A DNA stretch of 64,000 bases from Squalus acanthias (taxonomy: Eukaryota). Positions 1-64,000 of the stretch are shown here, piece after piece (positions within the stretch are counted from its first letter, which is position 1; every line of letters starts with the position of its first letter). The stretch is from positions 118,050,001 through 118,114,000 of the forward strand of contig CM059431.1 in the NCBI GenBank assembly GCA_030390025.1, written 5' to 3'. A model generated the notes under the pieces. The model saw only the letters and a list, made by a program, of their open reading frames with translations. It was not told the DNA's origin and did not search any database. A program made the position numbers and the translations under genes.

Positions 1-119
1 CCTTAAAATATGGGCAGTGTCCGTCCCTGAGCTGCTGGCTGCGAGTGTAAGATCGAGTGACAGTGTCTCTTCATCTTCACTATCTTCTTCATCTTCCTCC
101 TCTGACAGGGAAGGTTCGA

Positions 120-900
120 GTCCTTGGGTATCTGAAACGAAAAAGGGACATGGGTTGGGTTGTGGTGAGTGGAGAGGAAAAAGTGAGTAGTGTGTGCTTA
201 CACCCTCAGTAGCTTGTGAGTCAGAAAAGATTGCGGGATGAGAGAGAAGTGGGATGAGAGAAGGAGGATTAGGTATGCAGATACCCTCATCATCGATCCC
301 TCGAGCCCCACCAGTGGCCACGGCCTCACTGATTCCCATGATGGCCAGCACTGTCTTCTACATGCGGGTTAAAACATGCAGACCCACTCATCCTCCTCCA
401 GGTCTTTCCTGCTGCCTCCTGTTATGCACCACCTTCTCTTACAAGAAAGAAGGAAGTGCGTCAGTGAATGTGCTGCAATATGTTTGGGTGATGTGGCTGT
501 CATGGTTGAATAGCTGCCAGTGTGTGCGAGTTGTGAGTGTGAGGCTTGCAACAGTGGTGAGTGTGTGAGGGTGAGGTAAAGCATATGAATTGAGGACTTG
601 AGTACTGACTGATAGAAATTGTTGGTAGGTGGGTGATGGGGGTGCAGTGAATTGAGCAGTTGGTAGGATATGCCATTTGAAGATGAACTCGCTCACCTTG
701 ACAACTTCTTCCTGCACTGCATCCATGTTCTTGGAGCTACACTCCTGGCATTGACCTCCACTGTTGCTTCTTCCCACTGCCTCCTGAGCATCTGACTGGA
801 GGGCCTCCTGCTTCCCCTGTGGATACAAGAAGTCTCTCCTTCTCTCCATGTCTTGCAACAAGACCGCCAGTGCATTGTCAGAAAACCTTGGTGCTCACTC
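120..900 (-). mobile_element. Degenerate PIF/Harbinger Myb/SANT-like (ORF2) gene remnant, apparently intron-containing
   Basis: Minus-strand frames read 'LQDMERRRDFLYPQG' and 'RRPSSQMLRRQWEEATVEVNARSVAPRTWMQCRKK', resembling the Myb/SANT (trihelix) DNA-binding protein of Harbinger elements. It is frameshifted; a donor-like GGTGAG lies on the minus strand near 693-698. Confidence 0.55.
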
Positions 901-1132
901 TCTCGCGTGTTCAGCCACTCCTCAAAGTATCACAGCCCAAATTCACTTTTCAAAAAACTCCCACCACTTCTTGTAGCTGCAATGCACCTGCCCTTTGAGA
1001 GATGCAGGGTGTCTTTAAGTAACGTTAGCCACTCGCAATATCAGGACTCCTGCTGATGCGTGCAGCCAATGAACAGTATGGGTAACGCTGGCTGCACGCT
1101 GCAATCATTTAAAACAGTAGGCCGCACAAATT

Positions 1133-1227
1133 CTGATGAAAGGTCTTCGACCTGAAACGTTAACTCTGTTTCTCTCTCCACGGATGCTGCCTGGCCTGCT
1201 GAGTTTTTCCAGCGTTTTCTGTTGTTA
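1133..1227 (+). mobile_element. 95-bp Penelope-like 3'-end insertion consisting of hammerhead core plus tail
   Basis: Near-identical to array positions 13456-13550 (CTGATGAAAGGTCTTCGACCTGAAACGTTAACTC...TTCTGTTGTTA). Flanked by the 9-bp direct repeat GCACAAATT (1124-1132 and 1228-1236). Confidence 0.9.
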
Positions 1228-1329
1228 GCACAAATTGAATGTTCTGCCTGTAATGCAATGAATGAGCGTGGGTTAATCGCATACCGCAATTCCCACACCC
1301 ATTTTCTGGGGTTATCCAATTTAACCCCC

Positions 1330-3740
1330 TATAGGTAGAGTTACGGAAGAGCAAAGGATGCAAGACTCTTGTAGGAGTTGCCTACAGACCTCCTGATCGT
1401 CGTGATGTAGTGAGGTGATGTATAAATATGGAGATTCGGCCATCATGTAGCAAAAACAATATGGCTGTAATAGGAGATTTTAATTTCCACTTAGACTGGG
1501 AGAAGCAGAACAGCTCATGTAGTGAACACAATAAATTTCTAGAATGTTTGCAGGACAGTTTTCTAGAACATTGAGCCAAAATTTACCGTCAAAATAACAG
1601 TGAGGCTGACGACGCTCGCTGTTATTTATGCACAAATTCGCACAGCAACTTCAGGTGAGCGCAGATGCGCGGTTTATCACAAAAATCCAGAAGTTGCTGT
1701 CCGAGTTGCGCCACTACACCTTCGCGAAAATGGCATTTCGTTGTCTGATTCACCATTCAAATGAATTGAACGGTGTGAAGTTGCTGTATTTGTGCGACAG
1801 ATACAAACTAAACTCGTCACCAAAAGCCAGGGCTTGTCCATTTCAGTCTAAGTACCCTTTTTAAAAGCGTGATCGGTCTTAATTACTGCCAAACAACCTC
1901 GATGGTGCATAAAATTAACTTTTACAAGCGTGGAGTCTGATTCAGATTTTAATTGTTGTTTGAGATTTTAAAATAATTTTTTTTTTTTTACTTTTTCTTT
2001 TGGTCTCTTTTCTCTCTCTTAATCCAATCTTTCTTTCTCTCTCCTTATTTTGCTTTCTGTACCTGATTTGACATTGAATTCATTATTCTAACTTACACTT
2101 CCTGGTACTCTGCACTGTTCATTAACAATACTTTAATCTGATTAGTTGAAGAGATACACAGTTGCTTTCCCTGTTCACACGGGTCCCAGATGGCCTGTAG
2201 AGGGTGCAGGGCTGTTTCAAACTCACATTAAAGTAACTGCCAGTGCAAAAGCTCATGGAAATGAAATGGGCAAGGGCAAGTCTAACGAATGGCAGTTGTC
2301 ATACATTCACTGGCTGCAGTAAATTCTGGCCCAATGTGTTTTAGAACTGACAAGGGAAGAGGACAAACTAGATTTAGTGATGAGTAACAAACCAGAATTA
2401 GTTAACAATATGACGGGAAGGGTGCATGTTGCAAAATAGTGACCATATTATGATTGAATTTGATATTAGCTTTGAGAGGGAGGAAGGAGAGACACAAGCC
2501 AAGGTTTTAAATTTAAGTAAGACCAACTTCAAAGGGATGAGAAATAAACTGACTACTGTAAACAGGCCTGAACTGTTGGGTAAACCTACAGATAAACAAA
2601 GAGAAGTATTCAAAGAAGTACTTGGTACATTGCAAAACCAGTACATACACCTGAAAAGCAAAGGATCCACTTGTGTAGATAAGCAACTAGGGTCAACAAA
2701 TCAGGTAACAGACAGTATCAAGCTAAAAGAAAAGGCTTACATAAATACAGGAAAGATGTGAATCCAATGGACTATGAGAGCTATAAAAAGCAACAAAGGG
2801 ATACAAAAAAATTAATAGGTGCAAAAAGGAATATTAAAAAATTGTAAGGGAATATTAAAGCTAACAGCAAATGTTTTTATAAATATAGTAAGAGAAAGAG
2901 AGTGGTAAATATAGATGCAGGCAAGACTATAATGAATAATAAGTAAATAGCAGACTTGTTAAATGAGTACTTTGTATCCATTTTCACAGTTGAGGAAGAG
3001 GAAAAGTTTCATTAGTAAAGCAGAATTTAGTGAATTTAATATAAGTAAAAAATTGGTAATAGAGAAAATAATGGGACTTAAGATAACCAAATCTCCAGAA
3101 CCTGAAGGTTTAACTCCAGGGTAGTAAAATAAATAAGTGAGGAAATTACAGATGCAGTAGTCATCATCTTCCTAAGATCTCTAAATTCAGGAATTGTGCT
3201 TTTGAATTGGATAATTGCAAATGTTACTTCATTATTTAAGATTAGAGGGAGAGAGAAACTAGGATACTACAGACCTGCCAGTTTAACATTGTGGGGAAAT
3301 TACTAATCAGTCAGAGATAGAGTGACTGAGCACTTGGACAAGTATGAATTGATCAAAGAAAGTCAGCATGCATCATGTCTGACTAAAGTAATTGAATTTT
3401 GTGAGCAGGTCATTAGTAAGGTGAATAGGAGAGTGTCTATGGATGTTGTCTATATAGAAAGCATTTGCGAAGGCATTTCTGGGCAAGAGATTATTAGCAA
3501 ATAAAAGGGCACATGGAATTGGAGGTAATCTTGTGTCATGGGTCAGTCATTGGTTTGGAGGTAGGAAACAGAGAATAGGGTAAGGGATTTGTTCTCTGAT
3601 TGGCGGGATATGACATGTGGTGTTCCCCAGGGATCTGTACTGGAGACTTAGCTTTTCACCATAGATGTTAATGGCTTGGAAGAAGAAGTAGAGAAATAGA
3701 TCCAAGTTTGCAGAACACTAAATTAGGAGGCACAGTAAAT
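1330..3740 (+). mobile_element. Degenerate CR1 LINE ORF2 (APE and RT), interrupted by a MITE at 1573-2332
   Basis: Translated fragments 'SDHIMIEFDI' and 'HLDKYELIKESQH..SCLTKVIEF' are homologous to the CR1 at 23157-25509. Many stops and frameshifts. Confidence 0.85.
1573..2332. mobile_element. Non-autonomous DNA transposon (Harbinger-type MITE)
   Basis: Imperfect terminal inverted repeats (GAGCCAAAATTTACCG / CAGTAAATTCTGGCCC). It splits the CR1 sequence and is related to the inverted copy at ~25520-26256. Confidence 0.65.
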
Positions 3741-3973
3741 TATATGGATTATTCCCTCCCTGTTCTGAAACGGTTCTTAATTTCGTTAGCAGTCTTTCGT
3801 GTGGACCATTGCAAAATCTTTCAGAAAATTGAGATAAATTAATTATTTTGTTTATAACATCTTTGAAGAAGTTGACGAAGTTTATCAAGAAAGATCGTCC
3901 TCTTCTAAATCCATAGTGGCTGCTTATTATTAAGTGATTGTTAAATAGGTATTCTTACAGCTCCACTTCTTAG

Positions 3974-4690
3974 CTTGGCTCAGTTGGAAGCACTATCAGC
4001 TCTGAGCCAGAAAGTCGTGGGTTCACTTCAGAATGTAATCTAGGCTGATACTCCAGTGTTGTACTGAGGAAGTGCTGCATTGTTAGAGGTGGTGTTCTGT
4101 GGATGAGATGTTAACCTGACATCCTGTCTGCTTGTTCTGATGGTTCACGTGGATGTTAAAAATCCTGCAGCAATACTCATAGAAATGCTGGCAAACACCC
4201 TCCCTCAAAGAATACAGGTTGAGCGTCCCAAATCCGGAGTTCCGGAATCTGGAATGTTCCGGAATCTGGACTCCGGGACGATTGGTGGCAGGGGTCTGGA
4301 ATCCGTAAAATGTTCCGGAATCCAGACACCCTGAGGGAGGCTTACCAAAAACCGGAAATAGCGCAACCTGGGCCCAGGCATTTCCAGACTCGGCATGTGT
4401 TTCTGATGTCTGAAGTCCGGAAATATCGCAACCTGGGCTCGGGCGTTTCCAGACTTCGGACATCAGAAACACGTTCTGAAACCCGAAAACCGGCTCGGCC
4501 TCGGTCCCGAGGTTGCCGGATTCGGGACACTCAACCTGTACCACCAAAAGTAGATTAACTGTTCATTCAGGTTATTTCTGTGAGTGGGATTTTATTCTGC
4601 ACAAAATGGCTGTTCTGTTTGCTTAAATAACAACTATCACTACACTTCTTTAATTGTTTGAAGCATTTTAATAATGGCTATATAAATTAA
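3974..4690 (+). mobile_element. tRNA-headed Deu-domain SINE (SacSINE1/AmnSINE-like), degenerate, interrupted by a MITE
   Basis: GGCTCAGTTGG A-box-like head, then a 'CTAGGCTGATACTCCAGTG..GAGGAAGTGCTGCATTG..GATGAGATGTTAA' core shared with other copies in the window. Confidence 0.7.
4215..4538. mobile_element. pogo/Tigger-like (Tc1/mariner superfamily) MITE
   Basis: Terminal inverted repeats CAGGTTGAGCGTCCCAAATCCGG ... CCGGATTCGGGACACTCAACCTG, a TA target duplication (4213-4214, 4539-4540), and internal TCCGGA repeats. Confidence 0.85.
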
Positions 4691-5189
4691 AGTCATTTTT
4701 GTTTGAATGGTATTCATTATGTTAACTATTATAGAAGCTAAGCAAATGGCCAATAGTTGCCTGGGTCAGACTATTCGCTTTGTCTTAATATAGCAAAGCA
4801 TTTACATGCTTCCAATTCCACAGAACTTCACCTGTCTCTAATGATTCTTCCCTAATTCTAACCAGTGACTTACAAATTCCCTTTCTAGTCTCATCCAGCG
4901 TCCAAGGATATATACCTTTTTCAATTCTTCCATTACTTTTACCTCCAGAGTTTAGCTTCTATCCTAACCACTGATATGATACTGAAAAAATATTTTGTTA
5001 TTCTGCTTAAATTCTTGTGCTATGTTCATTTCCCCTTTCCAGCCCTAATGATACTTTAGCCTGTTTAATTATTTCCTATACACCCAAAACGCTGCCCAGT
5101 TTTTTCTCTGTCGATTTTGTAGATTGTTTTTCTTTCACTTCCATTTGAAATGAAGCTCTTTACCCATTTTGAAAATTGCTTGTTAGCTG

Positions 5190-5725
5190 TATTCACAACT
5201 CACAGTGCAGTCTCCTCCACATTGGGGAAATCAATGAAGATTCTGCGAAAGCTTTGTCGCACAGTCTGTCCACAGTTGTGACCCCGAGCTCTCTCTCCAA
5301 CTGATTCCGTCTCTGACCTCTCTATCTTTGTCCTTCTACACTGTTCCGATGAAGCTCAATGCAAGCTCAAGGAACAGCGCCTTTTCTTTCTATTAGGCAT
5401 TTTGTAGCCTCGAGCCTTAACATTCACTTTTAATAATTTCATAAGAACATAAGAAATAGGAGCAAGAGTAGGCCATTCGGCCCTTCGAGCCTGTTCTGCC
5501 ATTCAATAAGATCATGGCTGATCATCTACCTCAACTCCAACTTCCCACATTTCAAACCTTAACTATAGATCCCACTTTCTGTATGGCATGGGATGTTGGT
5601 GATGTAAGGTGGGTATGTTGGCATATCTGGAGTGGAGAGAGGTGGAAGGGTTACACCTAAAATGTCAACTTGTCTCTCCACAGATGGTGCCTGAACTGCT
5701 GAGTATTTCCAGCATTTCCAGTTTT
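5190..5725 (+). mobile_element. Old Penelope-like GIY-YIG/3'-tail remnant interrupted by a CR1 3' end (5440-5560, minus)
   Basis: 'CTCCTCCACATTGGGGAAATCAA', 'GAAGCTCAATGCAAGCTCAAGGAACAGC' and the tail 'CTCTCCACAGATGGTGCCTGAACTGCTGAGTATTTCCAGC' match the array element. Confidence 0.7.
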
Positions 5726-5726
5726 T

Positions 5727-5980
5727 GGGGTAGAAATTGGTCATCTTTGTGCCCATTTTCTTGATGGAAAATAGGGGCAAAAATGACCAAGAACGCCTGA
5801 TAAATGTCCAATGCCATATTGGCCTCGAACACTTTTCAGGCATCTGGGGCGGCCACCTATAACAGGCATTAGGCCCCTTGCATATGCTACTGAGGGGGCG
5901 AGCACCTGTTTTAATACTCTTCTGAGAAATAGGGATGTTTGTTCTGGGTCTGAAAATGGGCCCAGACAAATTTCTACCCA
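5727..5980. mobile_element. Short MITE (Harbinger-type termini)
   Basis: Inverted repeat GGGTAGAAATT (5728-5738) / AATTTCTACCC (5969-5979). Confidence 0.6.
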
Positions 5981-6189
5981 TTTTACATTTTATTGGTACC
6001 ACAACATTATCCTTAAACTCGAGAATCCCCACAAAGTGCACCACTGTCTCAGCCTTGTCTTGATTACTGCCTCATTTCAGCCCAAAGACTCGACACTGAT
6101 TCAGCCCCATTGACAATTTGGAAAAGGGTTATCTCTGACCACAGCTCTGATTGAGGTGAGCCAAACTGAGCTGAAGCAACAGAGATTAG

Positions 6190-6465
6190 GGATGAGCTTT
6201 GTGAGACTGTGTCAATCATTATCAGGGAGTTACTGGATACAGGAAAGGTAGATTGGAAACAGGCTAACACAATGCCCATATGCAAAAAGAGTGACAATAT
6301 AGACACAGACAACTATATACCCATTAGTTTCATTCAATTCCTTGTAAAATAATGGGATTGGTTATCAGGAGTACATTTGGGAATTTTCAATACAATAATA
6401 ACCTAATAAACAGCAGTAAACATGGATTCAGAAGGGAAAGATCCTGTCTGACCAACCTCCTAAGG
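6190..6465 (+). mobile_element. Degenerate CR1 RT fragment
   Basis: Reads approximately 'DWKQAN..PI.KK...NY.PIS' and 'HGFRRERSCLTNL'. Confidence 0.6.
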
Positions 6466-7436
6466 GATTTACTGCAGAATTTGGTCTTGAGAATATGCAA
6501 ATGAACTCGCAAATGGGGTTGACATTGTGCTGTGCAATATGAATGAATGTTTCAATACATCTGAATGAAATTCCTCTGTCCATTATTTAACGAAGGCATC
6601 AAACCCATTGAAAATGTATTAGTGCATATATTTTCAAACAGCACATTCCACAGTACACAACATCTTGCATCAATGCATCCAATCACTAAGCCCCAGTTTA
6701 CTCCAGTGCATTTATTTTCCATAAGGAATCCTTTATTATTGTGCTTCCTTCATTCACAATGGATATACAAATGCTCTCTCAGATGCCACAATAATTGACA
6801 GCATTCATGATGTGTGCTAATAAGACATTCTTATTGAAGCAGGTTTCTAAGGAAGCAATCACATGAATTGCTAAGCTGAAGCTTTTATACAGTGATTTTT
6901 TTTAAACAATGAACAGATTGCTTAATTAATAGGGGCTGTTGCCTTGGGAAGGTGTCATCACTTGGGGCACAGGGAAGGTGATCGGTCTAGGGAAGTTACT
7001 TGTTGCCTTGGAGACACAGAATAGCAAAGCTTATGCAGAACAGCAAGGTTCAAAGAATGGACATTTCCAAAGTGGGAGGTAATCAAAAAGCAGATGGAGG
7101 GATGCCAGCAATGTTTTTAATTAGGCATGCAAATGAATTGTGAACCTTGTCTTTCAACTTTAGCACTTGTTAGCAATTTGGAATTAAACCGTGCACACAA
7201 ACCTAGAAATAGCTGTCAGTGTGCTATTCAGCTACAAACAGCAGATTGCTAGAAGTTTCTGGGAGAATTTATTCCTTTTGGTTTAACTCACATTATTGCA
7301 GTTTTCGGTCTGTGGACAAAACTTTGGGAATTCTCTCCCACAGAGTAAGCCAGCAAGTGTGAACTGAGCAGCACAGATCCTCTACATCAGCTGCGAGCTG
7401 CAATATATCTTTTCCCATTTCTTCCACAGTGTGAAA

Positions 7437-7765
7437 AGAAAAGAAAGACTTGCATTAATATAGCACTTTTCACAACCTCAGGACGTCCCAAAGTGCTTTA
7501 CAGCCAATTAAGTACTTTTGAAGCGTAGTCACTGTTGTAACGTAAGAAATGTGGCAGCCAATTTGCGCATAGCAAGCTCCCACAAACAGCAAGGTGATAA
7601 TGACCAGATAATCTGTTTTTTAGCGATGTTGGTTGAGGGATAAATATTGGACAGGACACTGAGGATAACTTCCCTGCTCTTCTTCGAAACAATGCCATGC
7701 GGACTTTTACGTCCACCTGAGTGGGCAGATGGGGCCTTGGTTTAACATTTCATCTGAAAGACGGA
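7437..7765 (-). mobile_element. Deu-domain SINE (3' portion)
   Basis: Matches the 40262-40725 copy, including the A-rich AAAGAAAGACTTGCAT tail seen on the plus strand. Confidence 0.85.
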
Positions 7766-7769
7766 TGTC

Positions 7770-8045
7770 TTACATGTGCTTACGTGTGAAGTTCTCATCC
7801 TCAAATTTGTTACCGTAGCTGGACGTGCCACCATTGCCATTTCCATTTGTGAAGTCTCCACCCTGGCACATAAAGCCAGGAATTATTCGATGGATAATTG
7901 ATCCTTTGTAGCCTTTACCTGTTTCCTTGGTGCACAGTACATGGTAGTTATCTGCAGTTTTTGGAGCCACATCTTTTCTTAGCTCAAAATTATTCTGGTA
8001 GTTAAATCCAATGTCGAAAAAGACTCTAGGGTTTCCCCTTGCCGG
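7770..8045 (-). pseudogene. PPIA: Processed cyclophilin A-like (peptidyl-prolyl isomerase) pseudogene fragment
   Basis: Reads GNPRVFFDI...[70 protein letters not shown]. No introns across this span, a deletion after FFDI, and the 3' half is missing where a SINE abuts. Paralog assignment (PPIA vs PPIF etc.) is not certain. Confidence 0.8.
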
Positions 8046-8449
8046 CAGCTTGAAATGAGACAAGACCACTTAGAGTCTGGGAGTACTGCAAAAGAGATTA
8101 AGCATCTGAAATATCACTGGAGAGGTAAAGCTAGGTGATTATTCACTGAATTGCTATTGGTTTGAGTATTTACTGGTGGAGAAAAACTGCTTTGATCAGG
8201 GAGATGCCTAATGAAACTGGAATCCCAGCAGGCTGCCAGTGAAAGCTGTAACCAGACAGCAAACTTACTCCTTCCACATGAGAATCACATAGGAGATGTG
8301 GAAGCAAAGTACAAGCACTAAAGGCAGTATTGGATGGACTCAAGCTGCCAACATTCACATACTGTACAACAGAGGAAATAAATGCCCTGCCCTTGATCAG
8401 ACCAGCATAAGATGGCAAGAGTTTGTATCTGAAGAACTGAATATGTAGA

Positions 8450-8730
8450 GAGACTTGCATTTATATAGTGTCTTTCATGACCTCGGGACATCCCAAAGCA
8501 CTTTACAGTGATGTTCTTTTGAAGTGTAGTCACTGTTGTTATGTAGGAAACACGTTAGCCAATGTGATAATGACCAGATAATCTGTTTTAGTGATGCTGG
8601 TTGAGAAATAAGTATTTAACCAGGACACCGGGGAGAACTCCCCTGCTCTTCTTTAAAATAGTGCAAAGGGATCTTTTACGTCCACCTGAGAGGACAGGCA
8701 GGGCTTCAGTTTAATATCTCATCAGAAAGA
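8450..8730 (-). mobile_element. Deu-domain SINE (3' portion)
   Basis: Homologous to the 7437-7765 and 40262-40725 copies. Confidence 0.8.
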
Positions 8731-8929
8731 TGTGAATATAAGGTGGTTTGAGCACTAAGCAGATGTGGTCTGCCTCTAAAAGAAATGGTGCAGCACTGTT
8801 ACCCTGTGAAAGGAATTGGCGCAAGTTGCACCAGACTTCTTGCTGCACTGCTGATGTTGCTACTAATTCTTCAGTACATTTTCATCATCTTACCGTCCCA
8901 TGGCTTTGACATCCTAGTCATCAAAATAT

Positions 8930-9620
8930 ATGCTGAGGTTCCATTTCAGGAGCACGTAGCAGATAGCAGTCATACTGGAATCCTCATTTTAAGGGGGGGA
9001 TGTATTGTAAGGTTATCTGCAATCAGCCCAACCATGTGAAGCACTACCTCAAGATACCAATGGTATGTTTGCGGATTCTGGTAGGACAGGGGCTTTGTTG
9101 CACATGCTGTGCGCTTCTGCCTGTGGTTGGTGCATGGGTATCATGAGCCACAAATATATAGGCGAGCCTTTAAGCCACCTTTGCATTCTTTATTCTTTCT
9201 TCAAATAAGGATGGCATAGATGGGTAGCCTTAAAAGGCATCATGAGTGCTTTTGAGGAAACAGACATTAATTACCCTGCATGATTCTCTATTGGTGGATG
9301 TATTCCTCGTCAACATTCAGTTAAAGAAATCTGTTTGGGCTCAAATGCCAACATGGGTCCAGGTAGTGACCCTCTGGACTCTGGAACAGGCAGCAGTTAA
9401 GCAGAGTTGTGCTGTGCTCTCATATCACTGCTGTTGGTTAGTTGCGAAAGCAATGAGGTAATTGGCCATATTGAATAATGCATCTGCGACCGCGATGGGA
9501 AACAAACTGTCTGATACTGAAGTTGCCCCGTGCAAGACTGAGAGGTGCCCGTGCTTAAAAATTGGGTACCATGCTCACTTTGACACTACCGGCAGTGCAG
9601 TTCTGATGTGCATGTGTTTT
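8930..9620 (-). mobile_element. Highly degenerate PIF/Harbinger (HARBI1-like) transposase remnant
   Basis: Manual minus-strand translation across frameshifts gives 'TALPVV..V...NF....SQ..TG...SI.Q..SH...VADALFNMANYLIAF', 'GGWLKG..IYLWLMIPM.QP.AEA' and 'LQYIPP', typical of HARBI1-type DDE proteins. Confidence 0.55.
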
Positions 9621-10699
9621 TGTGCAGGGACAGCTCTGTCACAATCGAGGTCTGAATGTAGCCCCCATAATGGATAGAAGTTTAAAAACATCAGTAAAAA
9701 TTTCAGTCACCTTACTTTTAAATAAAGATTTCTTCTTGCAGCCTCTCCCTTAATGCTTGTTTAATCTGAGTGAGATGAATATATAAACACTAGTGATGCA
9801 TTCCAACAGCAATATAAAATACTCTTAAATACCTTATCTGCACCCCTTAATTAGTTGACCTCACAATTCTGCACACATTACTGCCCACACTTGATTTTTG
9901 GTCCCTGGCAACATTCGGATTGGGAAATGTGTGTTACCCGAGCAACACTGCATCCCCCTCACTCAATTGCTGCCACTATAGCCCTTTGTGCCAACTGTAA
10001 TTCCAAGGTTATAGATTCTGGAGAAATGTTTTTTATCCCAAAGGCATTGTCCTCACAGAATTTCCTTTGAGCAAGGATAGTAAATGAGTTTGAAAAGCAG
10101 TTACATTGGACACGAAAGTGTATCAAATCTGCAGATTAGGAACCAGACAATGAAATGTGTCACATGGCATCTGATTAATAAACAAAGGACAATGGGTAAA
10201 AACAAAGGCAGAAGAAAAGATATTTCCATCAAACAAGATTCGGTTATTGTCTCATTTAAGGCATTAACTAATTAAACATTTCTCTTTTTATTCATTTTCT
10301 TTTCCTTTAGGAAGTACTATCCACCTGATTAACTACTCAGTGCCCCAGTCGCATAATTACTAATTAAAGAAATCCTGTGCTGCTAAAACTGATTACTCAG
10401 CAAAAGAGCAAATGGAACTCAGTTGTGACTGGAGCTTGTTCCATTGGGATACTGGTGACCGAATCAGCAATAAGTGGAGTCAGTGTATCTGGGGAAGGTA
10501 GGTAACTAAATGCAAGTGCTCCAAATGGAAAGCATGTTGAAGGTGCAATATTCGGTATGAGGGCACAATAGAGGAATCCTAGCATTAATCACCGAGCATA
10601 AAGAGCATGTCAAATGAGCTATTTCATTAATCAAACCATTCTATTACAGCAGAAGATAATAGCCATGATATTAATCAAGAGGGTTTAATGATACACCGT

Positions 10700-12010
10700 G
10701 AACATAAGAACATAAGAACTAGGGGCAGGAGTAGGCCATACGGGCCCTCGAGCCTGCTCCACCATTCAATAAGATCATGGCTGATCTACGACCTCAACAC
10801 CACTTTCCTGCCCTATCCCCATTACCCTTGATTCCCCTAGAGTGCAAAAATCTATCTATCTCAACCTTGAATATACTCAAAGACTCAGCATGCACAGCCC
10901 TTTGGGTAGAGAATTCCAAAGATTCACAACCCTCTGGGTGAAGAAGTTCCTTCTTATCTCAGTCTTAAAAGGCTGGCCCCTTATCCTGAGACTATGCCCC
11001 CTAGTTCTGGACTTTCCAGCCAGGGGAAACTATCTCTCAGCATCTATCCTGTAAATCTCCCTCAGAATCTTATATGCTTCAATGAGATCTCCTCTCATTC
11101 TTCTAAATTCCAAAGAGTACAGGCCTAATTTACTCAATCTCTCCTCAAAGAACAACCCTCTCATCCCAAGGATTAGTCTAGTAAACCTTTGTTGAACCGC
11201 CTCTAAGGCAAGTATATCCTTCCTTAAATAGGGAGACCAAAACTGTACACAGTACTCCAGGTGTGGTCTCACCAAAGCCCTGTGCAATTGTAGCAAGACT
11301 TCCCTACTCTTGTACTCTAACCCACTAGTAATAAAGGCCAACATGCCATTTGCCTTCCTAATTGCTTGCTGTACCTGCATACTAACTCTCTGTGTTTCCT
11401 GTATGAGGACACCTAAATCGCTCTGAATACCAACATTTAATAGTTTATCACTAGTTTAAAAATATTCTGTTTTTTTATTCTTCCTACCAAAGTGAATAAC
11501 CTCACATTTCCCCACATTATTCTCCATCTGCCATCTTATTGCCCACTCACTTAACCTGTCTATATCCCTTTGCAAGCTCTTTGTGTCCTCCTTACAGCTT
11601 ACTTTCCCACCTAGCGTTGTATCATCAGCAGACTTGGATAGATTACACACTGTCCCTTCATCTAAGTCAATAACATAGATTGTAAATAGCTGAGGCCCAA
11701 ACACTGATCCTTGCGGCACCCCATTAGTTACAGCCTGCCAATCTGAAAATGACCCGTTTATCCCAACTCTCTGCTTTCTGTCCATTAACCAATCCTCTAT
11801 CCATGCTAATACATTACCTCCAATCCCATGAGCCCTTATCTTGTGTAACAACCTTTTATGTGGCACCTTATCGACTGACTTTTGGAAATCCAAATATACT
11901 ACATCCACTGGTTCCCCTTTATCTACCCTGCTAGTTACATCCTCAAAAACTCTAATAAATTTGTCAAACACGATTTCCCTTTCATAAAACCATGTTGACT
12001 CTGCCGAAAT
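10700..12010 (-). mobile_element. 5'-truncated CR1 LINE (RT C-terminal half plus 3' UTR)
   Basis: ORFs 11456-11971 and 11030-11380 (VDVVYLDFQK, GVPQGSV, ADD, RPHLEYCVQFW). (TTCTTATG)n tail near 10700. Confidence 0.93.
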
Positions 12011-12334
12011 GCCCTGTTACCACTTCCTTAATAATGAGTGGAGATAGCCAGGTCAGGATAATGAAGCTATCTAAAACTTAGCTCCTTCAGTTTGATACAA
12101 TATTGCATTGCACAGAGTCAAAATCAAGCAAAGCAGCAGCAAAGAGTTACATCATTTAAAATAAAGTCAATTTATTTATACAACTAAGTTTGACATTGTG
12201 TATTAATAAAGAAGCAAGTTTTCAAAAGTAAGAATTAAGCAAAATTCATTCTTCTTCATTCATTCATGGTAAATTTCCAAAACATTCATTAAAAATCTTA
12301 CAGTCTCCCGCCCCTTCATAATACTTTATGGGTG

Positions 12335-12619
12335 GAAACAAATAATTTGCTGGAGCGGAACAGCTATAATTATGGGGGATTTTAACTACCATATTAACTG
12401 GACAAATCAAATTGGGCAGGGCAGCCTTGAGGAAGAGTTTATTGAGTGTCTTAGGGATGGATTTCTTGAGCAGTATGTAACTGATCCTACAAGGGGGCAA
12501 GCAACCTTGGACCTGGTCCTGTGTAATGAGTCAGGATTAATTAATAATGTCCTAGTTAAGGATCCCCTTGGAATGAGTGACCATAACATGATTGAATTCC
12601 ATATCCAATTAGAGGGTGA
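12335..12619 (+). mobile_element. CR1 ORF2 endonuclease segment (5' part of the LINE interrupted by the PLE array)
   Basis: MGDFN..., PTRGQATLDLVLCN and SDHNMIEF are APE motifs. The sequence continues at 23157 after the target-site duplication. Confidence 0.9.
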
Positions 12620-12622
12620 TCC

Positions 12623-13172
12623 CCTCCAGCATGATCCCACCACCAAACACATCTTCCCCTCACCTCCCCTTTCAGCATTCCGTAGGGACCGCTCCCTCCG
12701 CGACACCCTAGTCCACTCCTCTACCACCCCCAGCACCCCTTCCCCTTCGCCCGGCACCTTCCCGTGCACGCGCAGGAGATGCAACACATGCCCTTATACC
12801 TCCCCTCTTCCCACTGTCCAGGGCCCCAAACACCCCTTCCAGGTGAAACAGCGATTTACTTGTACTTCCTGCAATTTAGTATACTGTATTCGCTGCTCAC
12901 GATGTGGACTCCTCTACATTGGGGAGACCAAACGCAGATTGGGTGACCGCTTTGCGGAACACCTCCGTTCAGTCCGTAAGGGGGACCCCGAGCTCCCGGT
13001 GGCCTGTCACTTTAATTCACCGCTTCACTCCCACTCTGACCTCACCGTCCTCGGCCTATTACACTGTTCCACGGAAGCTTAGCGTAAGCTCGAGGAACAG
13101 CACCTCATCTTTCGTTTAGGCACGCTACAGCCCTCTGGACTCAATATCGAGTTCAACAATTTTAGATCATAA
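12623..13172 (+). pseudogene. 5'-truncated PLE ORF end (Cys-knuckle plus GIY-YIG) with premature stop
   Basis: Nearly identical to the C-terminus of the 971-aa ORFs, but with CAG>TAG at 13080-13082. Confidence 0.9.
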
Positions 13173-13451
13173 CCTCAGCTCCAATCACATTTATATTTTA
13201 TTTTATCCACCCTTTTATTTGTCCCCCCCCACCTTTTTTTTTCCCTCCTAGAAGCTGGCAGCTGTCCTTCATTCTGCCAGTGGATTTCACACTTCATTCA
13301 GCCTTAATCTGTCACATTAACACCACCTCTAGCCTTGCATATCTCTTAATGTCTCTTAATGTCTCTTCATCTCCCCCTTTGTTCCTTTATCCCCTCCCCC
13401 TTTTCCCAGCTTTACTCTGGCCTTAAATCTATTTGATTTCCGGCTCTTCCC

Positions 13452-13488
13452 AGTTCTGATGAAAGGTCATCGACCTGAAACGTTAACT
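13452..13488 (+). ncRNA. Minimal type-I hammerhead ribozyme (array copy 1)
   Basis: AGTT-CTGATGA-A-AGGTC(ATC)GACCT-GAAAC-GTT-AACT: stem I AGTT/AACT, stem II AGGTC/GACCT, palindromic AACGTT helix III; predicted cleavage after 13484. Confidence 0.85.
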
Positions 13489-16374
13489 CTCTTTCTCTCT
13501 CCACGGATGCTGCCTGGCCTGCTGAGTTTTTCCAGCGTTTTCTGTTGTTATATCGTATTTCCAGCATCCGCAGTATTTTGCTATCGTATTAGTGTTTGGT
13601 TCACTGCCACCTTTCTTCTTGGAATGCCTACCTTGAAGAAGTTCTGCTCTTCTCTTCGACGGGATTTCCGTTTGGCTCTTCAACCTTGTTCATCTTCATT
13701 GATTTCAGTTTCCCTTCTCGTGTTTGATCAGGTATCTGCCAAGACTCGGTTTCACAGCCACATTACTTTCCTCAGCAACTGTCTCCGGTTCCGACTTATC
13801 CCACGTGGATTCCAACTAAACTTCCACCCTTCGTGTTTCGGATCCACCCAGGATTACAAATATCTCCAAGATATTCATCGTTCCTCGAACTACTGCTCTC
13901 GCCGCATCTTGAGATCCACGCTCAACGCCATGCGGCGCCACATGAACACTCTCGACATCTCTCTTCAGCAGCACCGACGCACTCTATCTCAAAGCTGTCC
14001 GGGTCCACAGTTCCATTTCATCCTTAGACTCATCCGACGCTTCAACAAAAAACTTTTCTTCTTCCTTTCCGATGTCAAGGATCGCAAGCTTCAACAACTC
14101 TTGGACACTAAAGCCCCTCCGGAACCTTCTTCCCCTTCACTTTCCTCTGACCCCCCTTCTCCCAATCTCACCCCCTGCCGCGTTTTCACTATCCCCTCTG
14201 ACCTTCCCCTCTCTGACTCCGAACGATCAGTCCTCAGCAAAGGCCTGAGCTTCATCCCCTTACGCCCCCATCTCAATGAATTTCGAGCTCGGCACGATGC
14301 TGAGCTCTTTTTCCGCCGCCTCCGTCTCCGTGCCCACTTCTCTGGCCAGGAGTCTTCCCCCCGCACGGCTGACCCTTTCTCCCGCTTTCAGAATTCTCGT
14401 TCCACCTGGACCCCTCCCTCTGGCCTCTTACCCTCTCTTGATCTTTTCATTGCTAACTGCCGCCGTGACATCGGCCAGCTCAATTTCTCTGCTCCCCTCA
14501 CTCACTCCAACCTACCTCCCTCTGAACTTGCAGCACTCCATTCTCTCCGATCCAACCCTGACATTGTCATTAAACCTGCTGACAAGGGTGGCGCTGTTGT
14601 TGTTTGGCGAACCGACCTCTACCTAGCGGAAGTTGAACGCCAACTCTCTGACACCTCCTCCTACCTCCACCTGGACCATGACCCCACTACCGAACATCAA
14701 GCCACCGTGTCCAAGACTGTCACTGACCTCATCTCCTCTGGAGATCTTCCCCCCACGGCCGCCAACCTCATAGTTCCCCAACCCCGCACAGCCCGCTTCT
14801 ACCTCCTTCCCAAGATCCACAAACAGGACTGCCCTGGTAGACCCATCGTTTCAGCCTGTTCTTGCCCCACGGAACTTATCTCTTCCTATCTCGACTCTAT
14901 TTTTTCTCCCCTTGTCCAGTCTCTTCCCACCTACATCCGCGACTCTTCCGATGCCCTCCGCCATTTTAACAGTTTCCAGTTTCCCGGCCCCAACCGTCTC
15001 CTCTTCACTATGGACGTACAATCCCTCTACACCTCCATTCCCCACCAGGATGGCCTGAGGGCGCTCCGCTTCTTCCTTGAACAGTGGCCCAACCAGTCCC
15101 CATCCACCACCACCCTCCTCCGCCTGGCTGAACTTGTTCTCACATTGAACAACTTCTCCTTTGACTCTACCCATTTCCTCCAAATTAAAGGTGTTGCTAT
15201 GGGTACCCGCATGGGTCCTAGCTATGCCTGCCTTTTCGTGGGATATGTGGAACACTCTTTGTTCCAGTCCTACTCGGGTCCCCTCCCTCACCTCTTTTTC
15301 CGGTACATTGATGACTGTATCGGTGCCGTCTCCTGCTCTCGCCCTGAACTAGAACATTTCATTCACTATGCTTCCAATTTCCACCCTTCCCTCACCTTCA
15401 CATGGTCCATCTCCGACTCTTCCCTTCCCTTCCTCGACTTCTCCATCTCCATCTCTGGGGATAGGTTATTGACTAACATTCACTACAAGCCCACCGACTC
15501 CCACAGCTACCTGGACTACACTTCCTCCCACCCCGCCTCCTGTAAGGACTCTATTCCATTCTCCCAGTTTCTCCGTCTCCGCCGCATCTGCTCTGATGAT
15601 GCCACCTTCCATACCAGTGCTTCCGACATGTCTTCCTTTTTCCTCAACCGAGGATTCCCCTCTACCGTGGTCGACACGGCCCTCGACCGTGTCCGTTCTA
15701 TCTCCCGCACATCTGCCCTCACCCCTGCCCCTCCCTCCCGGAACCACGATAGGGTTCCCCTTGTCCTCACCTTTCACCCCACCAGCCTCCACATTCAACG
15801 GATCATCCTCCGCCATTTCCGCCACCTCCAGCGTGATCCCACCACCAAACACATCTTCCCCTCACCTCCCCTTTCAGCATTCCGTAGGGACCGCTCCCTC
15901 CGCGACACCCTAGTCCACTCCTCTACCACCCCCAGCACCCCTTCCCCTTCGCCCGGCACCTTCCCGTGCACGCGCAGGAGATGCAACACATGCCCTTATA
16001 CCTCCCCTCTTCCCACTGTCCAGGGCCCCAAACACCCCTTCCAGGTGAAACAGCGATTTACTTGTACTTCCTGCAATTTAGTATACTGTATTCGCTGCTC
16101 ACGATGTGGACTCCTCTACATTGGGGAGACCAAACGCAGATTGGGTGACCGCTTTGCGGAACACCTCCGTTCAGTCCGTAAGGGGGACCCCGAGCTCCCG
16201 GTGGCCTGTCACTTTAATTCACCGCTTCACTCCCACTCTGACCTCACCGTCCTCGGCCTATTACACTGTTCCACGGAAGCTCAGCGTAAGCTCGAGGAAC
16301 AGCACCTCATCTTTCGTTTAGGCACGCTACAGCCCTCTGGACTCAATATCGAGTTCAACAATTTTAGATCATAA
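13459..16374 (+). CDS. Penelope-like element polyprotein: reverse transcriptase, CxxxxCxxC knuckle and GIY-YIG endonuclease (true start probably downstream, e.g. 13624)
   Basis: Intact 971-aa ORF with KPADKG, FYLLPKIHK, GRPI, MDVQSLYTSI, GVAMG, RYIDD, LPFLD, CTRRRCNTC, VYCIRCSRCGLLYIGET and GLN motifs. Confidence 0.95.
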   Translation: MKGHRPETLTLFLSPRMLPGLLSFSSVFCCYIVFPASAVFCYRISVWFTATFLLGMPTLKKFCSSLRRDFRLALQPCSSSLISVSLLVFDQVSAKTRFHSHITFLSNCLRFRLIPRGFQLNFHPSCFGSTQDYKYLQDIHRSSNYCSRRILRSTLNAMRRHMNTLDISLQQHRRTLSQSCPGPQFHFILRLIRRFNKKLFFFLSDVKDRKLQQLLDTKAPPEPSSPSLSSDPPSPNLTPCRVFTIPSDLPLSDSERSVLSKGLSFIPLRPHLNEFRARHDAELFFRRLRLRAHFSGQESSPRTADPFSRFQNSRSTWTPPSGLLPSLDLFIANCRRDIGQLNFSAPLTHSNLPPSELAALHSLRSNPDIVIKPADKGGAVVVWRTDLYLAEVERQLSDTSSYLHLDHDPTTEHQATVSKTVTDLISSGDLPPTAANLIVPQPRTARFYLLPKIHKQDCPGRPIVSACSCPTELISSYLDSIFSPLVQSLPTYIRDSSDALRHFNSFQFPGPNRLLFTMDVQSLYTSIPHQDGLRALRFFLEQWPNQSPSTTTLLRLAELVLTLNNFSFDSTHFLQIKGVAMGTRMGPSYACLFVGYVEHSLFQSYSGPLPHLFFRYIDDCIGAVSCSRPELEHFIHYASNFHPSLTFTWSISDSSLPFLDFSISISGDRLLTNIHYKPTDSHSYLDYTSSHPASCKDSIPFSQFLRLRRICSDDATFHTSASDMSSFFLNRGFPSTVVDTALDRVRSISRTSALTPAPPSRNHDRVPLVLTFHPTSLHIQRIILRHFRHLQRDPTTKHIFPSPPLSAFRRDRSLRDTLVHSSTTPSTPSPSPGTFPCTRRRCNTCPYTSPLPTVQGPKHPFQVKQRFTCTSCNLVYCIRCSRCGLLYIGETKRRLGDRFAEHLRSVRKGDPELPVACHFNSPLHSHSDLTVLGLLHCSTEAQRKLEEQHLIFRLGTLQPSGLNIEFNNFRS

Positions 16375-16653
16375 CCTCAGCTCCAATCACATTTATATTT
16401 TATTTTATCCACCCTTTTATTTGTCCCCCCCCACCTTTTTTTTTCCCTCCTAGAAGCTGGCAGCTGTCCTTCATTCTGCCAGTGGATTTCACACTTCATT
16501 CAGCCTTAATCTGTCACATTAACACCACCTCTAGCCTTGCATATCTCTTAATGTCTCTTAATGTCTCTTCATCTCCCCCTTTGTTCCTTTATCCCCTCCC
16601 CCTTTTCCCAGCTTTACCCTGGCCTTAAATCTATTTGATTTCCGGCTCTTCCC

Positions 16654-16690
16654 AGTTCTGATGAAAGGTCATCGACCTGAAACGTTAACT
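16654..16690 (+). ncRNA. Minimal type-I hammerhead ribozyme (array copy 2)
   Basis: Identical to 13452-13488. Confidence 0.85.
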
Positions 16691-19576
16691 CTCTTTCTCT
16701 CTCCACGGATGCTGCCTGGCCTGCTGAGTTTTTCCAGCGTTTTCTGTTGTTATATCGTATTTCCAGCATCCGCAGTATTTTGCTATCGTATTAGTGTTTG
16801 GTTCACTGCCACCTTTCTTCTTGGAATGCCTACCTTGAAGAAGTTCTGCTCTTCTCTTCGACGGGATTTCCGTTTGGCTCTTCAACCTTGTTCATCTTCA
16901 TTGATTTCAGTTTCCCTTCTCGTGTTTGATCAGGTATCTGCCAAGACTCGGTTTCACAGCCACATTACTTTCCTCAGCAACTGTCTCCGGTTCCGACTTA
17001 TCCCACGTGGATTCCAACAAAACTTCCACCCTTCGTGTTTCGGATCCACCCAGGATTACAAATATCTCCAAGATATTCATCGTTCCTCGAACTACTGCTC
17101 TCGCCGCATCTTGAGATCCACGCTCAACGCCATGCGGCGCCACATGAACACTCTCGACATCTCTCTTCAGCAGCACCGACGCACTCTATCTCAAAGCTGT
17201 CCGGGTCCACAGTTCCATTTCATCCTTAGACTCATCCGACGCTTCAACAAAAAACTTTTCTTCTTCCTTTCCGATGTCAAGGATCGCAAGCTTCAACAAC
17301 TCTTGGACACTAAAGCCCCTCCGGAACCTTCTTCCCCTTCACTTTCCTCTGACCCCCCTTCTCCCAATCTCACCCCCTGCCGCGTTTTCACTATCCCCTC
17401 TGACCTTCCCCTCTCTGACTCCGAACGATCAGTCCTCAGCAAAGGCCTGAGCTTCATCCCCTTACGCCCCCATCTCAATGAATTTCGAGCTCGGCACGAT
17501 GCTGAGCTCTTTTTCCGCCGCCTCCGTCTCCGTGCCCACTTCTCTGGCCAGGAGTCTTCCCCCCGCACGGCTGACCCTTTCTCCCGCTTTCAGAATTCTC
17601 GTTCCACCTGGACCCCTCCCCCTGGCCTCTTACCCTCTCTTGATCTTTTCATTGCTAACTGCCGCCGTGACATCGGCCAGCTCAATTTCTCTGCTCCCCT
17701 CACTCACTCCAACCTACCTCCCTCTGAACTTGCAGCACTCCATTCTCTCCGATCCAACCCTGACATTGTCATTAAACCTGCTGACAAGGGTGGCGCTGTT
17801 GTTGTTTGGCGAACCGACCTCTACCTAGCGGAAGTTGAACGCCAACTCTCTGACACCTCCTCCTACCTCCACCTGGACCATGACCCCACTACCGAACATC
17901 AAGCCACCGTGTCCAAGACTGTCACTGACCTCATCTCCTCTGGAGATCTTCCCCCCACGGCCGCCAACCTCATAGTTCCCCAACCCCGCACAGCCCGCTT
18001 CTACCTCCTTCCCAAGATCCACAAACAGGACTGCCCCGGTAGACCCATCGTTTCAGCCTGTTCTTGCCCCACGGAACTTATCTCTTCCTATCTCGACTCT
18101 ATTTTTTCTCCCCTTGTCCAGTCTCTTCCCACCTACATCCGCGACTCTTCCGATGCCCTCCGCCATTTTAACAGTTTCCAGTTTCCCGGCCCCAACCGTC
18201 TCCTCTTCACTATGGACGTACAATCCCTCTACACCTCCATTCCCCACCAGGATGGCCTGAGGGCGCTCCGCTTCTTCCTTGAACAGAGGCCCAACCAGTC
18301 CCCATCCACCACCACCCTCCTCCGCCTGGCTGAACTTGTTCTCACATTGAACAACTTCTCCTTTGACTCTACCCATTTCCTCCAAATTAAAGGTGTTGCT
18401 ATGGGTACCCGCATGGGTCCTAGCTATGCCTGCCTTTTCGTGGGATATGTGGAACACTCTTTGTTCCAGTCCTACTCGGGTCCCCTCCCTCACCTCTTTT
18501 TCCGGTACATTGATGACTGTATCGGTGCCGTCTCCTGCTCTCGCCCTGAACTAGAACATTTCATTCACTATGCTTCCAATTTCCACCCTTCCCTCACCTT
18601 CACATGGTCCATCTCCGACTCTTCCCTTCCCTTCCTCGACTTCTCCATCTCCATCTCTGGGGATAGGTTATTGACTAACATTCACTACAAGCCCACCGAC
18701 TCCCACAGCTACCTGGACTACACTTCCTCCCACCCCGCCTCCTGTAAGGACTCTATTCCATTCTCCCAGTTTCTCCGTCTCCGCCGCATCTGCTCTGATG
18801 ATGCCACCTTCCATACCAGTGCTTCCGACATGTCTTCCTTTTTCCTCAACCGAGGATTCCCCTCTACCGTGGTCGACACGGCCCTCGACCGTGTCCGTTC
18901 TATCTCCCGCACATCTGCCCTCACCCCTGCCCCTCCCTCCCGGAACCACGATAGGGTTCCCCTTGTCCTCACCTTTCACCCCACCAGCCTCCACATTCAA
19001 CGGATCATCCTCCGCCATTTCCGCCACCTCCAGCGTGATCCCACCACCAAACACATCTTCCCCTCACCTCCCCTTTCAGCATTCCGTAGGGACCGCTCCC
19101 TCCGCGACACCCTAGTCCACTCCTCTACCACCCCCAGCACCCCTTCCCCTTCGCCCGGCACCTTCCCGTGCACGCGCAGGAGATGCAACACATGCCCTTA
19201 TACCTCCCCTCTTCCCACTGTCCAGGGCCCCAAACACCCCTTCCAGGTGAAACAGCGATTTACTTGTACTTCCTGCAATTTAGTATACTGTATTCGCTGC
19301 TCACGATGTGGACTCCTCTACATTGGGGAGACCAAACGCAGATTGGGTGACCGCTTTGCGGAACACCTCCGTTCAGTCCGTAAGGGGGACCCCGAGCTCC
19401 CGGTGGCCTGTCACTTTAATTCACCGCTTCACTCCCACTCTGACCTCACCGTCCTCGGCCTATTACACTGTTCCACGGAAGCTCAGCGTAAGCTCGAGGA
19501 ACAGCACCTCATCTTTCGTTTAGGCACGCTACAGCCCTCTGGACTCAATATCGAGTTCAACAATTTTAGATCATAA
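16661..19576 (+). CDS. Penelope-like RT/GIY-YIG polyprotein (unit 2)
   Basis: Intact 971-aa ORF; 3 amino-acid differences from unit 1 seen (L>Q, S>P, W>R). Confidence 0.95.
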   Translation: MKGHRPETLTLFLSPRMLPGLLSFSSVFCCYIVFPASAVFCYRISVWFTATFLLGMPTLKKFCSSLRRDFRLALQPCSSSLISVSLLVFDQVSAKTRFHSHITFLSNCLRFRLIPRGFQQNFHPSCFGSTQDYKYLQDIHRSSNYCSRRILRSTLNAMRRHMNTLDISLQQHRRTLSQSCPGPQFHFILRLIRRFNKKLFFFLSDVKDRKLQQLLDTKAPPEPSSPSLSSDPPSPNLTPCRVFTIPSDLPLSDSERSVLSKGLSFIPLRPHLNEFRARHDAELFFRRLRLRAHFSGQESSPRTADPFSRFQNSRSTWTPPPGLLPSLDLFIANCRRDIGQLNFSAPLTHSNLPPSELAALHSLRSNPDIVIKPADKGGAVVVWRTDLYLAEVERQLSDTSSYLHLDHDPTTEHQATVSKTVTDLISSGDLPPTAANLIVPQPRTARFYLLPKIHKQDCPGRPIVSACSCPTELISSYLDSIFSPLVQSLPTYIRDSSDALRHFNSFQFPGPNRLLFTMDVQSLYTSIPHQDGLRALRFFLEQRPNQSPSTTTLLRLAELVLTLNNFSFDSTHFLQIKGVAMGTRMGPSYACLFVGYVEHSLFQSYSGPLPHLFFRYIDDCIGAVSCSRPELEHFIHYASNFHPSLTFTWSISDSSLPFLDFSISISGDRLLTNIHYKPTDSHSYLDYTSSHPASCKDSIPFSQFLRLRRICSDDATFHTSASDMSSFFLNRGFPSTVVDTALDRVRSISRTSALTPAPPSRNHDRVPLVLTFHPTSLHIQRIILRHFRHLQRDPTTKHIFPSPPLSAFRRDRSLRDTLVHSSTTPSTPSPSPGTFPCTRRRCNTCPYTSPLPTVQGPKHPFQVKQRFTCTSCNLVYCIRCSRCGLLYIGETKRRLGDRFAEHLRSVRKGDPELPVACHFNSPLHSHSDLTVLGLLHCSTEAQRKLEEQHLIFRLGTLQPSGLNIEFNNFRS

Positions 19577-19855
19577 CCTCAGCTCCAATCACATTTATAT
19601 TTTATTTTATCCACCCTTTTATTTGTCCCCCCCCACCTTTTTTTTTCCCTCCTAGAAGCTGGCAGCTGTCCTTCATTCTGCCAGTGGATTTCACACTTCA
19701 TTCAGCCTTAATCTGTCACATTAACACCACCTCTAGCCTTGCATATCTCTTAATGTCTCTTAATGTCTCTTCATCTCCCCCTTTGTTCCTTTATCCCCTC
19801 CCCCTTTTCCCAGCTTTACCCTGGCCTTAAATCTATTTGATTTCCGGCTCTTCCC

Positions 19856-19892
19856 AGTTCTGATGAAAGGTCATCGACCTGAAACGTTAACT
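19856..19892 (+). ncRNA. Minimal type-I hammerhead ribozyme (array copy 3)
   Basis: Identical to 13452-13488. Confidence 0.85.
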
Positions 19893-22778
19893 CTCTTTCT
19901 CTCTCCACGGATGCTGCCTGGCCTGCTGAGTTTTTCCAGCGTTTTCTGTTGTTATATCGTATTTCCAGCATCCGCAGTATTTTGCTATCGTATTAGTGTT
20001 TGGTTCACTGCCACCTTTCTTCTTGGAATGCCTACCTTGAAGAAGTTCTGCTCTTCTCTTCGACGGGATTTCCGTTTGGCTCTTCAACCTTGTTCATCTT
20101 CATTGATTTCAGTTTCCCTTCTCGTGTTTGATCAGGTATCTGCCAAGACTCGGTTTCACAGCCACATTACTTTCCTCAGCAACTGTCTCCGGTTCCGACT
20201 TATCCCACGTGGATTCCAACAAAACTTCCACCCTTCGTGTTTCGGATCCACCCAGGATTACAAATATCTCCAAGATATTCATCGTTCCTCGAACTACTGC
20301 TCTCGCCGCATCTTGAGATCCACGCTCAACGCCATGCGGCGCCACATGAACACTCTCGACATCTCTCTTCAGCAGCACCGACGCACTCTATCTCAAAGCT
20401 GTCCGGGTCCACAGTTCCATTTCATCCTTAGACTCATCCGACGCTTCAACAAAAAACTTTTCTTCTTCCTTTCCGATGTCAAGGATCGCAAGCTTCAACA
20501 ACTCTTGGACACTAAAGCCCCTCCGGAACCTTCTTCCCCTTCACTTTCCTCTGACCCCCCTTCTCCCAATCTCACCCCCTGCCGCGTTTTCACTATCCCC
20601 TCTGACCTTCCCCTCTCTGACTCCGAACGATCAGTCCTCAGCAAAGGCCTGAGCTTCATCCCCTTACGCCCCCATCTCAATGAATTTCGAGCTCGGCACG
20701 ATGCTGAGCTCTTTTTCCGCCGCCTCCGTCTCCGTGCCCACTTCTCTGGCCAGGAGTCTTCCCCCCGCACGGCTGACCCTTTCTCCCGCTTTCAGAATTC
20801 TCGTTCCACCTGGACCCCTCCCCCTGGCCTCTTACCCTCTCTTGATCTTTTCATTGCTAACTGCCGCCGTGACATCGGCCAGCTCAATTTCTCTGCTCCC
20901 CTCACTCACTCCAACCTACCTCCCTCTGAACTTGCAGCACTCCATTCTCTCCGATCCAACCCTGACATTGTCATTAAACCTGCTGACAAGGGTGGCGCTG
21001 TTGTTGTTTGGCGAACCGACCTCTACCTAGCGGAAGTTGAACGCCAACTCTCTGACACCTCCTCCTACCTCCACCTGGACCATGACCCCACTACCGAACA
21101 TCAAGCCACCGTGTCCAAGACTGTCACTGACCTCATCTCCTCTGGAGATCTTCCCCCCACGGCCGCCAACCTCATAGTTCCCCAACCCCGCACAGCCCGC
21201 TTCTACCTCCTTCCCAAGATCCACAAACAGGACTGCCCTGGTAGACCCATCGTTTCAGCCTGTTCTTGCCCCACGGAACTTATCTCTTCCTATCTCGACT
21301 CTATTTTTTCTCCCCTTGTCCAGTCTCTTCCCACCTACATCCGCGACTCTTCCGATGCCCTCCGCCATTTTAACAGTTTCCAGTTTCCCGGCCCCAACCG
21401 TCTCCTCTTCACTATGGACGTACAATCCCTCTACACCTCCATTCCCCACCAGGATGGCCTGAGGGCGCTCCGCTTCTTCCTTGAACAGTGGCCCAACCAG
21501 TCCCCATCCACCACCACCCTCCTCCGCCTGGCTGAACTTGTTCTCACATTGAACAACTTCTCCTTTGACTCTACCCATTTCCTCCAAATTAAAGGTGTTG
21601 CTATGGGTACCCGCGTGGGTCCTAGCTATGTCTGCCTTTTCGTGGGATATGTGGAACACTCTTTGTTCCAGTCCTACTCGGGTCCCCTCCCTCACCTCTT
21701 TTTCCGGTACATTGATGACTGTATCGGTGCCGTCTCCTGCTCTCGCCCTGAACTAGAACATTTCATTCACTATGCTTCCAATTTCCACCCTTCCCATACC
21801 TTCACATGGTCCATCTCCGACTCTTCCCTTCCCTTCCTCGACTTCTCCATCTCCATCTCTGGGGATAGGTTATTGACTAACATTCACTACAAGCCCACCG
21901 ACTCCCACAGCTACCTGGACTACACTTCCTCCCACCCCGCCTCCTGTAAGGACTCTATTCCATTCTCCCAGTTTCTCCGTCTCCGCCGCATCTGCTCTGA
22001 TGATGCCACCTTCCATACCAGTGCTTCCGACATGTCTTCCTTTTTCCTCAACCGAGGATTCCCCTCTACCGTGGTCGACACGGCCCTCGACCGTGTCCGT
22101 TCTATCTCCCGCACATCTGCCCTCACCCCTGCCCCTCCCTCCCGGAACCACGATAGGGTTCCCCTTGTCCTCACCTTTCACCCCACCAGCCTCCACATTC
22201 AACGGATCATCCTCCGCCATTTCCGCCACCTCCAGCGTGATCCCACCACCAAACACATCTTCCCCTCACCTCCCCTTTCAGCATTCCGTAGGGACCGCTC
22301 CCTCCGCGACACCCTAGTCCACTCCTCTACCACCCCCAGCACCCCTTCCCCTTCGCCCGGCACCTTCCCGTGCACGCGCAGGAGATGCAACACATGCCCT
22401 TATACCTCCCCTCTTCCCACTGTCCAGGGCCCCAAACACCCCTTCCAGGTGAAACAGCGATTTACTTGTACTTCCTGCAATTTAGTATACTGTATTCGCT
22501 GCTCACGATGTGGACTCCTCTACATTGGGGAGACCAAACGCAGATTGGGTGACCGCTTTGCGGAACACCTCCGTTCAGTCCGTAAGGGGGACCCCGAGCT
22601 CCCGGTGGCCTGTCACTTTAATTCACCGCTTCACTCCCACTCTGACCTCACCGTCCTCGGCCTATTACACTGTTCCACAGAAGCTCAGCGTAAGCTCGAG
22701 GAACAGCACCTCATCTTTCGTTTAGGCACGCTACAGCCCTCTGGACTCAATATCGAGTTCAACAATTTCAGATCATAA
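19863..22778 (+). CDS. Penelope-like RT/GIY-YIG polyprotein (unit 3)
   Basis: Intact 971-aa ORF with private changes TRVGPSYVC and PSHTF. Confidence 0.95.
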   Translation: MKGHRPETLTLFLSPRMLPGLLSFSSVFCCYIVFPASAVFCYRISVWFTATFLLGMPTLKKFCSSLRRDFRLALQPCSSSLISVSLLVFDQVSAKTRFHSHITFLSNCLRFRLIPRGFQQNFHPSCFGSTQDYKYLQDIHRSSNYCSRRILRSTLNAMRRHMNTLDISLQQHRRTLSQSCPGPQFHFILRLIRRFNKKLFFFLSDVKDRKLQQLLDTKAPPEPSSPSLSSDPPSPNLTPCRVFTIPSDLPLSDSERSVLSKGLSFIPLRPHLNEFRARHDAELFFRRLRLRAHFSGQESSPRTADPFSRFQNSRSTWTPPPGLLPSLDLFIANCRRDIGQLNFSAPLTHSNLPPSELAALHSLRSNPDIVIKPADKGGAVVVWRTDLYLAEVERQLSDTSSYLHLDHDPTTEHQATVSKTVTDLISSGDLPPTAANLIVPQPRTARFYLLPKIHKQDCPGRPIVSACSCPTELISSYLDSIFSPLVQSLPTYIRDSSDALRHFNSFQFPGPNRLLFTMDVQSLYTSIPHQDGLRALRFFLEQWPNQSPSTTTLLRLAELVLTLNNFSFDSTHFLQIKGVAMGTRVGPSYVCLFVGYVEHSLFQSYSGPLPHLFFRYIDDCIGAVSCSRPELEHFIHYASNFHPSHTFTWSISDSSLPFLDFSISISGDRLLTNIHYKPTDSHSYLDYTSSHPASCKDSIPFSQFLRLRRICSDDATFHTSASDMSSFFLNRGFPSTVVDTALDRVRSISRTSALTPAPPSRNHDRVPLVLTFHPTSLHIQRIILRHFRHLQRDPTTKHIFPSPPLSAFRRDRSLRDTLVHSSTTPSTPSPSPGTFPCTRRRCNTCPYTSPLPTVQGPKHPFQVKQRFTCTSCNLVYCIRCSRCGLLYIGETKRRLGDRFAEHLRSVRKGDPELPVACHFNSPLHSHSDLTVLGLLHCSTEAQRKLEEQHLIFRLGTLQPSGLNIEFNNFRS

Positions 22779-23057
22779 CCTCAGCTCCAATCACATTTAT
22801 ATTTTATTTTATCCACCCTTTTATTTGTCCCCCCCCACCTTTTTTTTTCCCTCCTAGAAGCTGGCAGCTGTCCTTCATTCTGCCAGTGGATTTCACACTT
22901 CATTCAGCCTTAATCTGTCACATTAACACCACCTCTAGCCTTGCATATCTCTTAATGTCTCTTAATGTCTCTTCAACTCCCCCTTTGTTCCTTTATCCCC
23001 TCCCCCTTTTCCCAGCTTTACCCTGGCCTTAAATCTATTTGATTTCCGGCTCTTCCC

Positions 23058-23094
23058 GGTTCTGATGAAAGGTCATCGACCTGAAACGTTAACT
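23058..23094 (+). ncRNA. Minimal type-I hammerhead ribozyme (array copy 4, terminal)
   Basis: GGTT-CTGATGAAAGGTCATCGACCTGAAACGTT-AACT; the A>G change in stem I leaves a G-U pair. Confidence 0.83.
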
Positions 23095-23156
23095 CTCTTT
23101 CTCTCTCCACGGATGCTGCCTGGCCTGCTGAGTTTTTCCAGCGTTTTCTGTTGTTA

Positions 23157-25509
23157 TAGAGGGTGAGAAGGTTGCTTCTCAAACAAGCATACTGAGCTTG
23201 AATAAAGGAGACTATGATGGTATGAGAGCAGAATTGATTAAAGTGGACTGGGAAAATAGATTAAAGGGTAAGACGGTACATGAGCAGTGGTGTTCATTCA
23301 AGGAGTTATTTTACAACTTTCAAAATAAATATATTCCACTGAGGAAAAAAGAAATGACAGCCATCCATGGCTAAGTAAAGAAATTAAAGAAAGTCTCCAA
23401 CTAAAAACAAGAACATATAAGGTAGCCAAAGTTAGTGGGAGGATAGAGGATTGGGAAGTCTTCAAAAGACAACAAAAAGTAACAAAAGGATTGATTAAGA
23501 AAGGGAAAATAGACTATGAAAATAAATTAGCAAAAAATATAAAAACAGATAGCAAGAGTTTCTATAGTTATATTAAAAGAAAAAGGGTGGTTAAGGCAAA
23601 CGTAGGTCCATTAGAGGATGAGACCGGGAAATTAATGGTGGGAAACATGGAGATGGCAAAAATGCTGAACAAATATTTTGTTTCAGTCTTTACGGTATAG
23701 GACACTAAGAATATCCCAACACTGGACAAACAGGGGGCTCTAGTGGGGGAGGAGCTAAATACGATTAAAATCACTAAGGAATTGGTACTCAGTAAAATAA
23801 TGGGACTCAAGGCGGATAAATCCCCTGGACCTGATGGCTTACATCCTAGGGTCTTGAGGGAAGTGGCAGTAGGAATTGTGGATGCTTTGGTAATAATTTT
23901 CCAAAACTCCCTGAACTCAGCAAAGGTCCCGGCAGATTGAAAAACTGCTAATGTAACACCCTTATTGAAAAAGGGTTGTAGGCAGAAGGCTGGAAATTAT
24001 AGACCAGTTAGCCTAACATCTGTGGTGGGTAAAATTTTGGAGTCTATTATTAAGGAGACAGTAACGGAACATTTAGATAAACATAATTTAATAGGACAAA
24101 GTCAGCATGGCTTTATGAAGGGGAAGTCATGTCTGACAAATTTGCTCGAGTTCTTTGAGGACATAATGTACAGGGTGGATAAAGGGGAACCAGTGGATGT
24201 AGTGTATTTAGACTTCCAGAAGGCATTCGACAAGGTGCCACATAAAAGATTATTACTCAAGATAAAAAATCACTGGATTGGGGGTAATATTCTGGCATGG
24301 GTGGAGGATTGGTTATCTAACAGGAAGCAGAGAGTTGGGATAAATGGTTCATTCTCGGACTGGCAACCAGTAGCCAGTGGTGTTCCGCAGGGGTCGGTGC
24401 TGGGTCCCCAACTCTTTACAATCTATATAAACGATTTGGAGGAGGGGACCGAGTTTAACATATCAAAGTTTGCAGATGATACAAAGATGGGAGGGAAAGT
24501 AGAGAGTGAGGAGGACATAAAAAACCTACAAGGGGATATAGACAGGTTGGGTGAGTGGGCAGAGATTTGGCAGATGCAATACAATATTGGAAAATGTGAG
24601 GTTATGCACTTTGGCAGGAAAAATCAGAGAGCAAGTTATTATCTTAATGGCGAGAAACTGGAAAGTACTGCAGTACAAAGGGATCTGGGGGTCTTGGTGC
24701 AAGAAAATCAAAAAGTTAGTATGCAGGTGCAGCAGGTGATCAAGAAAGCCAATGGAATGTTGGCTTTTATTGCTAGGGGGATAGAATATAAAAACAGGGA
24801 GGTATTGCTGCAGTTGTATAGGGTATTGGTGAGACCGCACCTGGAATACTGCATACAGTTTTGGTGTCCATACTTAAGAAAAGACATACTTGCTCTCGAG
24901 GCAGTACAAAGAAGGTTCACTCAGTTCATTCTGGGGTTGAGGGGATGGACATACGACGAGAGGATAAGTAGATTGGGACTCTACTCATTGGAGTTCAGAA
25001 GAATGAGAGGCGATCTTATTGAAACATATAAGATTGTGAAGGGGCTTGATCGGGTGAACGCAGTGAGGATGTTCCCAAGGATGGGTGAAACTAGAACTAG
25101 GGGACATAATCTTAGAATAAGGGGCTGCTCTTTCAAAACTGAGATGAGGAGAAACTTTTTCACTCAGAGGGTAGTGGGTCTGTGGAATTTGCTACCCCAG
25201 GAAGCTGTGGAAGCTACTTCATTAAATAAATTTAAAACAGAAATAGGCAGTTTCCTAGAAGTAAAGGGAATTAGGGGTTACGGGGAGCGGGCTGGAAATT
25301 GGACATGAGTTTGAGTTCGGATCGGTCAAGGCCCTGTGGGTGGCGGAGCGGGCCCAGGGGCCGAGTGGCCTGGTCCTGCTCCTACTTCTTGTGTTCTTTA
25401 GAGTTGAGGTTGGATCAGATCAGCCATGATCTCATTGAATGGCGGAGCAGGCTCGAGGGGCCGATTGGTCTGCTCCTGCTCCTATTTCTTATGTTCTTAT
25501 GTTCTTATG
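23157..25509 (+). mobile_element. CR1 LINE ORF2 (RT) and 3' UTR, continuation of 12335-12619
   Basis: 447-aa RT ORF 23965-25308 (NYRPVSLTS, LDFQKAFDKV, GVPQGSVLGP, FADD) with upstream stops at ~23698 and ~23938; (TTCTTATG)n tail at ~25487-25509. Confidence 0.95.
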
Positions 25510-25519
25510 GAACATCTAG

Positions 25520-26256
25520 AGGCATGCCCCATGAGTTAGATTTTTTCCTCACCATCAGCTCAAAAATATTTTGCGCTGCTAATTGCTGGAAGTGCGAGCT
25601 GATAACGGCGCAGCGAGGCTAACGGGGCATCTGGGACCTTGGTGAACAATGGGATAAAGAGCCATCTCCTTAACCAATGAGATTAAAGGATAGAGAAAGA
25701 AATAGAGTGAATGACAGAGAAGAAATTAGAGTGAATTGGAGTCAATTTAGGAACAAAAAAGAGAAATAAAGAGAGGGAAAAAAATATTGGATTAAGAGAG
25801 AGAAAAAAGATACAGAAAGGAAAAGTAATAAAAAAAAATTAAATTTAATATTTAAAAAGCCTCTATTTAAAAAGTCTCATTGTGGCAATTTACTACTTTC
25901 TGCAATGAGACTTTATACTTCCACTTATACCCTTTCTGGGTCTCCGAGGTTGACTGGCATTGCAGGAACATAAATCTCATCATTAAAAGGGTCTTACTCC
26001 GTTAAATACCAGCCCTAACTCTCTATGGTGAGTTTAATTGGTACTTACAGCGGAAATCCAACAATATCTTGACACTCATGGACAGGTTGACGGCGAGCTC
26101 CCGTTTCTGCGAGGGTAACAGCGGAGCGGCACAAATCGTTCAGCAATTCGCAACTCGCACCGTATCCCTTCCTCGCCACAAATTATTGTTTTTTTTGTGT
26201 ACTAATAACAGCGTGCGCATTTAACTCGCCATTATTGTCCCAGCAAATTCTGTGCC
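25520..26256. mobile_element. MITE related (inverted) to 1573-2332
   Basis: Shares the GAGAAATAAAGAGAGGG..GGATTAAGAGAGAGAAAA purine tract (reverse complement of ~1990-2050) and has a terminal CAGCAAATTCTGTGCC. Confidence 0.55.
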
Positions 26257-27409
26257 AATTATTCCTTATTCATTACATTTGCACTCAGGATAGTCGATGT
26301 TGTTGTTTTCCTTTCATCATCAATTATATTGTGTTTACCCCAATGTAAAAGAAAGCTTTCTTATATAGCTTGGCTCCATTTAATCTCAAAATTATTTTGC
26401 AAATGTATTCATAACAGTAATGTAACTGTCAATTTCAGATAGTCACACATTTACTGTCCCTTTTATTTACAACAAGTTCCATTGCTTCTTTTCTCTGTTG
26501 CGGGTTCTTTTTTCTGCTTCATCATATTCTGAGACTCTATATAGCCGGAAGCTCTTTCTCACTTCTTATGTACTCAGACTAATATATCCCATATCCTTTT
26601 AACTCCAGCTATAACAAGCAATGTTATTATCCAAGGTGCACAATTGTAGCATATGTATTAAACAAATACCATTACAAAGCATCCTGCTCTGCTTTTTGTC
26701 ACAACCGGCTGAGTACAAGACCTGTTCCAGCTTCTAAAAGGGGATGAAGAAAAAAGTCATCTTTCCACAAATTGGAGATGACAGATGTCAAGAAATTGTC
26801 AAAAGGATCAGAGGTGAACTACTTTGCGACACCAGAAACAAGGCCCTTGCTGTAGATCCATCCTTCAGTGCTGTCTCAAATCTCTCCAGGGACCAGACAA
26901 AGGCCACATAGAGCAAGCCCTGAAGTCTAAAGCATCCAAAATGTCACTACTCCTTAGGCACAAAGTGTGAAGTCTGGCACTGGACCATTTACAGCTTCTT
27001 CAATGCAATTTCCATGCAAAGTTCCTCTCTGCACTTACTATATCAATTCAGGTCCATATAAAGACTTAAAGCTTAATGTTGATACAGGGTCTCATACTCA
27101 GTCACAGGGATTTTCAGCTAGAGTCAGCTATCAGTTCTATACTGTTCAATATCAGCTGCGACTCAAGTCTGGGAAAGGTACATGTTAAGAGAACAAAGGA
27201 ATTTTTGATAAATGATTGCTGAACTGGCTCTGTGTTTTTTTGCCACTCTCAGGAGATGAGGGGTGGGGCATGGGCTGAATCCAGCAAAAAAATTAGATGA
27301 TGGCCTTTTCTTGTCCTAGGTATATAACATGACATAACATAACATATACATCAAATAGCACTAAGGACTTAGAGCTCATGATGCAGTAAACAACATTAAT
27401 ATTATGGTA

Positions 27410-30169
27410 TGTCGCATCCTGAGTTCCACGCTCAACGCTATGAGCCGCCACATGCACTCTCTCGACCTCTCTCTTCAGCAGCATCGATTCACTCTATCCC
27501 AAAGCTGTCCTGGTCCACAGTTCCATTTCACCTTTCGCCTCATCCGGTGGTTTAACAAAAACTTTTTTTCTTCCTTTCAGGTGTCAAGGAACCTACTTCC
27601 CCTTCACTTTCCTCTGACCCCATCCCATCTTCCAATCTCACCCCCTGCCATGTTTTCATTATCCCCTCTGACCTTCCCCTCTTGGACCCTGAACGATCAG
27701 TCCTCAGCAAAGGCCTCAGCTTCATCCCCTTACACCCCCACCTCAATGAATTTCGAGCTCGGCACGATGCTGAGCTCTTTTACCATTGCCTTTGTCTCTG
27801 TGCCCACTTCTTTGGCCAGGAGACTTCCCTCCGCACAGTAGACCTTTTCTCGATTTCAGAATTCTCGTTCTACCTGGACCCCTCCCCCTGGCCTCTTACC
27901 CTCTCTAGAACTTTTCATTGCTAACTGCCGGCGTGACATCGGCCATCTCCAGTTCTCTGCTCCCCTCACTCACTCCAACCTACCTCCATCTGAACTTGCA
28001 GCACTCCATTCTCTCAGATCCATCTCCAACATTGTTATTAAACCTGCTGACAAGGGTGGCGCTGTTGTTGTTTGGCAAACCGACCGCTACCTTGCAGAGG
28101 CTGAACGCCAACTCTCTGACACCTACTCCTACCTCCCCCTTGACCATGACCCCACTACCGAACATCAAGCCAACATTTCCAAGACTGTCACTGACCTCAT
28201 TTCCTCTGGAGATCTTACCTCCACGGCCACCAACCTCATAGTCCCCAATCCCGCACAATCCGCTTCTACTCCTTCCCAAGATCCACAAACAGGACTGCCC
28301 TGGTAGACCCATCATTTCAGCCTGTTCTTGCCCCATGGAACTATTTTCTTCCTAGCTCAACTCTATTTTTTCTCTCCTTGTTCAGTTTCTTCCCACCTAC
28401 ATCCGTGACTCTTCCGACACCCTCCACCAATTTAACAGTTTCCTGTTTCCTTCCCCAACTGTCTCCTTTTCACCATGGGCATCCAATCCCTCTACACCTC
28501 TATCCCCTACCAGGACAGCCCCACTTCTTCCTTGAACAGAGGCCCAACCTGTCCCCCTCCACCACCACCCTCCTCTGCGTGGCTGAACTTGTTATCACGT
28601 TGAACAATTTCTCCTTTGACTCCACTCACTTCCTCCAAATAAAAGGTGTTGCTATGGGAACCTGCATGGGTCCTAGCTATGCCTGCTTTTTCGTAGGATA
28701 TGTGGAACATTCTTTGTTCCAGACCTACTCATGTCCTCTCCCTCACCTCTTTTTCCATTACATTGATGACTGTATCAGTGCCGTTTCCTGCTCTCGCCCT
28801 GAACTGGAAAATTTCATTCACTTTGCTTCCAATTTCCACGCTTCCCTCACCTTCACATGGTCCATCTTCGAATCTTCTCTTCCCTTCCTTGGCTTCTCTG
28901 TCTCCATTTCTGGGGATAGGCTATTGACAAACATCCACTATAAGCTCACTGACTCCCACAGCTACCTGGACTACACTTCTTCCCACTTCACTTCCTGTAA
29001 GGACTCTATTCTATTCTCCCAATTTCTCCATCTCCTTCCCATCTGTTCTGACAATGCTACTTTCTATACTAGTGCTTCCGATATGTCTTCCTTTTTCCTC
29101 AATCGAGGATTCCCCTCTACCATAGTTAACATGGACCTCGACTGTGTCCATTCCATTTCCCGCACTTCTGCTCTCACCCCTTCCCCTCCCTCCCAGAACC
29201 ACGCTAGGGTTCCCCTTGTCCTCACCTTGCATTCTACCAGCCTTCACATTCAACAGATCATCTCCACTATTTCCACCATCTCCAGCGTGATCACACCACC
29301 AAACACATCTTCCCCTCCCCTCCCCTTTCAGCATTCTGAAGGGACCGCTCCCTTCATGACACCCTGGTCCACTCCTCAGTCACCTCCATTACCCCCTCCC
29401 CTTTCCACAGCACCTTCCCGTGCAAGTACAGGAGATGCAACACCTGCCTTTTTACCTCCTCCCTTCCCACTGTCCAGAGCCCCAAACACTCCTTCCAGGT
29501 GAAACAGTGATTTACTTGTACTTCTTGCAATTTAGTATACTGTATTCGCTGCTCACGATGAGGTCTCCTCTACATTGGGGAGACCAAAGGCAGATTGGGT
29601 GTCCGCTTTGCAGAACACCTCCATTCAGTTTGCAAGTGTGACCTCGTGCTTCTGGTCACCTGTCACTTTAATTCTCCGCTCCACTCCCACTCTGACCTCT
29701 CTGTTCTCGGTCTCTTACACAGTTCCAATGAAGCTCAATGTAAGCTCAAGGAACAGCACCTCATCTTTCGATTAAGCAATTTACAGCCTTCTGGACTCAA
29801 CATTGAGTTCAACAATTTCAGACCATAATCTCTGCCCCTATTTTTTCAGATGGCTGCTGTTGATGATTTCCATTCACACCTCTTCTAGACCCATCTTTTG
29901 TTTCTTTACTTGTCCCATTACCATCTCCTTATGCTTTATACAAACTTTTGTCATTTAAACACTCCTGCCTTCCACCCTATCACAGACCTTCCCTTTAGTT
30001 CTTTCCTCCCTTCCCCACTTTCCCTGCCCCTGCACTTGCTTAAAATCTGTTACATCTCTAACTTTTCTCGTTCTGATGAAAGGTCATCGACCTGAAACGT
30101 TAACTCTGTTTCTCTCTCCACAGAGGCTGCCTGACCTGCTGAGTATTTCCAGCATTTTCTGTTTTTATT
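27410..30169 (+). mobile_element. Older, degenerate near-full-length Penelope-like element with hammerhead tail
   Basis: Frameshifted homolog of the 971-aa ORF. Hammerhead at ~30069-30105. Flanked by TTAATATTATGGTA (27396-27409) and TTAATGTTATGGTA (30170-30183). Confidence 0.93.
30069..30105 (+). ncRNA. Hammerhead ribozyme motif of the degenerate PLE
   Basis: GTT-CTGATGAAAGGTCATCGACCTGAAACGTT-AAC; the core is identical to the array copies. Confidence 0.78.
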
Positions 30170-30764
30170 TTAATGTTATGGTAGCTCAGTGATACCCAGA
30201 CTCTAGTGGCCGATGTACAGTTTTGTTTTGAGTCTGGATCAAATAAACATAAGGACATGATAATATAACAACTATGGCTTCCCCAAGTTCACAAATAGGC
30301 CTGTGACAGTAAATGCTTGCTGCAAATAAGCCAGGAGGGGAAGGGCGTTGTGAAGGCTAAAGAAGGTGAGAGGAATTAGAAAGCAGGAATGTAGAAAAGG
30401 GTTCCAGAGAGTAGGGTAGAGTGGCTTAAAGATCAATTATCAATGGTGAAGCAGAGCAAAAAAAGACAAAAAAAAAATTGCCTTTGGTATAGCTTTAACA
30501 CAGCTTTCAGAAGCAACTCAAAAGGCTTCACATACAAGTGATTACTTGAAGTGTAATGTCTGCTAATTCGGCAAAATGCAGCATTTCTCTTTGCACAGAA
30601 GATCCCACAAACAGCCATGAGATAAATGGCCAGAGGGATTGGAAAACAAGATCAAACTAGTGTCAGATATGCATGCAAGGATTTAAGGTTGGAAACAATT
30701 ACCGAGGTAGGGTGGGATAAGAACATGGAGGGGTTTGAAGGGAGGACAAAGATCTTCAAGTCAA

Positions 30765-33700
30765 CGGTAGCATAGTGGTAATGTTATGTGACCAGTAATC
30801 CAGAGGCCTGGACTAATAATCCGGAGACGGGAGTTCAAAGCCCACCACGGCAACTGGGGAATTTAAATTCAGTTAATTAAATAAATCTGGAATAAAAAGC
30901 TAGTATCAGTAATTGTGACCATGAAACTATCGGATTGTCGTAAAAACTCCATCTGGTTCACTAATGTCCTTTAGAGAAGGAAATCTACCGTCCTTACCTG
31001 GTCTGGCCTATATGTGACTCCAGACCCACAGCAATGTGGTTGACTGCCCTCTGAAATGGCCTAGCAAACCACTCAGTTGTAAAAAAACTGCTATCGAATA
31101 AGAAAAGAAAAGCCAGGCGGACCACCCGGCATCGACCTCGACAACAGCACACCCAGCCCAGTCGACCCTGCAAAGTCCTTGTGCCAAAATTGGGAGAGCT
31201 GTCCCACAGACTAGTCGAGCAATAGCCTGACATAGTCATACTCACAGAATCATACCTTTCAGCCAATGTCCCAGACTTCTCCATCACAATCTGTGGGTAT
31301 GTCCTGTCCCACCAGCTGGAGAGAACCACCAGGGGTGGTGGCACAGTGGTATACAGTCGGGAGGGAGTGGCCCTGGGAATCCTCAACATTGACTCCAGAC
31401 CCCATGAAGTCTCATGGCTTCAGGTCAAGCATGAGCAAGGAAACCTCCTGCTGATTACCACCTACCACCCTCCCTCAGCTGATGAATCAGTACTCCTCCA
31501 TGTTGAACACCACTTGGAAGATGCACTGAGAGTAGCAAGGGCACAGAATGTACTCTGGGTGGGGTACTTTGATAACGCCACTGCTGGCTGAGTCCTGAAG
31601 GACATAACTGCCAGTCTGGGCCTGCGACAGGTGGTGCGAGAACCAACATGAGGGAAAAACCTACTTGACCTTGTCCTCACCAATCTACCTGTCGCAGATG
31701 CAACTGTCCATGGTAGCAGCGACCACCGCACAGTCCCTTGTGGAGACAAAGTCCCGTCTTCACACTGAGGATACAATCCATCGTGTTGTGAGGCACTATC
31801 ACCATGCTAATTGCGATAGATTCAGGACAGATCTAGCAGCTCAAAACTGGGCATCCATGAGGCACTATGGGGCAGCAGCAGAATTGTATTCCACCACAAT
31901 CTGTAAGCTCATGGCCCAGCATATCCCTCACTCTACCATTACCATCAAGACACGGGACCAACCCTGGTTCAATAAGGAGTGTAGAAGAACATGCCAGGAG
32001 CAGCACCAAGCGTACCTAAGAATGTGAAGCCAACCTGAGGAAGCTGCAACACAGGACTACGTGCATGCTAAAAAGCAGAAGCAGCATGCTATAGACAGGG
32101 CTAAACAATTCCATAATCAAAGGATCAGATCAAAGCTCTACAGTTCTGCCACATCCAGTCGTGAATGGTGGTGGACTATTAAACAACTAAAGGGAGGTGG
32201 AGGCTCCATGAATATCCCCATCCTCAATGAAGGTGGAGCCCAGCACGTGAATGCAATAGACAAGGCTGAAGCGTTTGCAACCATCTTCAGCCAGAAGTGC
32301 CGAGTTGATGATCCATATCGGCATCCTCCTGAGGTCCCCACCATCACAGAATTCGATTCACTCAAGAAATGGCTGAGCACACTGGATACAGCAAAGGCTG
32401 TGGGCCCCGACAACATCCCGGCTGTCGTGCTGAAGACTTGTGCTCCATCACTAGCCGTGCCTCTAGCCAAGCTGTTCCAGTACAGCTATAACACTGGCAT
32501 CTATCCAGCAATGTAGAAAACTGCCCAGGTATGTCCTGTCCACAAAAAGCAGGACAAATCCAATCCGACCAATTACCGCCCCATCAGTCTACTCTCAATC
32601 ATCAGCAAAGTGATGGAAGGTGTCGTCGACAGTGCTATCAAGCAGCACTTACTCACCAATAACCTGCTCACTGATGCCCAGTTTGGGTTCCGTCATGACC
32701 ACTCGGCTCCAGACCTGATTACAGCCTTGGTCCAAACATGGATAAAAGAGCTGAATTCCAGAGGTGAGGTGAGAGTGACTGCCCTTGACATCAAGGCAGC
32801 AATTGTGGCATCAAGGAGCCCTAGTAAAACTGAAGTCAATGGGAATCGGGGGGAAAACTCTCAACTGGCTGGAGTCATACCTAGCACAAAGGAAGATGGT
32901 TGTGGTGGTTGAAGGTCAATCATCACAGCCCCAGGACATCGCTGCAGGAGTTCCTCAGGGCAGTGTCCTAGGCCCAACCATCTTCAGCTGCTTCATCAAT
33001 GACCTTCCCTCCAGCATAAGGTCAGAAGTGGGGATGTTTGCTGATGACTGCACAGTGTTCAGTGCCATTCACAACTCCTCAGATAATGAAGCAGTCCATG
33101 CCCACATGCAGCAAGACCTGGACAACATTCAGGCTTGGGCTGATAAGTGGCAGGTAACATTTGTGCCACACAAGTGCCAGGCAATGACTATCTCCAAAAA
33201 GCGAGCATCTAACCACTGCCCCTTGACATTCAACGGCATTACCATCGCCGAATCCCCCACCATCAATATCCTGGGGGTCACCATTGACCAGAAACTTAAC
33301 TGGACCAGCCACATAAATACTGTGGCAACAAGAGCAGGTCAGAGGCTGGGTGTTCTGCGGCAAGTGTCCCACCTCCTGACTCCCCAAAGCCTTTCCACCA
33401 TCTACAAGGCATAAATCAGGAGTGTGATGGAATACTCTCCACTTGCCTGGATGAGTGCAGCTCCAACAACACTCAAGAGGCTCGACACCATCCAAGACAA
33501 AGCAGCCCACTTGATTGGCGCCCCATCCACCATCTTAAACATTCACTCTCTCCACCATCGGCGTACCGTGGCTGCAGTGTGTACCATCTACAAGATGCAC
33601 TGCAGCAACTCGCCAAGGCTTCTTCGGCAGCACCTCCCAAACCCGCAACCTCTTGCACCTAGAAGGACTAGGGCAGCAGGTGCATGGGAACACCACCACC

Positions 33701-33941
33701 TCCAAGTTCCCCTCCAAGTCACACACCATCCTGACTTGGAAGTATATTGCGATCCTTCATCGTCGCCGGTCAAAATCCTGGAACTCCCTCCCTAACAGTA
33801 CTGTGGGAGTACCTTCACCACACAGACTGCAGCGGTTCAAGAAGGCAGCTCACCACTACCTTCTCAAGGGCAATTAGGGATGGGCAATAAATGCTGGCCT
33901 TGCCAGCGACGCCCATATCCAATGAACGAATAAAAAAAAAA
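30765..33941 (+). mobile_element. Non-LTR retroelement (CR1/L2-group-like APE-RT ORF, degenerate) with a tRNA/Pol III SINE-like 5' head and A-rich tail
   Basis: A box TAGCATAGTGG (30768-30778) and B box GAGTTCAAAGCC (30831-30842); then APE (GGGTVVY, ITTYHPPS, SDH) and RT (GPDNIP, NYRPISLL, AQFGFR, GVPQGSVLGP, FADD) fragments; ends ...GAATAAAAAAAAAA. Confidence 0.85.
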
Positions 33942-34449
33942 TTCACTGGAACTTGGAAAGGACGGGTGTTGGGAAAGCAGGAAAATGGGTATGAAGATGT
34001 GACCCTTAATCATATGAATGAGGCTGTAATTTGTGGCAGATGGAGGCAAATTGATAGGAAGGACGGGATTAGAGAAGTTCAGCCTCACCATGATAAAGGA
34101 GCATATTAGGGCTTCAGCAGCAGTGGGAGGAGAGGAAGTGGCAGAGGTAGAAAATGCAACTAAGGTGGAAGCAAGTGAGCTTGGTAAGAGATTGGGGAAG
34201 AAAGCACAGCACATGGTCGAGCAGTTCACCTAGGTTCTGCACCTTTGGACTTAGACTGAGGTGGCAACCAGGGTGATTGAGGAGTCAAGACTAGAGATGG
34301 ATATGTGCTGACAGAAATTTAAAAGAATTACTTAGGTTTTGCTGAGATATTTAGGTTCAATCAGGTTTTAATGCCAGACAGGCAATTTAAGAACGTAACA
34401 ACAGCTTAGGGATCCATGGAGGAGGTAAAAAGGATACGCTTCACCCTGG

Positions 34450-35760
34450 AAAGCAAAGATAAACCTTGGTTTCTTTTCCCCACTACTGACCATCTCCTTA
34501 ATACTCTCCCCCATCCCCTTCACCATCACCTCCAAGCATATGTGACGAGGTCGTGGACTTCTTGTCCATTATTGAGACCATTTATTCAGCAGCCTCTGCT
34601 GATTTCCCCTGTTCTACTTGTTACCAATCCTAACCTTCCCTCAGCCTCCCTCCCTCCCTCGCCCTGAACCCATGGCTCTCTCTAGGTTGTCTTCCCTCTC
34701 CCTGCATACCTTCTCAAAGCTCATCTTGTCTATGAGACTAACCTCTTGCTCCTTTGACCCCATTTCCACTAACTTGCTGACCACCCAACTTCCCTTTGTG
34801 GCCACCATGTTATCTAACATTGTAGATAGTTTTCTCTCCTCAGGTATTGTCCCCTCCCTTTCAAAACTTTCATCATCCTCTCTTCGAAAAAAAGCATCCT
34901 TGATCCCTCTGCGCTTGCAACCTACTGTCCTATCTCCAATCTTCCCTTCCTCTCCAAAGATCTTCAATGTGTTGTTGCTTCCCAAATGCATGCTCATCAC
35001 TCTTGCAACTCAATATTTCAATCTTCCCAATCAGGTTTTCATTACTGCCATTGGAATGGCCCTAACTAAAGTCACAAGTGACATCTTCTGTGACTGTGAC
35101 CATTATGCATTAACCTGTTCAACCACATCAACCTCTGCAACTGTTAAAGTGGTTGACCACAACATCCTCCTCCAATGCTTCTCCTCAGTTGTCCAACTCA
35201 GAGGCACTGCCCTGACTTGGTTCCACTCTTACCTATCTGATGACAGATCCCCTCCAGACGTGACTATTCCAATGTTCTACTTGTATTCTATCCCACACCA
35301 AGTCCCATTCATCCATCACCTCTTTTCCTGCTGACATAAATTGGCTCCCCGTCCCCAACACCTCAAATTTAAAATCTCTTTAAATTTACATCCCTTCATG
35401 GCCTCGCTCCTCCCTATTTATGTGATCTCTTCCACCTCTACAACCCTCCTCCGAACTCTACTACTCTGAATCTGACCTCTTGTGCATCCCACACTCCCTC
35501 CACCCCAACATTTGGAGCTGTGCCTTCAGGCACCTCGGCTCCACACTCTGGAATTCTATCTGTAAACTGCTCCTCCTCGTTCCTTCCTCTCCTCCATGAA
35601 GACCCACATTAAATCACACCTTTTTGACCAAGCTTTTTGTTACTGCTCCTAAGATCTGCTTCTTTGACATTGTGTCCATTTGTTTGATTTTGTCTCTGTG
35701 AAGCACCTTGGACATGTTTCTCATTTAAAGGCATATAGAAATGCAAGTTGTTGTTGTTGC
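34450..35760 (+). mobile_element. Degenerate L2 LINE fragment
   Basis: 'TSCSFDPISTNLL..LSNIVDSFLSSGIVP' and 'VDHNILLQ..GTALTWFHSYLS'; L2-type tail AAAGGCATATAGAAATGCAAGTTGTTGTTG. Confidence 0.8.
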
Positions 35761-36392
35761 TGTTTGCATATATGTAGATGATATCGGCAAGGCATAGCAT
35801 ATAAATCTAAAGGAGGAGACCCATGATGGAGTCCTAGAAACACTTGAGGTGATCGTATGGATAAGATAAATATTGAAGGAGGTATTTCCCTCGATTATCC
35901 CGAGTCACTGCCCATTTTAGGGTGGTTTCAATGCCTCGATTTTAAAATTCTCATCCTTGTTTTCAAATCCCTTGTGAAGTGCCGTGGGATGTTTAACTAT
36001 GTTAAATGCACTATATAAATACAAGTTGTTGCTGTTGTGGTGGATTGAGGCAGTAAGTAGAGGAATATGCATTCTTAAAGGCTGTCACTTTAAATTCACA
36101 CAAAGAAACGGAGCCTGAACTCTGCTTCCAAAAAAATGCCAGTTGTCATTAAGACTGGCCATGAGTGTCAATAAGGCCAAGGGAGTGTGGATAACCTTTC
36201 ATCCCATTCCCCTCCATTTCTGCCCTGACAACCGCCCCCTCCAGTACTTACTGCAACTATATCAGTAGCAGTAAGAGCTGCTGCAAGATAACCTTGATGC
36301 AGAATTCTTATTACGGAGGCTCTTTTGTGTGCTGGTACTGAAGGTTTGTGTCACCTTTTCTGCACAATCATATTTTTAGTACTTTGGTGGTT

Positions 36393-37460
36393 GAATCATA
36401 GAATCATATGGAATCTTAAAGCACATAAGGAGGCCATTCTGCCCATCATGCCTGTGCTGGCTCTATGAAAGAGCTGTCCAATTTAGTCCCGCACCCCAGC
36501 GTTTTCCCCACAATCCTGCAAATTAATCCTCTTCAAGTACATATCCAATTGCCTTTTGAAAGTTCCTCTGGAATCTGCTCTTTCAGAAAGTGCATTCCAG
36601 ATCTTAACAACCCTCTGTATGAAAAAAATTCTAATTTCCCCTCTATTTCTTTTGCCAATTATTTTAAATCTGTGACTTCTGGTTACCGACCCATTTGCCA
36701 GAGGAAACAATTTCTCTCTACTTGCTCTCAAAAAATACCTCATAATTTTGAATACCTCTATTAGGTCTCACTATAACCTTCCCTGCTTTAAGCAGAACAA
36801 TCCCAGCTTCTCCACTCTCTCCACATTACTGAAGTCATGTGTCCTGGTAACATCCTGGTAAACCTCATCTGTACCCTCTGCAAGGCCTTGACCTCCTTCC
36901 TAAAGTGCCGTGCCCAGAATTGTACAAGATACTCCAGCTGAGGCCTAGCCAGTGATTCGTAAAGGTTTAGCATGACTTCCTCGTTTCTGTATTCAATGCC
37001 CCTATTTACAAAGCCAAGTATCCCTTATGCTTTCTTAACCACCTTATCAACTTGCCCTGCTACCTTCAAAGATTTGTGAATATGTACTTCATGATCCTCA
37101 GTTCTTTCACCACCCTCAAAATAGTACCAATTAGATTATATCGCATCTCCATGTTGTTCCTCCCAAACTGCATCATTTCCACTTATCCGCATTAAATTGC
37201 ATCTGACATGTGACTGCCCATTTCACCAGTCTGACTATGTCCTCCTGAAGTCTGCTACTATACTCCTCACTATTTACTATATTGCCAAGTTTTGTGTCAT
37301 GTGCTTACTTCAAAATTGTACATCCTATACCCAATTCCAGGTCATTTATATATAACAAGAAAAGCAATGGTTCTAATACCAACCCCTGGGGGGACACAAC
37401 TGCATACTTCTTTCCAGTCAGAAAAACATCTGTTCACCACTACTCTCTGCTTCCTATCCA
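36393..37460 (-). mobile_element. 5'-truncated CR1 LINE
   Basis: 'RPQLEYLVQFW' and 'TRSHRFKI..FFIQRVVKIWNAL'; (ATTCTATG)n tail near 36393. Confidence 0.88.
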
Positions 37461-38430
37461 TTGGCATGACTAATAAGGATTCTGGGAGAAAATAGTGATG
37501 GACTATCAGTGGTTCACGTTGGCGGGTGTTCAGACCGCCCAGCCAAAACTCGCCACCACGAGGAGAATTCAGACCATTACGTTTTTGTTTTCACATGTAG
37601 GAGTGGAGTAGGAGAGATAAATGCCACAGAGGTGTACTGCAGAAGAGAGATTTTGCAAGAGGATGATCGTCTGTTTTGAAGGTCATGTAGCGGATGAGAA
37701 AGTAACCTTGGTAACTAGTTATTGGACTATTCCTGCAATATATAAAGGAAAGACTTTACTTTATCTCATCTTCATTTGAAAATTGAGAACGATCTTACCG
37801 AAAGAGGGACATTTATATTACACTGCCCACTTCCTTTGACAAATTAAATGTTGAACTACAGGAAAAAAACTATCAAAACTGGAAATCCTCTTTCAGATTC
37901 CAACTGGCCTGTTGTCCACTTGCCGCATTTTCTGTTTCATTTTAGTTTTGTAACTAGTTTGGGCTGTCCTTTCGAAAGGATTTTTTTGGGACTCACAACC
38001 ATGCATTGTTTTTGCAGCAGCAATCTCTTTAGTAATCTGGAACTTTTTTCATTGAAAGTGATTGTGTTTGAATAAAATTATATTCTCAGTTACCTAAATT
38101 ACAATTATGCATTATATTGAAGTAAAAGATTTTCAATAGCAGTGGTAAAAATGGTAATGTTATAATTTGTGGTACTTTTCATATACATCTTATACATATG
38201 AATTACCCTGTTTTATTTTCCTCTCTTAATCTAGAATGGGAGACCTGAAAAATTGAAATTTAGGAACTGCATTCTGTGATCAAAGGAAGCCATAATTTTC
38301 AATTTGGCCACCCAGGGAGCTATCTTCTATTATTTGGAGTGGTATGTATGTGGGTTTTTTTGCAGGCGGTTACGATTTTGCTGCAAATAGGAGAAGGTCT
38401 CTGAAAAGTAATCAGTGCGACAGTTTTAAT

Positions 38431-39868
38431 GGGCCATATTTTGTGACCCCTACTGGTGCGTACGAGGTGTGTATGCGCCCGTAGGGGCTGCGCAAGTTCA
38501 GGATTTAGGCCAGCGAAGTGCATGCGCGAAAACCCAGAACTTGCGATCTGTCAAGAATCCTCTTGACAGATCCTCCACATCCCCGGGAGATGGGCCTCTG
38601 CGGGTGGAGAGTTGCGCTATTTGCACAACTTCCACCCGCTGAATGCCTGTCAAATTCTTACGCCTGGTAAAAGCAGGCATAAGGCCTGCTTTTACCAGCA
38701 TAAGAGTTTTAAAAAATAGAAAAATAACATTTTAGCACTCATTTATAAATTAAAAATACTCTTCAATAAGGTAAGTTTATTTTTAGCCTCGTAAAAACAT
38801 ACAGGCCCAGAAATTCCGTTCGCAGGCCTCCCGCGGGCGGAGGGCTGCGATTTGGAAAAATCTCCGCTTGGACCGGAGGGCTCCCGGGAGGCGCAGAGTT
38901 CCATTGCTAGGCCTCTTCAAACTGCCGGTGTGCAGGGCCCACGTATCCCAGAGGCGCAGGCAGTTCGCAGCGTCCCTGGGATCACGTGGGCCATGGGGAG
39001 CCAATCACAGCAGGGAATCTCCATTCATTGATTTGACAGGAAGACCTGTCAAATCTATGAATAGAGATCACCCCCAGAACACAGTAAAACTTCAAAACCT
39101 TTTTTTAAAAATCACATTTTTAAAATGACTATAAATTACATAAATTAACTATTTTAAACAAAAATTTAAATTTTTGAAAAGAGTAATTAAAGTTTTTAAC
39201 AGGGCTAAAAGTAAACTTACGTTTCTTTAAAGTATTTTAGCGCAAGAATTGTAAGTGGTTTCTGCGGGCGGAGGGTCTCAAAAAAACAGAACTACCACCC
39301 GCAGAGGACCTGCTCCAGCGCAGGCGTCCAATCTGTCAAAAGCTTTCTTGACAGATCGGAAATGCTGGTTTCCAGCGCATGCGCAGTGCATGCCTAAAAC
39401 CGGCATTTCCGTTGGCCCAATGGGTGAGTACACAGCGCGTACACACCCGTCGGGAATGGAATTTCTGCCTCATAATTTTTTTCAAAAAATTACATTTTTG
39501 TATAAAATATTTAATTAAATGGCATTTTAATTCATTTTAAATATGTAATTTAAAAAAAAACTATTTCATGTGTTGGTGTATTTTTTAAGTGATCTCCATT
39601 CATATTTATTGGAGTTCCGTACGTACGGAACTCCAATAAGTATGAATGGGGATTCCCTTCTTTTATTGGTTGGGCCGGGCCACATGATCCCAGGGGCGCC
39701 TACGAACCGCCTGCGTCCCTGGGATACGGGGACCTCTGCCTGCGCGGACCCAGAGAGGCCCAGGATCGCAAGCCCCCGTATCTCCCGGGCCACCAGGTAT
39801 ATTCGTAGAATTTTTGCAGGTCGAAGGCATCCGCCCCGCGGGACGCCTCCGTTCGCAAATGTAGGCCC
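38431..39868. mobile_element. Harbinger-type MITE containing a nested related MITE
   Basis: Termini GGGCCATATTTTG / GCAAATGTAGGCCC with a 3-bp AAT duplication (38428-38430, 39869-39871). Confidence 0.7.
38802..39471. mobile_element. Nested Harbinger-type MITE in inverted orientation
   Basis: Termini AGGCCCAGAAATTCC / GGAATTTCTGCCT, possible ATA duplication. Internal blocks are reverse complements of host-MITE blocks (e.g. ATCTGTCAA..TTGACAGATC). Confidence 0.65.
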
Positions 39869-39929
39869 AATATCTTTTTGATATCATATTTAGAACTAGG
39901 CAGCAGCAACACTATGTTAAACAAAGAGT

Positions 39930-41290
39930 TAGCGTAAGTGATTGGAGAAGTGCTGGAAGTGGTTTTTACCCCAGGGGTCAGTGCTGGCTTCATTTTTGTT
40001 CTCAGTATATACTGATGATTTGCACTTGGGCATAAGGAGCATAATTTTGAAATTTGCCGACAGCACAAAAATAGAGGAGCTGGCAAACAGCAAGGAGGAC
40101 TGTAAAATACTTCAAAAAGATGTGGACAGGTCAACAGAACAGGCAGACAAGTTGCAGGTGCAATTTAAGTTGGGAGGAAAAACAATGAAGGGTGCGGATG
40201 AACAGCAAGACCTAAGAATTCAAATTCAAATACATGATTCCTTGAAAGTGTAAGTGTAGGTAAATAAAGAAAGACTTGCATTTATATAGCGCCTTTCACG
40301 ACCACTGAACGTTTCAAAGCATTTTACAGACAATGAAGTACTTGTGGAGTGTAGTCACTGTTGTAATGTGGGAAACACGGCAGCCAATTTGCACACAGCA
40401 AGCTCCCACAAACAGCAATGTGATAATGACCAGATAATCTGTTTTTGTTATGTTGATTGAAGATAAATATTGGCCAGGACACCGGGGATAACTCCCCTGC
40501 TCTTCTTCGAAATAGTGCCATGGGATCTTTTACGTCCACCTGCGAGATCAGATGGGGCTTCGGTTTAGCGTCTCATCTGAAAGACGGCACCTCCAACAAT
40601 GCAGCACTCCCTCAGCACTGCACTTGAGTGTCAGCCTAGATTTATGTGCTCAAGTCTCTGGAGTGGGACCCACAACCTTCTGACTCAGAGGTGAGTGTGC
40701 TACCCACTAAGCCACAGCTGCCACTAAATAAAGCCATAAGCAGGGCCAAGGGCATTTGGGCTTTCTAAATAAGGGCATAGAGTATAAGGAGAAACAGATT
40801 GTAATAAATTTGAAAAGACATTGGTTAGACCACTATCAGAGCACTGTCTGCAGTTTTGGGTGCCTCATTAAAGAAAGGGCATTAAAGCCATAAAGATTAC
40901 AGTGTAGATTGACAAGGATGATGTCAGGGATTGGAAACCATCATTATGAGGAGAGACTTCAGATACTGGGACGATTTCCACTGGAGTAAAGAAGGCTAAG
41001 AGGAGATAAAATAAAGGGTTTGACAGTGATAGGGAAAGATTATTGCCTCTGGTCAGCGAGTCGGTGACAAGGGGTCATAATTTAAAATTGTCACCAAAAG
41101 AGCTAGGAGAAAATTCTTTACACAGAGGGTCTTTGGAGCATGAAATTCCTATTGCATCTTTCAAGAGAAAATGAGATAAATATTTGAACCAGAGGAAGAT
41201 ACAGGGCTGTGGGAGGAGTGCGGGCAGTAGAATTAGTTTTGGATTGCTCTAGCAAAGAACTGGCACATGTCTTCTGCTCTGTACTGCTTA
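39930..41290 (+). mobile_element. Degenerate CR1 RT/3' region interrupted by a SINE
   Basis: 'PQGSVL...DDL...KFADSTKI' at 39960-40250, resuming at ~40725. Confidence 0.75.
40262..40725 (-). mobile_element. Near full-length tRNA-headed Deu-domain SINE (SacSINE1-like)
   Basis: Reverse complement reads TGGCTTAGTGGGTAGCACACTCACCTCTGAGTCAGAAGGTTGTGGGTCCCACTCCAGAG...AGGCGCTATATAAATGCAAGTCTTTC. Confidence 0.88.
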
Positions 41291-43925
41291 ATGCTACATC
41301 AAATAGTGCCTTTATCTAATAGAACATTTTGGGGAACTGGGCACCTGATTTATTAATATACTCTGTTCCTTGCCCTGACTGTCTAAAAACAGAGACCAAA
41401 GGGATCTGCCAAAGGGAAAATGGGTATCGTGTCAGTGCTTTCTAATATGCATGTTCTGTACAGACTTATACAGGAAAAGAACATTTTATGGATTTAAAAT
41501 GCTAGTAAGAATATAAATTATTGAGCATTGTCTTGTATGCATTGAACTGTTGTGTGACAGTCCTTGGGAAAAGAATTGATGGCTGTTTCATGGGTGAAAG
41601 ATTATTTTTAAACTGTAGCCAGCTTGGTTCCTATAGTAACACCTTCTGTGATGGAGAAATAATAAAAGGGGTTCAGCAGTAAAGAAAAAGCTATCAGCAA
41701 CTGAGTCAAAAAATATAATTCCAATTAAAAATTGTTTTTGACTTTTATTATAGAAACAGTGTTTGGAAAGTCCAAATCTACATAACAATTTATCTTGTCA
41801 GCCTCATTCTCTTTACATGTGTCCTTCAGAATCTCTGCACAGAATGAGGGGAGATTACTTACTATTTTGCTGTGTCCTATGAAGCCTAAGAAAATGCTAA
41901 CAGGCATTACAAATGACAGTGTTTGTATCCATCTAAGAAATACTTGAATTCTATCAGCAGATTTTTGATTACTGTCTTTTTTTCTATTTGATATACATTC
42001 TGCGGTATTCGGGATGACACATTGTATAGATCAACAAGTCAGTTAGTGTCCATTTGTCTGTAATGTCATCTCTGAGTCATACCTCTCAAGTGTTACACAT
42101 TGTTTGGAGCACTCCACATTCCTGGTGAACATTTGGGTTGTCTACCCTCAACCTCTTGTACACTGATTACTCCACATCTTCTCCATTTTTTTTTTAAATG
42201 TTGCATCTTTAAGAGATGAAGGCAGAGATTATACTGCACATCTGGTCTGACACAGGTAGCTTAGAAAGTCATTGGCAGCTGGTAGTAAAGGAATTACACT
42301 GCAGGCTGCCTGGGGCTGCAAATCCTGCCCCTCCACCATGGGAAAGTCCAGAGCGTTACTCAGAGCTCAGTTCCCAGGCTGAAATGTTTTGAGATGGCAG
42401 GAACACTTTCTATTAATGAAACAAAAATAAAAGCATTGCTTCAGTTTATGAAGTTCTCAGGTGGTTCAACAGTGACCCTTTGAGCATTTTGTACACCTGG
42501 ATTGACACCGCACTGGGATCTGTGACTGACGTGAAATGAGGGCAAATAGAACCGTGACATTTTTGATGGAAAGGAGCTTGTGCACATATCTTTCATTACA
42601 TTTTATTATTCAAATTGTTTAAAAAGGTTTTGCTGAAGTGTCTGTAACAATAGAACACTTATCTTTTGCCTGCAATGGATGCATTTTATTTCAGAGTATT
42701 CATAAGCAACATAATAATTATTGCTGATTTGGATCCTCAGGAGAAATGGAAGAGCTGTTCTATATTTCTTTCCCCCATTACACTCAATAAGCTTTCAATT
42801 TCGGCAGCAGGAACTTCCCATCAGAAGAACAGGTAAAAGAAATTGCTGAGTCCTTGAATTATTCTGTTGACAAAGCCATTATATGGATCAATGAGTGGGT
42901 TAAGCCTATATGTCTGCAATACTGACGCTAAACTAGAGGCGCTTTAGTTCTTCCCGAGCTTAAAACTCTCTATCCTGGTCAGTTGAGAATTTACAGAACT
43001 CATTCCGTGAGAAGTATTTAGCCAAGAGAAAATGCAATGCCTTTATATCATCACTGCCATCAACTGTTCTGCCATCTGATTAGTCACTAAATACAGATAT
43101 TAAATGTTGCACAATGGATATCATTTAAACTTCATTACCTGTAACTCAGAATGCAGTTCTCAAGAGTGTCTACCTTTTCTGGACTTGGTGTACAAGGCTC
43201 CAATTACCTGTTTCAGCCTGAAACAAGGGGAACGATCTGAGATTGATAAATGTTTGTTAGGCAAAGGTATTAAGGGTTATGGAACCAAGACGGGTAGATG
43301 GAGATAAGATACAGATTAACCATGATCTAATTGAATTGTGCAGCAGGTTCGAGGGGCTGAATGGCCATTTCCTATTCCTTTGTTCCTAACTTGCTTCTCC
43401 TGATTTTTTGGCAGTGCCCTGGTTTAAGCCATTGTTTTTCAGGATGGCTTGGTAAGGACTTAGTAGGCAGCTAGCATTTCTAAAGTCATCCAGGTTCTCT
43501 AATCCACAACTTTTCTAGTTGTTGACTTTCCTTTTCATAGCGATACAAGCACTTCCCTGAGTGCACTGTCAAACTGTTTTGAAGAGTTCACCTCTGTATC
43601 TGCTCACAGCCAAAGCTTGTCTTCAGAGAATGCAAAAGCAAACACCTATTTGATTTCTGTACTGCAGTTTACAGCTGCCACTACGAAATGCTGTTCATTG
43701 TTAATCTTCTGGCACCCTTTCACAACTCTTGTTCATGTCATACAGAACTTTCCAGGAGAGAGCAGACCTTTAGCCCCCTTTAACACTGCAACTAGCTCAA
43801 AACCATTTTCTTTCTCCTTATTAAATCCCTTGGAGGCTGCACTTTGCTCCAGTCCCCTCCATACATATAGCAGAAAGACTAAGCTAAAGAATGAAGATTA
43901 TCTTAATAGCCAGAACAAGAAGTTC

Positions 43926-44572
43926 TTGTCTTCCTTTTTCCTCAACCGAGGATTCCCTTCCACCATGGTTGACAGGACCCTCGATCGTGTCTGTTCCATT
44001 TCCTGTACTTCTGCTCTCACCCCTTCCCCTCCCTCCCAGAACCACGATAGGGTTCCCCTTGTCCTCACCTTCCACCCCACTATCCCCTCCCCTTTCAGCA
44101 TTCCGAAGGGACCATTCCCTCCGTGACACCCTGGTCCACTCCTCAATCACCCCCAACATCCCCTCCCCATCCCACGGCACTTCCCTGTGCAAGCGCAGGA
44201 GATGCAACACCTGCCCTTTTACCTCCTCCCTTCCCACCATCCAGAGCCCCAAACACTCCTTCCAGGTGAAACAGAGATTTACTTGTTATTCATTTTAGTA
44301 TACTGTATTCGCTGCTCACGATGTGGTCTCCTCTAAATTGGATAGACCAAACACAGATTGGGTGACTGCTTTGCGGAACACCTCCATTCAGTGACCCCGA
44401 GCTTCCGGTTGCCTGTCACTTTAATTCTTCACTCCAGTCCCACTCTGGCCTCTCTGTCCTCGGCCTCCTACACTGTTCCAATGAAGCTCAATGTAAGCTC
44501 GAGGAACAGCACCTCATCTTTCGATTAGGCACTTTACAGCCTTCCAGACTCAACATTGAGTTCAACAATTTC
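43926..44572 (+). mobile_element. Internal Penelope-like fragment (RT end to GIY-YIG), no hammerhead tail
   Basis: SSFFLNRGFPST..., CKRRRCNTC and CAACATTGAGTTCAACAATTTC match the array ORF; contains deletions. Confidence 0.88.
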
Positions 44573-45240
44573 GGCTGCCTCTTTTTGCAACACCAGTGGG
44601 TTGGACCAGATTGTTGATTGGTCAACTTGGAGGACAAGGCACACCCAACAGTTTGTCTGCAATATGACTCTTGATCCAGTCTTACTAGTGAGCCTACAGA
44701 AAGTGGTAGAATAGTTAGCTTTGCAAAGATCCTCTGTTAACTAATATTCTGAATTTGCAATTATAGTTGCACTTGGCTAGTAAAATAAAAGACTTTATAC
44801 TCTAATTTGTGGGTTAGTTAATTCTTTGCAGTTTTATGTCTTTTTTTTCCTTTGGAAATATTCAGTTTAATGATTAAGATTTATCAGTAACACCATTATT
44901 TAAAAGTTGAATTTGGAATAAGTACAATACACCTATTCATAACAGTAGTGAAATCTAACCATATTTAGTGTAGTTGGTACATATCAACAATGTTGCATCT
45001 TAGATATAATTAAATTTAATTATAATACTACCAAATGGTCAAATTTTAGGGAAATGTGTAATGAGTAATATGATAATCTATAGAGGTTCATCAAGCAGTT
45101 GAAGAACTCACTCATTATTTTCTAATCAAATAATCCTTATCCTTTTATTTAAACTTCATAAACTGTTCCACTGCTCTACATTTTTGCCATTTGTTTGTTG
45201 CGGGTTATATTAGTATTGTCAAGCTAAAAATAAAACACTC

Positions 45241-45477
45241 CAGGCAGGCAGCAAGGCTCCAGGCTCCACAGGCAGCAAGGCTCCAGACTCCACAGGCAGC
45301 AAGGCTCCAGGCTCCACAGGCAGCAAGGCTCCAGGCTCCAGGCTCCACAGGCAGCAAGGCTCCAGACTCCACAGGCAGCAAGGCTCCAGGCTCCACAGGC
45401 TCCACAGGCAGCAAGGCTCCAGGCTCCACAGGCAGCAAGGCTCCAGGCTCCACAGGCAGCAAGGCTCCAGGCTCCAC
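45241..45477. repeat. Minisatellite with ~24-bp unit CAGGCAGCAAGGCTCCAGGCTCCA
   Basis: About 9 copies with variable internal (GGCTCCA) sub-repeats, followed by a CA-rich low-complexity tract. Confidence 0.9.
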
Positions 45478-45649
45478 CTTGGTCCTCAGAATCTCACCAC
45501 AATCAACCCCAACACCAGCAGCACCAGGCACACCAGCAGCACCAACAACAACACCAACCTTCTCCGCAATCAGCTGGTGCTGCACAGGACACAGGGCATC
45601 AGCACTCGACCACATTGCTGCCCGGGATGCCAGGGATGGCCTCACCCTT

Positions 45650-46445
45650 TAGTGGAAAGTTTTAAGGAGCGCCTTAAAAGAGGAAAGAGAGGAGAAATAA
45701 AGAGGGAGAGAGGTTTAGGGAGGGAATTGCAGAGCTTAGGGCCTAGGCAGCTGAAGGCACAGCCGCCAGGAAATCGGCGATGTACAAGGGGCCAGAATTG
45801 GAGGAACGCAAAGTTGTTCTCGGAGGGTTGTAGGGCTAGAGGATGTTATAGAGATAGAGACTCCATGGAGGGATTTGAACACAAGGATGCAAATTTTAAA
45901 TTTGAGGTGTTGCTGGACCGGGAGCCAATGTAGGTCAGCGAGCACAGGGGTGATGGGTGAAAGGGACTTGGTGTGAGTTAGGATATGGGCAGCAGAGTTT
46001 TGGATGAGCTGAAGTTTACGGAGAGTGGAAGATGGGAGGCCGGCCAAGAGAGCATTGGAATAGTCGAGTCTGGAGGTAACAAATGCGTGGATGAGGGTTT
46101 CAGCAGTAGATGGGCTGAGGCAGCGACGGAGATGGGCGATATTACGGAGGTGGAAGTAGGCGGTCCTGGTGATGAAGAGGTTATGGGATCAGAAGCTCAT
46201 CTTGGAATCAAATAGGATGCCGAGGTTGCAAACAGTCTAGATCAGCCTCAGACAGTGGCCAGGGAGTGGGATGGAATTGATGGGTAAGGAAGGGAGATTG
46301 TGGTGGGGGCCAAAGACAATGGCTTTCATCTTCCCAATATTTAATTGGAGGAAATTTCTGCTCCTCCAATACTGGATGTCGGATAAGCAGCGCGACAAAT
46401 CAGATACAGTAGAGGCGTCGAGAGAGGTGGTGGTGAGGTGAGCTA
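45650..46445 (-). mobile_element. L2 LINE RT C-terminal fragment
   Basis: '[44 protein letters not shown]' and 'LSRCLSDIQYW..NFLQLNIGK'. Confidence 0.85.
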
Positions 46446-46718
46446 AGAGGCTGGAGAGAGGGATCGGAGACCGGGTCGGGCGGAGCAGTGGCAATCAATG
46501 AGGGGAGTATTGAACCGTGTTCTTTTAATGTGGGGTTAGGAGGAGCATTCCTGCTCCATATTCAGGTAACTAAATGTGCCGGCTGTCTCAAGGCAAACTA
46601 ATCTTGCAGTGAAGGCCTAAATAAGTACAAACATAGGTTTGTCTCTAAATATTATTGATGCTTTTGTTTTTATATGTAATATAGTACATGAGTACCTAAG
46701 TACATGTAGTACATTATG

Positions 46719-48229
46719 GGAAATAACAACAGAAAACGCTGGAAAAACTCAGCAGGCCAGGCAGCATCCGTGGAGAGAGAAACAGAATTAACGTTTCAGG
46801 TCGAAGACCTTTCGTCAGAACTGGAAAAAAGCAGGAAATGGAATAGATTTTAAAGCAAGTTTAGGGACTGGGAAAAGGGGGAGGGGATGAAAGAACAAAA
46901 GGGAAGGTCAGTGATAGGATAGAAAGCAGGAGAGATTAAGAGACATTGAGAGACATTGAGAGACATTAAGAGATATTCAAGACAAGAGGAGGTGGTAATG
47001 GGACAGGTTAAGGAACAAAGGATGGCTCTCGATGAAGTGTGAATTGCGCTGGCAGAATGAAGGACAGCTGCCATGTGGGAGGGAAGATAAAAGGCCAAAC
47101 AAAAAGTGATAGGGGCCGAGGTTATGATCTGAAATTGTTGAACTCTATGTTGAGTCCAGAGGGCTGAAGAGTGCCTAATCGAAAGATGAGGTGCTGTTCC
47201 TCGAGCTTACGCTGAGCTTCCGTGGAACAATGCAAGAGGCCGAGGACAGTGAGGTCAGAGTGGGAATGGAGCGGTGAATTAAAGTGACAGGCCACCGGGA
47301 GCTCGGGGTCCCCCTTACGGACTGAACGGAGGTGTTCCGCAAAGCGGTCACCCAATCTACGTTTGGTCTCTCCAATGTAGAGGAGACCACATCGTGAGCA
47401 GCAAATACAGTATACTAAATTGCAAGAAGTACAAGTAAACCGCTGTTTCACCTGGAAGAGGTGTTTGGGGCCCTGGGCAGTGGGAAGGGGGGAGGTATAA
47501 GGGCATGTGTTGCATCTCCTGCGCTTGCACGGGAAGGTGCTGGGCGAAGGGGAAGGGGTGCTGGGGGTGGTAGAGGAGTGGATAAGGGTGTCGCGGAGGG
47601 AGCAGTCCCTACGGAATGCTGAAAGGGGAGGTGAGGGGAAGATGCGTTTGGTGGTGGGATCACGCTGGAGGTGGTGGAAATGGCAGAGGATGATCCGTTG
47701 AATGTGGAGGATGGTGAGGTGAAAGGTGAGGACAAGGGGAACTCTATCGTGGTTCCGGGAGGGAGGGGCAAGGGTGAGGGCAGAAGTGCGGGAGATAGAA
47801 CGGACACGGTCGAGGGCCGTGTCAACCACAGTAGAGGGGAATCCTCAGTTGAGGAAAAAGGAAGACATGTCAGAAGCAGTGGTATGGAAGGTGGCATCGT
47901 CAGAGCAGATGCGGCGGAGACGGAGAAACTGGGAGAATGGAATAGAGTCCTTACAAGAGGCGGGGTGGGAGGAAGCGTAGACCAGGTAGCTGTGGGAGTC
48001 AGTGGGCTTGTAATGAATGTTTGTCAATAATCTATCCCTAGAGATGGAGACGGAGAAGTCGAGGAAGGGAAGGGAAGAGTCGGAGATGGACCATGTGAAG
48101 GTGAGGGAAGGGTGGAAATTGGAAGCAATGTGAATGAAATTTTCTAGTTCAGGTTGAGAGGCAGGAGACGGCACCGATACAGTCATCAATGTATCGGAAA
48201 AAGAGGTGAGGGAGGGGACCCGAGTAGAC
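46719..48229 (-). mobile_element. 5'-truncated Penelope-like element with hammerhead tail
   Basis: ORF 47122-47829 encodes the GIY-YIG. Hammerhead at 46786-46822. 12-bp TSD TAGTACATTATG (46707-46718, 48230-48241). Confidence 0.95.
46786..46822 (-). ncRNA. Hammerhead ribozyme motif
   Basis: Reverse complement: AGTT-CTGACGA-A-AGGTC(TTC)GACCT-GAAACGTT-AATT. Confidence 0.8.
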
Positions 48230-48354
48230 TAGTACATTATGAGCTATGCGCCAGGACTCCTATTAAGACCAGAGAAGAGATTACAATCTTTCAATATTTC
48301 TAGGTGCGTGGATCCAACTAAACATCTTAATATCTGTCTCCTGACTAGTTTGAC

Positions 48355-50540
48355 TTCATAGAATCATAGAATGATATAGCACAGAAGGAGGCCATTCAGC
48401 CCAACTTGCTTGTGCCGGCTCTTTGGTAGAGCTATCCAATTAGTCCCACTTCCCTGCTCTTTCCCCATAGCCCTGTACTTTTTTTCCCTTCAAATGTTTA
48501 TCCAATTCCCTTTTGAAAGTTACTATTGAATCTGCTTCCACCCCACTTTCAGGCTGTGCATTCCCGATCTCAAAGATACGTTGCGTAGAAAAGAGTTTCC
48601 TCATGTTGCCTCTGGTTCTTTTGCCAATCACCTTAAGTTTGTATCCTCTGGGTACCGACCATTCTGCCACTGGAAACAGTTTCTCCTTAATTACTCTAGC
48701 AAAACCGTTCATGATTTTGAGCACCTCTATCAAATCTCCTCTTAACCTTCACTGCTCTAAGGAGCACTTTCAAAGTGGATTAATCCCCAGGCCCAGATGA
48801 AATGTATCCCAGACTGTTGAGAGAAGTAAGAGAAGAAATAGCAGAGGCTTTGACCATCATTTTCCAATCCTCTCTGGCTACAGGTGTGGTACCAGAGGAC
48901 TGGAGGACTGCTAACGTGGTACCGTTGTTTAAAAAGGGAGAAAGGGATAGACTGAGTAATTACAGGCCAGTCAACCTAACCTCGGTGGTGGGAAAATTAT
49001 TGGGAAAAATTCTGAGGGACAGGATAAATCTTCATTTAGAAAGACACGGATTAATCAGGGACAGTCAGCATGGATTTGTTAAGCGAAGATCGTGTCTGAC
49101 TAACTTGATTGAATTTTTTGAGGAGGTAACAAGAAGGGTCGATGAGGGTCGTGCATTTGATTTAGTCTATATGGATTTTAGCAAGGCTTTTGATAAGGTC
49201 CCGCATGGCAGACTGGTCATGAAAGCAAAAGCCCATGGGATCCAAAGCAAAGTGACAAGTTGGATCTAAAATTGGCTCAGAGGCAGGAAACAAAGGGTAA
49301 TGGTCGAAGGGTGTTTTTGTGACTGGAAGGTTGTTTCCAGTAGGATTCCACAGGGCTCAGTACTGGGTCCTTTGCTTTTTGTGGTATATATCAATGATTT
49401 GGACTTGAATGTGGGAAGTATGATTAAGAAGTTTGCAGATGATACAAAAATTGGCTGTGTGGTTGATAATGAAGAAGAAAGCTGCAGACTGCAGGAAGAT
49501 ATCAATGGACTGGTCAGGTGGGCAGAACAGTGGCAAATGGAATTCAATCTGGAGAAGTGTAAGGTAATGCATTTGGGGAGGGTGAACAAGGCAAGGAAAT
49601 ACACTATAAATGGTAGGACACGGAGAAGTGCAGAAGATCAGAGGGACCTTGGAGTGCATATCCACAGATCCCTGAAGGTAGCAGGACAGGTAGATAAGGT
49701 GGTTAAGAAGGCATATGGGATACTTGCCTTTATTAGCCGAGGCATAGAATATAAGAGCAGGGAGGTTATGCTTGAACTGTATAAAACACTAGTTAGGCCG
49801 CAGCTAGAATACTGCGTGCAGTTCTGGTCACCACATTACAGGAAGGATGTGATTGCACTAGAGGGGGTGCAGAGATTTACAAGGATGTTGCCTGGGCTGG
49901 GGAATTTTAGCTATGAGGAAAGATTGGATAGGCTGGGGTTGTTTTCTTTGGAATAGAGGAGGCTGAGGGGAGATCTAATTGAGGTGTATACAATTATGAG
50001 AGGCCTAGATAGAGTGGACAGGGAGGACCTATTTCCCTTAGCAGAAGGGTCAATAACCAGGGGGCATAGATTTAAAGTTGGTCAGAAGTTTAGAGGGGTT
50101 TTGAGGAGAATTTGTTTCACCTAGAGGATGGTGGGGGTCTGGAAATCACTGCCTGAAAGGGTGGTAGAGGCAGAGACCCTCATCACATTTAAAAAGTACT
50201 TGGATATGCACTTGAAATGCCATAACCTACAAGGCTACATACCAAGTGCTGGAACGTGGGATCAGGGTGGATAGCTCTTTGTCGGCCGACACGGACAAGA
50301 TGGGCCGAATGGCCTCCTTCTGTGCTGTAAATTTCTATGATACTATAATTCTATGAACAACCCCAGATTCTCCAGTCTCTCCAGATAACTGAAGTCCCTC
50401 ATCTCTGGCACCATTCTAGTAAATCTCTTCTGTACCTTCTCTAAAATCTTGACATCCTTTCTAAAGTGTGACCCTAGAATTGAACACAGTACTCCAGCTG
50501 AGACCTAACCAGTGTTTTATAAAGGTTTAGCATGACTTCT
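48355..50540 (-). mobile_element. CR1 3' fragment (minus), split by an oppositely oriented CR1
   Basis: (ATTCTATG)n tail at ~48357. The sequence breaks at ~48765 (CTCTAAGGAG) and resumes at ~50356 (AACAACCCCAG). Confidence 0.8.
48766..50355 (+). mobile_element. 5'-truncated CR1 LINE nested in a CR1
   Basis: ORFs 48802-49269 and 49300-49956 (NYRPV, MDFSKAFDKV, PQGSVLGP, FADD); tail TTTCTATGATACTATAATTCTATG. Confidence 0.92.
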
Positions 50541-50904
50541 GCAGGTCACTTAAATGTTTCAGTGTTGTAACATCGTTTTGTTATCCAGAATAGTAGAATG
50601 GACAATTGAATAATAGTGCCAGCCCAAACAGATTAAGCGTCATTGAACCAGTTTTGATTACACCAAATACAACAATAGGCTGAATCTGCATGGCCATGCC
50701 TCCAACACAGATGGGTTGTGTGCCCAGTTTGGTATGTGCCCAGTTTGCAACAGCTGATTTGTGGAAAGCAAATAACGTCACTGTAACAATGTGAGCCTCA
50801 TTAAAAAAATAATTAATTACAACTAGGACCATGTCAAGTTTTGTGACTTATGATGAGGCTCCACCAACAGTGGCTGAATGAGAGGCAAGAAACATGCAGA
50901 AGAA

Positions 50905-51971
50905 ACATGCATAAGAATTAGGAGCAGGAATAGACCATACGGGCCCTCGAGCCTGCTCCGCCATTCAATAAGATCATGGTTGATCTTTGACCTCAACTCC
51001 ACTTTCCCGTCCGATCTCCATATCCCTTGATTCCTCTAGAGTCTAAAAATCTATCTATCTCAACCTTGAATATACTCAATGATTCAGCATCCACTGCATT
51101 TTGGGGTGGAGAATTCCAAAGACTCACAACCTTCGGAGTGAAGAAATTCCTCCTCATCTCAGTCTTAAATCTGCCGACCCCATATCCTGAGATGATGCCC
51201 CCTAGTTCGAGACTCTCCAGCCAGGGGAAACAACCTCTCAGCATCTACCCTGTCAATACATAGAAACATAGAAACATAGAAACATAGAAACTAGGAGCAG
51301 GAGTAGGCCATTCGGCCCGTCGAGCCTGCTCCACCATTCAATACGATCATGGCTGATCATCCAAATCCAGTACCCTGTCCCTGCTTTCCCACACAGAATC
51401 CCCATCGAGCCTGCACCGACACATATCCCACCCTATCCCCGTAACCCCACGTATTTAATTCCCCCTAACATATCCCATCCTATCCCCGTAACCCCACATA
51501 TTTAATCCCCCCCTAACACTAAGGGTCAATTTATCATAGCCAAATCAACCTAACCCACACATTTTTGGACTGTGGGAGGAAACCGGAGCACCCGGAGGAA
51601 ACCCACGCAGACACGGGGAGAATGTGCAAACTCCACACAGACAGTCACCCGAGGTCAGATTCGAACCCCTCAGGATCTTATATGTTTCAATGAGATCAAC
51701 TCTCATTCTTCTAAGCTCCAGAGAGTATAGACCCAGTCTACACAATCTCTCCTTAAAGGACAACCCTCTCATCCCAGGAATGAATCTAGTGTACCTGCGT
51801 TGCACTGCCTCTAAGGCAAGTATATCCTTCCTCAGATAAGGAGACCAAAACTGTACACAGTATGCCAGGTATGGTCTCACCAAAGCCCTGTACAATTGTA
51901 GCAAGACTTCCTTACTCTTGTATTCCAGCCCCCTTGCAATAAAGTCCAACATGCCATTTGCCTTCCTAATA
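50905..51971 (-). mobile_element. CR1 3' fragment interrupted by a V-SINE
   Basis: 'FKTEMRRNFFT..VVSLWNS' and 'RGLEYKSKEVLLQLY'. Confidence 0.85.
51257..51668 (-). mobile_element. V-domain SINE (HE1-like) with a CR1-derived 3' tail
   Basis: Reverse complement: GGGTTCGAATC (B box)...GTGTGGAGTTTGCACATTCTCCCCGTGTCTGCGTGGGTTTCCTCCGGGTGCTCCGGTTTCCTCCCACAGTCCAAA (V-domain), ending in a CR1-like 3' UTR and (TTTCTATG)n. Confidence 0.85.
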
Positions 51972-53849
51972 GCAGCATGCTATAGGCAGGGCTAAGCGAT
52001 CCCACAATCAATGGATCAGATCAAAGCTCTGCAGTCCTGCCACATTCAGTCATGAATGGTGGTGGACCATTAAACAACTAACGGGAGGAGGAGGCTCCAT
52101 GAAAATCCCCGTCCTCAATGCTGGTGGAGCCCAGCACGTGAGTGCAAAAGTCAAGGCTGAAGCGTTTGCAACCATCTTCAGCCAGAAGTGCCAAGTGGAT
52201 GATCCATATCGGCCTACTCCTGAGGTCCTTACCATCACAGAAGCCAGTCTTCAGCCAATTTGATTCAATCCATGTGATATCAAGAAACAGCTGAGCACAC
52301 TGGATACCGCAAAGGCTATGGGCCCCGACAACATCCCGGCTATCATGTTGAAGACTTGTGTCCAGAACTAGCCATGCCTCTAGCCAAGCTGTTGCAATAC
52401 AGCTACATCACTGGCATCTATCCAACAATGTGGAAAACTGCCCAGGTATGTCCTGTCTAAAAAAAGCAGGGCAAATCCAATCCGGCCAATTACCGCCCCA
52501 TCAGTCTACTCTCAATCATCAGCAAAGTGATGGAAGGTGTCATCAACAGTGCTATCAAGCAGCACTTACTCACCAATAACCTGCTCACTGATGCCCAGTT
52601 TGGGTTCCGCCAAGAGCACTCGGCTCCCGAGCTTATTACAGCCTTGGTCCAAACATGGACAAAGGAGCTGAATTCCAGAGGTGAGAGTGACTACCCTTGA
52701 CATCAAGGCAGCATTTGACCGAGTGTGGCATCAAGGAGCCCTAGTAAAACTGAAGTCAATGGGAATCGGGGGAAAACTCTCCACTGGCTGAAGTTATACC
52801 TAGCACAAAGGAAGATGGTTGTGGTGTTTGCAGGTCAATCATCACAGCCCCAGGAGATCGCTGCAGGAGTTCCTCAGGGCAGTGTCCTAGGCCATCTTCA
52901 GCTGCTTCATCAATGAACTTCCCTTCAACATAAGGTCAGAAATGGGGATGTTCACTGATAACTGCACCATGTTCAGTGCCATTCACAACTCCTCAGATAA
53001 TGAAGCCCTCCATGCCTGCATGCAACAAGAACTGGACGGTGTTCAGGCTTGGGCTGATAAGTGGCAGGTAACATTCGCGCCACAGAAGTGCTAGGCAATG
53101 ACTATCTCCAACAAGCGAGAGTCTAACCACTGCCCCTTTTCATTCAACGGCATTACCATCGCCGAATCCCCCGACATCAATATCCTGGGGGTCACCATTG
53201 ACTAGAAACTTAACTGGAGTAGCCACATAAATACTGTGGCAACAAGAGCAGGTCAGAGGCTAGGTATTCTGTGGCGAGTGTCTCACCTCCTGAGTCCCCA
53301 AAGCCTTTCCACCATCTACAAGGCACAAGTAAGGAGTGTGATGGTCCACTTGCCTGGATGAGTGCAGCTCCAACAACACTCAAGAAGCTTGACACCATCC
53401 AGGACAAAGCAGCCCGCATGATTGGCAACCCATCCACCACCTTAAACATTCACTCCCTCCAACACTGGCGTACCGTGGCTGCAGTGTGTACCATCTACAA
53501 GATGCACTGCAGCAATTCGCCAAGGCTTCTCCGACAGCACCTCCCAAACTCCCGACTTCTTCCACCTAGTTTGACAAGGGCAGCAGGCGCATGGGAACAC
53601 CACCACCTCCAAGTTCCCCTCCAAGTCACACACCATCCTGACTTAGAAGTATATCGCCGATCCTTCATCGTCGCTGGCTCAAAATCCTGAAACTCTCTAC
53701 CTAACAGCACTGTGGAAGTACCTTCACCACACGGACTGCAGTGGTTCAAGAAGGCAGCTCACCACCACCTTCTCAAGGGCAATTAGGGATGGGCAATAAA
53801 TGCTGACCTTGCCAGCGATGCCCATAGCCCATAAACAAATTTTTAAAAA
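51972..53849 (+). mobile_element. 5'-truncated second copy of the 30765-33941 LINE family
   Basis: Collinear with 32080-33930, including the 3' end GGGCAATTAGGGATGGGCAATAAATGCTG. Confidence 0.9.
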
Positions 53850-54570
53850 TTGCTTGCTGTACCTGCATGCTTTACTGACTGAGCCGAATGGCTTGTTTCT
53901 ATGTTGTATATTCTATGCAATTCTATGTAAATCTAACCTCTGCATCCTTGGCTACTGACCACACTGGGAATCCCATTAACAGCAGAAGAAAGCCTTTTGT
54001 TAAAACCTGACCATCCGTTTGCTGTTCCACATCTGCCACTTCCACTCTCAAGAAAATTGTGCTGTGCAACTTTGGCACAAGGAAGGTATTTGTGCAAAAG
54101 AGCAATGGTTGTGTACAGTGTTTGAAATGGCATTCCCAGAAGGTGCAGGAGTTCACAACTGGTGTGTGCTATGCTTGCTGAGTTTCGCAAGAAATGAGTG
54201 TCAAAGTAAGGAGCACACTTATCTTCACCTTGGTTCTGATACCAGCTGACCTATTCCTCATTTTCTGCCAGGTACAAGGAGCCGAGGTGACTGAAAAGGC
54301 TTCGTCAGAAACCTCTCTCCACGTATTTATGCTTTTACTGGAGGGTGCATCACCTCCAGCAACACCTCCAAATCTTCAGTATCAAACTGAATAAGTTTGC
54401 GCACATCTCCACTATGCTATTGTGAACAATTGATCTGTGTCTCTGCCACCTCCACAACTTCCCCTTTATGACAGGTGTCACATTTTTGGGTCTTTCCAAA
54501 CTTTTTTTTATCCTAGACTATCTCGTGACTCACTTTTCAGATCATTCCCTTGAGTGAGTGCCAGCTAAGC

Positions 54571-54668
54571 CAGTTCTGACGAAAGTTCGTCGACCTGGGT
54601 CGTGAACTCTGTTTCCTCTCCACAGATGCTGCCTGACCTGCTGATTAGTTCCCGCATTTTCTGTTTTT
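54571..54668 (+). mobile_element. Degenerate solo PLE hammerhead/tail fragment
   Basis: CAGTTCTGACGAAAGTTCGTCGACCTGGGTCGTGAACTCTG...CACAGATGCTGCCTGACCTGCTG; the GAAA core is mutated. Confidence 0.7.
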
Positions 54669-54669
54669 A

Positions 54670-55097
54670 AGTCAGAAGTTTGTGGGTTCAAGTTCCACTC
54701 CAGAGACTTGAGCATTTAATCTAGCTTGACACTTCAGTGCAGTACTGAGGGAGTGCTGAACTGTAGGAAGTGCCGTCTTTCTGATGAGACGTTAAACCAA
54801 GTTCCGGTCTGCCCTCTCAGGTGGATGTAAAAGATCCCATGGCGCTATTTTAAAGAAGAGCAGGGGAGTTCGCTCAAGTGTCTTGGCCATTATTTATCCT
54901 TCAATCAACATCATTAGAAAGACAGGTTGTCACTTTTACATTGCTGTTTGTGGGAGCTTGCTGTGCACAACATGGCTGCTGTGTTTCCCACATTACAACG
55001 GTGACTACACTTCAAAACTACTTCATTGGCTGTAAAGTGCTTTGGGACGTCCTGAGGTCGTGAAAGGCGCTATATAAATGCAAGTCTTTCTTTTTTC
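54670..55097 (+). mobile_element. Deu-domain SINE
   Basis: B box GGGTTCAAGTTCC, Deu-type core, and tail AAGGCGCTATATAAATGCAAGTCTTTC. Confidence 0.88.
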
Positions 55098-56000
55098 TTT
55101 AAACTATCAGACCTTTAATTGTGTTGATCTTTCCTTGGAGCTCCGGGGCCTAGAAATTCGAGGTCTTACCGCTGGCCGTTAAGGCCCATTTCGGGGAAAA
55201 AAATTGCAGACCCACACTTCTGCCCGTTGTGCCGTGTTTCGTGGCAGCTGCAATTTTCGGCACGTTGGCAGCGCTGCCGTTGCCTGTGCTCGCCGAAAGT
55301 ATTGTAATTAGTCACAGCATGATGCCAATTGGCCTGCAACGCCAAGTTGACACCCGCTCATCCATTTTGGATATCGCTACTCCTCTTGCCGCCCTCTCCA
55401 AAGCACCCCCGTGCGTGCAGCCACTAAAAGCGCTTCGGCAGTGTAAACAGCCATAAGGACCCTTCAACTGACAAATGTAAGAGAGCCAGGACTATTATTT
55501 CCATATAGCAGCGTTTATATTAATCACAAGCCTAGGTCCTGAGAGCTAACCCTTGAGATTTGTAGGTAAAGATTAATTTTTTTTTCGGTGATTTGCTTAT
55601 TTGAAATAGTCCTGCCTGAGTTAGCAATACTGAATGTAACAAATGGGAAGATGCAGAATATTGCAAGTGTTTACTTCTGAGTGACTAGAAGAGTAAGCCT
55701 GAGGTTTGGATTAGGAATCACCTACAGATGTTCAGTGTTTTGATCACTGAAATCTGAAGTGTGAATTCAAATTCTTTAAGTTATCAGATATGAGTACTCT
55801 GTCCTCAGCATGGAATAGTAAAAAGGTCTCAGTTGTCGGACCCTCCTAAGCCAGTGACTAAAGTTACCTCAGCATATCAATGAAATTATCACTACAGTAT
55901 AATGGTTTCAAAAACTGCAAAGTGCTGGATTTGATTGTTTCTGTCCTATAGATTTTTCTTCCTGCTTGATGAAAACTTAAATAATCATTTAAAATAAAGA

Positions 56001-57335
56001 CAATAGCAACATACTGCGGATGCTGGAAATCTGAAATAACAACAGAAAATGCTGGAAATACTCAGCAGGCCAGGCAGCATCCGTGGAGAGAGAAACAGAG
56101 TTAACGTTTCAGGTCTGGGACCCTTCATCAGAACTGGAAAAAGCTGGAGATGTAACAGATATTAAGCAGGTGCAGAGACAGGGGGGTTTTAGGAGGGGAG
56201 GAAGGAGTTGAAAGAACATACTGTGCTTATGTAAGAGGCAGGAAAGATAAAATGTTGCAAATGGGAATGGCAAAATCATACAGCATGAAAAATGGGGGCA
56301 GGGATTATTGTCTGAAATTGTTGAACTCGATATTAAGTCCGGAAGGCTGTAAAGTGCCTAATCGAAAGATGAGGTGCTGTTTCTCGAGCTTACGTTGAGC
56401 TTCATTGGAACAATGTAATAGGCCGAGGACAGAGAGATCAGAGTGGGAGTGAAGCGGTGAATTAAAGTGACAGGCGACCGGAAGCTCAGGGTCACCTGCG
56501 TTTGGTCTCCCCAATGTAGAGGAGACCGCATCGTGAGCAGCGAATACAGTATATTAAATTGCAAGAAGTACAAGTAAATCGCTGTTTCACCTGGAAGGGG
56601 TGTTTGGGGCCCTGGACAGTGGGAAGGGAAGAGGTAAAAGGGCATGTGTGGCATCTCCTGCGCTTGCACGGGAAGGTGCCGGGCGAAGGAGAAGGGCTGT
56701 TGAAGATGTGTTTGGTGGTGGGATCACGTTGGAGGTGGCGGAAATGGCGGCGGATTATCTGTTGAATGTGGAGGCTGGTGGGATGAAAGGTGAGGACAAG
56801 GGGAACCCTATCGTGGTTCCGGGAGGGAGGGGCAGGGGTGAGGGCAGAAGTGCGGGAGATAGAACGGACACGGTCAAGGGCCGCGTCAACCACAGTAGAG
56901 GGGAATCCTCGGTTGAGGAAAAAGGAAGAACAGACGCGGCGGAGACGGAGAAACTGGAAGAATGGAATAGAGTCCTTACAGGAAGCGGGGTGGGAGGAAG
57001 TGTAGTCCAGGTAGCTGTGGGAGTCAGTGGGCTTGTAGTGGATGTTTGTCGAAAGCCGATCGCCAGAAATGGAGACGGAAAAGTCAAGGAAGGGAAGGGA
57101 AGAGTCGGAGATGGACCATGTGAAGGTGAGGGAAGGGTGGAAATTGGAAGTAAAGTGAATGAACTTATCTAGTTCAGGTCGAGAGCAGGAAACGGCACCG
57201 ATACAGTCATCGATGTACCGGAAAAAGAGGTGAGGGAGGGGACCTGAGTAGTACTGGAACAAAGAATGTTCCACATATCCCATGAACAGGCAGGCATAGC
57301 TAGGGCCCATGCGGCTTCCCATAGCAACACCTAAT
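56001..57335 (-). mobile_element. 5'-truncated Penelope-like element with hammerhead tail
   Basis: ORF 56492-57322 (RYIDD...YIGET). Hammerhead at 56099-56135. 14-bp TSD ATTTAAAATAAAGA (55987-56000, 57336-57349). Confidence 0.95.
56099..56135 (-). ncRNA. Hammerhead ribozyme motif
   Basis: Reverse complement: AGTT-CTGATGA-A-GGGTC(CCA)GACCT-GAAACGTT-AACT. Confidence 0.82.
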
Positions 57336-59454
57336 ATTTAAAATAAAGAGCTTGACTTAGTCTCTATTCCTTTAGAATAAGATGTGTGGGTAAAGTGATA
57401 GGGGAGAGTCCTTGAAAGCATTATATGGGCCATCTTGGCTCAATGTCAAAAAAATTAACTGTGGTCCCTTTCATAACACTAAATGCTGCGTGCCTTCTTC
57501 AGCGCTATGAGAGGTACAGACTTCCGATAATTAATTTGCCCTGTTGTACACCCACACCCTCGCCGCTTCTCCTCCGATCCTTTAAAAGCCGAAGTACGAT
57601 CAAAGGACAGACTCCCCACAAATGCATGAACAATTTGCCTGTAACATTGGTGAGCGGGTGGCAGATAAATTGTTGTAACAAATATGGCAGCTGTTCTGTA
57701 CATGGCCTACAGGTTTACTCGTTTCTTCCCCGTTCGCCTTAACTGCAAGCGGGACACAGACGCAACCTTCGGCCTCCTGCTGTGCTTAAGCGCCGGAAAG
57801 AGCGCGTTACATCACAAATTCTCCGCACCGCTGATGTTAATTAGCAGGCAGCACCAAAATTCTCTCTACGGGTGGCCATTAGCCTTGGCCGGCGCTGTTA
57901 CCAGCAGGTTTCCGGTGTACTGCAATTTTTAGGCCTAGGAATAGTTTCAGTAACCAGTAGCAAGCCCTGTTTGGTAATTGCTATTAGGTATTGGACTATT
58001 TTATGGTGCCATAAAATTTTCATATACTCTTCAAAGGTGAATGTAAACACACAATAGATTTTGCTTAAAGTATGAAATATGAAGCAAAGTTATTAATCAA
58101 AAAGAACTAGTCAATAATTTAATAGTGATATAATACATTATTTACAGTAGGAGCTCCATCTAAACTCTTGGAATGGTGAAATAACAAATAGATAGCAACT
58201 CTAAGAACTCATCTAATCTATTGCACTTGGCATATGATCTTTACAGAATTCCTTAGTCTACCCAAACCTGAGAGGATTCTCTAACTTGTCTTTTCTTGTG
58301 AAGGTGCTTCATTTCACCTCTCCAGATAGAACCAGTCCAACTGCCCAAGTTCAGGGGAAATTTGTTTAATTAATAGCTGGAAGTGAGTAGTTTGGACACT
58401 TCCCGTGATTAGAATAGCAGGGCTCTCAAGTTTGAAAAAGAACTATCAGTAAAATAAAAAATAAACAACCTGAAGTTTGCATATATTTGAAAACTGAGAG
58501 TCACAGATTCCTTCTAGAATTTATTGCCAGGGACAGCACCCTCTGTAACATTGCATCACATAGCCTTAGCTGGTCACTAGAACATCTTTGCACAAGGACT
58601 GAGTTTTAAAATGACAGTAACCAAAACAAATGCTAACAAAAATAGTTCTGTTTTATCGCAGCAAATTGCAACCCATTTAAGAACTGCTACCTGGCTGGAT
58701 TTTGCACTCCCCAGCCAAGTGTGGGCTGGACAAGTTAAGCCTAAGCCAGTAGCCTATTCAAATTAAGGGAGAGGACTCGTGAGTTACTGGTGTAGGTGGG
58801 CTAGCTCAATCCAATTATTTGTTTCCAATTCACAGAACAAGTTGAAATACTATTTATTAGGTATGGGATCATTCATTTCTAGGGAACATTTGCTTGGATT
58901 CCAATCAATTCCATGTATATTCTACAGTATGTGCATGAAGAGCTGAATAACAACTTATGTATAAATGCCTTCTTTTTCAGAAAAACAAATAAATATATTA
59001 TATATAAAGAGCAATCAACATTTATGCATTCATACATTGATAAATATAAATACACATGGAACATTAACCCACCCGCCATCCTCCCCGATGTGTATGATTA
59101 TCTCTAAAGGAATTTATCATTAAGAGGCTTACTATAACTTCAAGTACAAAACAATGTATCTGGTATTAATGAAAATATTCTGTGTATTTTTCTCATTTTA
59201 AAATCATCTTAATCACCTCTCTACATTATGTACCATTCCCAATAGATAAAGTGGGGTGGAAAACATCTGTTGTCACTTTCATGAGGTTTTTATATAGATT
59301 TTTAAAACATTTACTTTTGTTTTGAATTACAATGTTTCTCTAAGTAATCTTCATTCAGCAAGCACGAAGTGGGCTGTTCTTAAACTGCCAAAAGCAAGGC
59401 TGTTTATACTTATCTCATGGCTGAACTATTCTGAGGTAGGTTAAAGAAAGAAAT

Positions 59455-59745
59455 AGGAAAGAACTTGTAGTAATACAGCGCCTTTCACAACCTCAGGATG
59501 TCCTAAAATGCTTTCCAACCAGTGAAGTACTTTTGAAGTGTAGTCACTGTTGCAACGTAGGAAACGCAGCAGCCAATTTGCGCACAGCAAGCTCCCACAA
59601 ACAGCAACGTGATGACAAGATCATCTGTTTCACTGATTTTGGTTGAAGGATAAATATTAGCCAGGATGCTGGGAAGAACTCCCCTTCTTTGAAATAGTGC
59701 CATAGATTATTTTATGTCCACCTGAGAGGGAAGATGGGACCTCGA
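59455..59745 (-). mobile_element. Deu-domain SINE fragment
   Basis: Homologous to 40262-40560. Confidence 0.8.
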
Positions 59746-60059
59746 CGAAGCAGAAAGGTAGTGGAACACTCTGTCTACTAGCCTAATTGAAAACTAACAG
59801 ATTTGTCACAATTTTATTGGTTCATAAATCATTACAAGGCTTATTTTCTGGCATAAAATCACTTTGGGCAATTAATGAGCAACAATCTCATTAATTTACG
59901 ACTAAACTACTGAAACAGCACTTTTGAGTCAACTGTATATTTGTTTACCAGTCGTGATAAATTAAGCTTAAATATCCAATGGTAAGTTAGTTGAAAATAT
60001 AAAGCACTTGAACTTTGTAAATGAGCTTGGCATATGGCACTGTGGGGAAAATAACATAA

Positions 60060-60400
60060 AAACTTGTAATAGCATCCCAATGCATTTCACAGCAAATTAT
60101 TTACTTTCTGCAGTATAGCCACTGGTGTAGGTAAATGTGGCAGCCAATTTATGCACAGCAAGATCCCACAAACAGCAAGGAGATGAACGACCAATTAATC
60201 TGTTTGGTGGTATTGGTTGATGGTAAAAACTGACCATAGCCTTGGGAGAACTCCTCCTCTTCTTCGAAAAGGATGCATAGGATCTTTTACATACACCACA
60301 GGCAGATAAGATCTGTTTAGTGTCCCATCCAAAAGACCGCTGACAATGCAGCACTCCCTCAGTATTGCACTGAAGTCTCTGTCTGGACTATGTGCTCAAG
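60060..60400 (-). mobile_element. Degenerate Deu-domain SINE
   Basis: GCAGCCAATTTATGCACAGCAAGATCCCACAAACAGC and CAATGCAGCACTCCCTCAGTATTGCACTG match the family. Confidence 0.7.
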
Positions 60401-62536
60401 TTCTGAGATGGTAAACAGCAGATAATGACAACCACATAGTAGCAAAGTTTTTTTCTGAGGGTATTCTTCTGTTGGCAATGCAGACCTTTAGAAGTAGTCT
60501 GGCACATATTGCAAATTTTATCCTTTTGGTCCTGGTTTTATTACTATATTCATGCCTTTTGCCACTCAATTCATAATTCCAGCTATGAAACACAGGAAAC
60601 ATAGGAACAGGAGTAGGTCATTCAGCCCCTCGAGCCTGTTCCGCCCGATTGGAGATTGGGTGGAATTGCAGATTAGCAGTCTGTCCTTTCTCCTACAGGA
60701 CCCAGGTTTGAATCTCACCCAGGCTGCTGACTGTAAGGTTTCTAGAGAAATTAATTTGGGTAGCATTAACTAATTTCCTAACAGAGACTGGCACAACACT
60801 GCCAACAAAAAGGCACTAAATTGGCAACTTTATGAGAGGGACATAGGGGGCAAAATTCATTTGCTTTGTGCCTCATTAGCGCCCCGGCCGCAAACTTGGG
60901 TCTCACTCCCTGACGTACCGCCGGACACTAAGACCGACAGGGTCAGGGGGGTGTACTTGCGGCCGGGGCGGTGATATTTAAAGGGCAGGTGCTGGACGGC
61001 CATTTTTTTTGGGCCGACTACCAGCAACTGCCCCCTTCCTCTTTTTTATGCAAGGTGACGGCCACGATCGCTCAGCCCGGTACTCCTCTTGAGTGCCGGG
61101 CTGTTTTCCTGGCACCCCGCTCCCCGGTGGTCCAGCAGGGCCCCGGTGCGCGCAGTGCTAGGCTCCTCCCCTTTAATCAGGGGAGGGAAGCCTGCAATGA
61201 CGCGATGCTACGTGTCGATGTAAAAGTAGATGGCTGCTGCATTCTCCGATGCAACAGCCATCTGATTTCTGCTCACAAAAGAGGTTTGATGAGTCTTGAA
61301 TACAAGGACTCATCAAACAACAGACAATGTCAGTGTTTTCATCTGTCAAAAATTTTTGACAGATGAAATGTCATACGCTGCCATTCTCTGTCACCGGCTT
61401 TCCCTTAATTGGCCTGCTAAGCCCGCTGGGCGGGCTTAACAAGGCCAATCAAGGAAAATAGCGTGGGTTGGCCAGAAGTCACTGGAGGCGGGACTGAAAC
61501 TCAACAAGTGGGAGTCCCACCTCCAAAAGCTCCCCATTGGCAAAATCCAGCCCTTACTGTTTGACAAGTGGAAAATGAAACACAAATTAGCTTTGCACTT
61601 TCTAAATATTGTTATTGTGAATTTTAAGCAGACTTTATACTGAAAAAGAATGACACACACCTTTGTTATCAATGGAAAGCTGGTCACTGAAATTCACCTT
61701 CCTTCAAATTAATAATACAGATCAGGCAAATATCAATATTTAATACAAGTACGGTTGAAAGTTGGTGACTGTTAAAATTCTGGACCTCCCTATTTGCAGT
61801 TTCAGACAATAACTTGATGGAACAAGGACCAGCTTTTCATTTATCATGAAGCTGTGTTTTGTTCTTTTTCTGTATAATTTCTGTTTAAAATTCACAGTAG
61901 CAGTATTTGGAAAGTGCAATTTTTTTTTAAATTGCTACTTGTCAAGCAGTAAGTACCTCTTATATAATGTTTCGAGCACTGGATTCACCTGGTAACAGGT
62001 CACATTTGAACATAAAAAATGACCTTTCCTTGTTCCTCCTGAGAGTGTGAATACTGCCTACCTTTCAGCAGTGTGAGAATGTCATCTGGCATCATAAACT
62101 GCTGCTTCTGACTGGTTTGGTGGGATATGGGAGGACATTTTGAATATGCCACAGTGTTATTACTGGCTTAATATTGAGGGGAAAGATGACAGAAATGACT
62201 TGGATGCTCAAGATGGAAGGTGGCAAGGGTGACGGGTTTCCTTGCTGCTTCCCAGAAAGACTGTGGATCAGTGTTCATGAACTAGAGGCAGAAATTAATC
62301 CAATTATCAGAGTGGAGACCTAATTTAAATTCATCAACTTGCCAGTTTTCGATGGTTGAAATCATTTACTGCACAAATGTAGCAACATTCATTTGGAGTA
62401 TGCTTGAATGCCATCAAGTCATTTTCTGTTATATTTTACGAGATTAATTTAAAAAAAAATGTAAAGGAAAATTGGGCGGTGTGTAAAACAAGTGACCAAC
62501 CCTCATCCACCCGTTCCCTGCCCGGTGGAAACAGTT

Positions 62537-63035
62537 AACATAAGAACATAAGAATTAGGAGCAGGAGTAGGCCATACAGTCCTTGGAGCCTGCTCCACCA
62601 TTCAATAAGATCATGGCTGATCTTCAACCTCAACTCCATTTTCCTGCCCAATCCCCATATCCCTTGATTCCCCTAGAGTCCAAAAATCTCTCTATCTCAG
62701 CCTTGAATATACTCAACAACTCAGTATCCACAGCCCTATGAGGTAGAGAATTTCAAAGATTCACAACCCTCTGAGTGAATAAATTCCTCCTCATCTCAGT
62801 CTTAAATGGCTGACCCCTTATCCTGAGACTATTAGCCCCACTCCCCTGCTCTTTCCCCATAGCCCTGTAAATATTTTACCTTCAAGTATTTATCCAATTC
62901 CCTTTTGAAAGTTACTATTGAATCTGGTTCCACCGCCCTTTCAGGCAGTACATTCCAGAACACAACAACTCACTGCATTAAAAATATTTCCTCATGCTGT
63001 CTCTGGTTCTTTTACCAATCACCTTAAATCTGTGT
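62537..63035 (-). mobile_element. Two abutting CR1 3' fragments
   Basis: AACATAAGAACATAAGAA tail at ~62537, similar to 10700-10990; a second piece from ~62832 resembles 48440-48640. Confidence 0.8.
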
Positions 63036-63526
63036 CGTCTGGAAGAGCAGGGGAGTTATCCCCGGTGTCCTGGCCAATACTTATCCCTCAATCGACATAA
63101 CAAAAACAGAGGCCTGAACTTTCTGCAGGTAGGCGGGTTGGGGGCGGGGGGGCCTCTGAGGCGGGCGGGAAGCCCGGGAGTCCGGGTTTCCTGAAGGCCC
63201 TGCCAACTTTAACGGTAGGGCCTGATTTGCATGTGAGGCCTCGGATTCCCGCCCGCAGCCAGCCAGATTGAGAGGCTGGCTGGCTGCGGGCAGGTAGGCC
63301 TGCAGGTGCGGAGAGGGAGCGAGGGTTTGAATATACATTCCCTTAAGGAATAAAACACCACGGGAAAAATGGTTCAACTGTGGCTAACAAGACAAATTAA
63401 AGATAGTATTAGATTAACAGAAGAGGCTTAAAATGTTAGCAAAACGAGTAGTAAGCCTGAGGATTGGGAGGATTTTAGAATTCAGCAATGGAGGACCAAG
63501 AAATTGATAAAGAAAGGGAAAATAGA

Positions 63527-64000
63527 ATAAGAACATAAGAACATAAGAAATAGGAGCAGGAGTAGGCCAATCGGCCCCTCGAGCCTGCTCCGCCATTCAA
63601 TAAGATCATGGCTGATCTGATCCTAACCTCAAATCTAAAGAACACAAGAAGTAGGAGCAGGACCCGGCCACTCAGCCCCTGGGCCCGCTCGCCACCCACA
63701 GGGCCCTGACCGATCTGAACTCAGCCTCATGTCCAATTTCCTGCCCGCTCACCGTAACCCCTAATTCCCTTTACCTCTAGGAAACTATCTATTTCTGTTT
63801 TAAATTTATTTAATGATGCAGCTTCCACTTCTTCCTGGGGCAGCAAATTCCACAGACCTACTACCCTCTGAGTGAAGAAGTTTCCCCTCATCTCAGTTTT
63901 GAAAGAGCAGCCCCTTATTCTAAGATTATGCCCCCTAGTTCTAGTTTCACCCATCCTTGGGAACATCCTTACCGCATCCACCCGATCAAGCCTCTTCACA
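63527..64000 (-). mobile_element. CR1 3' end (same subfamily as 23157-25509), runs off the window
   Basis: 'LDRVDAVRMFPRMGETRTRGHNLRIRG...GERAGNWT' and a duplicated 3' module; (TTCTTATG)n tail. Confidence 0.92.

Follow-up and report, generated by a model that had tools for sequence, protein, structure and literature searches.

The DNA analysed here (the window) is a stretch of 64,000 nt from Squalus acanthias (GCA_030390025.1, CM059431.1:118,050,001-118,114,000, forward strand), in which positions 12623-23158 are occupied by a 930-bp 5'-truncated unit followed, head-to-tail and at an exact period, by three 3202-bp units, making 3.29 units in total. Between window positions 12700 and 19899, 98-100 of every 100 bases are identical to those 3202 bases away, against a background of about 20-35 per 100 on either side, and at this lag the array has 16 mismatches over about 7300 positions compared. 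The units (U0 to U3 in Table 1) are 99.7-99.9% identical to each other, and the window sequence contains no N. Lag identity and unit mapping agree with an earlier reading made from the letters alone (the sequence-only reading), which had proposed three units with a 3202-bp period and a truncated unit of about 930 bp. The locus thus holds a very young Penelope-like element (PLE) inside an old LINE, as a head-to-tail array of three intact copies and a truncated one.

Table 1. Positions of the array, its host LINE and their component features in the window
Feature	Position	Strand	Remarks
Host LINE, left part, degraded	12273..12619	+	C-terminal end of EEP endonuclease domain, SDH motif
Target-site duplication TAGAGGGTGA, left copy	12610..12619		10 bp
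U0, 5'-truncated unit	12623..13552	+	930 bp, unit positions 2273-3202; C-terminal ORF part with GIY-YIG, 3' UTR, hammerhead
Minimal hammerhead motif, U0	13452..13488	+	Predicted cut after 13484
ORF 1, RT + GIY-YIG	13459..16374	+	971 aa; ATG within U0
U1, full unit	13553..16754	+	3202 bp
Minimal hammerhead motif, U1	16654..16690	+	Predicted cut after 16686
ORF 2, RT + GIY-YIG	16661..19576	+	971 aa; ATG within U1, inside CUGAUGA box
U2, full unit	16755..19956	+	3202 bp
Minimal hammerhead motif, U2	19856..19892	+	Predicted cut after 19888
ORF 3, RT + GIY-YIG	19863..22778	+	971 aa
U3, full unit	19957..23158	+	3202 bp; last 2 nt shared with right duplication copy
Minimal hammerhead motif, U3	23058..23094	+	A-to-G at 23058 (helix I); predicted cut after 23090
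Target-site duplication TAGAGGGTGA, right copy	23157..23166		10 bp
Host LINE, right part	23167..25308	+	Frame runs on to 23374
Host LINE RT ORF	23965-25308	+	RVT_1, E 1.7e-30

The sequence-only reading had a single duplication bounding the whole array, and this is indeed the case: TAGAGGGTGA is found at 12610 and 23157 and nowhere else in the window. The three nucleotides that follow its left copy (12620-12622) fit the unit poorly. Deletion in silico of the array together with one copy of the duplication yields a single unbroken LINE frame (...SDHNMIEFHIQLEG joined to EKVASQ...). An Exo_endo_phos_2 match lies to the left of the array and an RVT_1 match to the right, that is, EEP and RT belong to one element. 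Since the insertion point is about 8-10 aa past the end of the Exo_endo_phos_2 match, it lies on the C-terminal margin of the endonuclease domain and not inside it. The sequence-only reading had placed the array inside the endonuclease domain of a CR1 element, and CR1 is a putative clade for this LINE.

Taken together with its neighbour, each unit contains an intact ORF of 971 aa that begins 94 nt ahead of the end of the preceding unit. The translation includes the motifs YIDD and VYCI...YIGE, and its Pfam matches to RVT_1 (aa 494-621, 23.6 bits, cut-off 29.6) and GIY-YIG (aa 873-909, 20.5 bits, cut-off 22.6) are below the curated cut-offs. RVT_1, GIY-YIG, PF28514 and PF26215 are borne by 1654 homologues (E<=1e-10). 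The coordinates, the motifs and these homologues bear out the three intact RT/GIY-YIG ORFs reported previously. A single ORF, with reverse transcriptase and then a C-terminal GIY-YIG endonuclease, is the arrangement of canonical EN+ PLEs, and the element is apparently an autonomous member of that group. The nearest named relative is a shark protein with 71% identity; no named members of the Penelope/Poseidon, Neptune or Nematis clades occur among the homologue matches, and a PDB sequence search with the protein matched nothing. Derived changes inside the array ORFs comprise six nonsynonymous and three synonymous ones.

A pattern search for CTGATGA-N14-GAAACGT gave one match per unit, starting at 13456, 16658, 19860 and 23062, and eight across the window, compared with 0.02 expected by chance. 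The sequence-only reading had put a hammerhead at every junction; every unit does have one such motif, but it lies 68 nt upstream of where the units meet, and not on the junction. By eye, the U1 motif runs from AGUU (helix I) through CUGAUGA, a bulged A, AGGUC-AUC-GACCU (helix II) and GAA to an ACGU palindrome that replaces helix III, U17, the predicted cut and AACU (helix I), so that the putative helix II (AGGUC/GACCU, 5' bulged A) is 5 bp long and the putative helix I only 4 bp. At the sequence level the hammerhead core is present, with CUGAUGA ... GAA, the A15.1/U16.1 pair and a GUH cut triplet, H17 (unit position 3134) being U in the array and C in most copies of the family. The ATG of the ORF lies within the CUGAUGA box, and the predicted cut falls 26 nt past its A.

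Copies elsewhere in the genome that have diverged by 12-20% retain the core, except that position 7 is U or C in old copies. In one old copy helix II is GGGUC/GACCU, with G-U for A-U, and no true compensatory change was found. The full 100-bp 3' module is conserved, not the ribozyme motif alone, and the conservation is therefore not attributable to ribozyme cleavage. Rfam gave no hammerhead in the whole window at the gathering score, nor at E<=10 in positions 12000-24000. Among the array and its 17 sister insertions, 0 of 18 insertion 5' ends and 0 of 18 3' ends coincide with the predicted cut site.

The sister insertions are 17 of the best-scoring 34 among >5000 candidates, and the length statistics drawn from them are therefore small-sample and biased. 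At all 17 a partial copy (14-2327 bp) lies upstream of the full unit or units, so that the sequence-only reading's remark on PLE partial tandems describes the rule in this family: cDNA regularly extends beyond one unit. The array and all 17 sister loci thus have the partial-tandem (pseudo-LTR) structure of canonical EN+ PLEs. In this biased sample there is one full unit at 14 loci, two at two loci and three at one locus. The 23 full units are 99.5-99.8% identical to U2. A duplication of 7-16 bp is recognisable by eye at 14 of the 17 loci, and each of the three multi-unit sister arrays lies within one duplication; with the array in the window, the family has at least four multi-unit arrays, of 2.0, 2.4, 3.3 and 3.3 units, with one duplication each. 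The array (at the end of U3) and nine sister loci terminate at a short ('no tail') 3' end, ...GTTGTTAT, and the other eight sister loci end 36-40 bp further, at a second 3' end, ...GCTATCGTA(T).

The 5' ends of the 17 sister insertions are scattered and not piled at one RNA start. An apparent pile-up of 5' ends, which would have placed a transcription start at unit position 2423, proved to be an artefact of a length cut at about 4 kb, the element extending upstream in all seven of the loci examined. Inverted 5' pieces are present at sister loci L001 and L005. The 14 one-unit loci overshoot by 874 bp on average, and from this figure a memoryless run-on predicts about 2.6% multi-unit insertions. 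A 5' probe has 484 exact matches genome-wide, and the first 100 of these represent about 96 loci, one of which is a three-unit array. One sister locus, L013, holds two full units inside one 16-bp duplication, its terminal redundancy amounting to only about 78 bp, and its lineage marker occurs at six further loci, once in each. The hammerhead-tail module (100-140 bp) is about 19 times commoner than the ORF region of the family, and a tandem array of at least nine units of a 2.23-kb derivative lies on contig C3704.

The array has probably accumulated about 15 point changes (0.14%) since its insertion. The variants 265A and 867C occur in U2 and U3 only, and 1283T and 1533T in U1 and U3 only; variant pairs common to just two units imply at least two between-unit exchanges, or mixed templates. 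As 265A is absent from the rest of the genome, sequence has presumably moved between array units. The variants 3202A+4T and 61T, which cluster within 62 bp (p ~0.001), mark each of the three junctions and are absent from the rest of the 3.7-Gb assembly, so that either their source copy is missing or they arose locally and spread. Private variants number three in the 930 bp of U0 (2281A, 2730T and 3066T) and eight in U3, all in its 3' half; none is private to U1 or U2. Supposing that each shared pair originated in a single unit, the changes per unit are 3/2/2/8 (U0-U3), and a uniform rate fits (chi-square p=0.055). The presence of 1283T/1533T in U1 and U3, and of 2341A in the first and the last member of L011/12, had suggested a model with two templates alternating as A-B-A. 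This model was dropped, because neither 1533T nor 2341A shows mixed young templates: 1533T is present at 20 other loci, of which the eight examined are older copies (89.6-98.3% identical), and 2341A, which has 57 matches, is a variant at a CpG site. The unit number of the array may have changed after insertion.

The explanation that we prefer, with a probability of roughly 0.55, is that a very young canonical PLE was inserted into the degraded LINE as a cDNA of more than one unit and was later modified by mutation and exchange. The GIY-YIG endonuclease would nick the LINE, and reverse transcription would begin internally, at the 'short' initiation site (...GTTGTTAT), and continue for 3.29 unit lengths over a template unbroken past the unit start, giving a cDNA 5'-truncated at unit position 2273; the array would afterwards gain its point changes, and its units would exchange short stretches at least twice. 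Multi-unit read-through RNA, terminally redundant RNA with strand transfer and a ribozyme-made circle are candidate endless templates. The exact 3202 period, the three intact ORFs, the single duplication and the partial copy plus full unit(s) at 17/17 sister loci argue for this explanation. L013, with two units despite about 78 bp of redundancy, one 16-bp duplication and a marker present once at each of six other loci, suggests that arrays are born multi-unit, as does the run-on prediction of about 2.6% beside the one array in about 96 loci. Against this, the units differ in ways that one template would not give (265A/867C, 1283T/1533T), and the junction variants lack a source copy in the assembly, which points to change in place; in addition, the unit number is known from one assembly and the Pfam RT and GIY-YIG matches are under the curated cut-offs. 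That cDNA exceeding the RNA in length is routine in the family, copied from an endless template (a 3.2-kb circle produced by the ribozyme, or unit-length RNA whose ends are bridged by strand transfer), seems to us rather improbable. It fits the DNA record insofar as the full-unit insertions examined all overshoot the unit start with scattered ends (mean 874 bp), multi-unit insertions are seen at about the predicted frequency, and the two-unit array has six lineage-mates with the marker once each.

The sequence-only reading had named the template as well as the event, and its proposal, a special case of synthesis in one event, appears unlikely as a whole: that read-through RNA was cut at two hammerheads, the 3202-nt monomer was ligated into a circle, and the element's reverse transcriptase rolled 3.3 times round this circle in a single target-primed event. 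Such a course is consistent with the seamless junctions and exact period, with a hammerhead-type motif in every unit whose core is kept in 12-20% diverged copies, with more-than-unit cDNA and scattered 5' ends at all 17 loci, and with the two-unit L013, the marker region of which is single in each of its six lineage-mates. Nor is it new, the same route from ribozyme cleavage through circular RNA to more-than-unit reverse transcription having been proposed in the portion available to us of Cervera & de la Pena 2014 (PMC4209133). One event off one circular template predicts units identical at birth, and 265A/867C and 1283T/1533T speak against this, as one circle cannot yield variants in two of three units without later exchange; the assembly, moreover, is without a source copy bearing the junction variants. 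The conservation of the whole 100-bp 3' module is not creditable to cleavage, which is itself only predicted, from a motif that Rfam models do not recognise. In the accessible part of Frangieh et al. 2024 (PMC11167929), ribozyme cleavage is dispensable in vitro, where PAc ribozyme mutants insert normally, and the cut site is not the end of any RNA-seq read; this published biochemistry favours unprocessed linear RNA as the template.

A somewhat better, though still doubtful, case can be made for growth in place, in which an original insertion of 1.3 (or 2.3) units was enlarged later, whether by unequal sister-chromatid or inter-homologue exchange or, with the same reserve, because RNA of the insertion re-inserted into the pseudo-LTR from which it came. 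If one local junction was copied, 3202A, 4T and 61T would be expected at all three junctions only, which is where they are, and 265A is in U2 and U3 alone genome-wide. The private variants lie at the array edges (U0 and U3), with none in U1 and U2, and in homogenised tandem arrays private variants usually concentrate at the edges. The array of at least nine derivative units on C3704 points the same way, and PLEs tend to insert into or beside existing copies, as stated in the part available to us of a review (PMC6765202). Simple unequal crossover, by reasoning alone, should leave the recombinant unit mid-array, but the unit with all four shared variants is the last, and gene conversion would be required in any case. 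L013 has two units in spite of its short terminal homology of about 78 bp, multi-unit loci are about as frequent as run-on predicts, and a divergence of 0.14% leaves little time for two expansions. Finally, it is most improbable that the unit number or the unit differences are an artefact of assembly or polishing: units of 3.2 kb that are 99.7-99.9% identical are difficult for some assemblers, and reads assigned to the wrong unit could produce mosaic sharing of variants, but the window is free of N, unit-distinguishing variants and an exact period are present, and three further multi-unit arrays of the family have clean flanking duplications on other contigs.

How PLEs form partial tandems is a question still unsettled in the available parts of PMC11167929, PMC8557442 and PMC4209133, and the array alone gives no answer. 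The family is, however, a good natural test bed: its near-identical full units number in the hundreds, it includes at least four multi-unit arrays, and lineage markers make parent and offspring copies traceable. If an endless template is indeed used, the family would be an autonomous, protein-coding counterpart of retrozymes in a vertebrate, and a demonstration of unit-length circles, or of multi-unit offspring of single-unit parents, would make the circular-template hypothesis of 2014 directly testable in a vertebrate.

Compared with known systems, the array is a standard, previously described PLE architecture and not a new kind of system; the following comparisons draw on the parts of the cited papers available to us. 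The model of Cervera & de la Pena (PMC4209133) is an identical proposal, with hammerhead cleavage, ligation and head-to-tail copies, and the DNA data of the array neither confirm nor exclude it. Animal non-LTR retrozymes (de la Pena et al. 2020, PMC7229834; Li et al. 2026, 10.64898/2026.07.22.740005) also have tandem units with a type-I hammerhead in each, and mobilisation through circular RNA and PLE enzymes has been proposed for them, as for the array; the excess of the hammerhead-tail module over the ORF region is a further likeness of the family to them. Retrozymes are, however, short, non-coding and non-autonomous, with circular RNAs observed, whereas the array, known as DNA only, has units of 3.2 kb that encode an intact 971-aa RT/endonuclease ORF.

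The array is closely matched by PAc, a Poseidon-type PLE of Anolis carolinensis (PMC11167929), which likewise has one ORF that comprises an N-terminal region, RT and C-terminal GIY-YIG, tandem or partial-tandem copies forming pseudo-LTRs, an ATG at the start of hammerhead stem II with the cut 26 nt downstream, and, as in the family of the array, two kinds of 3' end that lie 36-40 bp from each other, the longer of which includes the 'tail' known in PLEs (PMC8557442, PMC11167929). This likeness is one of architecture. Seamless junctions, a putative dimer-type minimal hammerhead and a target-site duplication of variable length are further traits of standard PLE anatomy that the element shows. With Drosophila virilis Penelope and other canonical EN+ PLEs (Craig et al. 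2021, PMC8557442; Weinberg et al. 2019, PMC6765202) the family shares 5' truncation, occasional inverted 5' pieces (as at L001 and L005), a tail that may be absent and a hammerhead-type motif within the pseudo-LTR, and it differs from them in being unusually young and uniform, with its 484 exact matches to the 5' probe and units 99.5-99.8% identical to U2.

Self-comparison at a lag of 3202 gives 98–100 matches per 100 over window positions 12700–19899 and background level on either side, and the tandem array of a Penelope-like element (PLE) runs from 12623 to 23158. With unit phase set from its 3' end, it comprises four successive units, U0 to U3, which align with no indels and 15 variable columns. 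Open reading frames (ORFs) of 971 amino acids start at 13459, 16661 and 19863; every one begins in the preceding unit, 94 nt short of that unit's end, and three intact ORFs therefore take up all 3.3 units. The lag comparison and ORF coordinates thus bear out the sequence-only reading as to 3.3 units, the exact 3202-bp period and the three ORFs. The single duplication that it described around the array is likewise present: the 10-mer TAGAGGGTGA occurs in the window solely at 12610 and 23157, immediately outside the array. Scripted excision of the array plus one TAGAGGGTGA copy restores a single open LINE frame over the site, reading ...SDHNMIEFHIQLEG up to the join and EKVASQ... beyond it. The host LINE is degraded, with an endonuclease match left of the array and a reverse transcriptase (RT) ORF right of it; the location in a LINE holds, whereas the insertion point lies not in the interior of the endonuclease domain, as first thought, but ~8–10 residues past the end of the match.

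Features of the array, of its hammerhead motif and of related copies
Feature	Window position	Strand	Remarks
U0	12623–13552		930 bp; unit positions 2273–3202
U1	13553–16754
U2	16755–19956
U3	19957–23158
Solo hammerhead-to-3'-end module	1131–1227		~100–140 bp class
Solo hammerhead-to-3'-end module	54570–54669		~100–140 bp class
Solo hammerhead-to-3'-end module, sister stretch L012			~100–140 bp class; upstream of the L011/12 array
Older related PLE copy or fragment	27413–30168	+	77–88% identical to unit
Older related PLE copy or fragment	43927–44571	+	77–88% identical to unit
Older related PLE copy or fragment	46723–48236	-	77–88% identical to unit
Older related PLE copy or fragment	55997–57332	-	77–88% identical to unit
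Hammerhead motif, 5' part			AGUU (helix I), CUGAUGA, bulged A, AGGUC-AUC-GACCU (helix II); read from sequence
Hammerhead motif, 3' part			GAA, palindrome ACGU (place of helix III), U17, predicted cut, AACU (helix I)

The ORF translation contains YIDD and GIY...YIG motifs, and Pfam RVT_1 and GIY-YIG match it, each slightly under the curated cut-off. A database search (E<=1e-10) returned 1654 homologues with RVT_1, GIY-YIG, PF28514 and PF26215, the top named one belonging to the shark Chiloscyllium punctatum (uncharacterised; 71% identity across 62% of the query); solved structures searched by sequence with the array protein gave no match. The element is a very young, new representative of an already known PLE type.

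The window is part of contig C7 of a 3.7-Gb assembly, in which a one-unit query gave >5000 first-look candidates; nearly all of the 34 scored are 99–100% identical. The genome survey of unit number per insertion that had been proposed was carried as far as 17 sister insertions in 20 ten-kb stretches, a small sample chosen by score. In all 17, a 5'-truncated partial copy is followed by one full unit (14 loci), two (L011/12 and L013) or three (L009/10). The partial copies measure 14, 31, 35, 285, 397, 443, 503, 579, 732, 742, 908, 1253, 1294, 1305, 1370, 2263 and 2327 bp. A common 5' end at unit position 2423 was considered and rejected as an artefact of the search cut, the element continuing upstream at seven of seven loci. 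Flanking duplications of 7–16 bp were recognized by eye at 14 of the 17 loci, including all three arrays, L003, L005 and L006 being ambiguous. At L006 (2452–2714), a 73-bp piece (unit positions 2458–2530) in ~3.6 tandem repeats abuts the partial copy upstream.

Genome-wide exact-pattern counts, apparently exhaustive, gave 9061 matches to a hammerhead 32-mer against 484 to a 5' ORF probe (the 31-mer at unit position 265), hinting at a short, SINE-like or retrozyme-like form. Among four contig runs, k-mers of the 16654–16759 bin are 100–1000 times deeper than those of the 5' part of the ORF, and many contigs diverge just upstream of 16652–16653 and just downstream of 16754 and 16793–16796; depth and divergence points fit very numerous 100–140-bp solo copies of the hammerhead-tail module. 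The solo copy at 1131–1227 shares 97.9% identity with the unit and has GCACAAA on either side. PLE remains of differing age are plentiful in the window. Elsewhere in the source assembly, nine matches to a 2893C probe are spaced 2229–2232 bp on contig C3704 (~119380–137250, minus strand), with one more 6.8 kb off; the probe spacing suggests a tandem array of nine or more units of a shortened (~2.23 kb) derivative of the element. Contig C1 has head-to-head hammerhead motifs 34–38 bp apart (e.g. 10883504/10883538, 31478921/31478955 and 32423951/32423989) and also same-strand pairs ~386 bp and ~1678 bp apart, so further structural classes of the family or its derivatives exist. Runs of at least seven differently coded organisms (among X1–X24) hold half or more of the unit's sampled 31-mers, and near-identical copies thus extend beyond one sample or species label.

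The pattern CTGATGA-N14-GAAACGT is found in every unit, with eight window matches against 0.02 expected; a hammerhead had been placed at every junction, and the motif is indeed in each unit but 68 nt upstream of the boundary. Rfam models did not report a hammerhead for the array motif. Nucleotide 17 is U in the array and C in most copies of the family. The core is retained in five older copies within the window, but so is the entire 100-bp 3' module, and conservation is therefore not attributable to the ribozyme alone. The predicted cut, between unit positions 3134 and 3135, coincides with none of 18 5' ends (at 3135) and none of 18 3' ends (at 3134). Lunse et al. have reportedly worked on dimeric hammerhead cleavage.

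The 15 variable sites were polarised with 21 units from other loci. Private changes number three in U0 and eight in U3 (one of which, 1675T, is found in L005 too), with none in U1 or U2; 265A and 867C are confined to U2 and U3 and, among array units, 1283T and 1533T to U1 and U3. By exact count, U2 and U3 are the sole carriers of 265A genome-wide; for 1533T there are 20 further loci, of which the eight retrieved are older copies (89.6–98.3% identical), and position 1283 is a CpG site. These shared pairs imply at least two sequence exchanges between units, or copying from unlike templates. If each arose once and was then copied to a second unit, the counts of 3, 2, 2 and 8 fit uniform mutation (p=0.055); all twelve changes arising in U3 would not (p=3e-5). 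The U3 dinucleotide change at 1840–1841 (window 21796–21797, TC to AT) is found genome-wide only there, and the third unit of L009 has a second private adjacent-base substitution (CC to AT at 656–657); such substitutions may be the signature of a copying polymerase. All array units share 3202A, 4T and 61T, whose 31-mers occur genome-wide only at the array's three junctions; at random, three unique changes would fall so close together (62 bp of the 3202-bp unit) in ~1 of 1000 cases. The fourth change common to the whole array, 2893C, marks a subfamily and has 62 genome matches. The assembly contains no parent of the haplotype defined by these junction variants, and four of four contig runs carry family states, not the array's junction variants. 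That the 3.3 units are an artefact of assembly is highly improbable.

A single duplication can no longer be taken as proof of a single event, given the variants present in two units only and the parentless junction haplotype. These features are compatible with one event and with later growth alike; growth of the array in place after insertion is a possible, though less favoured, origin. At L013, two full units are found with a terminal redundancy of just 35+43 bp and one 16-bp duplication; its two lineage markers co-occur at six other loci, once per locus, so that a multi-unit parent is not visible. The 14 loci with one full unit overshoot by 874 bp on average, and a constant stop probability predicts at least two units in exp(-3202/874) = 2.6% of insertions, of the same order as the one multi-unit locus in ~96 observed, itself a lower bound because the probe misses altered units, the window array included (the first 100 of the 484 matches comprise one three-unit array, two inverted pairs and otherwise single copies). 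We put at roughly 55% the probability that all 3.3 units were made by one target-primed event, which would have laid them down along a continuous template. A circular template for that event is rather unlikely. The ribozyme-circle mechanism is an already published hypothesis: the Discussion of Cervera & de la Pena 2014 (PMC4209133) explains PLE tandems by ligation of hammerhead-cut RNA into circles and more-than-unit reverse transcription. According to Frangieh et al. 2024 (PMC11167929), ribozyme-dead templates inserted equally well in vitro, zero RNA-seq reads ended at the cut site, reverse transcription starts internally, and the template in their model is a multi-copy mRNA of a tandem locus.

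The array motif resembles, from its sequence, the minimal dimer-type hammerhead known from PLEs (PMC4209133), and a 2026 preprint (10.64898/2026.07.22.740005) treats PLE pseudo-LTRs as the origin of animal retrozymes. Directly upstream of the partial copy lie a 23–26-nt inverted 3'-end piece at L001 and a 732-bp inverted copy of the 3' end at L005, an arrangement known for PLEs. The short 3' end (...GTTGTTAT) is present at nine sister loci and in the window array, and one 36–40 bp longer at eight; these two ends correspond to the optional tail known from PLEs (PMC8557442 and PMC11167929), the latter paper equating two internal start sites with that tail. Just as in the Anolis element PAc (PMC11167929), the ORF ATG lies within CUGAUGA and the predicted cut falls 26 nt past the A of the ATG.

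What the first reader, a model, noticed from the sequence alone, without database searches (positions are those of the whole stretch)
13452..13488. Minimal hammerhead with palindromic helix III (AACGUU), predicted to work only as a dimer
Seen: the core CUGAUGA...GAAA is followed directly by CGUU, leaving no room for an intramolecular helix III loop; GAAACGUU contains the self-complementary AACGUU. Known: minimal type-I hammerheads of PLEs and retrozymes cleave as dimers through a palindromic helix III. Inference: only transcripts holding two copies (tandem units) would cleave efficiently, which would explain the tandem architecture. An extra A after CUGAUGA, an A-U pair closing stem II and a GUU triplet are non-canonical features.
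Basis: partly seen in the sequence, partly recalled or inferred. Interest (0 to 1): 0.75.

Follow-up and report, generated by a model that had tools for sequence, protein, structure and literature searches.

The report
Penelope retroelement minimal hammerhead ribozyme
This is a real, intact copy of the small self-cutting RNA motif that Penelope-like jumping genes are already known to carry, one of tens of thousands in a shark-like genome; it can probably cut only in pairs, but that does not explain why the element sits in tandem.

Summary
Observation confirmed. 13452-13488 is a complete minimal type-I hammerhead (min-HHR) in the pseudo-LTR of a young Penelope-like element (PLE; RT plus C-terminal GIY-YIG, Neptune-type linker). 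It recurs four times in a 3202-bp tandem array, and 46,689 exact pattern matches lie in the genome. This motif class, with palindromic helix III and dimer model, is published (PMC4209133). The extra A and GUU are normal for it; the A-U closing pair is a listed minority form. Common variants fall only at tolerated positions, which suggests selection for the fold. Dimer-only cleavage is plausible but untested. 'Dimers explain the tandems' is not supported: PLEs lacking canonical hammerheads form the same tandems, and most copies here are solo. Insertions read through the cut site: 0 of 134 sampled copies start there. Instead 21 of 92 copies start at the first bases of helix I. The scan saw this motif and that pile-up earlier in other shark-like genomes. 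Known kind, low interest. The open question is whether an RNA circle made by the ribozyme templates the more-than-unit insertions.

The parts
13452..13488 (+). Minimal type-I hammerhead (min-HHR), copy 1; predicted cut after 13484; palindromic helix III half ACGT at 13480-13483
16654..16690 (+). min-HHR copy 2, identical to copy 1 and 3202 nt downstream: the possible partner in one transcript
19856..19892 (+). min-HHR copy 3, identical
23058..23094 (+). min-HHR copy 4; the outermost helix I pair is G-U instead of A-U
12623..23156 (+). Head-to-tail array of a Penelope-like element, period 3202, about 3.3 units, units 99.7-99.9% identical. Starts with a 5'-truncated partial unit (in-frame stop near 13080) and ends 66 nt past the last predicted cut site
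13360..16374 (+). Open frame of unit 1 (1004 aa stop to stop): DKG at 14581, RT YIDD at 15301, CX4CxxC linker at 15967, GIY-YIG-type endonuclease from 16072. In-frame ATGs at 13459 (inside the hammerhead core, 26 nt before the cut), 13507 and 13624
16562..19576 (+). Open frame of unit 2
19764..22778 (+). Open frame of unit 3
13548..13594 (+). PLE 'tail': the two zones where genomic copies end, about +64..+72 and +100..+110 from the cut site; inferred internal start sites of reverse transcription
   Evidence: PMC11167929
12610..12619 (+). Left copy of the 10-bp target-site duplication TAGAGGGTGA
23157..23166 (+). Right copy of the target-site duplication; the array interrupts an older LINE remnant (RVT_1 frame at 23941-25308)
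1129..1227 (+). Solo mini-copy (hammerhead plus tail) that starts at the edge of helix I
27413..30168 (+). Older, broken copy of the same PLE family with its min-HHR at 30069-30105
46720..48236 (-). 5'-truncated copy with min-HHR starting at 46822
55997..57332 (-). 5'-truncated older-subfamily copy with min-HHR starting at 56135 (G-U closing pair of helix II)

Best explanation
The motif is the standard minimal hammerhead in the pseudo-LTR of an endonuclease-positive Penelope-like retrotransposon (probably Neptune clade) in a cartilaginous-fish genome. Shown: the anatomy, the place in the pLTR, the huge copy number, and variation confined to tolerated positions. Inferred: alone it cannot close helix III and folds into an inactive form. 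Two copies (3.2 kb apart in one transcript, or on two RNAs) can pair through ACGU to give a double hammerhead that cuts after GUU weakly and probably only with help from the element's own protein. Also inferred: the cut linear RNA is not the template for new insertions. The reverse transcriptase starts internally about 67 or 104 nt downstream of the cut site and reads through an intact junction. Cleavage would therefore be a side branch (RNA turnover, regulation, or circularisation) and not the cause of the tandem layout.
For: Anatomy matches the published consensus. The protein has RVT_1 and GIY-YIG matches (both below Pfam cut-offs), DKG and the CX2-5CxxC linker; the named top homologues come from Chiloscyllium, Rhincodon and Mobula at 67-73% identity. 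Among 92 copies picked by a downstream anchor, the only hammerhead positions with a variant at 15% or more are N7, 10.1 (A/G against U) and two loop-II bases: 4 of 4 in the 7 tolerated of 37 positions, p about 5e-4 (the tolerated set is my choice). ViennaRNA puts the active double hammerhead at -9.7 kcal/mol against -14.6 for two monomers and -19.3 for the best dimer, which fits the low activity reported for min-HHR dimers. 3' ends are bimodal, like the two internal RT start sites of the anole PLE. 81 of 92 copies extend at least 4 nt upstream of the cut; 0 of 92 and 0 of 42 start at it. Genome-wide, 109 matches fit a 5' end at the cut site (about 520 after correction), against 1,813 (about 6,300) for ends at -33/-32.
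Against: No cleavage was measured, and no raw RNA reads were available (contigs only). Variation is almost all one-sided, with no common compensatory change (G-C at 10.1-11.1 in only 3 of 80). G8 is A in 8 of 55 copies (14.5%, just under my 15% threshold; fits CpG decay). In a 2026 preprint only 1 of 9 frog dimer constructs cleaved. Folding energies ignore tertiary contacts and magnesium. A cut and re-ligated circle would also show an intact junction, so read-through does not exclude a role of cleavage in making templates. The clade assignment rests on one motif, with no tree.
Confidence: 0.7

Rival explanations
1. Rolling-circle model. Two hammerheads in one transcript cut out a 3202-nt monomer, a host ligase closes it, and the reverse transcriptase starts internally and runs round the circle. 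This gives seamless more-than-unit insertions such as this array, so the ribozyme would indeed cause the tandems (proposed in PMC4209133, unproven).
For: 21 of 42 ORF-start copies run on past the upstream hammerhead into the previous unit. In 27 young loci chosen for an intact pLTR-ORF junction, upstream ends scatter from -88 to beyond -1300 with no shared end apart from one triplet with the same flank. The junction bases at +68 and +72 are the family type in 27 of 27. The whole array lies between one target-site duplication. The fold appears to be under selection.
Against: Read-through transcripts of tandem loci or homology-guided template jumps give the same picture. PLEs lacking canonical hammerheads make the same tandems. 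Hammerhead mutants insert normally in vitro. The units of this array share derived alleles in a mosaic (two sites units 2+3, two sites units 1+3), which points to later recombination, conversion or assembly mixing, so the unit count is not clean evidence.
Confidence: 0.25
2. The motif is kept mainly for a non-catalytic role at the RNA's 5' end: a transcription start, a 3' splice site, or a protein-binding or RT-stop structure. Cleavage is negligible in vivo.
For: 21 of 92 copies have their 5' end at -34..-31, the first bases of helix I, where 3.5 are expected (p about 2e-11 for that window, chosen after seeing the data). A pyrimidine tract plus CAG precedes helix I in the subfamilies seen, and in D. 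virilis the intron ends at helix I. An extra G before the A was seen in 24 of 51 non-inverted, non-repeated rows (counted by eye; p 0.02-0.07), as a copied cap would give. No reads ended at the cut site in the anole.
Against: All catalytic core bases and the cleavable triplet are kept while neighbouring tolerated bases vary. Only 1 of 22 ORF-bearing copies that reach the upstream hammerhead stop at -33, so this is not the main mRNA start (the difference from short copies is not significant, p 0.22). None of the 21 copies has element sequence upstream, as a spliced exon would give. The extra G could also come from fold-back through helix I.
Confidence: 0.2
3. One reading: cleavage needs two copies in cis, and selection for this keeps the element in tandems.
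For: Helix III cannot form in one copy. The double hammerhead is a nested, possible structure. Published dimers and trimers cleave weakly while the monomer does not, and a review voices the same idea.
Against: At most about 4% of hammerhead matches are followed by this ORF start. Tandems exist without canonical hammerheads. The tandem is already explained by promoter supply and internal RT start. Trans pairing between RNAs is not excluded.
Confidence: 0.15

Closest known systems
Minimal hammerheads (min-HHR) in pLTRs of metazoan Penelope-like elements (Cervera and De la Pena 2014, PMC4209133)
   Same: Type I; core CUGANGA plus one extra base; no loop 3; palindromic 15.2-16.2; short helix I; U-rich upstream; located in pLTRs about 3 kb apart; mostly solo copies genome-wide; dimer model.
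   Different: Helix II closes with A-U or G-U rather than the consensus G-C. Copy number (at least 46,689) exceeds the roughly 4,000 and 9,000 reported for coelacanth and Xenopus. No shark row appears in the supplement text I could search (file 1 not searchable).
PAc (Poseidon of Anolis carolinensis) hammerhead and tail (Frangieh et al. 2024, PMC11167929)
   Same: Hammerhead at the pLTR-ORF junction; an in-frame ATG 26 nt before the cut site; two internal end points about 35 nt apart defining a tail; insertions made from uncut RNA.
   Different: Poseidon clade there; here the CX2-5CxxC linker of Neptune/Nematis. The ATG here lies inside the core and is ACG in 40 of 55 sampled copies. Protein-assisted cleavage was shown there and is untested here.
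Non-LTR retrozymes of animals (PMC7229834; bioRxiv 10.64898/2026.07.22.740005)
   Same: Type-I hammerheads in tandem units; vertebrate ones work better as dimers; reported in one chondrichthyan and linked to PLE pLTRs.
   Different: Retrozymes are non-coding units of about 170-400 nt with canonical type-I hammerheads and proven circles. This unit is an autonomous 3.2-kb element with open frames.

Membership tests
PLE minimal hammerhead (min-HHR) | Core CUGANGA...GAAA with NUH triplet | tested here: met
   CTGATGA 13456-62, GAAA 13477-80, GTT 13482-84
PLE minimal hammerhead (min-HHR) | One extra base between positions 9 and 10.1 | tested here: met
   A13463; A in 79 of 80 motifs
PLE minimal hammerhead (min-HHR) | No loop 3; palindromic 15.2-16.2 | tested here: met
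   CG in 74 of 80 motifs
PLE minimal hammerhead (min-HHR) | Helices I and II closed (type I) | tested here: met
   4-bp helix I, 5-bp helix II; helix II probability 0.92-0.97 in folds starting at 13452, 0.44 with 32 more nt upstream
PLE minimal hammerhead (min-HHR) | G10.1-C11.1 pair (consensus, not universal) | tested here: inconclusive
   A-U here, which departs from the consensus; A-U/G-U/G-C 49/25/3 of 80 in the family; published members with A-U exist
PLE minimal hammerhead (min-HHR) | Located in the pLTR of a PLE | tested here: met
   At each unit junction, just upstream of the RT-endonuclease body
PLE minimal hammerhead (min-HHR) | Self-cleavage as dimer, not as monomer | not testable with these tools
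   Needs an in vitro assay; only contigs were available for RNA
Rfam hammerhead families (e.g. Hammerhead_1) | Score at or above the gathering threshold | tested here: not met
   No match; not filed under an Rfam family
EN+ Penelope-like elements | Single ORF with RT and C-terminal GIY-YIG endonuclease | tested here: met
   RVT_1 E 5e-05 and GIY-YIG E 6.5e-04, both under Pfam cut-offs; DKG, YIDD and YIGET motifs; homologues carry PF00078 and some PF01541
EN+ Penelope-like elements | Partial tandems (pLTR), 5' truncation, adjacent inverted copies, 30-40 bp tail | tested here: met
Neptune clade | CX2-5CxxC zinc-finger-like linker between RT and EN (shared with Nematis) | tested here: met
   CTRRRCNTC at 15967; definition from PMC8557442
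Neptune clade | Placement in an RT tree with reference PLEs | not tested
   No named reference set was in hand
Non-LTR retrozyme | Non-coding unit of about 170-400 nt with canonical type-I hammerhead | tested here: not met
   Unit is 3202 bp with an open frame of about 1000 codons

The most novel reading that the evidence does not exclude
The insertion ends in this genome record the RNA life cycle of a young, autonomous PLE. Short RNAs begin, capped, at the very first base of the hammerhead and seed thousands of 100-140 bp copies. Full-length RNA is cut by the double hammerhead, closed to a 3.2-kb circle and reverse-transcribed as a rolling circle, giving seamless 1.x to 3.3-unit insertions. 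This would make the 2014 circle hypothesis for PLEs directly testable in a vertebrate with open frames and thousands of young copies.
Probability: 0.2. Interest if true: 0.6.

Novelty: new member of a known kind. Interest (0 to 1): 0.22.

Why it matters
The motif itself adds one more member to a described class. What the hammerhead does for Penelope-like elements is still open (stated in PMC8557442). This genome offers good material: open frames, at least 46,689 copies, and insertion ends that argue against cut linear RNA as the template and point to the first base of helix I as a functional boundary. One RNA experiment could decide between circle, regulation and non-catalytic roles.

Tried and rejected
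2) Expression and RNA ends: no RNA holder listed on record. Four contig sets were laid; they cannot show ends, strand or level, so nothing is concluded from the high depth over the pLTR. No splice joint ending at 13453 was among the 15 joints shown (17 not shown). 3) A joint 13726 to 13386 in two contig sets looked like a small circle or a retrozyme family; it matches one genomic deletion copy (L141) that is not a tandem array. Rejected as a family. 4) The array as proof of rolling-circle copying: a variant at +68..+72 is private to the three internal junctions (3 matches genome-wide), but mosaic shared alleles leave post-insertion recombination or assembly mixing open. Inconclusive. 5) Spliced templates as the cause of the -33 pile-up: 0 of 21 copies carry upstream element sequence. 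6) Cap-derived G: suggestive only and confounded by fold-back junctions. 7) Covariation in the predicted tail hairpin (+19..+86): not supported. 8) The control position -4 for the cut-site count was spoiled by recurrent transposon insertions. About 10 of 100 listed rows look like true ends, so a small (about twofold) excess at +1 is not excluded; 28 of 100 rows at +1 are fold-back junctions (counted by eye). 9) No solved-structure relative at E 0.01. 10) Lunse et al. (dimer cleavage of PLE hammerheads) is not held; I saw only its citation in PMC6765202. Sampling limits: one search used 80 regions around 90 of the 100 places listed, all from the start of contig C1. The pattern excludes long copies of the youngest subfamily, which inflates the share of short copies. 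In one search, with no such filter, 6 of 30 copies ended at -34..-31.

Full report
1. Observation. The sequence at 13452-13488 is as described: helix I arms AGTT/AACT, core CTGATGA, an extra A, a 5-bp helix II with a 3-nt loop, GAAA, then CG, T and the cleavable T at 13484. Only two bases separate A15.1 from U16.1, so helix III cannot close within one copy, and AACGTT is self-complementary. A full descriptor hits 8 places in the window, all in copies of one element, and none in 100 Markov controls. Rfam has no match.

2. What it belongs to. The motif marks each junction of a head-to-tail array with period 3202 (12623-23156). Three units have an open frame of 1004 codons with weak RVT_1 and GIY-YIG matches, DKG, YIDD and a CX4CxxC linker. 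This is an endonuclease-positive Penelope-like element. The linker is the mark of the Neptune and Nematis clades (PMC8557442, passages); Neptune is my inference, with no tree. The named best homologues are from sharks and rays. The array lies between two copies of a 10-bp target-site duplication inside an older LINE remnant. The 3.71-Gb assembly holds 46,689 exact matches to a family pattern, control 0, and 62,705 to a looser one, control 1,296. The ORF start has 2,076 matches with up to 3 mismatches, so most hammerheads are solo.

3. Is the fold selected? In 92 copies chosen by a downstream anchor that does not require the hammerhead, variants at 15% or more occur at N7, at 10.1 (A or G, both pairing with U) and at two loop-II bases, and nowhere else in the 37 nt (p about 5e-4 with my choice of 7 tolerated positions). 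G8 is A in 8 of 55, just below the threshold. Compensatory change is rare: G-C at 10.1-11.1 in 3 of 80. So selection for the hammerhead in the source lineages is likely but not shown by covariation.

4. Can it cut, and how? Nearest-neighbour folding gives the single copy an inactive fold in which core bases pair with the cleavage region. The active double hammerhead lies about 5 kcal/mol above two monomers and about 10 above the best dimer. This ignores tertiary contacts, but agrees with print. A Schistosoma min-HHR was inactive alone and weakly active as dimer or trimer (PMC4209133, parts 1-2 of 4 read). The anole PLE hammerhead cleaved only with the element's protein, its mutants did not affect insertion, and no RNA-seq reads ended at the cut (PMC11167929, parts 1-2 of 4). 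One of nine frog dimer constructs cleaved (bioRxiv 10.64898/2026.07.22.740005, parts 1-2 of 5 and passages; supplements closed, and they may name the chondrichthyan families).

5. What the insertion ends say. 3' ends cluster at about +64..+72 and +100..+110 from the cut: the PLE tail, matching two internal RT start sites. If cut linear RNA were copied, 5' ends would pile up at +1. They do not. 0 of 92 anchor-selected copies (upper 95% bound 3%) and 0 of 42 ORF-start copies begin there, and 81 of 92 extend 4 nt or more past it. Genome-wide, about 520 copies fit an end at +1, a quarter of them fold-back junctions, against about 6,300 at -33/-32. The matched control at -4 was spoiled by transposon insertions, so a small excess at +1 remains possible. 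Instead, 21 of 92 copies begin at -34..-31, the first bases of helix I (3.5 expected). By automatic scoring, 6 of these abut a target-site duplication and 6 an inverted copy. The sample is biased towards short copies; without that filter the share was 6 of 30. A capped RNA starting there (the context resembles an initiator, recalled consensus), an RT stop at the fold, or fold-back through helix I could each explain it. The extra-G test for a cap was only suggestive (24 of 51, p 0.02-0.07). Only 1 of 22 ORF-bearing copies that reach the upstream hammerhead stop there, so it is not the main mRNA start.

6. Do dimers explain the tandems? Not on this evidence. Naiad and most Chlamys PLEs lack canonical hammerheads and have the same partial tandems. 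The upstream pLTR supplies the promoter in Penelope (PMC2377424, passages). The circle model remains open: 21 of 42 ORF-start copies run seamlessly into the previous unit, with scattered ends, but read-through RNA predicts the same. The array itself is not a clean witness. It has a junction variant found only in its three internal junctions and mosaic shared alleles between units.

7. Comparison and novelty. The published min-HHR consensus (PMC4209133, supplement file 2, part 2 of 3; file 1 not searchable) covers the core, the extra base, the palindrome and the triplet; the A-U closing pair departs from the consensus but appears in listed members. A review states the dimer-and-tandem idea outright (PMC6765202, passages). 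Retrozymes differ in being short and non-coding (PMC7229834, passages). Searches for a paper on hammerheads of shark PLEs found none, though the 2026 preprint includes one chondrichthyan. I did not see the helix-I pile-up in the parts of papers I read. The scan's notes report this motif in several shark-like genomes and the same pile-up in another (seen after my own test).

8. Verdict. Real feature, known kind, new member. Interest 0.22. The boldest reading still open (capped mini-RNAs from helix I plus a ribozyme-made circle as template) has about 0.2 probability and would merit about 0.6.

Noticed in passing
L194:700-1450 (G000:C1:39162700-39164200), L195, L182-L193; listing: Short elements with terminal inverted repeats starting GGGCTGGATTTT or similar (746 bp in L194) sit exactly in the hammerhead's cleavage triplet, duplicating GTT (3 bp). 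About 90 of 100 listed rows of 619 matches look like this (counted by eye), so several hundred insertions hit one site. Both ends were seen in 2 of 6 loci checked. A 3-bp duplication with GGG ends recalls PIF/Harbinger MITEs (recalled, not tested).
   Followed up: partly
window 13551-13559, 16753-16761, 19955-19963: A two-base variant at the first tail end point makes these nine bases identical to the nine at the second end point (13583-13591). It occurs only in this array's three internal junctions genome-wide; possibly a template-switch scar.
   Followed up: partly
listings; e.g. G000:C1:33340462-33340517: Many inverted junctions join exactly through the two arms of helix I, as if the cDNA folds back on the ribozyme's own stem.
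   Followed up: partly
window 13430-13453: A pyrimidine tract ending in CAG directly before helix I, kept across subfamilies; it looks like a 3' splice site, as in D. virilis Penelope, or an initiator. No spliced copy was found.
   Followed up: partly
window 13459-13461: An in-frame ATG inside the catalytic core, 26 nt before the cut, as in the anole element; older subfamilies have ACG there.
   Followed up: partly
L141:1316-1680; L021:1429-2205; L149, L157: Internally deleted mini-units (about 290-390 bp) that join the ORF start to the 3' UTR, some carrying two hammerheads: possible raw material for retrozyme-like derivatives.
   Followed up: partly
(L144, L147, L150, L168, L178, L180): 6 of 42 ORF-start copies begin at +102..+111, the outer end of the tail.
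   Followed up: no
listing, rows with the flank AGTTCTTAAAGGGG: About 15 of 100 rows share one upstream flank: a hammerhead mini-copy apparently carried and amplified inside another repeat family.
   Followed up: no
window 10904-12016 (-), 12273-12609 and 23167-25308 (+): LINE remnants; the one interrupted by the array keeps an RVT_1 frame of 455 aa. CR1 type is recalled, not tested.
   Followed up: no
window 45245-45477: A 24/57-bp minisatellite.
   Followed up: no

Follow-up and report, generated by a model that had tools for sequence, protein, structure and literature searches.

Two classes of 3′ end downstream of a predicted hammerhead in a shark Penelope-like element family

Within the window (the whole stretch of shark DNA that was analysed, 64 kb), the copies of a Penelope-like element (PLE) family that are bounded by target-site duplications (TSDs) end in two classes, +66 to +71 (four of five copies) and +102 (one of five), counted in nucleotides from the predicted cut of a hammerhead-like motif and lying 31–36 nt apart. 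The gap between the classes is the PLE "tail" known from other species, and the ends rediscover this tail, together with the start of reverse transcription inside the RNA, in a new family of apparently Neptune type. By analogy with a PLE of the anole lizard, both classes are probably accounted for by an element protein that would nick AT-rich DNA and start reverse transcription at two internal sites of a read-through RNA that is likely uncut.

The element family and its predicted hammerhead

The unit of the family is 3,202 nt long and carries one 971-codon ORF, which encodes a reverse transcriptase (RT), a CX4CxxC linker and, C-terminally, a GIY-YIG endonuclease (EN). Three copies of the ORF are open in the window:

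19863–22778, + strand: 971-codon ORF with RT, CX4CxxC linker and GIY-YIG endonuclease
13459–16374, + strand: further open copy of the ORF
16661–19576, + strand: further open copy of the ORF

When the 971-aa protein was searched with Pfam, RVT_1 (E 9.7e-5) and GIY-YIG (E 6e-4) were matched, both under the curated cut-offs, and the motifs DKG (375), GVAMG (578), YIDD (616) and YIGET (887) were present. Of 7,999 candidates scored, 2,206 were homologs with E ≤ 1e-20, the best named relatives over residues 280–780 being from the shark Chiloscyllium punctatum (70% and 66%). The linker that separates RT from EN (residues 837–845) fits the pattern CX2-5CxxC, which, according to the available text of PMC8557442, defines Neptune and is common to Nematis too; the element therefore appears to be Neptune-type, by a linker also found in Nematis. 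Membership of the Penelope/Poseidon clade, that of the anole element, was ruled out, as the shark element has this zinc-finger-like linker, and identity with a non-LTR retrozyme was ruled out because the unit is 3,202 nt long and coding rather than short and non-coding. A single RT/GIY-YIG ORF, a pLTR (pseudo-LTR) arrangement, 5′ truncation (in four copies besides the array), TSDs and a 30–40-bp tail, all characteristic of EN+ PLEs, were found. Protein scans of viral and prokaryotic contigs confirmed 0 of 12 and 0 of 44 stretches, respectively. One metagenome pattern scan returned no locus and the other a single one (L001), which was rejected as a 20-nt chance match inside unrelated DNA.

A hammerhead-like core is present in eight young copies within the window:

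Predicted cuts, + strand (motif): after 1161, 13484, 16686, 19888, 23090 and 30101
Predicted cuts, − strand (motif): after 46790 and 56103
23058–23094, + strand: minimal type I hammerhead motif, the terminal one in the array; predicted cut after 23090

The terminal motif consists of a 4-bp helix I, the core box, one extra A and a 5-bp helix II; a palindromic ACGU stands where helix III would be, and the triplet at the predicted cut is GUU. When seven copies were parsed, the core boxes, an extra base between 9 and 10.1 and a palindromic 15.2–16.2 were found in all seven, with a helix II of 5 bp and a helix I of 2–4 bp. The 10.1–11.1 pair was A-U in six copies and G-U in one, in place of the expected G10.1-C11.1. 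Rfam at E ≤ 1 returned no hammerhead match, only three weak miRNA matches; short palindromic hairpins at 4231–4278 and 39589–39654 had weak miRNA matches far under the gathering scores. The cut position used throughout is thus the one predicted from the motif. In all eight young copies, the sequence across the predicted cut is unchanged, with no base gained or lost, and the intactness of the core in all of them suggests that the hammerhead has a use. Minimal hammerheads are described as cleaving poorly in the available texts of PMC4209133 and bioRxiv 10.64898/2026.07.22.740005, the latter giving cleavage as absent in eight of nine Xenopus dimers. The first in-frame ATG of the ORF (19863–19865) falls within the hammerhead core. 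It is abolished by a T-to-C variant in the copies at 46.8 kb and 54.6 kb and in about half of the depth of sequencing run X1 (see below); translation may therefore truly begin at a later codon.

Insertion ends and target-site duplications

An anchored TSD scan was run over eight separate insertions. Five of them had TSDs of 9–14 bp, and these end at +66, +66 to +68, +68, +70 to +71 and +102 from the predicted cut:

1133–1227, + strand: solo 95-nt copy, from the hammerhead core to +66; 9-bp TSD at 1124–1132 / 1228–1236
12620–23156, + strand: head-to-tail array of 928 nt plus three units of 3,202 nt; TSD at 12610–12619 / 23157–23166
23091–23156, + strand: the 66 nt kept beyond the predicted cut of the array, ending at the putative first start of reverse transcription
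27410–30169, + strand: 5′-truncated copy, end at +68; TSD of 14 bp (one mismatch)
46719–48229, − strand: 5′-truncated copy ending at +71 (last element-like base +70); 12-bp TSD
56001–57335, − strand: 5′-truncated copy ending at +102, with tail 56001–56036; 14-bp TSD
54574–54669, + strand: older short copy with decayed hammerhead, ending near +65; no significant TSD
43923–44572: fragment stopping at the ORF end, lacking the hammerhead; no significant TSD
5259–5725: relic; no significant TSD
19955–19990, + strand: counterpart of the tail within an internal unit (+67 to +102), lying between the end classes

The TSD of the array is 10 bp long, and its end at 23156 (+66) may be placed up to +68 given a 2-nt overlap. 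As a control for chance, 1,500 random flank pairs were drawn (those in array register being left out) and 56 flank pairs were mismatched; 0.3% of the former and one of the latter scored at least as high as the weakest of the five TSDs. Five ends inside 37 nt of a 3,202-nt unit correspond to a P of about 1e-7 under a uniform null. The five cut-to-end distances listed in the earlier note (∼66, 66–68, ∼68, ∼71 and ∼102 nt) all held up in the scan; its description of the ends as a range of 66–102 nt past the cut was right as to the distances, but the range is not continuous, since the ends fall into the two classes. An 8-bp "TSD" of the 54.6-kb copy was rejected, as 26% of random pairs reach its score and its right flank is part of another repeat. 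The old fragments 43923–44572 and 5259–5440 both stop where the ORF ends; the former has neither a TSD nor a continuation in the window, and the latter is broken there by another repeat. As to the surroundings, the flanks 12560–12619 and 23157–25308 make the array appear to sit within a LINE-like element, whose RT frame (23941–25308) matches RVT_1 of Pfam with an E of 1.4e-30. A tandem array of 24-nt units with subunits of 9 and 15 nt is present at 45212–45500.

The TSDs are AT-rich, target and template match over 0–2 nt at the junction, and U-rich runs precede both end classes. Such runs would suit linear transcripts with an inactive ribozyme that end ∼66 or 102 nt beyond it and serve, in the manner of LINEs, as templates for copying from the 3′ end. 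This is very unlikely: none of the five TSD-bounded ends carries an A-tail, and there is no poly(A) signal within 19560–20100. The bases at the end sites lie in the open frame of tandem units, so that termination there would prevent expression, and the position of the anole product stayed the same when the RNA was lengthened at its 3′ end (PMC11167929).

The junction was also followed in sequencing runs. Four of 21 runs, represented by contigs throughout, were aligned to 19535–20584; the results on loose ends refer to the 24 of 1,097 loose-end rows listed. The assembly may derive from the DNA run X1, and the two are not independent. At 19955, 154 contigs of X1 leave the element for flanks that are long (median 255 nt) and differ from one another (agreement 0.40), and this is the only position among the six X1 rows listed where the contigs continue behind the element into long unique flanks. 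X15 and X16, which are guessed to be RNA, have rows of seven to eight contigs each at 19986–19998. The breaks of X11 lie earlier (19940–19950), which probably reflects divergence. Placed on the same junction reference, the +68 and +70 copies from the window itself have their break at 19955 and the +102 copy at 19988–19994; the rows of X1, X15 and X16 thus match the two end classes. Falls in contig depth after 19954 and 19989 were discarded as evidence: the depth of contigs is no basis for ranking parts, and the reference departs from the family there. A rise in depth across the cut in X15 and X16 was set aside on the same depth grounds.

The earlier note had argued that the observed ends cannot come from a template which is cleaved at its final hammerhead and on which copying begins at the cut, and this stands. 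A variant is a cut linear monomer on which copying is primed at +66, runs to the cut 5′ end and jumps end to end onto the cut 3′ end. It can be considered extremely improbable: no base is added or lost at the cut in the eight young copies or in the indel rows listed (12 of 13), and no row at 19889 is among the 24 of 1,097 loose-end rows listed.

Contig joints of other kinds were observed in the same alignments. A go-back joint from 20130 to 19790 is common to X15 and X16 (two organisms) and implies a unit of ∼341–343 nt which, containing the hammerhead and both start sites, is a candidate non-autonomous retrozyme-like derivative. Single contigs of X1 join 19955 to 19739, 19955 to 19869 and 19995 to 19902, that is, a copy ending at a start site is directly followed by another 5′-truncated copy. 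These joints look as if priming had occurred twice or one copy had inserted at the end of another.

Templates for reverse transcription

The earlier note placed the start of copying at preferred sites that lie downstream of the ribozyme, which matches the published result for an anole PLE. Frangieh et al. 2024 (PMC11167929) purified the protein of the anole Poseidon element and found two neighboring sites within the RNA at which reverse transcription begins; the interval between the two starts is the 30–40-bp tail, and genomic ends coincide with both. The stated start lies 111–118 nt into the ORF, which places it 82–92 nt past the cut, the exact figure varying with the way of counting the cut, and we infer the position of the second start from the text of that paper. 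Hammerhead mutants left the insertion product unchanged in vitro, unprocessed RNA was called the dominant substrate, and no RNA-seq reads ended at the cut (PMC11167929). Internal priming is thus supported for the shark family by likeness, but it has already been published for the anole element, and the biochemical basis of the mechanism would come from another clade. Transferred to the shark element, the protein would bind the RNA where the next ORF begins, directly downstream of the hammerhead, nick AT-rich target DNA and prime at either of the two internal RNA sites. As in the anole element, the cDNA would run back through the intact ribozyme, the 3′ UTR and the ORF, and a variable stop would produce 5′ truncation; priming at the second site would leave the optional tail on the copy. 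Tandem arrays such as 12620–23156 could supply the RNA, in which a full unit would lie upstream of a complete binding site. An antisense template, as in the available text of PMC3846280, was set aside, since the anole work used sense RNA.

Downstream of an internal hammerhead, the following structure was predicted:

19908–19974, + strand: predicted stem-loop, outer stem at cut +21–28 / cut +78–85

The first end class (19954–19959 in this unit) sits in the predicted loop and the second 16–17 nt after the stem. The prediction is weakly supported: it has z values of −0.75 and −1.97, and none of its 19 pairs covaries among three near-identical sequences.

Priming on uncut read-through RNA leaves a gap. 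A copy that ends at +66 lacks the downstream sequence needed by the anole protein, so that linear copying alone leaves the regeneration of tails and of partial tandems unexplained. For this reason, a circular template keeps a place in the argument, unlikely as it is: two hammerheads would free a monomer, its ligation would yield a circle, and the same internal sites would prime copying that can exceed the unit length. Circles were put forward for PLEs in 2014 (PMC4209133) and also in PMC6765202, whose available text mentions uncleaved oligomers alongside circles; for related retrozymes, expression in circular form is described in the available text of PMC7229834. One step would account for seamless cut junctions, partial tandems and tail regeneration, and the window contains a 3.3-unit array under a single TSD. 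Against a circle stand the indifference of the anole product in vitro to ribozyme mutants (PMC11167929) and the A-U or G-U, rather than the usual G-C, at hammerhead positions 10.1–11.1. The array units, moreover, are mosaic, so that a circle would have to be supplemented by later recombination, by mixed templates or by mixing in the assembly.

Fifteen sites vary among the array units. The family letter is found in unit 2 only at unit position 267 (T in all X1 depth), in unit 3 only at 1535 (R in 34 of 40 homologs) and in unit 4 only at 2815 (C in four of four other copies). As one circular template predicts private changes only, these mutually incompatible shared alleles need extra events, namely, three reversions among ∼14 changes (P 0.003–0.03). 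The mosaicism can be explained by unequal crossing-over at a later time, by mixed templates or by mixing in the assembly, each sufficient by itself. The array was therefore rejected as proof of rolling-circle copying of one circle; it carries no information on the founding event and does not speak against a circle either. Unit 4 has three private changes at conserved RT residues.

Of the earlier note's conclusion that a circular or uncleaved template is required, the uncleaved part is favored by the published biochemistry, and the circle is reduced to one of at least three possible templates: uncut tandem read-through RNA, a circle, and a jump from the RNA 5′ end. Nor is a linear RNA ending ∼67 nt past the ribozyme needed to dispense with the circle, as had been assumed, because internal initiation on a longer read-through RNA suffices. 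Judging from the array, a re-ligated junction would have the same sequence as the head-to-tail genomic junction, so that sequencing of circRNA junctions, once proposed as a check, cannot decide.

The third template starts from 5′ ends at the hammerhead, immediately upstream of which lies the following feature:

19854–19860, + strand: pyrimidine run plus AG right before helix I, putative, readable as 3′ splice site or initiator-like

If transcription began at the first bases of the hammerhead, internal priming would produce a cap-proximal cDNA of 100–135 nt, which would either integrate alone or jump to the RNA 3′ end and be extended there into a full unit. Such a cDNA would resemble a retroviral strong-stop product, and the jump would use the ∼33-nt redundancy between start and cut left by ribozyme cleavage of the downstream copy. 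This reading as a whole is considered quite improbable. The 95-nt copy 1133–1227 does start at the hammerhead, and before 19856 and 19857, X1 has 133 and 155 contigs, respectively, whose flanks are long, rich in A and of low agreement, numbers similar to that at the main 3′ end (154). Contigs with unlike upstream flanks break at 19854–19860, where the initiator-like motif lies, and single contigs connect ORF positions back to 19854–19857. This motif fits the consensus patterns of both an initiator and a 3′ splice site. However, the reference is atypical upstream of the hammerhead, and breaks at 19854 or 19857 also occur in real copies whose upstream sequence is intact. Little weight attaches to the G that ends both loose consensus strings, as G was often the last letter in a simulation, after which a cap-derived G at the 5′ junctions was downgraded. 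There are nine other initiator-like matches in 540 nt, and a copy of this kind is seen just once among the five TSD-bounded ones. The AG may also be a splice acceptor, as the D. virilis intron ends at helix I; transcription there starts 46 nt before this 75-nt intron (available texts of PMC4209133 and PMC2377424). In the shark family, AG precedes helix I in five of the eight young copies, and the nearest donor-like site is 611 nt upstream, within the ORF. Taken together, 19854–19860 is a possible hot spot of 5′ ends, partly confounded by the reference. If the jump were true, the ribozyme, the tail and pseudo-LTR regeneration would be explained without a circle, and should the hammerhead start prove to be a real peak of 5′ ends, a strand-transfer step could be tested directly. 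No such proposal for PLEs was found in titles and the beginnings of abstracts; subscription papers or supplements may hold one.

Comparison with known systems

Tails of 34–37 bp are given for D. virilis Penelope (PMC2377424), of 31 bp for Pen2a of the rotifer Adineta vaga (PMC3846280) and of 30–40 bp for PLEs in general (PMC8557442), as far as the available texts go; in that of Schostak 2008, no mechanism for pLTR regeneration was obvious. The shark copies share with these the optional 31–36-nt 3′ extension, equal to the sequence that follows the pLTR in tandem, and differ in that the inverted pLTR of these accounts was not seen among them. Judged by the available part of PMC4209133, metazoan PLE minimal type I hammerheads have in common with the shark motif the core boxes, the extra base before helix II, the palindrome in place of helix III, the short helix I and the occurrence of one motif per terminal repeat. 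The shark motif deviates by A-U or G-U replacing G10.1-C11.1 and by the GUU triplet, and its activity is a prediction. Non-LTR retrozymes, as presented in the available texts of PMC7229834 and bioRxiv 10.64898/2026.07.22.740005, likewise have a type I hammerhead per tandem unit, long TSDs and a PLE origin; they are short non-coding repeats, for which circles have been shown in some animals, whereas the shark element is a coding unit of 3.2 kb.

No paper on the 3′ ends of the shark PLE family was found in the literature search. The signature of two-site internal priming is extended from a Poseidon element to an apparently Neptune-type family of a shark, which is a modest confirmation. With its intact, near-identical ORFs and many junctions, the family is practical for questions on the role of PLE hammerheads and on the regeneration of partial tandems.

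The closest counterpart is the anole element itself (PAc, Poseidon_Ac of Anolis carolinensis; PMC11167929). Both are tandem PLEs with an RT, a GIY-YIG endonuclease at the C terminus and a hammerhead overlapping the ORF start; both have two genomic 3′-end sites 30–40 nt apart past the cut, little match between target and template, and AT-rich targets. On the printed PAc template, an outer stem judged by eye begins ∼21 nt after the cut, as in the shark element, and the stated PAc start follows the outer stem by 11–18 nt, compared with 16–17 nt here. Relative to a predicted stem-loop, the sites thus occupy similar positions in the two elements, although their base composition is opposite, the PAc site being A/C-rich and the shark ends U-rich. 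The two elements differ further in clade and in that the upstream site dominates in the shark (four of five copies), where the genomic signature of two-site priming is what was seen, whereas the priming was assayed for PAc. The shark element would work like PAc, yet is no Poseidon.
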